DNA of 54,965 bases, the filler included, from Asterionella formosa (taxonomy: Eukaryota), in NCBI GenBank assembly GCA_002256025.1. It is 5 parts of 5 records of this genome, joined end to end, with 100 filler letters (N's around TTAATTAATTAA, not from the genome) between each part and the next. Parts side by side here need not be neighbours in the genome. Positions count along the whole stretch, not along the records: positions 1 to 10,929 come from NKIB01008987.1; 4 more parts are not named here. The stretch is one strand, 5' to 3'. How positions within the stretch are numbered: position 1 is the first letter of the stretch; every line of letters starts with the position of its first letter. Below the pieces are notes generated by a model. It made no database searches and was not told where the DNA came from. It was given only the letters and a program-made list of their open reading frames with translations. Shown here in pieces: positions 1 to 54,965 of this stretch. Position numbers and translations under genes: made by a program.

Positions 1-669
1 CATTTATCCATGGGATTCTAGAGCACTGGTAATAGTTAAGAGGAATAGTGTATGATTTTATGCAGTTACAATGTCCAAATGAATTATTGCTGTTCCATTT
101 TTAATCCAAACACAGTTCCAGTACATTCATTACCTTACACTCCCTCACAAAATATACCTACTAGTACATACCGTATGTACACTGGTGAGACATGAATCAT
201 CGTGGTACCAGCTGCAATACCAGCATATCGCTCTCGGTGAAAGTGATATGCTGATGATGTGATGCTCGATTTCGACATCAAGCGTTACATCCAAGCTGAT
301 TCTGGATTCCGTTTCTCCATATACTCGTGTGTAGAATTTGTCGTATGTAGATGGCTGGTACAAACGGAACATACCGACCTCAGTGTCCGGTAAAATGGTT
401 GTGCAACTCATCTGTGTTCCGATCAGACAAGAACAGGTTGGGGGGTTCGGGAGGCACTCATGATTATCCTGTACTCTACTACCGGTATATAGCAGTTTTT
501 GTGTACACGATAAACTATTGCATTATGTACCATGTAAACATAATAGATATCGCATTTATGACTATATTCAACCCCCTGCTCAAGGTTCCATAGAAATATG
601 TACCACGACAAATAGTGCCTACACGAAACTCACTACAAAATTGACATAGAGTATTTTCTTGCATCTTGA

Positions 670-1444
670 AAATGTTGTACCCTCTCCGAGAATACTGTTG
701 CTCAAGTTTTCTCATCTATTTCTACATAACAAAGGAAACCTTGTCTAGTCAAAGTTATCAAGCTAATCACCGCGGACTCAACACTGTCGCTACTTTGGTC
801 ATATCTTCAAAACTGAGCAAATGACGACCAAAAACAACTTTCAGCACCGATTTCAACTTTTTGTTATCAATTCTAGTGCAAGAAATTGTATTATTCAACG
901 ATAATCTCGTCTATGTTAGTCTGAATACACGTGCGAAATAGGATTTGTTCATTGTCAATATTCGTGAAGATATTAAACTCCATAATTTCGTCATGGTCAA
1001 GATGGAGTTGCTGTCTCATCAACCCCATGCCACAGGCAACTGTACAAACACTCATGGAAGTACTGCCTGATCGTATCTGGTACCCAGTATTATGCATGCC
1101 AAGCATATATAATATTTAATGCTACTATACATACAGAATGTACAAAGTATATACAAGGTTTGTTGTATGTATGATGTGTTCCATGTCAAAAAGCTAAGTA
1201 CATCTGATTCATTATGCATCCGATTTCTTGACAAAATGTACAGTATTACAATTTTGAAAATTTTTTTTCGATTATTATGTTACTAAGTGAAAAGAGTCAT
1301 TGAAAATTTAGTTAGGAAAAGTTTCTATCATTTATAGAAATTAAAATTGATTTGCTACAAATTTAGTCAAAAAGTAATCCCGAGTTCCCCCGACTAATTC
1401 ATTATGCATTTTCGTTTACTTTTATGCAAAAAGTGTAATGGACC
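670..1444. mobile_element. Interspersed AT-rich element (putative DNA transposon end) abutting the Copia RT
   Basis: Segments 671-715 and 1264-1444 are homologous in inverse orientation to ~18690-18733 and 18253-18430. Both copies end sharply at ...GTAATGGACC, and here that end coincides with the point where RT similarity stops (…VDFMG). The left boundary is uncertain. Confidence 0.6.
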
Positions 1445-4400
1445 ACCCATGAAGTCAACCCAGAGACAAGCCACCACAGCATTCTCGAACCACTGCTCAA
1501 CCTCATCACTAACAGAGAAGTAGGCAAAGTCGTACACATATATGCCCAGCCACATAAAGGGGAGGGGAACTAGGCATAGGAGAGGAACCAAAGAAAATGC
1601 AGGGTTCATGAGGGCACTGGGATAAGCCCGGGGACAGGAGAACGTCCCGAAAACAGGTGAACCAATGGCAAGGGCTCCGATGGAGACCAAAGAGAGTTTT
1701 ATGGAGGCGCCAGTAGGTACCAGGCTTGGAAATGGGGCAACCATGAGGGGGTTTAATGACAACCACCTCGTCAGGGGGTAGAACAGGATGGCAAAAGGCG
1801 TTCTTGCAGTCGCCCTGTTGCAAAAGGCGGCTGTGCTCAACGGCAAGAGAGACCAGGAGGCGGAGGATGGCGAGTTGGCCTAAAACAGGGGAGTAAGTGT
1901 CAGACTTGGACCAGTAGATGGTTTCCAAGTTCCCGAGGACCACAATGCGAGATTTGGCATGGACTGGGTGACCAAGTTCATCACATTTGATGGTGACAAA
2001 GAACAGTCATGGAGGGAATGACGGTGCACCCAAGGAGTGATAACTGAGAGGCATCGATTAAATGAAAGGTATTCTGAGCGACTAAAGAGCCGTATTCCTC
2101 CTGATAAGAGGCCAGCCATATGAGACGATCAGGGGAAGTGGGGAGGAGGGCACGGTCAAGGGAAGAGAGACATTTATGAAGGAGGGAGGAGGCAGACACA
2201 TGTTTACCATTCCCAAGGAGCACAACAGGAGGTCCGGAGGGGGGAACAGAGTTCCAGCCAGTGAACAGTGTCTCTTCATGGAGGCAACATAGGAGGACAT
2301 GGGGAAAACTGCCTGTACCAACAAAAATTTGTCAGAATGCATCAGAGATAGAGGAGCTAGTGAGGTCCTTAAGGCCATAACACCAGGTCTTGAGACTAAA
2401 TTGGTCAACAAGCAAGGAGAGGAAGGCAGTAGCGGTAACCACCAGGGCTGATGTCAGCACCATAGCCAATATCAACACCAACGCGCTGGATGATGGAGGA
2501 AGGGTGAGGGAGGGGCAGGCCAGAGGGACCATGCTTCATGTTGACAACGTCGCCAACCGAGATGGGAGGCTCGAAATATTCCGACAGGCGAATGCCATCG
2601 GCCACTGTGGTAAAGATGGAATAATTACGAAATTTGCGGTTGCCAAAATGCTTGTGAAGATCAGGGGAGGAAAAACGGCGAACCTGGGCACCAAAGGAAT
2701 CAGGACGTTCACAAGTCATAATTGCAGGGACAGCGAGAGCAGAAGGATCCGTGGGCAGGATAATCTTGGATGATTCAGAGGAGGGGAGCCGGAGAAGGGA
2801 GGGGTCCGTGGCTGGGTGTGAATGAGGAACAACCCGATGGACAGGCCCTGTGTGGTGGTGAATGGCTGCACGATTGAGTGCAAGCAAGCTGAGCAATGGA
2901 GGGGGGGGGGGTCAGAAAGGACTAAAACTGATGGGGACAAGGTATCGTCAAAGGAGAAAGAGGAGGCTAATGGGGTTGGGGAAAAGGAAGGAGACAATCA
3001 GAGGAGTCGTCAGCCGGAAGGGCAAAATTAGGAAAATGGAGGTAGCAGCCAGAGGAGTCAGCAATGAAGGTGCACCCAGATCCACGGCGGCAATGAACGC
3101 TAATGGAGAGTAGGGGTATATCAAGGCCAGGGAAATGAAGGCAGTTAGACAACCGGACAAATCAGTCGCTGAGTTGAATGGCAACTGTACCACGACCAAG
3201 GACTGCGGTATGATCATTGTTGGTCACCCAGACAGAACAGTGAGTAAGGGGGACATACTATTCAATGAAACATTGGCGGTCAGGAAACATATCAACGGAG
3301 GCCCCAGAATCTGGGTAGATTTTGCTGGAGACTGGAGTGACATGTTGGAGGGAACCCAAGCAAGTAGGGGGGACCAGGGAAGTACTAACATGGCGAGAAG
3401 TGCCCACACTGGAAGGATGGGGATCATCAGAGTCAAGGTAAGAAAAGGCAGAATCAGGACAGTCATCCTCCGAGAAGTCCATTGGGGCAAAAGGATTGGG
3501 TTGGGCATGAGACACCATGGAAACAGCATGGCGGGCAGCGGCAGGGAGAGTGGAAGAGACTAAAGGAGGAATGGGCACCACTGGAGAAGAGGACTCAGCA
3601 GGGGGCACAACGGGTCGAGAAGGAGGAAGAACATCACCAAACAACCAGCCAGAACCAAGAAGACCACTACCAGCAGGGTGGGTAGAGGAGGATGGGGTGG
3701 GGCATGGGGTGGTGGAGGGGGGATCACCACCAGAGGAGGAGAGAGGTTTGGGAACAATGGAGAAACGGGAGGCAACCAGACTACATGCAGCAAGGTCCTG
3801 ATGATTACAGCGATGAATGGGGCATTTGAATTGCTGCATAGCCCTGGCCTGGGAGGCATTGAAGGAAGTGGTCCCAATCCATGCGGTTGGGGAGGTTGCT
3901 GAGGAATCAGATGAGGAAGGAGCAGCAGTACGGTGACCTGTGTGAGCCATCTTGGAGGAGTCAAACCCAGGGGTGTCAGTGTATGTCTTGGCAGAAGCAG
4001 TCAGTGTGCCCAGGGTCATAATGGTGAAGTCCTTCTGGTGTAAGAGGTAGTAGGATTGGACAAAGGCATGAAAGTCAGGACCAAGAGCCAATAGAAAACG
4101 ATAACAAATGAATTTTTCTGTGAATATTTGGCCAGCATCGGCTGCCTTTGAAACAAGTTCACAGGTGCGAAATGAAATTTGTAGGGGTGTCCTCTCTTTC
4201 TCCTTCTGGAAGAGATTATCCCAAGCTGTCAAAAAGTTGATAAGCAAGTAGGAATGGGAGACCCGATAATATTTGGTGACTTCAGCAAGGAGACCAAAAC
4301 CATTGTGGAGGATATCATTTTGGCTGCGCCAATGATCAGCAGCTTGGTCATGGAGGGCCACAAAGAGAACCAAATACAATGCCTGGGAGAGAGATTCATA

Positions 4401-5260
4401 TGAGGGATCATCAGGAGAGGCAAGGTGGATTTGGCGCCAAGCTGGGGTACTCAGGCGGGTGGTCAACATGGTGAACCACTAATTGAGTTTGGTATGATCC
4501 CCATTGAAGCATGGAGGGCTCATGGAAATCTCCTTCTTATTTTTGGAAGATGTAATGGAGGCCACAAGGGCAGCCTGGATATCGGCCTTAGTGGCAACAG
4601 TGGCAACAGAGGCAGCATGGGAAGAGACAATGGTTAAGGAATCAGCCACAGAGTCCAAGCCACTGGACTGAACATGGAGATGGGGAATGGGGGGATTCAT
4701 AGTGGGAATGAAAGGAGAGGTCCTTGATGGGAGAAGAGCGTGACACCTGGAAGGCAGGTGCAGACAGGGGAATGGGTAGGGGCCGATGAGGGAAAGGTAC
4801 ATGAGGCTGGGAGAAGGGGGCCTGATAGAAGAGTGCAGGGTCCAGACCAAGACAGCCAAAAGGGATGAAGGCAGCAAGAGGGCCACAACCAGGGATAGGG
4901 GCATAGGGGTCAATGTCACCAGCATGTTGAAGGTATGCCTGGGCAGCAGAAGAAAATTCGTTAAAACCACCAACGTGGCCCCGAATTGGACCCCAGTGGT
5001 AGCCAGCAATCAATGCCCATGCAAGAGGCCAGCTGTGAAAGATTCCGCAGTGGCGGCCATGGTAGACAACATAATATAGTTTGTTAGACCGATCCATGGA
5101 GTGATCTGTACCCAAATATGACAGGTGTCGGGGATGAGTAAAGCCATCAAGCAACTAGAGAAGGACGAGGTTCCTGAGAAGCAGAGTGGAGGAAATGGGG
5201 AGAGGTGGGTTGATGGTAATGGTGTTGGGATGAGGTGCCTGAAGGGGTTTGGCACGTCTG
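1445..5260 (-). mobile_element. Degenerate Ty1/Copia (CoDi-like) LTR retrotransposon internal region: HBD-gag-protease-integrase-RT, truncated at both ends
   Basis: Domains in Copia order across frameshifted ORFs: gag (3258-4469) with Zn knuckle CPIHRCNHQDLAAC; protease YPDSGASVDMF; integrase LHKHFGNR and VGVDIGYG..PGGYRYCL..VDQFS..TWCYGLK; RT KNAFCHP..LHKTLFGL.RSP..WF and IYVYDF (YVDD-like). No LTRs recognised. Confidence 0.9.
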
Positions 5261-5281
5261 TAAATAAAAACTATCATGAAT

Positions 5282-5322
5282 ATAGGATCAAGGGTATCGT
5301 ACGCTAAGTGGCACAGGATTTT
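5282..5322 (+). repeat. 41-bp dispersed repeat, probable transposon terminus
   Basis: ATAGGATCAAGGGTATCGTACGCTAAGTGGCACAGGATTTT matches the reverse complement of 17170-17210 at 40/41 positions. It sits where the Copia coding region is truncated. Confidence 0.75.
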
Positions 5323-8300
5323 TACATATATGATAGTTTTTCGATCAAAAATATGATCAATGTATCTTATAATTATGATCATGCAGTAAACTTTTACCAA
5401 GCTTGAAGTATGATGATACTATCATAGTTATAATACCATTGCATCATAGAATTAGTTATACATGGTCATATGATGTGTATACTTTTGTCATGCATCTATC
5501 TTAGCATGATCGTAATTCTCATCGATATCACTGTCTAAAATAGGACGAAATTGATCGAAATTTAGAACTATATTTAGCTAAGAATGGTTTTATGTTTCTA
5601 TATCTTGAGTGGCTACAGAATGTTCTACAATGCTCTCATCGCAATGATTGGTGCTTCAGCTTTCACTTTCACTTCCACATTCCCCCCAATCCAATTATGA
5701 GGGTTGTTGTATTGCTTGCCTTGCCGTGTTTCCCCTGCTATATTCCACTTACTCCTGATGGATCTGAGTTTGCATACACACATTTTCCTATTACTATTGA
5801 ATCCGTTTCGTTGTTCCAATCAGCCATACTAACAAATAGAAGCAATTCATGATTGTTAGCTGTTCATGTTTTGCTTACACAACAACATGCATTTCGCTTC
5901 TATCTGTGTTCACTTACCACAAATTGAGGAAGTAAGTGATGCATATTTCTGTAAAATAATGTGTCAGTTGAAGATTGAATGAAAGTATCGATCAATAAAT
6001 GGGCTCCAACACTGCTGTTTGTAACTTACAAATACTGTTTGTCTACCATTATCCTGAAAGAAGGAACACATATGTGTCAGTTTTTCTAACACCAGTTGTG
6101 GATTGATCCAAAGATGATAGCACTTACCGATTTCTTTTGTCCACATTGATGATTGGCCAGCCACCAAATCAAAAAGGAGCTATTGAATCACTGAAAGGGG
6201 ACAAGTCATTCCGTATTTATTATCCCAGCAATTGATCATCCTGGTGGCATTTGCTCTTGATAAACCGTGATGCTATGCACAGCTTGTTGATTCCACTCTT
6301 CTCCATCATATTCACTCCTTCTTAACCGCATGGTGTATCATCATGCTGTATTGTCACTTCAGTTTTCGCATCTTGTGTTGCTTGAGATCCTTCATTTCAG
6401 GAAGTGGATGCATGACAAGGAACATGAAAAGCATTTGCTCTTGACTTGTTACCATCAATTGATTCCGCCCTTCTCCTCTAAGCCGCAAGTGTCATTGTGC
6501 TGTATTATCACTTTTGTTTTCCGCGTCGTCATCTGTATTAATCCTTCATTTCATGAGCAAAGTGTATGCATGACAAGGAACATGAAAACATGATTTCAAA
6601 TGTTTCAGCCATGAATACATATATATAAAGATTTGTAAGCAGTTTAAATGTATATATAGTTGAAAATTTGCATAGTTTTAAACATGCTCGGCTCATTATA
6701 CGGCATATCCTGTGTATACTAAGCAACATCAATTTTGATGATACATAATTCAAATATATACAATGCCCGATGAGTTCATAGTTTTCCACGACCTGTTGAG
6801 TTTTTTCAATTTGTTTTGTGTCAATTCTTGTACCTACAAGTCAGTGGCTGATGTAATTAAGCCGCTTAATAAACGGGAGTCATCACCAATATTTCAAATG
6901 GTCGAAATCATACATTTATGTATATAGACATATGGACCAAAATTCATATGGCCTACCAGTAGTACTGTATAATTGCTGGTAATTACTTCTATCATGGAAA
7001 TGCCACAATAGTGCAGCGGAAAATTTGAATATGCTCATGTGCTTAGGATCATTTGATCATATTTTTAAGATCAATTAATCCTGATTCTTGAAAATAAATG
7101 TTGATTGTTCATTTTCTCATCAACGACACTGTTCATCATATGATCAATATGTTATTATCAAAGTTATAGGATATATGAATCAAGAATCATCGATTAAAGA
7201 TCATAGTTTATACCGGAGAAGTTGCTCATGCATGCAACCCCTTCCCTCTCCCCCTTTATACAGTACGGAAGTGATAACCCCCAAGCTACCAAATTTTTAT
7301 GTCTTGTAAGAATTATCGCAGCATGCATGCATACATGACTCCTACTGGTATATACTAGAATGCGGAAATGATGACCACCAGAGTACCAATCCTATAGGTC
7401 TTGTAGAAATATCGCACATGGCTGCATATCTAATGAAAGGGCAGGGGGAGTCATCCATGCACCTGTATAGTATGAAATATGGAAATGATCAAATATAGTT
7501 TACACAAGGAGCAGTGCATCATCTATGCCCTGTTATTTTAATTCCTATGAAATCTCTTGATCTGTTCTGCGCTTTTTTGTCACCACAATTGTTTTCATTG
7601 GCTGTTTCACTGGACAGTATTCGAATTGATTGTGCTTTGAACGAAGCAATGATCAAAGTACACCCCATTGCAGAATGTGAGTCTCATAACTAAGTATGAG
7701 CCAGTCGATTAAAATTGGACTGTCTTTTGTGCACCCTTGCTTGTTGTGTTTGTACTTGACTTGGCAACTGTCAGCCAAGAGCAGCCATGGTATGCCACCA
7801 TATATTGTCCATACAAATTTTCGAATGCGTTCAGCTATGATAACTTTTGCTGCCCCCTCCTAAACATTATCTCACCACCCTTGTCATCGATTGTTCTTTA
7901 TCCTTTGGCTTCACAGGCCCAGGTTACTCAATGCCTTCATCTGCAAGTTCAGCCAAGCAGGCCCACGTTGGCGTCAAGAAAACCTCAACCCCGATTTTCC
8001 TCACATGCTCCACCCAGTGACTTCTTCATTGATGAAGTCGAGGTAGCTATATTGATGTCAGGTGGCGCAGGCTTGTGTATACTAGATTGATGATGCCGAA
8101 AGCATTGCTTCTTTTTCCGGTAGGTACCTATTGGTCAACATTGTTTGGGTCAATCTATTCTTGTTCCCGCAAGACCAGAAGCAATTATCCCTTTACTTCT
8201 CCTCCCAAGAACCTTCATTTCTCTTTCACAATTGTCCTGATGTGTTTGCAGAGTATTTTTAGTTCTCTTTTGATTTTTCCACCGGTTTCGATCCCTTTTG

Positions 8301-9539
8301 CATTCAAGTCAAGAAACAAGCAACTCATTGAGATTTCTGGAGCTTTTGGCCAGTGGCACCATAAAGCAACAATCAACAGATCATGGCGGCTGTTCTCCAT
8401 TTTCTGTAGCAAGTGACATTCAAGAAGGGTCTGATATCATTGGGGAGAAAACTTAGTAGGATTCTCTGTGTATGCCCCCGCCTGTTTGGCATTCTACCAT
8501 TGCTTCCTCTCAATCAATACTGGCTAGTATAGCTAATGAAAACCATAATTAGATGAAATGTGACTTCCGGTTTCTAATATTTTTCATTGTTGCACTACTG
8601 AAACTTGAATCCATAAATGGGCATTCAACTTGTGCTTCTTGCATTTTTGTAGGATAGACTGGCTGGTGGGCGATAGGCCAACGTTTCTCACTTTTCATGA
8701 ACATCTACAAAGTACTAGTGCTTTTGTCTAGGTTTGTGTCTAAATCCAACTGCTGCCATCCATTGAAATATTCCAGATACATCAAAGAATACGCTCCTGT
8801 CTTCAAAGGTAAGGAACTAGTACGATGACAAAGGAAATCTGATGAGACATGAAAATTACGAAACCAGAATCACTCTGTTACTATAAATAGATAGTCTCAT
8901 GCTTCTTTGTGCATATCGCCTGCTATGCTGCGTTTCAAATCTAGATGTATTACGTTCTTGTTATAGAGACGATATTACGGAGAAGTAGATTGTGCTGTTC
9001 TATAATGATGCTATTTAGCTATGATTGAGGTTGTAACACTGATTGATGCTCTGGTGACAGACCGGCCGGAAATATTCGTCTTGTGTGATGAGCCATTTCG
9101 TTTTGATTGGATTTCTTTTCAAGCTTTTCACGGATTGCATACGAACATACTGTACAATGCAGATGATGATTCATCGAAGACATGATAGCTATGATGACTT
9201 GAATGACAAATGAAGATTTTATCACAAATACTTGTTCCTCTCGACATGACTCCTTTGTTGTTGTTGCTGCAAGAATCAGAGTGAGGACTGGCAAGGATGA
9301 TGAGCCAAACCACATTACTTTAACTGGTACATTATCCTACCAAGAAATTTAAATAAAGGAACCTAAAAGAAACAATACATATAATGATTAAATTTCTATA
9401 GTCAAAAGGGTTACTATTTAAATTACGAGGGCATTTTTCAAAATTATTAGGTGATATAACGAAAAATTATGATCATATCATATGATCATAATCCTATGAT
9501 GCATCATTGGAATATTATGGTTTTTATTTGCAGACGTAG

Positions 9540-10120
9540 ACAGGAGAGCCATAAGCTGCAGAGTGAATGGGGTGTGTGGTAGAGGATATGGAGTGAGCTG
9601 AGCAAGTTCGGCTTGAAGATGGGCCACCCCCAAGCTGTAGGAGTGGGAGGAAGGGCCAGAAAGGGCAGACCAGGCAGAGGCATGGTCAGAAAGGTGAAGA
9701 TAGGATGCCGGGGAAGCCAAAGGCAGAGCCTGGGGTGAAAAATGGGTGGTGGGTAGGGACTCATAGAATAAGGGGCTGAATAGCAAAGAGGAGGCACAGA
9801 CATGTGGGGGTCCATAGTGAACTCAGATAATGAGGGTGGGACAAAATGCGGAAGGGGAGCATTAGTGGAGAACTGGTGATGGCAGGTAGGGTTAGGGTTA
9901 AGATTAGGGTTAAGCGGTGCCACCAAAAGTTCACCATGGGGATGGGGAAATAATGCACCAGCATTGTGGTGTTGCCATGCAGCCAATTAGCCACTGAATG
10001 CAGCTGCATCAGTGTCATTGGCATCATGAGGCAATGGAGATCGCATGATGGAGAGAAGTCTGGTAAGGGATCAGTAACCTGTGTGTGTTGCGAGGGAGAA
10101 ACACTTGCAACGGGTGCCAT
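9540..10120 (-). mobile_element. Possible decayed retroelement gag-like/proline-rich remnant
   Basis: GC-rich, strand-asymmetric, CpG-poor block with Pro/His-rich minus-strand frames, similar in composition to 4600-5260. No diagnostic motif. Confidence 0.25.
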
Positions 10121-10291
10121 CTAAAGTAGTATTTAACTAGCTGTAGAGGGACCAGTACTCACGGGAATTAAGCACTTACAGGAATCTTGGTTGGACATAC
10201 GGAGTAACCGGTATATGGTACCAGTACCAACACATATGACGGTCCCAGGTTACCTGGAGTACCAGGTACCCAGTAAGAATGGCAACGATTA

Positions 10292-10381
10292 GCAAGTTGC
10301 GGTCATTTTGCTTAAACTAACATTTCAATCTGGGATAAAGATAGCTAAACATTTAGGTTCAGCAAAATTACCGCAACTTGC
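10292..10381. mobile_element. 90-bp MITE-like hairpin element, copy 1
   Basis: Terminal inverted repeats GCAAGTTGCGGTCATTTTGCT / AGCAAAATTACCGCAACTTGC (1 mismatch in 21). A second full copy lies at 22871-22960. Confidence 0.85.
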
Positions 10382-10629
10382 AGGTGTATATGGATTATCA
10401 TCACTGTATAATAGTGTATACCGATAGTGTTTCTGACTTGATATATAATAACCAGGTTATTAATACTGCTTTACTATAATAACCGTGGTTATTTGTCATC
10501 AAGTCTGACTTGGTGGCGTCAGACTTTGGACTCAAGTCCAGACTTGGTATAAATAACTAAGCTCAGAGAAAGATGCGAATACATCTGACATCATGAATTC
10601 ACAAACAAAACATCCCATTCTCCATTACC

Positions 10630-10891
10630 ATGATGAACAAGGCTGCTACCGCTTTCGCTCTCCTGCTATTGTGCCTAACTACGGCCTGCTCGGGCTTTAC
10701 GGCTCCTCGCTCTTCGATGAATCCGAGCATGAGCAGTGCTAGATTCGCCTCGAAGGAACAACGACAGCAAGAATCCGACTTTGATGTGATGGGAATCGCC
10801 GTGTCGACGTTGTCCTTTTGGGCCACTTCGGCATCAGTAGCTTCTGCTGCGGGTCCTGATTGGGGTATTTTTGAAGGAAAGACAATGTCTC
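10630..10891 (+). CDS. Exon 1 of a plastid-targeted protein, probably DUF4079-like; truncated by scaffold end
   Basis: Signal peptide ending CSG-F (ASAF-type), Ser/Arg-rich transit peptide, hydrophobic stretch ending ASA, then AGPDWGIFEGK. GTAAGT donor at 10892. Confidence 0.7.
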
Positions 10892-10929
10892 GTAAGTGTC
10901 GTTGTTTGTGCGCTTGATCTAAGGTTTGC

Positions 10930-11029
10930 NNNNNNNNNNNNNNNNNNNNNNNNNNNNNNNNNNNNNNNNNNNNTTAATTAATTAANNNNNNNNNNNNNNN
11001 NNNNNNNNNNNNNNNNNNNNNNNNNNNNN
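10930..11029. other. Artificial scaffold linker (N44-TTAATTAATTAA-N44)
   Basis: 100-bp spacer with stops in all six frames. Identical spacers at 21953-22052, 32960-33059 and 43964-44063. Confidence 0.97.
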
Positions 11030-13540
11030 TTTATTGGTGACACATTTCGCAAACGTCCTGGACCAGCATCGTGGAGCTTGTAATATCCCGTACATAGCCT
11101 TAACAAGCTTGCAAACATGTGTATCGAAATCGACTCCTATCAAACCTTGAGGGGGCTCACTATAAATTTCCTCATTGACATCAGCATTTAGAAATGCTGC
11201 TTCCACATCAATAGCCTCCGCTCGCCAACCGTTGTACATCGTCACTGCGAGTACCGTTTTGATTGTCGCATCGCTTGCAACTGGAGCAAATGTCTTAGTA
11301 AAATAGACACCTGGGATTTGCTCATATCCCTTCACGACCAATCTTGCCTTGTAAATGGTCTTCCCGGTTAACACATCTTCTTTAATTCGAAACACCCATC
11401 TCGTTTTTAGTGTTCGCTTCTTAACAGTATCACGTTTGACAACTTTCCACACTCCTCTCGACCGGAAGTTTTCATATTCTTTGTTGATCGCCTTGATCCA
11501 CTCTTTCTTGTCTGGTCTTGCCATTGCTTCATTGTAGCTTGTTGGTAATCCTGGATCAGAAGCCAGACTTGCGTTGTACACAAAATTCACCTGTGTATTC
11601 TTCGTTATTTCCTTCATGTTATCCTCCTCGATAACACCAGGCATCTCAGTATCTCCTGAAATTTTCACAATTTTCGTACTCATAGGATTGAACGATGAGT
11701 CCAATCTTCGCATTTCAAGTGCCAACTTCGCTTGCTTAGACTGAGCACTTTCCGCACGTTTAACCTTCACAATTGGGGTATTGGTACCTGTAACCTCGTA
11801 TTTCGTAGTACCATCTATCTTAGTTGATTATTCAGTTTTCCTCCCCAATTCTTGCTTGTCATCATCTTCATCTTCATTATCGGACACTTCTCGAGGTTCG
11901 AACTCGTCGTAAAAATCGTCATGCAATTCTTCATTATCTTCTCGTACTTCCTGTTGGTTGGTGACTGGTTTGAACATTTTCTCTAGTCCATCGTCCACAG
12001 CCATTACCCAATACTGATTTCCCACAGCGGATTTTGCGTAGGGTCCGCTAATATTAATAAACAGCCTTTCTCCTGGTGTCGTAGCCTTCTCTTGCGTCAT
12101 CTTGGGTACTGCGCGTGCTTTCGCCTTGGCTGCTGCGCATCCTGCGCACACCTTTAAATTTCCCACAAGTTTCCACCCAAATAATTTCGATGTCTCACGA
12201 AGACATTTTCCCCCCACATGTCCAAGCATTTCATGCGCTTCATTTATTTCCACAATCACATCATTATTTTCGTTCGCGTTTCTTTTCTCGATCGTTTCAC
12301 CTATCGCTTTCGTCGTTTTCTTCTTTTTGTCGATTTTTGTCCATTCATTCTCGTCTTCTTTAGTATCATAGTCGATAGATTGTTGTGTTGGCTTCTCGCT
12401 TTCTTGTTCAACCTCCAACACCGTTTCCTTTAGAATAGGCGTTCCTTGCACATGGTACATTGCACCAATTGTCCTCGTTTCATCACGTTTGCAGATCAAA
12501 AATCCGTTGTTGTTTCTGATCGTCATCTTATCATCGTCAAACATAACTTTATTTCCCTTGTCAATAATTTTCGAAATGCTGATAATGTTCTGCTTGAACT
12601 CCGGTGCATAGAGCACATTGGTGAGTTTCAACACTTTTCCTTTGTCTGTTGTTGTAAGGGTCACCATGCCTGATACGGTCGCAACAATTGCTGCGCCATT
12701 TCCCACAAGAACAGTTTCACGCACTGCGCGCTTGTCCTCCATGATGTGCTCATCATTGCATATATGTACCGTAGCGCCACTATCTAGTAGCCAATGGTCC
12801 TTATGCACGCACGTATGATTTACCTCTTCGTTGTACCTTGCCTCAATACACGTCACCACGAACATTCCTTGCGTAGTGGTGTTGGCGTCTTCTCCCTTCT
12901 CTTTGATTGGTGCATTTTGTTGATTGTTGCACTCACTGGCATAGTGCCCCATCTTCTGGCAATTATAACACTTCACATTCTTTCTCTTATTTTGTTGCTC
13001 GGGAATTAATTCTCTCTTTTCTGTAGTATTGCCCTTGCTTCGGCAATCAACTGCCTTGTGGCCATACTTGCCACACTTCCTGCAGTCTCCCTTAAACTTG
13101 CTTTTTGAAAAGAAGGCCTGCTCGCCATTCTTATTTGTCTTGGTTTTGTCACGCACATACAAATGGTAATAGTCGCGTACATTCTTCTTGACCTATTGGA
13201 TCGTGAGCTCGGAGCTCACGAGACCAAATTTTCCAACCACTAAACTCTTGTAGACTTCCGGTACTAGGTTGTTGATAACATGGGCCACATAGGCACCATC
13301 CGAAATTTCGGAGCTCATACGACTCAATCGCTCTCGAATTCTATCCAACTCCACAAACCAAATGTCAGGGTTCTCATTCTTGTTAATCGTGCATTTTGTC
13401 CACTGACCTGACAAGGCAATCACATTTGCCATATTACTTGCCTTGTACGTAGACACTAACTTGTCCCACGCTTCCTTCGCATTTCCATTGGGGAACTCTT
13501 CACTTCTGGCACCATTTACGTATCCAAATGGTCCACTACA
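11030..13540 (-). mobile_element. Ty1/Copia retrotransposon pseudogene (gag, 2 CCHC knuckles, protease, partial integrase, RT N-half)
   Basis: gag NAKEAWDKLVSTY..NPDIWFVELD; CRKCGKYGHKAVDC and CYNCQKMGHYASEC; WLLDSGAT; AHEMLGH..CAGC; RT KARLVVKGYEQIPG, DVEAAFLNA, KAMYGILQAPRCW. The three ORFs are in one frame, separated by single stops at 13193-13195 and 11828-11830. Confidence 0.95.
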
Positions 13541-14685
13541 ATTGGTAACTGTATTTCTCTGTGTCCGGCATCATATGCTTTCGTCGTGATATGTTCAGCA
13601 CTTGTTTATATTTTGCTTACTTTTTTAGATACCGGTAGGCAATTACCAGTCTAGCACAAATTACCGTGCTGCTCTATACTTTTGCATCCCGAGTACAAGC
13701 GTGAGGATTTAAGATAATACATATGAATTCCCATGAATTCTTACAATATCATTTATTTTATGTATTATTTTATTATTATTTAGCGATCATGTACGTATGA
13801 TATACTTGATCATTGTGTCGAAAACAATTCGGCGACGTAGATTTGAGGAGAGTGGACATGATGTGAGCGATAGCATTGCGATGTCTCTATCTGCAAACTT
13901 TGCAATTCTCGAAAGCATTACAACAATATTATTAAGGATTCCATAAATTATTTTGGTCGCATCACGAACTATCACTCGAGCACGATCGAAACAATGGCGT
14001 CAAATCCTTGTTTTTCCCTCCTATGGCTTATTCTTCTATTCTTTATCGGGTGGCCAGTAGCATTCTTTTGTAGCGGCCTTTGGATTGTCTTCCAGGTGAG
14101 TAATAGTGTTTGAGCGTCGTCTTGAGAACGGAAAAAATGTATCCATGATGGTTCGCTAAAAGCACTAATTTTTCGCCTTTCAGCCGTTTGAAGCATGCTT
14201 TGGGTTCATGGCTGATTGCAATAATTTCCTCGAGAAGTTTGTTACCTGGCCAAGAGAATTGGGAAAGGCAATCAGAGATTGCAGCAGCAGCTGTCCTCAG
14301 CCATAGAAGTATTTTCATTGGAGTTTTTCATATTAGAGTTATTGGCGACATGAAATCTTTGACTATTCGAGGCCGAACGGACCTTTTGGAAGTTTATGAA
14401 GTCATTTCTTTGCTTAATGACTCGCCGGTTTTGCTACTGCAAATGATTTGTAATTCTACCAACATTAAAAAGGTTCTAGAAAGCAGCTACATAAAGCACA
14501 TTCACAGTTAAAAAGAAATCAAATCAGCACCGAAGAATTCCTGCCCTGTGTCTGAAAGGGAGTGAATGCACTACTGACTAGCTGGTGGCGATACGACCAT
14601 AACAATAGACTCCCTGGTAATTTTATTGAGATGAGCTAAGACATCCGGCTAACTCATTCTACCTTACAGATGTCTGGCGAGTTGA

Positions 14686-15381
14686 CTATTTGCCGAACCA
14701 CTTCTTCTTTGGAGGTTCAGGGATATCCTCAGCGAAGAAGCGATCGGAGGAGTCGTCATCGCGAACATACCAGAAGTACTGAGCCATTGGAATAATGAAA
14801 GATCCAACAACAAGAATGGATAACAAGGCGGTATACTTGCCTATTAATAGGAATATTTGATGGGAAGCAGAGAGGGTTAATGATAAAAAATACTGGAGGC
14901 CAGAATCGATTCGATAATCCTATTCCCTTGTCCAATGGCTTCTTAAATAAAGCAGCAAGCTACTTACCCTTCTTAGATTTGGTTTCCTTAGCCCCCTTGA
15001 AGGTGGAACGGGCGTCATCGACCTCTTGCACAAGGTCGACCTCGTAGTCCTTGTACAAACCCTCACGGACCACCTTTTCTGACACAACTTGGGTGGTCCC
15101 AAATCCGGAATTAATATCAAATGCACTGGCAGGAAGAGTAACAACGTTGGAAGCCAGGGTTGCAGCAGTGAATAGACCGGCAGCTGCCCTCTTCAAATCA
15201 AAGGTAGAAGCCTTCTTGGACTCTTTTAGATACAGCGATGAAAGTGAGAAAAACTTTGTGCCACTAGAAAAGGTCTATGCTCAGGTATCTCCATTCGCTG
15301 CAATCACTATCACTTACGAGGAACATAGGCCTCAGCACCAAGGATAGCGCAAACAAACAGGAAGAGAGCGGCGTAATTCAT
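14686..15381 (-). CDS. Three-exon plastid/thylakoid-targeted small membrane protein of unknown function
   Basis: Exons 15381-15318, 15222-14968 and 14840-14686 with GTAAGT donors and AG acceptors join in frame. Signal peptide (..AEA-Y), second hydrophobic stretch ending ASA, single TM helix KYTALLSILVVGSFIIPMAQYFWY, C-terminus PKKKWFGK. Confidence 0.85.
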
Positions 15382-17169
15382 CTTGGTTTCTATGAATGGT
15401 AGAGTAACAAACAAGAAAAGTCAACAGACATCTTCAAGTAGACCCAATGATTCACTGTTTCGATCCACATTTTTGGTGCTCAGCCACATATGAGAGGCCA
15501 TGCATAACCCTGATTAATGGAATTCCATCCAAAGATATCTGCAAGTTGGTCATTTTGCTGAAATGGACAACATGACTTAGGACAGGCACTCAAAATGAAT
15601 AAATAGAGAACGTCATCAACTTTCGCTTCGAGTCGACGGCAACGCGACTGTTTCGTCTAAACCCAGAAACGTCAAAACGAGGCAAATGGCTGCAAAAAGA
15701 AAATGACAATGACTGGGGCAATAGAGGGGCAGGTGGAAGCAAAGTATGCAAATCTCACTTACGTTGCTTTATTCTCTCCAACCTTAAAATCGTTCTCCTT
15801 TTCCGGCCAAAGTGATGAAAATAACCAATAATGAACGGTTCTATATCAATTAAGATTTGAGATATTTGCATGCTAGCGTCATCATAAGTAACAACTGTGA
15901 TAGTCGTTCGTACCCGATTTAATTACCGGTATTTTACAATTCCACCGTATGTATGTACATCCTGGTTGCTGGACTCATGCTGCTCAGGGTACCCGGTACC
16001 TGGTACTGGTAGCATGGTACCAGGTACCAGGTACCCGAGGTAGCACTCGTGAGCGCATATATTTAATAATTTAGCTTAAATTATTCGATTCTTTTCCAGA
16101 GATAATCTATCTATGGCTGCATGCAATTTTCGGGGCCACCGGGTATGTAGACCCTGTAGGCCTAGGATTAGCATAAACCCTAAACCTAAGGTATATTATA
16201 TTTTGCGCCTGGATTGGCATGTCATAATTACATCTACCATGTTATTATTATTCTACTGCTTTACTCAACAATAGAACATCTTCCTGTGCTGCTTCAAATA
16301 GCTTTCTTTCCGCCATGAGTAGGACTACTATTGAACACCAGAAGCGGCATGGGATGACACAATTTGCTTTATACATGAACTATTTTGTGTTGGGCATGGA
16401 GATCCACGCTGACATGACCAATGGTTTCACACTCTTGAGCTTGATACTGGGCAAGCTGGAGTTGAAACTGTACAGGAATGTCTCAAATAAGATCATATAG
16501 TAGTTGCAATGAAGATACAACAACGATTTCACACCCATTGCTGTGCAATGGACTTCGATTTCATGTTTGTCATGAATGAATGCAACGACAACAACAACAA
16601 AATTATGGATGCATGTGTACTTAAAATTTATTCATATGAATGTTAGTATTTATATAGAACATTTTACTAAAGCTAAAATCATGTTCTACTGGTAGCTAGA
16701 ATTATTTTGCAGTGGTAGCTACAATGACTACCAATGTAGTTTCATGATGTACCCAGCCATACCGGTATAGCACTATGGAGCAACTGTGTAGTCGTCGTTA
16801 GCAGCTGGAGTATGCATTGTGCATCATGTTGTCTCAGCCTTGACAATGACGAAATCAATGAATATCTTTATGCAAAATGAAAAGGATGCTTTGATATTGG
16901 GTACATATATTAAGCACAATATGGAAAATACAATTGTAAAAGAATGGCTGTAATAACTCTAATATTGACAACGAAAATTGAAAAAGCCAACAGCGCATTT
17001 TTAATGAAATTTATAGATTCACACTTCAAAAGACGATGCTATCAGCAGATTTGACACTCCTACAGTCGTTGTACAACTGGAAAGACGACCAAACAATAAC
17101 ATGAATAAGTAAAGCAAAAGATGTGAAACAAATTATTTATTAGCTTAGATTTGATTGCTTTTATATTCG

Positions 17170-17210
17170 AAAATCCTGTGCCACTTAGCGTATGATACCC
17201 TTGATCCTAT
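17170..17210 (-). repeat. Second copy of the 41-bp dispersed repeat
   Basis: 40/41 identical to the reverse complement of 5282-5322. Confidence 0.75.
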
Positions 17211-17458
17211 GTACTGTGTTACTATCCATTTACAATTAAACCATCAAAATCAAGAGCATCCTTTCCCTTACGATGATTTCAATCCTGGACTGTTCGGATA
17301 TTACGATGGCTTCTACGACCAGGTACATATTGATGAAAAGTAGTTCTTTTCTCAGAAGAAAAGTTGAAAATATGTCTGGCTCATGGAGAAGAGTCTTCCT
17401 CAAGGCGAACAAGACACAAGGGCCATATCGAAAAGTTTATGTTCCTTTTGGCTGTGAC

Positions 17459-17893
17459 TTATCCGCGTTTTGACGATGATAAGGTGTGCACGTTTGATGG
17501 TAAAATTTTATCAAGAAACGTGAACAGTGCAATTCCATAACCTCGCATATTCATTCTTCTTTTTGTTTGCTCTTTAGAGTCTGTTAGCAGTTCAATAACT
17601 ACAGTAGTATGATTAACATAATGAGCTGCCTCGACTTTGTCATGTGCAAGTCTACTTGCAAAATACCCGACTATGCACTTTTGACCTTCTGGATGGAGGT
17701 CACAGTCCATGGTCACCTGGATAGCGTACTCAAGTTCTTGTAGGATCTCATCCCACACTGTGCACAAAGAGAAGAAAACCACAGAGCCAACCTTTACAGT
17801 TGATCTGCAACAGTGATGATGGACGCAACTACGACCATTGTTGCTGGCCATCAAGACAAGGATCTGACCATCAGGAACAGGCACAACATCCAT
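17459..17893 (-). CDS. Small Cys/His protein (GRSCxxHxxC..C.VGY), probably transposon-associated, HIRAN-like fold suspected
   Basis: Intact intronless 144-aa ORF in TE-rich DNA. The NGRSCVHHHCC and KCIVGYF motifs resemble a multicopy stramenopile family I recall; not verified. Confidence 0.5.
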   Translation of the reverse strand: MDVVPVPDGQILVLMASNNGRSCVHHHCCRSTVKVGSVVFFSLCTVWDEILQELEYAIQVTMDCDLHPEGQKCIVGYFASRLAHDKVEAAHYVNHTTVVIELLTDSKEQTKRRMNMRGYGIALFTFLDKILPSNVHTLSSSKRG

Positions 17894-18252
17894 TTTGACA
17901 AAAATGATGATGATGATGTTGCAAAAATCAACACATTAGCATTGCTTGATATATACATGTACCCAATGTATAAATATATGCTAAACTGGTTTCGATTAAT
18001 TTAATTAGATGCTGAATACTTAATTGCGAAAACAGAGTATATGTTCACATCTATGTAACTCATAACAAAGCATTTTTTCGAGTATGCCGACCCTCACATA
18101 GAAAGATGGTGTGTTGGCTACATAATCCTTCATATGCAAACAGTAAAGGCACTAGTGGTGCCGACGAATCGATGAAACTAATATTGGATAGAGGGAACAA
18201 CCTCCTTGCTAGACCGTGGTGAAATATGGTGTTGAGTTTGACCCAGACCAAG

Positions 18253-18733
18253 GGTCCATTACCATATTTGCACAAAAGTGCTGCAATTTGCACAATGAGT
18301 TGTTAGCCAAGGGCATCTGTGATTACTTTTTTCACTAAATATTTAGCAACTAAATAAGCGAATATCATTGATATGAAAATTTCCTGACTAAATTTTAAAT
18401 GACTTTTTTGTTTACTTAAAGAATCGAAAAAGTCAAACAGTTTTTTTGTGCTCTTATCGAAATTGTCATTATACTAGGGTCGGTTTCATGAAATATTCAC
18501 GGGGTTAGGATGTCATACCTACATGCTGTTACTATGCTAAGACAAAGCTCAATGCATGTCATCCCTAAAATATACAGGTATTTTCTGGTGGACCAGGGTA
18601 CCAGGTACTATCTGGTAATGGGGCAGCACAGCTCTACGTATGTTAGTCACATCCTAATAGATGATTATTTCTATCTAATGTTTAAATCAACGAGAAAACT
18701 TGAACAACAGTAATTTCGGAGAGAGCACAACAT
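18253..18733. mobile_element. Second, diverged copy of the element at 670-1444 (inverse orientation)
   Basis: Starts GGTCCATTAC; aligns by eye to the reverse complement of 1264-1444 and 671-715. Confidence 0.6.
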
Positions 18734-18800
18734 ATCACTACTGGTAATTGTATTCAGCAACTGTATGACGGTTTGGTAATGGAATTCACCAATAAAATAA

Positions 18801-18937
18801 TCAGCAATTTCTAGTCATACTAGTCAACAATTTATAGTCATAGTCAGCAGTTTCTAATAGTAGTCAGCAAATTCTCGTCGCTGTCAGCAATTTCTAATTG
18901 TTGCCAGCAAGTTCTAGTCGTTGTCAGCAGATTTCTA
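18801..18937 (+). repeat. Degenerate ~20-bp minisatellite, about 7 units (consensus near TAGTCAGCAATTTCTAGTCG)
   Basis: Periodic (G)TCAGCAA/G..TCTA units visible at ~20-bp spacing. Confidence 0.8.
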
Positions 18938-19019
18938 TTTAGTTGTACTGTGTCTATTTGAATGGTTAATTAGAAAAAGAAAATTATAGTTTGGATGCAT
19001 CACTTTTGTAAATCATTTG

Positions 19020-20320
19020 TGTCTTCAAATTGACAAACCATGTGATTGAAATTGCAGTAGCCATCCCAATTTTTTCCATAATCAAAGTACTAGACTATGA
19101 ATGGAGAATTATTTTTGTCAATGACTTCTTCATTTTGGTCCCATGTACATCAATTGAAGCTTCCTCATCTGCATAACTTGCTCCAAGTCTATTGGCATTG
19201 ACCATTGCAAAAGTTTTGTCATCGATTTCTCGTATCAAGCCATGCTCTCAAGTGATAAATTAACTGATCATTACTCCAGCACCCTCATCTTTTGGTAGTA
19301 CTAGGGGTCTCTTGCCAATCGGACCTTTCCACATCTTGGAATTCAACAATAATTGTTTGAATATTGCTGCTTCATCCTGTCCAACAATCATAACGCTTTG
19401 CTCGTCATTTTTCTTTTCGCCCACTTCAATTGCCTCCCATTGGAAGATCCGGTGAGGTATCAAAGGTGTCTGCATGATACTCTACCATAGGGATTCCATC
19501 ATCATCACTGTAATGAAATCCAGTATTCTTGACAACTAAAGCTTGTGTTTCTAGAAGCTTAGATATTTCTGCTGTAAAATGTACCCACCTTGGAGCATTA
19601 ACCTCATGTTTGAAGTATTCAGCAATGAAAATTCGATGATAGGCTAAGGTGTCTGCCTTCTCTGTGACCATTGACAAAGTTATGTTTCCTTCGAGTCTCA
19701 TACTTGAATCCAAGTGCATGGTGTATCCACCTTGCAATTGAGCAAATTGAGATTGTTGTCAAACCATAGGCTAGAAAAAAAGTTCTTTGCTGTTGTTGCT
19801 TTCCATGTCCTCAACAACTCCTAGTCTTGCTGGTAACAAGTTGTAGGCGTCGCAATCATCAGGAACACCTGCACCCAACTTTGCCACCAATGTTGGGACC
19901 AGATGATGTTCATGAACAGATTCATACATTTTTTCCACAGACAAGTCATTTAAATTGGCAATCTCAAATTTCTTGAATGCATTCATGGGATCAGGATTTG
20001 ATAGGAAGAATGGATGAGTCTTATCCTTTTTGATTGGCGACTTACAGAAAGCATCTTCTCAATTGTATGCCAGCCACCAGTGTCACCTTCCACGGGTCCT
20101 CACATTAGAGTAGGCTTCCGTTCCAAGATCATTCATTACTCCAATTGAATATTGGAGGCACCACTTCCGGGTCCATCTAGTTTCCACAATTTCCTTCTGA
20201 ACAAACTGCTTCAGAGCAGAGGCCACATATAAACTCCTCTGTCTCAGCATGAAGATTCCGAATTCTGAGCAATGCTTATCAGCATCTCCCCCTTCCACCA
20301 AAAATTTCCAATGGTTGGGA
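19020..20320 (-). pseudogene. Decayed DDE (IS630/Tc1-related) transposase
   Basis: Frameshifted motifs W..ALGFKYETRRK..VNGH.KADTLAY.R.F; MIVGQDEAAIFKQ..MWKGP.G.RPL.LPKDEGAGVMIS. Many stops. Confidence 0.7.
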
Positions 20321-20727
20321 TGTCTATTGATTGATTAGAAAAAACAATTCTTTTGACATTACTTGGCTTAATCTCCATACTTTGCTTTGGGAACAAACAG
20401 TGTCCTGGGTCTAGTACCATCCTTGCACAAAAGTGTTTCTAAATGCACAATGGCTATTTTTGGGAATTAGTTTTTCTTAAGGTTGTGGCCCCGCAGTTAC
20501 ACATTGCGAGGTCCGGTTTCCCAAAATAATTATATGATGTACCTTAATCCACACATTACGTACAAGAAAATAATAAAATAGTTAAAGGTAAAATTAGCTT
20601 TCACCAATACGACCACTTTGCACATGCTTAGATACAGTCATGGGTCAACTTAAGGGTATGATCTTTATACAGATATGGTAAGGATCTCATTTCTGGAGAG
20701 AAGTGGCAATTATCCCTCTTGGAATCA

Positions 20728-21194
20728 GAACTATCCAAAAAATAGTCAAAAAAGGGGGCCATCAAGCTTTTAAAAAATTCTACGAGGGATAACTTCCACT
20801 TCTCTGCAGAAGTTAAATCCTGACGTTATAGGGTACACGGCTATCTATTTCATTCTTCATGAAACCCCGTAGATGTAGAGTAATCCTCCTTCAAAAAGTC
20901 GACCCGATCGGCTTTTTCAACAGTCGCCAAAATATTGGAATCAGAATTTGTACGTGCAAAAACGTTCTCGTATACTTGGAGTCTTGCGTGGGTATGTTTT
21001 GCTGAATAATTCTCAGTCCGAAAAGACTCCAGCGTTAGTTCCCGCGTCCCTACACATATTCTGATTGGTTGAATTGAATTTATTCACCTGCTCCAGATTC
21101 GCTGAAGTATCCCGGTCTTGTAAAATCTCGCCAGCCACACTTGAGCCACACGTATTAGATGTACTGAATACTGGTTGGTAAAATCAGTACCGGT
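20728..21194 (+). repeat. ~465-bp non-coding interspersed repeat, copy 1
   Basis: Colinear with 34517-34980, with long identical blocks (e.g. TGACGTTATAGGGTACACGGCTATCTA, ACACATATTCTGATTGGTTGAATTGAATTTA). Confidence 0.9.
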
Positions 21195-21199
21195 GTTGG

Positions 21200-21949
21200 A
21201 AACACTTGTCTAGGACCACCGCTTTTTGAGCATATGCTGGAAATCAAACGCCGGCATGAAATCCAGGAACAAAACAAGGAGCAGAAATTGAATCAACGGT
21301 TTTTTGAATTGTCACAGAAGGTACAGGCCATCAGAGAGACTGGAAAGGAAGCTGGAAGCTACAACGTAGCTGAACTGAAAACAATGGTGATATGGTACAA
21401 GCGCAATGGCGATGCGCCGCTTCCAATACCCAGACAGAACTTGTTGGCAAGATACTTGGAGACCTGTTGCCGTGGAGAAAAGCATTCTCCATATCCAATT
21501 CGGCCTCTTGATGTTGTGCTTGTGGGAGGGCAGGAGCTTAGTAGGGATGAGGGCGATATTGCAGTGGTGTTGATAGGCACAAGCATTTAATGTGGCTCAA
21601 TGCATTTGTGTGTGATCGTGATATAAATATTGGATGCGAAAATTCTTATAAATAATTTTGCGAAAACCAAACAGGGTAATCCGTGATCATAATGGTATAT
21701 AAAATTATATACAATTATAGATAAAAATTTAAGTACTGCTGTGACCCATTACCAGCAAATTTTGTCCATATAAAATGGTTCGTATCTCAGTACCTCGACC
21801 TTCAATGAGAATACCGACTGATCCGCAACCTGCTGACTCCTTTGGTTAACAAGACCTGGAAGTTTGATTCTCGCAAAGCATGGAATAGGTTTAGTCGAAC
21901 TAATCAAACGAATAGGAGAACTCAGTGGGTCACAGCAGTTCTTTACTGG
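21200..21949 (+). mobile_element. 3' end of a TA-flanked DNA transposon (C-terminal coding fragment plus right TIR)
   Basis: ORF 21234-21590 (YNVAELKTMVIWYKRNGDAPLP..NLLARY) is followed by CTCAGTGGGTCACAGCAGTTCTTTACTGG|TA, homologous to the right TIR of the MITE at 33388-34176. It also carries the same internal TGACCCATT copy at 21734-21750. Confidence 0.65.
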
Positions 21950-22052
21950 TACNNNNNNNNNNNNNNNNNNNNNNNNNNNNNNNNNNNNNNNNNNNNTTAA
22001 TTAATTAANNNNNNNNNNNNNNNNNNNNNNNNNNNNNNNNNNNNNNNNNNNN

Positions 22053-22465
22053 GAAAATTCATTGGGAGATAGCTCTCCAGATTCCGAGAAGAAGAAGGGC
22101 CCATGTTCTAGGCCAAACCCGAGTAATCCCGAGCACCCTGGCCCTCCGTTCGTCCAATACACGACAGGATCCTCCGAAGGCGAGCCTTGGGATTCCACAT
22201 ACCAATAGTGGATATTACGGCCGTGCTCTTTATCGACAGTGAGGTATCCAGAGAACTGTTTGAATCCAGGGTCGTATGAGAGACCGGGTAGGTTGGTAAT
22301 GAGGTCGTGTTTGGCTTCGTCTGTGTACATCGATGACGACATGACGTGTCCGACATGGGAAAAGTCGGTAGTTCCTCGGAAGCCTTGAGCTCCTCTATAA
22401 ATAAAATGCGTGAGCGCGGCACTTATCGTGGCGCCGATGCTGATTGCCATAATAGTTGATGTCAT
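22053..22465 (-). CDS. Serine carboxypeptidase (family S10), 5' part; truncated by scaffold end
   Basis: ITNLPGL..FKQFSGYL..YWYVESQ..PSEDPVVYWTNGGPGCSGLLG..EHGPF. Confidence 0.93.
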
Positions 22466-22870
22466 GGTTTATTGGCTGTGCGAAATTGGAGGAACCAGAA
22501 GTAATGCACTCATCATTGCATTATGATTTGCAAAAATATGTATTTTGGTGGACAAAGTCAGCGATGACGAGGTTGTCGTTTTTTATACCTGCAATGGTAG
22601 TGCCGGGATGCTACCCGGTAACTAAAAATTGAATGTACCTGGTACCTGGTACCATCAGGTCGTACCTGGTATGGTAGCTGGTACCAGTATGTAGTATGCA
22701 AATAGCCAATGATGATAACTTCAATTGCTCACCGGTCATCACTCGTCCACTTTTTTCCTTCTCGTATATACTGATACCAGAGGGTATGTACCTAGTACTC
22801 CGAGGACCACCTAATGTACAGTACCGGGTATGCATAGCAATTCGTTGTGGTACTAGGGTACCAGGTACCT

Positions 22871-22960
22871 CCAAGTTGCGGTAATTTTGCTTTAACTAAC
22901 ATTTTAATCTTGGATAAAGAGAGCTAAAGTTTTAGTTACAACAAAATTACCGTAACTTGC
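22871..22960. mobile_element. 90-bp MITE-like hairpin element, copy 2
   Basis: CAAGTTGCGGTAATTTTGC ... ACAAAATTACCGTAACTTGC; same length as and colinear with 10292-10381. Confidence 0.85.
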
Positions 22961-23531
22961 AAAGTACCGGTGTACAGTAGTTCCAACGTACGTACTTACG
23001 CACGATCCAACAGTTGATATACCGGTATATGAGGAAGCAAAAAGCCTTAAGAGAACTATCTGACGACATCCCAGATGGACAATCAAGAATGTGCTGGAGT
23101 TGCCAACATTTTAATTGATTATTATTAGACGAATACATTTGAAGGAAGGTTCTAGCAAGGAGAACAAAATGGTAAATCAATGATTGCTGGCAATCAATTG
23201 GACTTGAATTTGGCAGAGCAAATTGACGATGAAAACAAAGCATTCAAACTCTATACAAGCTATGTTAAACAGAATTTATGAGTCAACTACATAATCAAAA
23301 TAACATCAACAAGGATGTAACTTCTTTTTTTCAACTGTCTATTTTTAAAACCAAATGTAATATGTACCCAACCCAATTACAACTACCTGGTACTGGGTAG
23401 TACCTTTACCCCACCATCATGCATGTGGAGGCTCAAAACCACACCTAGTGCTTTCAAACTGTTATTGCTTGATAATGTCATTGCAGTCAGGACTTGAATT
23501 TCAAATTGTAACAGGAGAAGGAAACAACAGG

Positions 23532-24090
23532 ATTTGTGTTGATGCAAGAAGGCACGCTGCTGTCCAAATGACTTGGTGCACCGCCATTGGCACATCGCTG
23601 CTTGTGATCGTCCGTCTGTCGTCGGGCATCGGCGAGGGATCAATGTTGGATTTTTTGATGAAAGTTGATTTCTTGTGCCGGTATCTTGCTTGTGTTGGTA
23701 ATGATGGTCTGACTAATGTTGCATTTTATCCCTTGCACAGTTTCTCACAACAGACCCGTGAGATGGCCACTGAGAAGCAAAGAGAGTACAGTGCCATTGC
23801 TGATCCCATTACTACGATCCGACGAGAAAGGGACAATGAGGGTCTTCTCTGGTAGATCTTCAAAGGTGGCGTCTTCTACGTCCATGATGGGTCCAGCGAG
23901 TTGGGCAGTCCATGCGTTGAAAGGTCTAGCCAACTTGAGACGATTTTCATCACCCTTCAGCTTGGCAGCGGACACCATTTTCATGGATGCGGTGATCTTC
24001 TTAATATTCTTGGTGGACACAATTTGCATGGCGACTAAATAATGTAGAATGAAAAAGACAGAAAATAATTAAGGGACGGTGAGATGAGAA
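23532..24090. pseudogene. ATP3: Rearranged pseudogene fragment of mitochondrial ATP synthase gamma subunit
   Basis: Minus strand 24034-23814 encodes AMQIVSTKNIKKITASMKMVSAAKLKG..LIVPFSSDR. Plus strand 23741-23781 encodes QQTREMATEKQ, the segment immediately preceding it in the protein. The remainder of the gene is absent. Confidence 0.85.
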
Positions 24091-25592
24091 TATTTCAATT
24101 GTTTCAATGGAAATGGACATGAGGACCAAAGGAGTCATTGTTCTGAACCATCGTGCTATAGTAATGTTTTTGATACCAAAAATTGAAATACAAGTTGTTT
24201 GGTATTGGATTACTTTGGTTACAAAGTATAGAGTTTGATTTGGAGGAAATGAGAGATATTCCTGTATCTTTAGTCCGAAACAAAAGAAACTAATTTCATC
24301 TTTTGAAATTAAGGCAAATTCTATTTTTTCCTTCTTCCAAAATATAAACAATGTTCTACTGAAGTGATTCAATTCTGATCTCAAGCCTATATTTGACCAT
24401 TTTCCACAAATGAAGGATACATGTCCTTTGAGCTGGCTAGAAAATGTTTACAACAATACTATTTGGGTTGTTGACTATGGATATCTGTTCTATTCATATT
24501 GTAGTAGCTTCAGTTGAATTAGTGCAACCCACTGTAACTTCCAAGAGGCATCATACTAACAATAAAGCCACGCTACTATACTATCCCTGAAAATGAAGTG
24601 GTAGACTCCCAAAAAAATGATGATATCCCTGCTCAAGCAATCTACCAGGCTTCCAATGTACAAGGTCCTGCTCGAAGCATCTACTATAACCCTGATATTA
24701 GAGAGCAATTATCAGAATCTTAGTATACCCGATGGCCCTGATAACCCGCCCATGAGGGTAACTGGCTGTTGACAGAGATAAGATGCTCTTAGGCACATGA
24801 AAAAGTGAATATTGTAATGAGGCATTGCAGCTTGCTGGTCTGATTATTTCCTTTCCTACTGTACAAAACACTCAACTAAAAATTTAATTTGAAATTTGAT
24901 GGTGTGCATTGCACACCTAGAGCCTAAGTCCTCCAAGGAGAAACTTGTTGTGAAGACATTGGGAGGATTCAAAATATGTACACCTAGAAGGAAAATGTAG
25001 TAGATTCTGAAGAGTGTCTTTGTCAAGTCGATCAAGCTTTTATTTCTACTAGAAGGGGATATTGGTTTCAGTTCGACCTACTTCTTACAACAATAGGAAC
25101 ATCTGCATCTGATGCTACCTTGCTGTGTGGCATTTTGTTTGTGAAATGGTGAGTAAACTAATTTGTCCTATAATGACATAACTCGGATAAAAAAGTACTA
25201 GAGAGGCACATGCGAATTCTCAAATGACATCTATCTGCAATGGCTAGAAAAGGAAAACATCAATATACTACAGATGACATCAGCTGACAAATCACTGATA
25301 ATTGAACATATTTCATATAGCCATCCTCAGTTGTTTAGGTCAAACCATTCACCTGCAATGTAAGAGAAACCAAGAAAGGAGCAATTTAGTAGCTGTGCCT
25401 AAAAGCAATCATTTCCAACCTAGCAATTCTCCATCAGCAAATTCGAAGTATCGGTAACAAGAAACACCGTTCTAACATATGTATGATTGAATGTATCATC
25501 TGAAGCCAAAATTTGTATTCCAGTCTGCAGTCAAATGAACTCACCATTTCAACCCATTCAACCTTTAAGAGAGCAAATATAGATCGGACATT

Positions 25593-26038
25593 TTATTCGC
25601 TTCGTGGGGTAGGACACTCCTTGGCAATATGCCCTTCTCCACCACAGTTGTAACAAGCTTTGTTACCAGCTGGTTTTGTGCAGTCCGCACTAATGTGGCC
25701 AACCTTTCCGCAGTTGAAACAACGGCGGTATAGAGCCCTTGCCTTGTTGATCACTTGGCGCTCTTCACCTTCCAAACGAGGATTTTCACAATCACGAGCA
25801 ATGTGGCCTCCCTAAGTCAAGTGAACGTAGCGACGCATAGATAAGTGGTTTGTGAGTGAATATTATTCATATTCTAAAGATACATGGTGTTAGCATCAAA
25901 CCATACCTGACCGCAGTTGTAACAGGTCTTTTCCTTAACAGCCTTTTCCTTGGTGGCCTTTTCTTTAGGTGGACGCTTGATGCCGGTAGCCGCCGCAACT
26001 GGCGGGGTCGTCACCACTTCTTCCTTCGCTTCGGCCAT
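25593..26038 (-). CDS. CNBP/Gis2-like CCHC zinc-knuckle nucleic acid-binding protein (2 exons)
   Basis: Exons 26038-25907 and 25811-25593 (GTATGG..TTAG) give three CX2CX4HX4C knuckles: CYNCGQ|GGHIARDC, CFNCGKVGHISADC, CYNCGGEGHIAKEC. Confidence 0.92.
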
Positions 26039-27209
26039 AATCCCGCTCGTCCCACTAAATAAAAAACCGAAGGCAACATGGAGTGAGAGAGGGGAAACAA
26101 GAATGATTACTACACTGTATACGCGAGCGCAGCGCATTGAACTCAAAGATTGGAATATCCCATTTGCATCCCCTACTCCTCGCAATCATTGATATTTGTC
26201 NNNNNNNNNNNNNNNNNNNNNNNNNNNNNNNNNNNNNNNNNNNNNNNNNNNNNNNNNNNNNNNNNNNNNNNNNNNNNNNNNNNNNNNNNNNNNNNNNNNN
26301 NNNNNNNNNNNNNNNNNNNNNNNNNNNNNNNNNNNNNNNNNNNNNNNNNNNNNNNNNNNNNNNNNNNNNNNNNNNNNNNNNNNNNNNNNNNNNNNNNNNN
26401 NNNNNNNNNNNNNNNNNNNNNNNNNNNNNNNNNNNNNNNNNNNNNNNNNNNNNNNNNNNNNNNNNNNNNNNNNNNNNNNNNNNNNNNNNNNNNNNNNNNN
26501 NNNNNNNNNNNNNNNNNNNNNNNNNNNNNNNNNNNNNNNNNNNNNNNNNNNNNNNNNNNNNNNNNNNNNNNNNNNNNNNNNNNNNNNNNNNNNNNNNNNN
26601 NNNNNNNNNNNNNNNNNNNNNNNNNNNNNNNNNNNNNNNNNNNNNNNNNNNNNNNNNNNNNNNNNNNNNNNNNNNNNNNNNNNNNNNNNNNNNNNNNNNN
26701 NNNNNNNNNNNNNNNNNNNNNNNNNNNNNNNNNNNNNNNNNNNNNNNNNNNNNNNNNNNNNNNNNNNNNNNNNNNNNNNNNNNNNNNNNNNNNNNNNNNN
26801 NNNNNNNNNNNNNNNNNNNNNNNNNNNNNNNNNNNNNNNNNNNNNNNNNNNNNNNNNNNNNNNNNNNNNNNNNNNNNNNNNNNNNNNNNNNNNNNNNNNN
26901 NNNNNNNNNNNNNNNNNNNNNNNNNNNNNNNNNNNNNNNNNNNNNNNNNNNNNNNNNNNNNNNNNNNNNNNNNNNNNNNNNNNNNNNNNNNNNNNNNNNN
27001 NNNNNNNNNNNNNNNNNNNNNNNNNNNNNNNNNNNNNNNNNNNNNNNNNNNNNNNNNNNNNNNNNNATCATAAGTAAAATTCCTGCTTGTCCCATTATTT
27101 ACGTGCTTCACTCATTGTTTCTGGGTCTCACCTGTCACGAAAAGCCATCACCCACCAAAAGTCTTGGTCAAAATTACTCCCTGATCATTCCTTTAGAAAT
27201 CCTAGCAAC

Positions 27210-29006
27210 ATGCCACCTACCAACAAGAAGTACAAGCTGTTTGCTGCCACTGGCGGTGAGAAGGCGCCATGCGCCTTCTTCACTACTCCGGCGGGCTGCC
27301 GAATGGGCGACAAATGCAAGTTCGCTCATGATCCTCCTGGCGCACATGGCCAACACGCCGCACTTGTTCCTGATACTTCCTCAGTTATCAGTTCCGAAAG
27401 CGATGAAAGTAGCATACCTTCACCATTACATGTTCCTAAAGTTGCTCCTGCTATTCCCCTCAAACCCATTCCTCTTCCTATCGCACCTGTCGTGAAGAAA
27501 GTTACCACCAGCGCTCTTTCTTTTCCGCAGTCCACTGTGCAAAACGAACAGACTACAGCAGAAAAGAAGAAGAAAAAGAAGCGAAAGTCGGCCGACACTT
27601 CTGGCGCTGATATGTTTGCCAAGCCAAAGAATCTGCTTATCGCCTCCCCTCCCGCTATTGTCTCGGCTCAGCCGGAACAGAAGAAAGCCAAATTAGCTGC
27701 TCCTGATCTCGAGAAGATGTTGAAAGCTCTTCCAGTATCTACTCCCCCAACCCGCATTCCACCCCCAACAGTTGTTGCTCCTGCACCAACGTTCACCTCT
27801 TTTCGAAACCTCGATCTCCCCATTGCCTCGTTTTCGATCCCTGGCATCGATAACGGAACCACACCAAACACCCCACCCCCACCAACACCCGCGCCAGCTC
27901 TACCCCTCCCCATCAACTCTGAAGTCGGTCTCAAATGGCAAAACGCAATTATTGAGACTCGCAAACACCCCCGCTACAATGGATCCTATGACTTTTCCAA
28001 GTCTAAGGAAGCTGACTTGACCAATGGTCGGTGCAAGGCCCAAGATTGGATGAAGGCTCAACCATACGGCCCCTGGTGCGCTGCCAATCCTCAAGCGATT
28101 GCTATCGACTGCGAAATGTGTGAAACCAAGGACCCCGCAACTGGTGTTATCGACTCAAAGGCACTATGCCGTATCAGTGTTGTCAACGCGGAAAAGCCGG
28201 ATGAAGTTTTGTTGGATACACTGGTCAAACCAGCATGGCCTGTTTCGGATCACCGAAGTCGAATTAATGGCATCGCGCACGAGCATTTGGAAAATGTTCA
28301 ATTCACTCTGGAACACGCACAAGCCTTTATGTCTGCTCTCTGCAGTGAAGAGACTGTCATCATTGGACATGCCGTCCACAATGATTTGATTGCTCTGAGG
28401 ATGGAGCACCATTGCAATGTCGACTCAGCCTTTTTGTTTTCTGTAAGGGACGAGCCTGGAGCAACCTGCTCGCTGAGAGATTTAACCATGGAAATCCAAA
28501 AGAAGGAAATGCCCGAAACTCATGACTCTGTGAATGATGCCAGAATGTCCCTCTTGAACCTTATCCACTTTCTAGAGAAGGATGGCAAGGTGGAACCAAT
28601 TACTCGCCATTATGAGCCCAAAAATCGCCATAAGCATAATTCACTCGCTGCATCTCAGCTCTTTGTTCATCGCATCCCCAAGATTTGCAGAGCTGAAAAC
28701 ATTGATGCATTATTCCTTGTCCATACGTTAATCAAGCCAAAGGAAGTGGCTGAGATTGAATTCAGTGGAGATACAGGCAAGACCTTTGTGACCTTTCCAA
28801 GTGCCAAACATGCTAGGCTGGCGTTTGATACCTTGGATGGACCAGAAGACAAGGATGCCGGTGGTCGAGCACAGAAGAAGGTTTTTTTGCGCGACGGCGG
28901 TTATGTGCGAGTACGTAGAATGGCTCACCCGAGGGCCGATACACCCCATAAGGTCAGACCAACCAGCACCCCTACAACACCCAATCCAGACGATCCCACT
29001 TGTTAG
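27210..29006 (+). CDS. REX1/SDN-like DEDDh RNA exonuclease with N-terminal CCCH zinc finger and C-terminal RRM-like domain
   Basis: CAFFTTPAGCRMGDKCKFAH; Lys-rich NLS; AIDCEMC, GHAVHNDL, HDSVNDA; LFVHRIP..GKTFVTF. First ATG at 27210. Confidence 0.9.
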   Translation: MPPTNKKYKLFAATGGEKAPCAFFTTPAGCRMGDKCKFAHDPPGAHGQHAALVPDTSSVISSESDESSIPSPLHVPKVAPAIPLKPIPLPIAPVVKKVTTSALSFPQSTVQNEQTTAEKKKKKKRKSADTSGADMFAKPKNLLIASPPAIVSAQPEQKKAKLAAPDLEKMLKALPVSTPPTRIPPPTVVAPAPTFTSFRNLDLPIASFSIPGIDNGTTPNTPPPPTPAPALPLPINSEVGLKWQNAIIETRKHPRYNGSYDFSKSKEADLTNGRCKAQDWMKAQPYGPWCAANPQAIAIDCEMCETKDPATGVIDSKALCRISVVNAEKPDEVLLDTLVKPAWPVSDHRSRINGIAHEHLENVQFTLEHAQAFMSALCSEETVIIGHAVHNDLIALRMEHHCNVDSAFLFSVRDEPGATCSLRDLTMEIQKKEMPETHDSVNDARMSLLNLIHFLEKDGKVEPITRHYEPKNRHKHNSLAASQLFVHRIPKICRAENIDALFLVHTLIKPKEVAEIEFSGDTGKTFVTFPSAKHARLAFDTLDGPEDKDAGGRAQKKVFLRDGGYVRVRRMAHPRADTPHKVRPTSTPTTPNPDDPTC

Positions 29007-29156
29007 AAGAAGGTAAGTATGGTGTGCAGTAAGCAGTACAGTTTTTTGACTAAGTGCATTTCGACATAAACACGACAAGTAACTATCTAACTATAGTAAG
29101 ACAAATTAAAAAAACAAATTTGTCGTCACTTAGTAATCTAATTTTGACCTCACTTC

Positions 29157-31043
29157 TTAATACACACGGGCAACAGGAGCAACAGTCTTACACTCGTCTT
29201 CGTCCAGAGTGTAATAATGGATGGGTCTGTATTCAATTTTGGTCTTGCCATCCTTAAAGTAGGCCAAGGTGTGCTTCATCCAATTGACATCGTCACGGGT
29301 GGGATAATCTTCGTGTGCGTGAGCCCCTCTAGATTCCTTGCGCTTCTCTGCTCCATGCATAGTTGTACTGGCGCATGGTAACAAGTTCTTGAGTTCCATT
29401 GTCTCGATAAGATCCGTGTTCCAGATCAACGATTTGTCTGTCACTTTAACGTGGTTGAACTTATCTACAACTTGATCAATCTTGACTGCGCCTTCGGCGA
29501 GGACTTCTGATGTTCTGTATACAGCAGCGTGGTCTTGCATGACATGCTGCATCTCGGATCGAATCTCCGCAGTAGTGATGTCACCATTGGAGAATCTCAG
29601 CTTATCAAGGTCAGCAAGGGAGTCCATACCAGCATCGCTTTTCATGTCAGGAATTTTTTCTCCTGGAGTGGCAATTTCCGCAATTCTGAGGGCGCAAGCA
29701 CGTCCAAAGACAACAATGTCTAACAGGGAGTTGGCTCCAAGGCGATTGGCGCCATGGACAGAAGCACATGCGGCTTCTCCTGCAGCAAAGAGTCCAGGAA
29801 CAATATCGTCTTGGATGAAGTTTCCGGACGAGTCCAACTTGGTTCTGATGACTTCGCCATGATGGTTGGTTGGGATGCCTCCCATGTTGTAGTGAACAGT
29901 AGGCAAGCAAGGAATTGGTTCCTTGGTGACATCAACTCCGGCAAAAATACTGGCAGTCTCGGAAATTCCCGGCAACCGTTCAGCCAACAAATCCGGAGGC
30001 AAATGGTCCAAGTGCAAGTAAATGTGATCTTTCTTGGGGCCCACACCACGTCCTTCACGGATCTCCATGGTCATGGCGCGGGAAACGACATCACGTGACG
30101 CCAGATCCTTGGCAGAAGGAGCATACCGCTCCATGAACCTTTCACCCTCACTGTTTCGCAACATTCCTCCCTCTCCGCGGCATCCTTCGGTCATGAGGCA
30201 ACCGGCCCCGTAGATTCCGGTCGGATGGAACTGCACAAACTCATTGTCTTGGTTCGCAATTCCCTGGCGCATGGCCATGGCATTTCCATCCCCGGTGCAT
30301 GTGTGAGCTGAGGTACAGCTGAAGTAGGCACGACCGTATCCTCCAGTCGCCAAGACGGTGTTCTTCGCGTGAATTCTGTGGATTGTTCCATCCTCCATGT
30401 TCAAGGCCATGACTCCGATGCATGCGCCCTCATCGTTCATAAGGAGATCCATGGCGAAATATTCAATAAAGTAAGTCGTATCAAATGCCAGCGAGCGACC
30501 ATACAAGGTGTGCAACATGGCATGGCCGGTTCTGTCTGCTGCACAAGCACATCGATGTGCCTGAGCCCCCTTTCCATAGTCCAGAGACTGACCCCCAAAG
30601 GCTCGCTGGTAAATCTTTCCGTCTTCAGTTCTTGAAAAGGGCAATCCAAACTGTTCCAGTTCCAAAACCGCCTTGGGTGCCTCTCGACACATGTAATGGA
30701 TGGCGTCTTGATCGCCCAGCCAGTCCGATCCCTTGACAGTGTCATACATGTGCCATCGCCAATCGTCCTCTCCCATGTTTCCAAGAGCGGCATTGACCCC
30801 TCCTTGTGCCGCGACAGTGTGCGAGCGCGTGGGGAATAGTTTGGAGACGCATGCGGTCTTGAATCCGGCTTCGCTGAGTCCCATGGCAGCCCGAAGGCCA
30901 GCACCTCCGGCCCCAACCACAACGGCGTCGTACTCATGATCGACAATGGTGTAGTCTCCAGTCATGGTCGACGCCACGCCGCGTCGGGCAGCTGTGCGAG
31001 TGAGAGTGCGGGCTGTGCTGGAGCGAATGGTAGATGACAACAT
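29157..31043 (-). CDS. SDHA: Succinate dehydrogenase flavoprotein subunit, mitochondrial
   Basis: Mitochondrial presequence; [23 protein letters not shown] (FAD-binding His); [26 protein letters not shown]. Confidence 0.99.
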
Positions 31044-31882
31044 GATGCTGATTGTGGCTCAATGCACTATGATATATATGATGATTGATGGAAGGAAGAT
31101 TCAGGCCCAACAATAAGGCGAAGGCGAAGTTGCTAAATAAACGGAAAATGATAATATGAGATATACGTAGATAAATAAAATTATGGCAAGAGGAGGGAGA
31201 AAGACAGCTGCAATTCATGATGATGCATCGAAGATTTAGGATTCCAGTATAAAAGCCATGTACTGATTTTCTTCTAGCTACTATGGAACCATACATGTCT
31301 ACCGGTGGGCAGAAAGCACAACGAAATCTAGAATTACCGGTAGACTACCTGGTACTCCAGATACGAGGTGTTAAGGCAGAATCACATGTAGTAAGAAAAA
31401 AAAAGTCTGAGTACATTATTTATGTAGGCAACAAAAGCTCTGGAACAAAACTTGAAGAGGCAAATGCGAACCCCACTTGACTCAGTCACAACCAGAACAA
31501 CCATCAAAATGAGCGACAGTCCAATAGCACTACCGGTCTGTATGCACACGAGCTAAACAGATGTTCCGTATTCCCTGCCAAAATGTCGATAGGGTGGGTG
31601 TGTTTACGACTTGCTCATCATCAGAGCAATAATGTAGATTCTGTATTCTGTATGCAGGGATGAATACACGTACATACACTTTCAGTTTGTCACTAGTTTA
31701 CAGGCATTCGCATCACGCAAACCAGGATGGGGCGTTGAAGGCATTGTTCTGGTAGATCGCTTGACTAGTCTACCGGTACCGGTACCGGTACCTGGGCCTG
31801 GTCCCTTGACTTTGGCATCACATGATATACGTAAAACAATCACATTCCCACCATGAAATCCACAATGCGAATGTCGCTCCTC

Positions 31883-32875
31883 TCAGTCTATACCATCATA
31901 ATTGGCAAAGTCTCCTTGATCAAACTCGTAAACATCATCATCTGCATCAGTCGCTACCTGCACCTGGACAGGTCGCACAGCATTGTGGGAGGTGGGCACT
32001 GCCAAGGACTGTTTCACCCCAAACCGTTCTAGTAAGTCCCGCACATGGTTGACCTGAAAATTCTTGGGAAGTTCTTGGGTTATTGGGGTGAGGTTTGCCA
32101 GCAAGTCTCCCCCTCGATAAATGATTAACGACGGCAACCCGACTGGGTCCATGGTTTGTATCGCTCGGGATGCCAGTAGTTTGAGAAAACGAGCTGGGAG
32201 TATCTGACTCAATTCTTCCAATATTCTATTCAATCGTTGACAATCTGGAATATAATCTTCATACAGGTGCACCACTACATCGGTTGTGGCTGGAGTTTGG
32301 TCAATGGCATCGGCATATCCTTCTGGGTCCACTTCGTGCAGTCCTTCATGGTAGCGTACAAAAACGTTGGATCTTTCCTTCTTCCATTGTTCGAGTCGCT
32401 TTATTCTGTACTCCACGATAAAATCATCGTCTTGGTCTTCGTCTTGATTTCGTCGTTCCATTCGTTTCGACTGCTGCTTCCGTTCTTCTATGGCGACTCC
32501 AGACCAGCTGACTTCGCTAGGGTTCAGCGTAGCCCCACCTGTCCATCGTTCCAGCATTGCTTGTTTCTCTCTATAGACACGGTCTCGTTCCATCTGATCC
32601 ATTTCGTCACGCCGTTTCTTTTCTGCCAAGACCCCCTTGGGTCCGGTGCCAGTACCAGTAGTAGTGGATCGAACTGCGGGTACTGTTGTTGGTTGTCGTG
32701 CTTGCAATTGGAAGGGTTCGGGGTGGAGGACTTGCGAATCGTCATCATCGTTGTCATTATCATTTTGGTTTTCGCCTGCCGCAGCAGCCCCTCCTCGATC
32801 CTCTAACTCTTCTTCCCACCAAGTGTATTTGCCTGGAATGTTCTTTTTGAAGAAACGGTCCTCCAAGTCACCCAT
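31883..32875 (-). CDS. Phosducin-like protein (PhLP1 type)
   Basis: TGPKGVL motif, charged helical region, DDDFIVEYRIKRLEQ, thioredoxin-like domain VVVHLYEDYIPDC..LPSLIIYRGG. Confidence 0.9.
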   Translation of the reverse strand: MGDLEDRFFKKNIPGKYTWWEEELEDRGGAAAAGENQNDNDNDDDDSQVLHPEPFQLQARQPTTVPAVRSTTTGTGTGPKGVLAEKKRRDEMDQMERDRVYREKQAMLERWTGGATLNPSEVSWSGVAIEERKQQSKRMERRNQDEDQDDDFIVEYRIKRLEQWKKERSNVFVRYHEGLHEVDPEGYADAIDQTPATTDVVVHLYEDYIPDCQRLNRILEELSQILPARFLKLLASRAIQTMDPVGLPSLIIYRGGDLLANLTPITQELPKNFQVNHVRDLLERFGVKQSLAVPTSHNAVRPVQVQVATDADDDVYEFDQGDFANYDGID

Positions 32876-33059
32876 GATTACGTTTGTGAATAGAGTACCG
32901 GTACAGTATTATGAAGTTGTTTTGAAGTAATGACGACCAGCATGCTGATATGAAAATATNNNNNNNNNNNNNNNNNNNNNNNNNNNNNNNNNNNNNNNNN
33001 NNNTTAATTAATTAANNNNNNNNNNNNNNNNNNNNNNNNNNNNNNNNNNNNNNNNNNNN

Positions 33060-33230
33060 GCACATTTTGCGATTCGATGTGGTTGTTCATTAGGCTTGAA
33101 TTCCAAAGAATATCAACTCCCAGTTGTGGCACTTGTTTGCAACTTGCAAGCGCCTCAAACTGGTTATGCTGCACTGTTGAGCCATATTGAAGTCGAAACG
33201 TTGTTTCATGAATTTGGTCATGCCTTTTAA
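33060..33230 (+). pseudogene. Fragment of an M3 metallopeptidase (mitochondrial intermediate peptidase-like) ending just after HEXXH
   Basis: Frame from 33060: [39 protein letters not shown] then TAA. No splice donor is evident. Confidence 0.8.
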
Positions 33231-33387
33231 TACCAGTACCAGGGTTTTTTGTAGTTTACCTTTGTACACAGTGCTAGTTGACTGCTAGTACACTAGCTTT
33301 CACTACGGTCTTAAAAGGTTGCACTGGGGGTTGAATTTTTTGCATGTACCACCCTGGTACCGTGGTACCAGAGTACCAGTACCAGTA

Positions 33388-34176
33388 CCAGTAAAAAACT
33401 GCCATGACCCATTGAGAATACTTTTGAAGTGTCGTGACCCATTGAACGTAGAATAAAACGTTTTGCAATCAAAACTTAAATAAATGTAAATTTCGAGAGT
33501 TCTGGCTCCTTCCCGAGCATATAGACTAGTCAGCTATGTAATTAGTTTGAGATTTGGAGCAAGTTGTTCATCTCGATAGATTGTCTGAAATGGTCGATCG
33601 ACCGAAAAACCATGAAGAACACGAATTAGGGTAAGTTTAGAAGTCACTGCATCATATGATATACAACGATCAATATAAAAATTTCGATATTAATTTGAAC
33701 CTTCACCTCATTTTCGACAATATAATAATCTTGTCTTGGTATTGACTTCTACGGAGATGGCAAATTATTTAGGCACACAGCAGCATCATCATGCAAATGC
33801 GTTATGTATGATTATGGGTATACCAGGTAGGGAGTACATACCAAGTTTTCATCCCACCTTTCTAATAGCATGCATGACAAGTGCTTTAACACATGACCTA
33901 ATCTGTCCTCCAAAATGTATATAAATTTATTTACGTTTATCTAGGAAAAAATTATATACTGCCGTGACCCATTGAAATCACTTTTTAGCTGTTTTATTAT
34001 CATCGTATCTTCTGATGAAATCGTTCAATCAGAATTCTAACATGACAGCTTGATCATTGATCGATGCTGCTCTGACACTATCGAACAAACGGATCCGCAA
34101 TTCGGTAGAATTTACCATCAGTCGGAGGAGTCAAACAAACACCCTAACTCAATGGGTCATGGCAGTCTTTTACTGG
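33388..34176. mobile_element. 789-bp non-autonomous TIR element (MITE) flanked by TA, Tc1/mariner-like
   Basis: TA|CCAGTAAAAAACTGCCATGACCCATTGAG ... CTCAATGGGTCATGGCAGTCTTTTACTGG|TA (29-bp TIR, 1 mismatch). Internal copies of the TGACCCATTGA core near 33435 and 33965. Confidence 0.9.
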
Positions 34177-34516
34177 TACCCGGTACCATATAGCTATTGT
34201 TGTATATATATATAATATACCGGTATATGATGCGTCCTATATGTAGTGATTCTACGACGATAATAATGATTGGGTTTCTAGTGACTACATTCAAAGTAGT
34301 CAATATGGAATCCTACGTTTAGGCAACTTTGGGAAAAAACCTAAACAAAATGCGTTTGGGTAACTTATTGGGATATGGGCACCTAAACGTAATGCGTTTG
34401 TGTTGAGTTTTTCACTCCCGATAGCATCGTTTTTTAGGGTTGCCGAAACCAAAACACTGTTTGGTTGGTGTTTTGGTCCACCATTAGCAACGGCCTTATG
34501 TGTCGTACTAGATTCG

Positions 34517-34980
34517 TAACTATCGCAAAAATAGTCAAAAAAGGGGCTACGAAGCTTTTCTAAAAATCTACGATACATAACTGCAGCTTCTCTCCAGAAG
34601 TTATCTCTTGACGTTATAGGGTACACGGCTATCTACTTTAATCTTCATGGAACCCCGCAGATGTAGAGCAATCCTCTCCAAAAAATCGACCCGATCGGCT
34701 TTTTCAGCAGTCGCCAAAATATTGGAATCGGAATTTGTATGTGCAAAACTTTCTCGTAGACTTAGAGTCTTGCGTAGGTATGTTTTGCTGCTTAATTCTC
34801 AGTCCGAAAAGACTCCAGGGTACGTTGGCGCGTCACTACACATATTCTGATTGGTTGAATTGAATTTACTCACCTGCTCCAGATTGGCTGAAGTATTCCG
34901 GTCTTGTAAAATCACGCCAGCCACACTTGAACCACATGCATTGGATGTACTATATACCAGGAGGTAAAATCAGTGCCGGT
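34517..34980 (+). repeat. ~465-bp non-coding interspersed repeat, copy 2
   Basis: Colinear with 20728-21194. Confidence 0.9.
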
Positions 34981-36029
34981 ACACCCGTACTAGTTTCATC
35001 CTGTTTTCATCGTCATGAACCGAGATTATGTACTACCGGTACACCGATACATTGGTACTTTGGTACCTGGTACTGTACCGGTACTGATTTTTATTCAGCC
35101 TACACACAGCAGCGTAGATTCAATACAACGTATAAACACGAACCATGAGCGTACATGTTGGCGTACTCCTATTTTATTGATTTGTTTTGGCGTTGATCGG
35201 AATCATGTCTACATTCAGCAATGCGGATATAGTATCAACGTTTAAAAATCATTTTTGTTTGCTTAAAATGGAACTCTATCAATCTGGCGCCGATTCCTAT
35301 TTAATTCAAATATCCAAATGGACACTCGAATCATGGGAATTCATAGTAGGAAACTCCCTGTTCCACGCCGTTTTTAGAACCCTAGCGATATTTTCTCCAA
35401 ACTAGGGTTAATCCGGGGTCGCAATCTTAAATAGCCAACAATTTTGGCATAGAACGCATAGTAACAAACTCTTAAGGTTCTTGTATTTGAAACCCTACTG
35501 GTGCATAGGGTTGCCAAAATTACTTGACTGGAACTGGCTGAGTAAATTTACGGGCTAATTTTTTAATGACATGATTCCATTTGAAATATTTAAATCTCTG
35601 GAAATTGCTTCATAGCCGTGTAGACTCCTTGCTTCAGTAATATGCTACCAATCTACAGCCTGAGTTTCAATTACCAAGAAAATTAAATGAAAAAAACCGA
35701 CAAAGGATGCCTTGCACTATATGTTCCAGAACCTAGGTTTCTTTCCCATCCATCTCACGGGGTCTGCATCCTTCTCCGCAAATGCCCTTCAAAAGCAGAT
35801 TGTCTCTGGCTAAAAAATTATTACAGAGCCAGGATAACAAAATACAGGAACCTAGTGGTAGCTAGTAGTATCCTTGACTAAATTTACTGAATCCTCCAAG
35901 GCACCAATTAAGCACTGCCTTGTTTGGATACCATTACTTCTATTGTTCTGAGACATGGTGTCCTGTAAAAGAGGAAAAATGTTAGTGACAGAAAAATCTT
36001 GACTTGAAAACAGAAAGGGCATGACATGA

Positions 36030-36900
36030 TTGGTCAGTGTTGAATATGAGCGAGGTGGGAAGCAGGAGGATGATATTTGGTGAGATAATCAGCTCGATTG
36101 AGAGTGCCCTTTTTCCAATATACCTGAAATTGACCTTAGCAGACGCAATCACAGACCCAATAAAAATGCAAATCCAGTGCCTTGGAGAGCTCCTAGCAAG
36201 CATTATCATTAGCAACGCCACTGGCGGTGGTGTTATGAGTGGCTGAAAATAGGCTTGGATGGCTGTGTGTGGCCAAGTTCAGTAAGAATATTGCGTATGG
36301 CATAGGCTTGACTTCCTTGCCGTTGTGAAATAATTCAGCAAGTTCAGCTTCACCAGTGCTGGACAACAAGCAAGACTTCCTTAAGTATTCTTTGACAATG
36401 CACATATATTGCACCATTAAGAGGTGTTACCTGCTGGGTACTACTAGGGGTAGATGACATATCGGTGGCAGGAGGGATTGGGAACAAAGCGTGAAACCGG
36501 TCTTGAGATTTAGACAAATAGTAGGATACCACCTTCAACATATCTCACTGGTGGTGGACCATAGTGTTGCCTCAGGATTGGTTGCATAATAATTCAAAAG
36601 TATTGAGTAATAGCTGCCAACAATGTTGCAGTGGTGGGTTGTGCTTGCTGCTCTTGCTTATCATTGCGATCTATCAAAGGGGTGATGTCATTGACAGCAA
36701 CTTCTTGGGGTTTGCCATGGAGCGATGGGAGGGTTCCATGCATGGTGGGGTGCATGTTGTTGGCGAACAGGGGTAAGATGTTCAAAGCTATTGAGGGCAC
36801 AAGAGATTTAGCCAGGCATGCTAAGATCCACTGTATGATTCCAGGGGAGCAGCTTGATGCCAATGTAGTGTGTAGTGGACTGAGTAAATACACTACTTGC
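36030..36900 (-). mobile_element. Highly decayed Copia (CoDi-like) RT/RNase H fragment
   Basis: TVDLSMPG; PLNGAIYVHC; SSTGEAELAELFHNGKE; NTTASGVAND; SKALDLHFYWVCD..GQFQVYWKKGTLNRADYLTKYHP, with frameshifts and stops. Confidence 0.88.
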
Positions 36901-39283
36901 AAAAAAGTGTTGCAAAATTCATAATGAGCGAGTTAGGCAGTTAAATTCATAATTATCTCTATAATAAGAAATTTCTAATTATGTATGCTAGAACAAGTAG
37001 TGTATTGTTGGATGTCAGGGTGAATGTTTAATAGTCACATGAAGCCAATGGCCATGTACACTGTAGGGGCATTGTCGGGGAAAAGGCAATGAGGAAGTCT
37101 GCAATATTGATGTAGACAACAACAAAAAAGAAAAATGGATACTATTGTATTTCTGTTGAGGAGAACCTAGTCATTAACAACGGTCACAAGCAATATAATG
37201 ACTATTCTAATGCTGTCCTTATGTAGTGTAGCATTGTTAGAGTAGCTAAATGTATCTTCTCAATCTGGTGGAAATGCATGTACAGTCAGTCTCTAGGGTT
37301 CGTTGGCGACAAAGTGTCCTCGAGTTTGAAGACTTTTAGCATTCGTATACCCGTATATAGGAATATCGGATTCTTTCCGGTTAGACTGATTTCAGTCTCC
37401 TAGACTGGATTCAGTCTGGGTTCTCAATCCCTTGCCCCTAGCTCAATTAAACAAATATTTCATTTCTGAAAAGTTAATTTAAATCTGCAGAAGACCTGTA
37501 TGATTCTGGAGGTATGAATGGCAATAAGCTTTTACAGTTTCAAAAAATTCAGATACATGAGAAGTCTGCCTGCCAAAAAATCTCAAAAAATCTGTGCGGG
37601 ATGGCGCGAAAACAAAATTTGACAATTGGCAAAGGTGCCCTCGTTTCATGCCTTACCAAGTAAATTCACCTATCTCTGTGGGTCCGAAATCATCATGTGA
37701 ACATCGCAAAAGACCATCGAGTTGAAAGAATGACAGTTCGGCAGAGGGAGCTCAAGAAAATCAGAGGTAAGGATGCGATTGCCATTGTGGTCACTGCTCC
37801 CGGGATTGTAGATGATGTTGATATGACTGAGCTTTATACCCTAGAAATCACTTCTAGATCATTTCCGATGTTGATTCAGACACCTTTTACTATTATGAAG
37901 GCGATTATTTATTTGAGGAGGTAGCAGAAGGTGAAGTGATGCCTTCAGAGCTTCTCAAACTTGTTGAGTGGCTGTGTACTGGCGGCGCAGTTCTTGACAC
38001 TGACGATATTGCCATCCCAGCTGGATTTGTTGATTTTGGTGTTGACAATGCCCCAGCATCTGAAAAGGTTTTTCAACGATAAAGTTGCAGAAGATTTGTT
38101 TGTCAATGAGTGGGATAAGTCAGGAATTTGCGACAGGAGCCAGTTGAATGGATCAAAGAGCAATCCAATATTTTCATCATTTGAAGTCGACTAGTACCTT
38201 CCAGTTATTTGATTTAATCTTTCCTTAGGAGCTCTGCCTGGAATGATTCAATTATATTTATTATTGCTCAAGATTTTGAGGGCAAACCTGTAACCACTCA
38301 GATGAATTGAAAAATGGTGGAATGGGAATGGTGGAGGGGAAAGTGTGTGGCGCAGATCATGAATAGCAGAAAAAGATGACATGTACAGTGGCTTTCTACA
38401 ACCACTTTAAGTTTTGGCATGCAGTTGACAATTATAATGCGACGAGGCATTCCTCAATAATTTTGGAAGTGAAATTTGCGACAAAATGTTGGCCAAATAG
38501 AGTGTCATCATTGCTCCTTTCAGTCATGCTGGCAGACGATGCCCTGCTTGCATAGCTAGCTGTGAACAATTTGCTCTATACTAAGGAGGGAGGTTGATGG
38601 CATGCTCTGTTTTCGCAAGCTCATTGCGGAGGCATTGGTATGATATCATTATTACAACGAAGAAGACAAAGAATCGCCTAGAAGGTCGCCAAGATTGACT
38701 AAAAAGTGCTTAGCAAATTGCTTTCCAGCTACCCAGATGGGGCAAGAAATTTTTCGTGACAGAGGTTGTGGTTCTGGCAGTTCCCACCTCCAAAGTACAT
38801 GTGCATATTGGAAAATCATGACTTGGACATGTTGTGTATGGTCCATGGGTATGCTTCGATGTGCTGATTGTTGTTTACATCATTCCATTGAAGCAGCATT
38901 GAGTCTTTCCAGTCCAGACTGATCTGGTGTGTCTGCAGAGTTTTTCATGTTGTGACTGACACACGACTAAATATTAGTAGTTCAAATTCCAATTCTTTGT
39001 CTTCAACATGTATAGCCCTTTTAATCAGGAGCAAAATTACTATCCAATGATCTATCTAAATTTAGAGGAAAGTAGAAATCATTTTCAAATTGAGCCTCAA
39101 AGACAGACTGAAATCAGCCTAATGAGCCGGAAAGAGCCAGATATATTAAAAACTCCCAACGAACATCGTCATCGATGCACCAAATATTCGTATATGAATA
39201 TGTGTGTCATAAATTCCAGACACCATCAGCTTCGAATATCGTGGACGGTGTCGACAATGAGAAGTCTCAACTCTGTCGGTGTC

Positions 39284-40513
39284 ATGAAGTTTCGCTTGAT
39301 AGCATTTTTCATCCTGGCCATTATTCGACGAATGAGCGCGTTCTCATTGACAAAGCCATCGCCTTATGTACTCCCGACATGGGCGAAAGATATTCTATCC
39401 AACATACCGCTCAATGGCAGATTATCATTAGCAAATCTTCCCACTCCGTTGTATCGCCTGGAGACCAAAACTGAAACTACAGTACTGCAACGCATAAAGG
39501 AACTCAACATTTCACTTTACATAAAACGCGATGACATGACTGGAGGTTGCGAAACGGGAGGAAATAAAATACGAAAGCTCGAGTTTTTGATGGCCGATGC
39601 GCTTGCTTCTGGTCATGACGCTGTCGTTACGATTGGGGGAGAGCAGTCCAATCACTGTCGTGCGACGGCAGCTGCAGCTCGAATGGTGGGGCTAGAGCCT
39701 CATTTGATATTGAGGACAGGGCGAGCCAACGCAGTACAAGAGAAAGATGCTGAGTTTGGTATGACTGGCAATCTCCTTTTCGACAGGATGGTTGGAAGTA
39801 CGATCTATACGTGCACTCCTGGAGAGTACGGTCGAGTTGGATCTACCGAGATTGTAGAGGGTGTATGTACGCACCTTACGCGTAAAGGTAAAAAACCTTA
39901 TGGTATTCCTGTGGGAGGATCCAACTGGCTAGGAAGCTGGGGCTATATCCAAGGCGTCGATGAGGTCCTCCACCAATGGAAAGACAGCGATCAGTCATTA
40001 GATCACGTTGTGTTTGCGTGTGGAAGTGGAGGAACAGCGGCTGGAATTGCCTTGGGGTTCGGACTGGCGCCAGAGCAATCGCCAAGTGTTCACGCTGTCG
40101 CGGTCTGCGATGACCCAGACTATTTCTACAACTACGTGGCTAATATAGCAGACGATATGGGGTTCCAAGGGGATGCGCTTGCCTTTATTAAAGGCAACAT
40201 GGTCGTTCACCAAGGGAAGGGACTAGGTTATGCATCAAGCACACCAGAAGAGCTTAACTTTGTGACTCAATTTGCAGTAGAAACGGGTATCGTATTGGAT
40301 CCAGTCTACAGTGGCAAAGCGCTTTATCATTTTGTGACGAATGTCCTGGAACAAGATCCAGAGGCATATCGTGGGAACAATGTCCTCTTTTGGCATACTG
40401 GAGGAGCGCTCGGACTGTTTGACAAAGGCAACGATTTGTTTTTAAATGCTGTATCACCTGTCAAGCGACTCGACTTCTATAAGAAAAATGATGATGGAAT
40501 GGTCTCCATGTGA
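39284..40513 (+). CDS. D-cysteine desulfhydrase (ACC deaminase/D-CDes PLP family), possibly plastid-targeted
   Basis: KRDDMTG..GGNKIRKLEFL; QSNHCRATA; ACGSGGTAAG; LDPVYSGKA; FWHTGG. The start is uncertain (39257 or 39284); MKFRLIAFFILAIIRRMSAF resembles a signal peptide plus SAF motif. Confidence 0.92.
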   Translation: MKFRLIAFFILAIIRRMSAFSLTKPSPYVLPTWAKDILSNIPLNGRLSLANLPTPLYRLETKTETTVLQRIKELNISLYIKRDDMTGGCETGGNKIRKLEFLMADALASGHDAVVTIGGEQSNHCRATAAAARMVGLEPHLILRTGRANAVQEKDAEFGMTGNLLFDRMVGSTIYTCTPGEYGRVGSTEIVEGVCTHLTRKGKKPYGIPVGGSNWLGSWGYIQGVDEVLHQWKDSDQSLDHVVFACGSGGTAAGIALGFGLAPEQSPSVHAVAVCDDPDYFYNYVANIADDMGFQGDALAFIKGNMVVHQGKGLGYASSTPEELNFVTQFAVETGIVLDPVYSGKALYHFVTNVLEQDPEAYRGNNVLFWHTGGALGLFDKGNDLFLNAVSPVKRLDFYKKNDDGMVSM

Positions 40514-40794
40514 CTCTAACAGTTGACGCACATGACTGTCAGCGCTGTATTCCAGACTAAAGAATATCTTCAGACCTTGTCCCCACAATACCTATCTTGG
40601 CTTGTATCCCGCAAGTGGTTTGGTAGCAAAATTAACAAACACTCCCCAGCGGCTTGCCAATCATTTCCATTATTCTGGGGAGTTCACATGCCTTTGGCAT
40701 TCTTGTTTTGAATTTCTAAACTTGATCATTTCTCCTTCAATTGTCACGTCTTCAATAAAGATCATTTTTACTCACCCTGAAATAACTAAGCAGC

Positions 40795-41436
40795 ATGGTA
40801 TCCAAGAATGTCCATTACTTTTGTGTCAATACTATCTTTCTTGACGACGAGGACTTTGGTGTTGTCTATTCAAGTGGAATCTTTGATCAAACAGGAGGAC
40901 CTGAATTCTACGCCGCAGATGTTCCGCGTGACAAGGAACATCCGCTCCGTTTACTCATGGATAGTCTTTCCAATTGCGTCATCCATGATAACGAAATCTA
41001 CGAATCAGGTGGAATTTTGGTTAAGTTGGAGGAGCTTGTCGGCAAGGAACGCAAAATTGTTTTGGAACAATGCATGTATCGGGCCAACACGAACGCTCGC
41101 GTCTTTCAGCTTCGCCCTTTGTTCTTGGAGACCGAAGGGAGTGTTCGTGCCTGGGGTCGCTACCCTCCTGCTCCTCAGGGCAAGGATAAAATGGCTCAAT
41201 CGATTATTAAGAAATTCCGCAGTGGATCATTTGTTCGTCATTTTGACGGAAAAGTGAGCAATATAGCTCAAGACAACACTGAATCTGTCAACATTGTTGA
41301 TGTTATGAGGAACATGCATTGGGCTGTAGATTGGGAGAAACATGTGACCAAAGATGAAGTATCTTACATTAGTCAGAATCATACATACTTTGAGCAAGTT
41401 TTCGCCGCGAGGAGGAACCTTATTCAGCACGAGTAG
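40795..41436 (+). CDS. Hypothetical 213-aa protein, weak DUF4262-like pattern
   Basis: Intact intronless ORF with coding-like composition between two genes. VVYSSGIF..GGPEFYAADVP..LMDSL..VFQLRP pattern. Confidence 0.65.
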   Translation: MVSKNVHYFCVNTIFLDDEDFGVVYSSGIFDQTGGPEFYAADVPRDKEHPLRLLMDSLSNCVIHDNEIYESGGILVKLEELVGKERKIVLEQCMYRANTNARVFQLRPLFLETEGSVRAWGRYPPAPQGKDKMAQSIIKKFRSGSFVRHFDGKVSNIAQDNTESVNIVDVMRNMHWAVDWEKHVTKDEVSYISQNHTYFEQVFAARRNLIQHE

Positions 41437-41723
41437 ACCAATTCTTTGCACCGTTCTGAGTGCATATCAAACCTTCAAAGCAGTAGAATATAACCAAGGA
41501 GCTTATAATAACTGCTGTAACTAATGTTCTGAATGGAACCAAATGAATCTCGCTTCCATCAAGACCCATGCGTGCCGCAATTTGTGAAAATAGTGTAATG
41601 AGGTAAATCAACGTAGCGTGTAAACGACACTTATGCCCATCATGGTATCCAGCATTCTGTACTATTGAATGTCGCTAAAATGGCAGCGTGATATTGAAAA
41701 AAAGAGTATATGAAGGGTCTTGC

Positions 41724-42710
41724 TCAAAAAGTGATAAAACCATCTTCGGTGTCGCTTTCTACTTTGATGACTTCCTTCGAAGCTGTTAGATCTCTTGTCG
41801 CATCATCAACAGCATGATCGACTTGCAAATTTTCTTCAGTCACCTCGCTAGCGAGTCTTTTGGATCCTTTATTTTCTGTATAAATGTCGGCTATGGTTCC
41901 AAATTTTCGTCGAAGTGCAGTTTGAATGGCATAATTCCCCGTTTCACTCAATGCTGCAAAGGATATCGTTGGATTGAATAATAAGACCGTCTTCATAAGA
42001 TTGATCAAATCTCCAGGCGCTCGCAGCGCATTTGAATCTCCCGAGCTAAGGAGTACCTTGGGTTTAGATCCCAAGCTGCTGGATTGCAGGGCTTGGGCGG
42101 TAGCGACAAACGCCTTCCGCTGCCCCAGGGTCAAAATGGCTGGACTGTAATGCATTTCAAACACAGCACCTCGTTTGCAAGCAGCCTTGACATCTAATGT
42201 TCGAATTTTGTAAGGCAGCTGGACGCCGCCCCGACCTGATGTATAATCCAATGTTATAATGTCAATGAGTGTCGCAGTTGAACATGCTGCCGCAAAAACA
42301 GCATCGTTCCGAGGTGAAAGGGATACCAAATCATAGTTTTGAAGTAATAGCTTGATCGAAGCGTTTTCAGCAGTATAATGACCAACATCCGCTAGATTCT
42401 CGACCACTATATGCAACCGCGTCAGAACCTGGAGACTGCCTCGATTCAGTTTTGATATCAGTCCGAACGTAGTTTCCGCTGCATCATCTGGCTTGACTTT
42501 GCCATAGACAGTATGACAAAACGCCACATGAGAGTAGCCAATCGAAGAAAGGCGATCGATTGTCTGCTGCATGAGTAGAACTCGCTCTTTAGAGTCGCCT
42601 TGAGTCAGCGGCACCATGAGACTGTAGTATTTCGTGGTCGATGCACCGCCTCGAATGCATGGAGCATGCAATGGGTTTCCTTTTCGTTTCTTCGCTGTTC
42701 TACTCGGCAT
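41724..42710 (-). CDS. RPP30: Ribonuclease P/MRP subunit p30
   Basis: IGYSHVAFCHTV; LTRLHIVV; YDLVSLSP..F..AC..IDIITLD; LPYKI..ACKRGAVFEMHYSPAI; LLSSG..LRAPGDLINL. Confidence 0.9.
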   Translation of the reverse strand: MPSRTAKKRKGNPLHAPCIRGGASTTKYYSLMVPLTQGDSKERVLLMQQTIDRLSSIGYSHVAFCHTVYGKVKPDDAAETTFGLISKLNRGSLQVLTRLHIVVENLADVGHYTAENASIKLLLQNYDLVSLSPRNDAVFAAACSTATLIDIITLDYTSGRGGVQLPYKIRTLDVKAACKRGAVFEMHYSPAILTLGQRKAFVATAQALQSSSLGSKPKVLLSSGDSNALRAPGDLINLMKTVLLFNPTISFAALSETGNYAIQTALRRKFGTIADIYTENKGSKRLASEVTEENLQVDHAVDDATRDLTASKEVIKVESDTEDGFITF

Positions 42711-43643
42711 TGTGAGATTTAAAGCTTATGCAGCTTGCAAAATAGTGCGAGCAGTGACCCGCAGCAAGACTTAAATGCGTAATTCAAAGGGAAGGCAACT
42801 AAAATGTCCCGACGGAATCGATGAGCACTTTTTGTAAAATGTGGCAACCATTAGATATACCTATGTAAGAGGGATCGAAAACTCGCTGGCACAATAAATA
42901 CCCGGTGGAGAGGTCGTAAATTTTTGGATTTGATGTTGCTTATCGGTATTATTTATGTTTACATATTTTGTACCTGTTTTATGCACGAAGAAAAAGGATC
43001 CATATCCTCCACCGGTATCTACATGCCTGAATATATACATTCACCGGTATTATTTATTGTCTTACTACCTGTACTGCATCATTGACTCTTACGCTACCTG
43101 GTACCATAGTGGGACCAGGTCCTCCGTTCCAGGGTACCTGGTACCAGTACCTACTGTCAACCTACATACCGTTACATCTGATGCGCACATCCGTTTGCTA
43201 TCATGTCGTCAGCAGTAAAAAGGATGTCGTGGTGGAGGAGTTGTGTAGCCACTATACATAGTATGTAGCTAACATGTATGAGTATGAATTCATGACGGTG
43301 ATCGTGCAATATTTCCCTCATAATCACCGGCACCGTTAGTGGACGCGCTCTGATAATAAAAAATTATTATATCATGTGTGTATTATAACACAAATTATTC
43401 TGGTGATCTGCTACATAATATCGTCCTTGCGCTCTGATAATAGAGATATTTTAGATTACTTCTCTGACATTATATATATTTTTAACTTTAATTTTCAACA
43501 GTTAAATTTTCATATCGATGCATCCTCTTGTATGCTATGCCGCCTCTTGTTCAATATATGCATGAGTTCTATATATTCATCATCGTTGGTCACTGACCAT
43601 GTCGACTTTCATCTCATCTCCTGATGATGATGATGATGATGAC

Positions 43644-43845
43644 ATTATGATCACATTGCTACTGTTAGCAATGTCCTATCCACCAGTAAATGGGATGCCA
43701 TCGTTCAGGGAAAGTTTGACTGTTGATGAGGTCAGAAGAAGAAGTGGCAAAATCCGTCGCCACGCACTACAGCATCCATTATCGAGTCCATTCTGGACTT
43801 TGTTCAACAGCTCTGATTACCTTGTGTGGGTTTGACCAACTTTCG
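43644..43845 (+). pseudogene. 5' fragment of a probable PIF/Harbinger-type transposase
   Basis: FRESLTVDEVRRRSGKIRRHALQHPLSSPFWTLFNS, then frameshifted ALITLCGFD; upstream repeated GCGCTCTGATAATA (43345, 43429). Confidence 0.55.
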
Positions 43846-44401
43846 TGCTAGCAAAGTTGGTCAGAACCAAATTGCTTCAGTGTATATGCCCTATTTGCAT
43901 AGGAATGCAAATAGATATGCCATGTAATTCAAAGAAATTATTCCTTCATGATTATTTAGCACCNNNNNNNNNNNNNNNNNNNNNNNNNNNNNNNNNNNNN
44001 NNNNNNNTTAATTAATTAANNNNNNNNNNNNNNNNNNNNNNNNNNNNNNNNNNNNNNNNNNNNGTATTTATTTTACACGTTGGAGGACAAAATAGTGAAG
44101 AAAAGGTGAATCGCATTGTTGTCCCTCGATTACTGGTCCTCCACTATACTCCTTGCGCCTTTCATTTAGAGCTTCTGTCCCTAAGGACATCTCAAAGAAA
44201 CCTCGATCGGATCGGATCCAACAACAGGTGTTGAATACAAGGACGACTACCAGGGTAGTAGCACACAGAAACGGATCCTCGTTCCGCGTTCCACCGCCAT
44301 TCTGACCTCGTTCCTGAGTCCCACTTGGTTTTAAATTGTAGAAGGCGCAGCACCGTTTTTGATTGCTTGTTCTCGTCTTCTAATGTGGATTAGGTGCTAT
44401 C

Positions 44402-47400
44402 ATGTCGGCAAGGAAAGATTGTTATTACGATATCATTAGACGGCAAAGCGTAGACTTGTTGTCAGACAAGCCGGCATCAAAGCGACGTACCGCGCTCAAA
44501 ACTCTGGGGGAGATTTTGGGCGAATCACGACAGAGGCTAGTCGATGCGGTAGATGGCAATATCCTACAAAAGAAAGCAGCCGTGACTGCTCTTTGGAAGT
44601 CGATCCTTTTGAATGCGCACAAGTGCGTTCGCGACTTCTTTTCGGGGAGCGCCAAGGGTAAGGCGAACGCTTTAGATGTGGAGATGCTGACAAAATTGGT
44701 TCGTCAGTTTCTATTGACGAAAGATCAGATGGACCCGAATATGGCGCCAACCCTTTCTAAAAAAGTGGCATCAAATCTTCTCCTTTTGTGTTTGGAAAAT
44801 TTAGAATGCGATGAGGAGAAGGCGCCTGGTTCGGAAGTTGCGTTCCTTGGGCTGCTATCTCTCATTTGCTCTAGAAAGGAATTTGTTGCTTTCTTTGGGA
44901 AGGAAGAAATTACTAAAGTATTTTCGGAACTGGAAGCTAGACTGGATGCGAATTCCGCTGTTGGAAAAATCACCGTTGTCGAAAAGACTGCGAGAGTTTG
45001 GGAAGACTTTCTCACTACTCTGTGCCAAAAGCTAGGCGTAGGGATGCAGCTATGGATGCAGGGATGCATCGAGCTGGTATCATACCAATGTATACATCAT
45101 TCGAAGAATGGGACAAGGCGAATGCATTCTCAATTGCTCAAGGGTGCAGCCATTTTAATGATGAGCCACCCAGAACAGGCGATCGAGCCATTGAGACGCG
45201 ACGGTGGTCATATGCTCAAACATGCCATAAGCCGTTATGCATCGAGCGACGCAAGTTCCAAAGATACTGTGATCTACTATTTTCATGCCCACCTCAGGGT
45301 TTGTCAATCGGCAGGACGACTTCAAGGTCTCTGGCCGGGCGATCTTGGAAATCTCGATTCAGCTTCATTGGATTTGAAACGAGCTGGTGGCCTACTGAAT
45401 TTAATCGCAACCAAAGAGGAATTTGAAAAAATCAGGGTGTTGAGTTCATCACGAAGTTTGGCTCATGTAAATTCCATAGGTACATTGAATGTTTCCAGAC
45501 ACAGCAGAAATGAAAAAACCTTCAAAATAAGTGGCCCTCGCTCGTCGAAGACGAGGCAACTGGGATCACTATGCCCTCGTATCACCCCACGCCAGTGTCG
45601 TCATCTCGAACTTTGTGCTCGGTTGCTCTCAATAAGTCAAAGGATTTACTTATCGGAAACAGAGTGGGAACGACAGGAATCACTCGTTGATGGAGAACAA
45701 GACCTACTTGATGTCTTTTTAAATGATCTTGATTATAATGAGGCTCCTGAGACTCAATGGATCGATAAAATAAATTCAGATAATTCGTTTCCGTCCCCGA
45801 GTGACTACGTCAAAAGTCCATTCGGTGAACGAGTGCTTCTTTCCCTGTGGGTAGCTACTCCAAGGGAGCAGACAGGATTTGGATCGGACAACAGCAATAC
45901 ACAGTTATCCTCACAGAATACGGAGCAAAGGACCAAGTGGAATGACAGTATTTATGATAGCCTTCGTGAGCTAAATTCAATAACTGAGGCTTTTTCAGAT
46001 GCATGTTTGGGCCTTTCCCCACAGAAATCCGTTATTCCGGCGCTACAGTTGATCTGCGCATGCTCCGAGGCCTTCCCATTAGGAGAATGCTGGGCATCAC
46101 GATCGCGGGTTTTCTGCCATGAAGGAGGCCCAAAGAAACTAGAAAAAGAGGCATTCCATTCTAAGCGATGCTCTCGTGATGATCTTGCACTTGTGGTATA
46201 CGCAGTTTCCAATCTCCTTGAATCACATGGAGGTCCTGGCTGCGAAGTTGAGACCCAAAGTTGGATTATTCGATGTTTGCTGCGTTTGACTGAATGTACG
46301 GAATTGATCACAATGGTGGATGGTGTTGACGAAAATCGCGGACGTGCCTTGTCATTTGTCTGGCGGCGAGTGTGGGATCTTCTCTTTCTGCCAGCACTTT
46401 GCTACAGAAATTACACACGAGCAGCTACAGTGGGATCCATTGGTGACCTTGTATTAGTTCTCCTAACTGAGATTGTGCGTTGCAGTTGCACAAGCGCCAC
46501 ATTTAGAGATCGCGGTTTTCGGGGGTCGCAAACAAACGCTGCTATCAATCAAATTGATATTTGGAGACTTCCTATCTTTAAAGACTCTTTGCCTATCGAA
46601 ACCCCATCTGTGTTCGACCTTATCTCGTGTGTTCTCTTCAGAGTTGGGCTTGTCGATTCATGCTCTGGGACGCTCAATAACGTGGAACCTACTTCGTCTC
46701 AGTCTTCATATCCTGCGGTGAACGACCAAATAAAATTCGGTCTTCGTTACAAATTGCTCTGTCTGTGTTTAAGCTCGGCAGAAGGGCTACTGCAAAGCAA
46801 TCAAATTACATCCCACTTGGAGAGCTTCCTCGCCAAAGTGTCAGCTTGTATGGTCTCACTAATAAGCGGCAACCCAACATGTTATCCAACCGTATTTCAG
46901 AGTCATGCATTCCAAGATCAAGCAACAACGTTTCCTGGAATAGACGAAGCCGGGACATTATACAATTTTACAACATTTCGATTCTGGGATCATCTGGTTC
47001 CTTCTCAAACTAACAAGAAATCTGTCGTCTCTCAGCTGGTATCCAATCTATGGAATCACCCTATCAATATCAAGACCTGGTGCACGAAGGTCGAAGACNN
47101 NNNNNNNNNNNNNNNNNNNNNNNNNNNNNNNNNNNNNNNNNNNNNNNNNNNNNNNNNNNNNNNNNNNNNNNNNNNNNNNNNNNNNNNNNNNNNNNNNNNN
47201 NNNNNNNNNNNNNNNNNNNNNNNNNNNNNNNNNNNNNNNNNNNNNNNNNNNNNNNNNNNNNNNNNNNNNNNNNNNNNNNNNNNNNNNNNNNNNNNNNNNN
47301 NNNNNNNNNNNNNNNNNNNNNNNNNNNNNNNNNNNNNNNNNNNNNNNNNNNNNNNNNNNNNNNNNNNNNNNNNNNNNNNNNNNNNNNNNNNNNNNNNNNN

Positions 47401-50400
47401 NNNNNNNNNNNNNNNNNNNNNNNNNNNNNNNNNNNNNNNNNNNNNNNNNNNNNNNNNNNNNNNNNNNNNNNNNNNNNNNNNNNNNNNNNNNNNNNNNNNN
47501 NNNNNNNNNNNNNNNNNNNNNNNNNNNNNNNNNNNNNNNNNNNNNNNNNNNNNNNNNNNNNNNNNNNNNNNNNNNNNNNNNNNNNNNNNNNNNNNNNGAA
47601 TTCAACTCCAATATTCCAAAACTCTGCCAAAAAGCCGACGATTTTTTGCTCGCAGCTGAAAGTATTACACAGCTTTTGCAAGTATGGCTAATGCTATCAG
47701 CAATTTCTCCCAAGAGTTTAAGTAGCGCTCGAAAAAATGTTGAGCAATCTGCAATGTCAATGTTTTCTCGTTGTAGCGATATGCTATGGAATTTCCACTC
47801 GTCGCGACTCCAAGGGCACTCGAAACAGCATACCTTCATCGAAATGAAGACGAGTAACTCGAACGATGACAATCTTTCGGGAAGTGATTCAGAAGAAAAA
47901 ACTCGTTCGACCCACCCACGTCCTACCAAGGCGACACGAGAGAAATTTTCTTCGGATGAGAGCAACGAAGAATCCAGGGGGCGAAAGCGAAAGAAGAGTA
48001 CAGTTGCAAGGGGTTCGCGGCGTCGGACATCGTCGACCACTTACGAGCCACCAAGTCTCCTTTGTGCTATCCAGCTTGCTAATATAGCAATTTTACTACA
48101 ACCTACATATGAATGCTGCAAGACACTCTACTGTCAAATTGCGCTCCTAGACGCAGCAGAGCGGAGGGATACTGATAATATTTCGCAAGTTGACGTTTGT
48201 GGTGGCATGTGGCTACTCCATTTGCTCAGCAGTGAATTGCCAGTGTTTTCACAATCCCGAGTAGAACGATCCATAGTATCTCTGTTCAGCGATGCGATTA
48301 GAGAAATTCGTTACTGTTCGGATGCCCATTCTTCCTCGTTTCTCGCAGGATTTGACGAGCTGATTAACTTGGTTCAAAACATCTCTAGCGACCATGATGA
48401 GAATGGAATAAGTGCTTCAGATTCAAGGTTGCTCATTGAACCATTGATTTCATTCGAACCAAATGAAAAGACAGCTCTTAAATTAAGGCCGCAGCTGACA
48501 CAAAATCAGCAACGAGCCGCAGCGAAGATCTTTCAAATGAAGAGCGAAAATATTCATAATGAATTCGACCAAGACTTTTCCAAGCTCTTCGTCAAGCAGT
48601 ATTTGGGAAAGCTAAGTGAGCCTGTCCGAATTCAATCGTCATTTGCACTTGGTTATGCATTTTGGTGTTTTAAGGAGCAAAAGGCAATCTTTCGGAGTGT
48701 GGTTGATGTACTACTTGTAGATGAGAAGCGATCTAATTCTGAAAAGGATTTGTTCAAAGTCATTGACCGTCCAAAGCGGGTCCCGCGAGACACACTTGAC
48801 GGTGATGCATGGAATGATGCAATACTCACTTGGCAGAGCAGCACAATCCTGTGCTGGGGCGTGATTGGAGGGACAACCACAGATAGGCAGATAATGAGAA
48901 CCATTATCTTCGATTTGGTTTCTCTGGCCGCAGATCGCCCTTATCTTGAGTTGATGTGTTATAAAGCTTTGAAAAAGATAGCACAGCTGCGTGGCATCAC
49001 GAACTGTTCTAGATTGATTCGTGATCAGATGGGATATCTCATTCAACAGTGGTTCGAAACGGGAAAACACATTCTTGACATGCCGCTTATTATGACGGGG
49101 ACTGGGCTAGTTGAACACCTCCTATCGGCTTGCGGTCCAATTCGAAAGTTCTGGCCATTCCACAACGAGCGAAAGGGATCAATATGTGGTTTCATGAATT
49201 TTCGCAGTGACGTTGTCAAGGAGTTTGTGACTGCAAAAGCTTCGTTAATACTTTCAAGCGCGTTTGCGTTTAGTGGAGTAGTCCTTGCCACTCATCTAAG
49301 CAGTGCAATTCAACCGAATACACCACTATCAGAGGATCCAGTCATTTTGGCGTGCCAAATTCTGGCCGACACCAACGAGGATACCACAGTAGGTGATCTC
49401 GTCATTTCTCATCTCGGGGAGATTATGGCTTTTGCCATACATTGTGATCGATCAAGCGAGAAAGGGATAAGAATGGTCCATGTCGTTGAAGAATTGCTAG
49501 TGAAATGCAATGAGCATGACAAGAAGACTCATGCATCGCGTGCGATCCGTCAGTTGGTGCATATAATTGGGAGTGAAGAATATACGACTCGAGATGAATT
49601 GATATTCCCCACGCATTCTTTCACAAATCTGCTAGTGAAAGTGGGTGGACTTACGATGAAAGCGGAAATCGAACCTCTTACATTTCTCGACACGCTGAAC
49701 AGCAACTCAATCGAATATCTCCTTCAGGCTCGGCACTGGCTCGACGAAGAAGAAGAATGCATAGAGAATCAGCTCAAGCGATGGAAAACGATTGAATCCA
49801 TTGGGGAAACAATTTTTGAAGAAGTCAACAATTCTGTTTATGCCCATAAAGTTTTCTTTGTTCGGATCGTCCTTGAGATTCTCCGCGATTGTCACTTCAT
49901 TGGGCTTCAACCCGTTTTGATTAACTGGCTGCAAGGGAAAAAACCTGCAGTTATTTCTCTCAATAATTCTGACTCGACAATTGCTTATGAAATGGTCGGA
50001 ACACTGGTCCAAGTTCACGAAAATGCTCAAGACGCAATGATCGCCGAGTGCACATGCGCCATGCGGGAAGTCAGTTCCGCTACGCAAAGGGGGAATGGGA
50101 TACTCATAGACGGGAAACTACAACTGGCTCATAATTCCTTAAGCGACACTTGGGGATGGGACATGATTGACGACCAGGTTGATCAAGAACGTACTGTACT
50201 ATCAGCATTGCAAAGATATATCAGCACTGTAAGCAAGTCTGTGCTTTCCACAGCCCGGCAGACGTACCAACTAATTGAATCAATTTTGGAAAATATGACT
50301 TTCACGGACATGCAGCAGACCTTTCTACTCCGAAATCTTGGGTTCTCTGTGTTTCCAAAGTTTAGGCAACAGCTGCGAGAAATCGATGCAAAATATTACG

Positions 50401-53400
50401 CCCAGACCTTGCTTCACCTTTACATACGGAGTGAGGCGGACCTGGATCCTGCGCAGTGTTGTCAACGAGCGTTTCAGACCTTGAAGCATGTCCGAGCCGC
50501 TGCTACACCCGTAGACCTCAGAAAATCTTATTGGCGATCGTCCAATTCTAATCAATTGAGTCTTAATTCTCGCTTCTTGGTTGACACATTGTTCCATCTT
50601 CAGAAGTCCCTTCAACAATGCAGGATGCTGAAGGTAGCTGTGACAATCGAGACAGCTGAGCTCATCCAAGCTGTCATCGATATTATGGTTGAAAGCAGAT
50701 ACCCAGAATCAATTCACCTCCAAGCTTCTCGAGTTCTCGGTGAACTTGATACAAGTCAGATAGAGAGTTCCCCCAAAATTATCACATATGCCCCATTGGA
50801 ATGGCTCGCGGGTTCCGATCCCAACGAATCTTCGCTGCGTGTGTCGATGCAGTCTATGTGCTTGACCCTACTTGCTCAACTCATAATTTCAGAAGGAGCG
50901 AGGCCTGCCTTGGTTGCGTTGGAGGCATTGAAGGAATTATTGGCGACACAACAAGGCATCTTGTGCTTCAAAACATTAAATTCCTCCGTATATCGGGATT
51001 TGTTCAAGTCTTTCCTGCTTTCAACAGGAAAAGTAAAACCATTCTTGTTGGCTCCATCTCCTCAACACCTGGCAAAGTTGCCGGCGTTCAAAAACCTGGA
51101 GAATAAGATCAAGGAGAGAGATGGAGAGTGGTGCTGGGACCAAGTCCTGTGGTGTTGCACAAGTCGCCATGATTATGATGATTGGGTGAAGAACGTAGTT
51201 GGAGCAATGATTTGGTGTTGCTACGGAAAAAGCAAGCATGGCATCAAAGGGAAAGCGTCGTTCTTCCGTGCCTGCTTGAAGGTGTCTCTGATGGAACACA
51301 CATTCGCGGAAGCGTTGTTTCCATTTATCGTTCTGGATTTACTGCTGAGTGCTTCGGTAACTTCAACAAGTACTCCAGTGGTTCAGGGATTTTGCATTGG
51401 TTATCCACACAGTGCTGCAAACATTAAACTCTCAGGATGCTTCGACAATCTCTTATCAAGCGATCCAAACTCAAAGGCGACCACTTTGGCAACATCATGT
51501 TTGGATATGCTCCGTCGAGCCAATCTTCACCTATTTCTGGGTACAAGACAAAAGCCCAACGTAGGAAAAATTGAGAAGAAATTGGTGGAAATATCTGATT
51601 TGGTTCTTACCAGTACTCATGCAGTTGGTGTCGTGTTGCAAGTTAATCCACTGAAGACTCTCAATGCTTTCATTGCTGCCAAGCAGTTCTCCAGTGCCAT
51701 ATTTTTCGCCGAGACTCAAATACAAACAGCTTGTCCAGAGAAACAAGCTGAAATACTCCCTGTTCTAAAGAATTGCTATCTCCGTCTACAAGAATATGAT
51801 ACAGTTGAGGCACTCATCCTGAAAAATGCGGCATATCACTTTCTCGACGAAAAGTATTCATTTGGAAGTGATAGGATCACTTTGACAGGTCCAGCAGATA
51901 GACTGCAGCACCTTGAAGCCCTGAAGAAAGAACATGACATAAAGAAATCGTCGATGCTTGCGATCGAGTGCCTGGATGATCTTGGGCTTTCCACAATTAT
52001 GAGTGCTTGCATCGAAGTACTTTCCCGCGAAGGCCAAGACTGGATGAATCTGACGCATGGCGATCAACGATTCCTGAAAGAGAAGTGGTCTAAAATGAAT
52101 CTTAACAACAGGCTGTGGAATTCTGGGAAATTAACAGACTTATCAGGATCGCAAGAAGAGCAACAATTAATAGGATCTACTCGCGCCGATGACCTCCATT
52201 GTCTCTCTCAAAACGTCGGATTTTACCAGATCTTGTCATGCTCCCTTTCTGCACTTGATCGCGAGGATAGCGTATCACTACACGAGAGTTCCATCGTGGC
52301 ACGGACGATGCTCATAAGAGATTTTGTTTCCTTCAGCCAGGAGACCATTCTGGAAGACCTCGCCCTGTTCACAGAAAGGTTAAAGGTGTACAATGAATTG
52401 GATGTACTTGTCAACTTTGATGACAAGGCTGTTCAGTTGCTGAAATATTGGAGCACTGACGGGGTCCCGTCGTTGCCCTGTCATTTGGATTTGACTTCGA
52501 ACACTTTTCCAGAGCTATCGTATCTATTCCGAGAATTTACAATGAACATATTTCTCCGGAAATCTCCATCTTGGCGAGACTTGGATGTACCTAAATTGAT
52601 AGCAAGCCACCTAAGGCGTTGTTTGTCGTTAAGTCGAATGCTTGAAGCATATCCTTTTTCTGAAGGTGCACTCAAGAGATTGAAACATCTCTATGAGTCC
52701 TCTGTGCCCGGTATGGATAACGACACCCTGTTGATGATTCGATACGAAGAAATTTTTGTTTTAGAAACTCAGGGCTATTTTGAGGCTGCTATTCAAGGAG
52801 CAAAACTCATCATGAACGAATTGGAATCTCAATCCCGAACTGGATCGTTGACGGCAGAGATGGACGCTCTTCGTGCCGACTCAATGCTAATATGTGGGCA
52901 TTGGATGAAGAAATATAAAGTAGACTCTGCCAAACATATTCAGGAAGCGATCCTGTTACCCACATCACAACAATGTCGTCGACTATACGATAAGGAACGA
53001 AGCCGGCCGAACGCAAGCCGTGCTTTTGCTGCTCACGTTGCATTGGCAGAGACGTCTGCTACACTGTACGAACATGCTAGCATCAGGATGAAGAGTAGAG
53101 AGTGGACACGGAAGATGACCTTTCTTGAATCCAGGAAGGAAGAGTACGATCGGGCCAAACGCGAGTTGCAAATGCTTCAATCACATCGAAAAGGTGGAAC
53201 ACAGCGGAATGCATCAGGCAATTCGACAGCTGATGAGAGTGCACTGACGAGAACTGTAGCTTTATTGAAGCGTGAGATCGGTGTACTCGAGGCGGAAAAG
53301 GTCCGGGAGGAATGCCCTATCGATGGAAATCTGCAACTAGCTCTTGAAAATTTCGGGCTGGCCCTTGCCATCTCACAGTCAAGCAGCCACGAGAGCTCCT

Positions 53401-54965
53401 CAGGGCACGTTTTTCAGATGGTTACTCTTTGGTTCGATTCATGGCAAGAAAAAGGTTTTGCCACAAATGTCATGGTAAAGAATATTGAAGAAATTCCCAG
53501 TTTTCGGTTTGTTCCGCTGACATACCAAATTTTCTCCCGACTAGACAGGCCTATAAGTGGAGTCGATTTCCAGAATGTGTTGCGACGCCTTGTGGAAAGA
53601 ATGTGCAATGACCATCCATATCACTGTCTACCACAGCTTTTTGCTCTTTGCAATGGAAATGAAACAATTGGAGTTCACGATGCAAAAGTCGACGCAGCCA
53701 AATCTGTACTTCGTCAACTCTGCAACAATACAAATGATATTGTACAAGGCCTTGTGGATTCATATGCTGTCTTGATAGAAGCTTCCATTCAATTGGCTCT
53801 TGCGCCGACAAAAGAATTCACTGACCTCAAACAGCCCAGATTGAAAGATATCAACATCTCAGAAATGACGATAAAAGGGAAACCTAGACTTGACAACTGC
53901 TTGGAAAAGTTTCCGTTTAGGCCATGTATTCTCACGCGACCTCCTGTGCTCCAAGCTGACAAAAAATATGGGAATGGACAGATGAACCCCCTGGGAAGCG
54001 AACTCATATGTGGCTTCGGCAGTAAATTGTCAATAACCGAAACAGGCGTTCATCGACCCAAAATTGTCATTTGCATAGGCAAGTCTGGCAACCAATTCAA
54101 ACAGCTTGTCAAAGGTGATGACGACATGCGTCAAGATGCGGTGATGCAGCAAGTCTTTCGCTACGTAAATTCCTTGATGAAGCGTCTGCGTCCGGGGCAT
54201 TCTGGGAAGAAGCCAGCTCTCACTATACGCAAGCTTCAACTTGTTACATACAATATAGTCCCCTTGGACCCCAAAACGGGTGTTTTGGAATGGGTAGAAA
54301 ACACCATTCCGTTTGGCGACTACCTCGTTGATAAAGGAAAGAAACCAGGAGGAAATGCTATAATTGGGGCTCATTCAAGGTACTATCCTGGACAATGGGG
54401 TAACTCGTTTTGTCGGAAGCATCTTGCTGAAGCTGAACAAAGCCAGAAACGACAAGCATATGACACAATTTGTCACAATTTCTCTCCTGCGTTTCGTTTC
54501 TTCTTTGTTGAGCGCTTTGCATCAAATTTGCAAGAGATGCACCATGCTAAGGTTCGCTACACTCGATCTTGCGCTGTGAGTAGCATTGTTGGTCATATGT
54601 TGGGGATAGGGGATAGGCACTCTCAGAACATATTGATCCATCAAAGAACTGGAGAGGTGGTTCATATAGATTTTGGTATTGTGTTTGAGCAAGGTAGAGA
54701 ACTGCAGGTGCCTGAAACTGTTCCGTTTCGTCTTACACGAGATATCGTTGACGGGATGGGACCAACAGAGACGTCGGGGTCCTTTAGTCGGGCAGCGGAA
54801 GAAACAGTTCAAGTCCTTCGCGAAAATTCGAAGGCTCTGTTGACGATTCTCTCTGCTATTGTGGCAGATCCTTTATACAAATGGAAAGAATCGGCTGAAA
54901 AAGCCCGAAAGCGCCAACAAGTACAGTCACTAGACGCGATGGTTGAGGGCCATTCTTTAGCCTCT
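44402..54965 (+). CDS. ATM: ATM/Tel1 PIKK kinase, 3' end beyond window; internal N gap at 47099-47597
   Basis: ORF from 44402 runs into the gap. After the gap, the frame starting at 47598 appears open to the window end and contains FAT-like helices and the kinase motifs RPKIVICIG..KQLVKGDDDMRQDAVMQQVF, VTYNIVPL..GVLEWV, GIGDRHSQNILI..HIDFGIVFEQG..PETVPFRLTRDIVDGMG. Confidence 0.95.

Follow-up and report, generated by a model that had tools for sequence, protein, structure and literature searches.

Does the diatom Asterionella formosa harbor a Copia retrotransposon whose polyprotein carries an RNase H1-type hybrid-binding domain (HBD) upstream of gag, and what might such a domain do there? The question arises from a short stretch on the minus strand of a 54,965-nucleotide window (assembly GCA_002256025.1; five parts joined by filler), which is the whole stretch of DNA analyzed here and to which all window coordinates refer. 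The original prediction placed at 4924–5082 a peptide resembling the N-terminal domain of eukaryotic RNase H1 and caulimovirus P6, joined to a Copia polyprotein.

The hybrid-binding domain and the degraded copy that carries it

The minus-strand stop-to-stop open reading frame (ORF) at 4642–5154 contains the predicted peptide, MDRSNKLYYVVYHGRHCGIFHSWPLAWALIAGYHWGPIRGHVGGFNEFSSAAQAYLQHAGD. As had been anticipated, Pfam Cauli_VI (PF01693) matches the translation of this ORF (E 3.3e-4, 21.3 bits, cut-off 21); the match covers ORF residues 27–52, corresponding to positions 4999–5076, and profile positions 2–27 of 44. The features of the element and of its surroundings are as follows (L, contig; P, protein).

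1445–5252, minus strand: body of a degraded Ty1/Copia fragment, separate from its 5′ LTR at 9536–10232
1445–2285, minus strand: spacer between integrase (IN) and reverse transcriptase (RT), with the N-terminal half of RT (blastn, L002 4159–4983 = window 2285–1445)
2287–3257, minus strand: rest of the protease (PR) and N-terminal part of IN, with stops and frameshifts (blastn blocks)
3258–4478, minus strand: open frame with gag, knuckle and protease (ORF list; homologues P0003–P0016)
4479–4902, minus strand: Pro-rich linker between HBD and gag (three-frame translation; alignment to L002)
4903–5097, minus strand: predicted HBD of the RNase H1 N-terminal/Cauli_VI type, 65 codons from MDRSNK to DIDPY (Pfam, alignments, hhalign, PDB profile, model)
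5098–5252, minus strand: last part of the N-terminal extension, motif LVDGF.HP (alignment of P0001, L002, P0002 and P0017)
5254–9537, no strand: 4.28-kb AT-rich insertion with 24-nt imperfect terminal inverted repeats (TIRs); its flanks are contiguous in L001, L003 and L004
9536–10232, minus strand: 5′ LTR, starting with TGTTGG at 10232 (blastn to L001–L004)

The HBD had been predicted to join gag through a Pro-rich linker with one frameshift and one stop, and both were located. Compared with L002, the linker has lost 11 nt at ~4693 and with them the reading frame, and the gag motif F-N-E-W is interrupted by an in-frame stop (4479–4481). The knuckle C-x2-H-x4-H-x4-C is found at 3783–3824 (CPIHRCNHQDLAAC), the protease active site DSGAS at 3297–3311, and an RVT_2 match at 1509–2006 (E 4e-17). 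The predicted succession of gag, knuckle, protease, integrase and RT holds as an order but not as a continuous join: ~994 nt are deleted at 2285/2287 (equivalent to L002 3165–4158), taking most of the integrase, additional stops and frameshifts interrupt the protease and integrase parts, and the element is truncated at 1445 and thus lacks the remaining RT, RNase H and the 3′ LTR. Base composition is uniform over ~1400–5270, as had been claimed (GC 0.48–0.56, plus-strand purines 0.62–0.66), and distinct from that of the AT-rich flanks. The copy shows excess CpG decay (28 vs 11 changes) and is non-functional. Elsewhere, the window also contains SDHA, whose nearest Atlas clusters are ambiguous as to phylum, those of Streptophyta and of Bacillariophyta both scoring 0.99.

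The insertion sits between the 5′ LTR and the body and is foreign to the retrotransposon. Its TIR arms (5254–5277 and 9514–9537) are 88% complementary and are accompanied by subterminal inverted repeats; it is probably a non-autonomous DNA transposon. Four of its five ORFs of at least 100 aa had no Pfam match at E ≤ 0.01, and the remaining one gave a far sub-threshold OGFOD2-like match (E 0.0094, 16.4 bits vs a cut-off of 31).

Across the family, the Cauli_VI cut-off of 21 bits was reached by nine of the ten scanned proteins with a complete HBD (21.1–25.7 bits), the exception being P0002 at 19.4 bits; these proteins come from four lineages and are hence not independent. Every match spans only profile positions 1 or 2 to 27 or 28 of 44. 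Comparison by hhalign of six family sequences with 21 bacterial Cauli_VI domains, obtained from 21 of 401 genomes searched, gave a probability of 95.4% and an E value of 1.7e-8 over 21 columns in the N-terminal half. When the family profile was run against 177,635 PDB sequences (E ≤ 10), the only matches, both weak, were 1qhk (E 0.25) and 3bsu (E 0.44), which are the two solved HBDs, from yeast and human RNase H1, respectively; a single-sequence PDB search with the HBD returned no HBD and two irrelevant weak matches. The best ten family-assigned Atlas matches all belong to the Cauli_VI family or clan, three of them scoring 0.86–0.87. Judged from these sequence comparisons, the resemblance of the family HBD to Cauli_VI domains exceeds chance, and the minus strand at 4903–5097 is confirmed as encoding a predicted, divergent HBD of the RNase H1 type.

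The matches at the sequence level (Pfam, hhalign and PDB profile) are confined to the N-terminal half, comprising β1–β2 and the Trp, and the C-terminal half has a 4-residue insertion in the loop before β3. An AlphaFold model with the order β-β-α-β-α and a pLDDT of 70.6 was obtained from an alignment that included bacterial HBDs, and the model depends on the hypothesis for that reason; the family-only alignment gave a pLDDT of 40.5 and an unusable model. Foldseek searches of the PDB ranked chains of the human RNase H1 HBD (3bsu) first to fifth (probability 0.99–1.00), with target TM scores of 0.81–0.84, rmsd values of 1.2–1.6 Å and identities of 22–25% for this biased model. In BFVD, ranks 1–22 had a probability of 1.00 and were mostly caulimovirus TAV proteins; the others were proteins of phages and giant viruses annotated as TAV/viroplasmin or RNase H1, and seven rows were nameless. 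No Foldseek match in PDB or BFVD reached E ≤ 0.001.

Identity between family and bacterial HBDs is 22–32%. Within the family, the core GIFHSWPLAWAL is invariant in all eight aligned sequences, the hydrophobic surface of helix A, PLAWAL.AGY.WG, shows no variation, and the basic strand-turn RGRHRG is kept; the window HBD differs from that of L002 by six substitutions, three of which remove arginines. We take W43 and K59 to be among the residues through which the human HBD binds hybrids. Together with Y29 and K60, they make up the hybrid-binding set of the human domain (PMC7657459, in the portion on hybrid binding). In the family, the Tyr and the Trp that correspond to Y29 and W43 do not vary. 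In the MAFFT alignment, which is uncertain at this point, K59 lies opposite an invariant Arg and K60 opposite a Gly, and the two lysines of human RNase H1 appear not to be clearly kept.

Intact relatives and the N-terminal extension

Four lineages have the HBD at an equivalent place; their members include a metagenome contig of 6.7 kb and a polyprotein of 2062 aa with no interruption. The polyprotein runs from an N-terminal extension, rich in Pro and Ser in intact members, through HBD, Pro-rich linker, gag, C-x2-H-x4-H-x4-C knuckle, PR, IN and RT to RNase H. In L002, a single ORF (3–4598) encodes HBD, gag, PR, IN and the start of RT, with Pfam matches to Cauli_VI (131–157), Pol_BBD, rve and SH3_retrovirus, and RVT_2 follows in the next ORF. 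The frameshift at 4548 is private to this contig; the contigs of all four RNA-library runs have two extra bases there. P0022, the 2062-aa polyprotein, derives from an 8694-nt contig and combines Cauli_VI, Pol_BBD, rve, SH3_retrovirus and RVT_2 without a stop. The Ty1/Copia order of Pol_BBD, rve, SH3_retrovirus and RVT_2 is present in both. Between L002 and P0022, identity is 80% in the HBD, 81% in PR, 88% in IN, 77% in RT and 82% in RNase H, and 57–70% in the linkers.

HBD and gag also share a single frame in P0001, P0002, P0019, P0040 and P0041, so intact copies of the proposed kind do exist. An unrelated nested gene insertion is excluded because relatives keep HBD and gag in one ORF. L002 and P0022 support the proposal of a Copia lineage in which gag is preceded by an accessory HBD of the RNase H1 type. 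In intact members, one Ty1/Copia polyprotein carries the HBD upstream of gag, where the domain is conserved and integral to the Gag region of the family.

A gag search of 1.84 billion representatives yielded 14 matches at E ≤ 0.001 (P0003–P0016) and no full-length relative, all but one of the matches being fragments of at most 331 aa. P0014 (738 aa) is a repeat protein and was taken as spurious. The relative P0011 matched Retrotran_gag_2 weakly, under the cut-off (E 0.0018), and scans of viral contigs and genome contigs gave no relatives of P0022.

The runs that contain the sequence are labelled as algae, lake, river, estuary and freshwater metagenomes; beyond the four runs aligned to L002, the labels of runs with small word shares carry no weight here. 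Contigs from four metatranscriptome runs, each from a different study, cover 27–30 of the 30 bins of L002, and one 950-nt contig from an RNA run spans the LTR through the HBD. Since such libraries may contain DNA, these contigs are no proof of transcription; they give a weak indication that the family may be expressed.

L002 has an LTR at both ends, and the window has one 5′ LTR. In blastn, L002 5980–6703 corresponds to window 10223–9555 at 88.7%, and the LTR parts of L001, L003 and L004 end at window 9536. The LTR begins with TG and, in L002–L004, directly follows a polypurine tract, GAGGGGGG. An ATG within the LTR (10044–10046, ‘MRSPLPHD’) is the probable start codon of the polyprotein, and the only start codon of the extension that is common to two lineages lies inside the LTR. 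Translation probably begins at an ATG within the 5′ LTR, so that part of the extension would be LTR-encoded. The HBD lies ~215 residues into the extension, which measures ~420 residues before gag, and is probably not at the N-terminus of the polyprotein. In the window, the first part of the extension is inside the LTR and is broken by a stop and frameshifts, and a 4-nt insertion near 5154 puts the part ahead of the HBD out of frame. All three sense frames remain open over long stretches because the coding strand is very rich in pyrimidines, so the open extension is weak evidence of translation; the relatives P0017 and P0040 read it in another frame. Neither an LTR 3′ end nor a PBS or TSD was found. 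A PBS motif of the tRNA-iMet type had no plus-strand match in L003, and its four matches with three mismatches are at chance level. No LTR-like direct repeat within the window fits the element, the window copy being without its 3′ end.

Possible roles of the Gag-fused domain

We favor, with a probability of roughly 55%, the reading that this dead Ty1/Copia copy retains an HBD that would let Gag or Gag-Pol bind A-form-like duplexes in reverse transcription. The preferred ligands would be RNA/DNA hybrids and, less so, dsRNA. Such a domain would keep Gag on the products of minus-strand synthesis within the virus-like particle, and the reverse-transcription intermediates could be stabilized or shielded from host RNase H1 and from hybrid- or dsRNA-directed factors. 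Caulimovirus P6/TAV, with its dsR motif, would then be a case of convergence. One point against this reading is that cleavage by the protease would leave the HBD detached from RT and RNase H and thus not in cis. We consider more tentatively a version in which the HBD was captured from RNase H1 independently of caulimoviruses, was fused to Gag and coats the element's own hybrids against host defences, with a large N-terminal part encoded by the LTR. If true, this would be a retrotransposon counter-defence made from the host enzyme's own targeting module.

A clearly less probable reading is that the HBD fold has been re-purposed as a protein-interaction module, recruiting, for instance, a host kinase, a translation factor or a ribosomal one in the way the CaMV TAV dsR does, and is not a nucleic-acid binder. 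The doubtful conservation of the K59/K60 equivalents, the loop before β3 that is longer by four residues, and the invariant hydrophobic helix A, which is unusual in HBDs, would all suit such a role; however, the nucleic-acid-contacting Tyr and Trp of the human HBD are invariant, the basic turn RGRHRG is kept, and a known or predicted partner is lacking. The probability is negligible that the resemblance to an HBD arose by chance or from low complexity, or that the stretch is a host-gene fragment confined to the window copy. This reading draws on the Pfam match of the window copy, which exceeds the cut-off by only 0.3 bits and spans 26 of the 44 profile positions, and on the single-sequence PDB search without a relevant match; it is refuted by the architecture of the intact P0022 polyprotein, with the domain at an equivalent place in four lineages, by conservation between L002 and P0022 that equals that of the enzymatic domains, and by the hhalign result, to which the fold match specific to 3bsu can be added.

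Two further roles would place the action of the domain outside reverse transcription. The HBD could sequester element-derived dsRNA and suppress host RNA silencing: HBD-type motifs bind dsRNA in vitro, and the CaMV dsR was at one time suggested to act in this way (as recounted in part of PMC5902531), RNA libraries from four studies contain the family, and the CpG decay is compatible with a silenced, methylated window copy. Yet the CaMV dsR is described in the same portion of that paper as dispensable for RNAi suppression, and a Gag-tethered domain in particles would be badly placed to titrate cytoplasmic or nuclear dsRNA, which leaves this role improbable. Chromodomains of chromoviruses and of CoDi-A integrases offer an analogy for another role, in which the HBD would direct integration to R-loops or transcribed regions. 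CoDi-A has captured a chromodomain at the integrase C-terminus (PMC2774666, in its part on CoDi-A), so that Copia elements of algae do capture targeting modules. Here, however, the domain is in the Gag part, ~800 residues before the integrase, and protease cleavage would part the two; the 3′ end is missing from the window copy, and the other copies have no flanks. We regard this role as more improbable still.

Comparison with known hybrid-binding proteins and retroelements

The family domain resembles the RNase H1 HBD (PF01693; 3bsu, 1qhk) in its length of ~50 residues, in the order β-β-α-β-α (in the model with bacterial HBDs in its alignment), in the signature [KR][FY]YVV.xGRxxGI[FY]xxW and in the C-terminal A..A[FY] helix pattern. 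Unlike that domain, it sits in a retrotransposon Gag region without a following RNase H catalytic domain, and it has the 4-residue insertion before β3, a lysine pair that is not clearly kept and a hydrophobic, invariant helix A.

Caulimoviruses are pararetroviruses related to Ty3/Gypsy, and the role of the HBD-type module in their P6/TAV is still debated. Their dsR motif likewise places an HBD-type motif in a reverse-transcribing element, outside its own RNase H, and that of CaMV TAV binds RNA-DNA hybrids and dsRNA in vitro (according to the portion of PMC5902531 on dsR). P6 is a separate multi-domain protein, whereas the present domain is an in-frame fusion to a Ty1/Copia Gag-Pol. Beyond the 27-position Cauli_VI part, Pfam found none of the other P6/TAV regions (mini-TAV etc.) in L002 or P0022, and acquisition of the HBD independently of caulimovirus P6 is the simpler reading.

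With Ty1/Copia elements, including the diatom CoDi groups (Maumus 2009; Llorens 2009), the family shares LTRs, PR-IN-RT-RH, RVT_2, Pol_BBD and rve, and its gag is distantly Copia-like. It differs from them in the ~420-residue N-terminal extension with the HBD and in a C-x2-H-x4-H-x4-C knuckle instead of CCHC. In the portion of Maumus et al. on InterProScan of CoDi ORFs, CCHC fingers are the only domains reported in gag; the chromodomain that is a trait of CoDi-A was not detected by Pfam in P0022. A mobile element with a Cauli_VI-domain gene is the Helitron of Pleurotus ostreatus with capE (PF01693; PMC4289320, in its part on capE), but there the element is a DNA transposon, and what it captured is a stand-alone gene and not a domain fused in frame within a replication protein.

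Literature searches found no description of an HBD or Cauli_VI domain in LTR retrotransposons; the papers they returned deal with RNase H-like proteins of plants, Helitron capE, RNase H1 of Drosophila and pararetroviruses. An HBD upstream of a Copia gag is an unusual add-on for this element type. Accessory domains of retroelements include integrase chromodomains, extra RNase H domains and env-like genes, and they show how these elements handle replication, targeting and host conflict. PF01693 matches in algal genomes and metagenomes can come from retrotransposon Gag and not from RNase H1 genes. A natural HBD variant without clear canonical lysines could be useful for studies of hybrid recognition and for R-loop probes, and the fusion offers a compact system in which a capsid-tethered hybrid or dsRNA binder can be set against cDNA yield or protection from host RNase H. 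The Gag-fused HBD would make this family the second, apparently independent reverse-transcribing element to carry the module, after caulimovirus P6/TAV.

The hybrid-binding domain in a degraded Copia copy

Translation of the stop-to-stop ORF 4642-5154 (minus strand) contains SMDRSNKLYYVVYHGRHCGIFHSWPLAWALIAGYHWGPIRGHVGGFNEFSSAAQAYLQHAGDIDPY, with a Pro-rich stretch right after it. This ORF matches Pfam Cauli_VI (PF01693, "Ribonuclease H1 N-terminal domain") with E 3.3e-4 and 21.3 bits, for a cut-off of 21 bits and across just profile positions 2-27 of 44. The original prediction of a peptide resembling the RNase H1-type hybrid-binding domain (HBD) on the minus strand upstream of gag is thereby borne out, as is that of a Copia gag, knuckle, protease and reverse transcriptase (RT) downstream on the same strand.

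Features of the window copy
9536-10232, minus: 5' LTR (blastn against the family's metagenome contigs L001-L004)
5254-9537: AT-rich 4.28-kb insertion between the LTR part and the Copia body
3258-4478, minus: gag-like ORF (ORF list and motifs)
3783-3824, minus: knuckle CPIHRCNHQDLAAC, in ORF 3258-4478
3297-3311, minus: protease motif DSGAS, in ORF 3258-4478
Between the gag ORF and the RVT_2 match, minus: degraded protease (PR) and integrase (IN) sequence, downstream of the HBD on the same strand
1509-2006, minus: RVT_2 match (Pfam E 4e-17)

The uniform composition claimed for the element block is apparent, and sets it off from its surroundings, in the GC and purine profile (~1400-5270: GC 0.48-0.56, plus-strand purines 0.62-0.66; flanks AT-rich). 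The coding strand is strongly pyrimidine-rich (window 1400-5270 and 9400-10230; all of L002, the near-complete reference contig), an extreme strand asymmetry; stop codons are therefore scarce in all three sense frames, giving overlapping ORFs of 130-343 codons. Metagenome gene callers have yielded wrong-frame proteins, as at the N-termini of P0017, P0018 and P0040. The family's knuckle (CPIHRCNHQDLAAC) is spaced C-x2-H-x4-H-x4-C, not CCHC, a spacing that P0011, P0012, P0013 and P0016, distant relatives in gag, also have, with P0015 one residue off.

Blastn aligned window 5252-2287 with L002 224-3164 and window 2285-1445 with L002 4159-4983, where the copy stops; ~994 nt (L002 3165-4158), most of the integrase, are missing. 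LTR position 9536 is joined straight to 5252 in L001, L003 and L004. The insertion carries 24-nt imperfect terminal inverted repeats (TIRs; ACGTCTG[C/T]AAATAAAAAC..., 88% complementary) and several subterminal inverted repeats. Pfam searches of five of its ORFs gave no match for four and a far sub-threshold OGFOD2-like match for the fifth. On the Copia sense strand its ends are intron-like, GT...polypyrimidine-CAG. A near-identical TIR end in a contig of RNA-library run X13 abuts the same retrotransposon family elsewhere (L002 position 303), and a related transposon has therefore struck this Copia family more than once.

The window body is 93.2% identical to L002 over 2929 aligned bases with 11 indels, including a 4-nt insertion near 5154; an 11-nt deletion at ~4693 splits the HBD frame from the gag frame and accounts for the frameshift predicted in the Pro-rich linker. 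Relative to L002, the copy shows 28 CpG to TpG/CpA changes against 11 the opposite way, and its HBD has six substitutions, three of which lose arginines. The window copy is dead.

Elsewhere in the window, a second, unrelated AT-rich Copia fragment (10982-13192, minus) runs into the N block 10930-11029. Its ORF 11828-13192 contains two CCHC zinc knuckles, Pol_BBD and a weak gag_pre-integrs match, and RVT_2 (11030-11827) follows directly, so most of the integrase seems to be missing. At 20749-21194 and again at 34537-34980, ~13.8 kb away in the joined window, two direct-repeat families stand side by side (149 and 236 nt; 82-89% identity), candidates for the LTRs of a further element or for a segmental repeat. 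N runs at 10930-11029, 21953-22052, 32960-33059 and 43964-44063 (paired 44-base runs, about every 11 kb) and longer gaps at 26201-27066 (866 bases) and 47099-47597 (499 bases) look like masking or scaffold gaps, not biology. Host genes appear to be long ORFs free of introns: one for a succinate dehydrogenase flavoprotein of mitochondrial type (29160-31043, minus; 628 aa, 62-74% identical to proteobacterial SdhA, tool-checked), an ORF of 510 codons that by eye looks like a pyridoxal-phosphate-dependent deaminase (38981-40513, plus), and an ORF of > 2600 codons with, by eye, a PI3K-like kinase region at its end (46944-54965, plus).

Intact relatives and conservation of the domain

Searching for longer proteins with the HBD ORF recovered P0001, 460 aa long and 91% identical, and P0002, 355 aa long and 63% identical. 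Each has HBD, linker and gag start in a single frame. With P0001 as query, six loci turned up in a metagenome scan. Among the family's contigs, L002 (6703 nt) is nearly complete, its ends repeating each other as LTRs; by Pfam, the 1531 aa of ORF 3-4598 include Cauli_VI (131-157), Pol_BBD, rve and SH3_retrovirus, and RVT_2 lies with the RNase H region in ORF 4438-5970. The frameshift between these two pol ORFs is private to L002 or an assembly error, because at position 4548 the contigs from all four RNA-library runs compared are two bases longer. P0019 (843 aa) and P0020 (148 aa) came from a profile search based on the HBD alignment. The P0019 cluster includes P0022, whose 2062 aa form a polyprotein without interruption, encoded on an 8694-nt contig (Cauli_VI 216-242, Pol_BBD 800-876, rve 1067-1156, SH3_retrovirus 1220-1290, RVT_2 1547-1784). 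Intact copies with HBD and gag in one ORF, sought in the original prediction, thus exist (L002 ORF 3-4598; P0022), which excludes a nested insertion of an unrelated gene.

Lineages with the HBD
Lineage A: window copy, P0001, L001-L004
Lineage B: P0019, P0022, P0017, P0040, P0041
Third lineage: P0002; its N-truncated relative P0008 is without the HBD region
Fourth lineage: P0020

Since P0001, P0002, L002, P0019, P0020 and P0022 all carry it, the HBD occupies the same place in four lineages. Among distant gag relatives (26-37% identical to the window gag ORF used as query), P0011 begins ~20 residues ahead of the gag F..W motif with no N-terminal extension, which suggests that only this clade has the HBD-bearing extension.

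Identity between L002 and P0022
HBD: 80%
PR: 81%
IN: 88%
RT: 77%
RNase H region: 82%
Gag: 77%
Three linkers: 57-70%
N-terminal extension: 34% of all positions (62% of aligned ones)

The HBD core GIFHSWPLAWAL.AGY.WG is invariant in all eight aligned sequences. Judged by sequence identity, the HBD evolves as an essential part of the element would.

The Met preceding the HBD in lineage A (MDRSNK) is replaced by C, T or R in lineage B, P0002 and P0020. Lineages A and B have a single start in common, MRSPSP, which falls ~190-210 nt into the LTR (start codon at window 10044-10046, minus; L003 686-688; P0022 residue 1). This suggests that the polyprotein begins within the LTR, weakly because the pyrimidine-rich strand leaves alternative sense frames open for 130-340 codons; several hundred LTR bases may be coding. 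LTR variants differ by NPNQ-type hexanucleotide repeats and by indels of 14 and of 2 codons that keep the frame, and some copies read the N-terminal region in a different frame. A polyprotein start of this kind, within the LTR, has been described for yeast Ty1.

A 1353-nt stretch was present in part in 20 runs of 15 studies, labelled as algae and as lake, river, estuary and freshwater metagenomes. Near-identical contigs from four metatranscriptome runs (four studies) cover 27-30 of 30 L002 bins, cover that may reflect DNA carry-over; they include contigs of 2354 and 1650 nt, and a 950-nt RNA-library contig spans the LTR through the HBD to L002 position 788.

Evidence for the domain's identity

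Of the ten proteins scanned that have the domain complete, all but P0002 (19.4 bits) reached the Pfam cut-off. The reference set comprised 21 bona fide bacterial Cauli_VI domains (from 21 of 401 genomes searched), each N-terminal in an open frame of ~260-350 aa, except one of 93 aa. Hhalign of the family alignment against these domains gave a probability of 95.4% and E 1.7e-8, over 21 columns only. Searched against all PDB sequences at E <= 10, the family profile found two chains only, both solved HBDs (1qhk, E 0.25; 3bsu, E 0.44); a single-sequence PDB search with the HBD returned nothing relevant. The ten best Atlas matches with a family all belong to the Cauli_VI family or clan (three shown at 0.86-0.87), a lead only. 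MAFFT alignment with bacterial HBDs extends into the C-terminal half, with a 4-residue insertion before beta3 and a conserved helix-B pattern, A..A[FY].

AlphaFold produced the beta-beta-alpha-beta-alpha order at pLDDT 70.6, a model biased by the bacterial HBDs in its alignment; the family-only alignment gave pLDDT 40.5. The first five Foldseek matches of the pLDDT 70.6 model were 3bsu chains (probability 0.99-1.00, target TM 0.81-0.84, rmsd 1.2-1.6 A), after which probability dropped to 0.18; no E-value came down to 0.001. BFVD ranks 1-22, all at probability 1.00, were mostly the caulimovirus P6 transactivator-viroplasmin (TAV), together with proteins of phages and giant viruses that bear a TAV/viroplasmin or RNase H1 label, and seven nameless rows. 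Beyond reasonable doubt, sequence comparison makes the N-terminal half homologous to the HBD, and the modelled HBD fold very probably extends across the whole domain.

Proposed role and comparison with known systems

Within an otherwise standard Copia polyprotein, the Gag region includes a conserved HBD-type domain. The residues equivalent to human Tyr29 and Trp43 (Y29, W43) are invariant in the family, and its basic turn RGRHRG resembles RRGRKTG of the human HBD; two lysines of the human HBD are not clearly kept. Drosophila RNase H1 likewise retains just two of four human contact residues, according to an excerpt of PMC7657459. The domain would be expected to bind A-form-type duplexes. Tethered to Gag, such a hybrid binder would gather Gag onto minus-strand products within particles, and could stabilise these products or shield them from host RNase H1; we give this reading a probability of roughly 0.4-0.5.

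The chief rival is a protein-interaction module by analogy with CaMV TAV, whose HBD-type dsR region binds TOR (PMC5902531, excerpt). The same excerpt reports dsR to be dispensable for CaMV RNAi suppression, which weakens the idea that the domain sequesters dsRNA. Targeting of R-loops is unlikely because the HBD lies far from the integrase. Binding of minus-strand products by a Gag-tethered HBD is the reading that we propose.

Domain order and RT type place the element in Ty1/Copia. In the sections of Maumus et al. (2009) available, InterProScan of ORFs from the diatom Copia groups (CoDi) reported only CCHC fingers in gag, whereas the family described here has the C-x2-H-x4-H-x4-C knuckle and an HBD. 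The available part of Llorens et al. (2009) describes a chromodomain borne by CoDi-A integrases, and reports no HBD. Within the literature searched, no account emerged of an LTR retrotransposon that carries an HBD; as far as the excerpts go, caulimovirus P6/TAV comes closest, along with a PF01693 gene that a Helitron captured in Pleurotus (PMC4289320).
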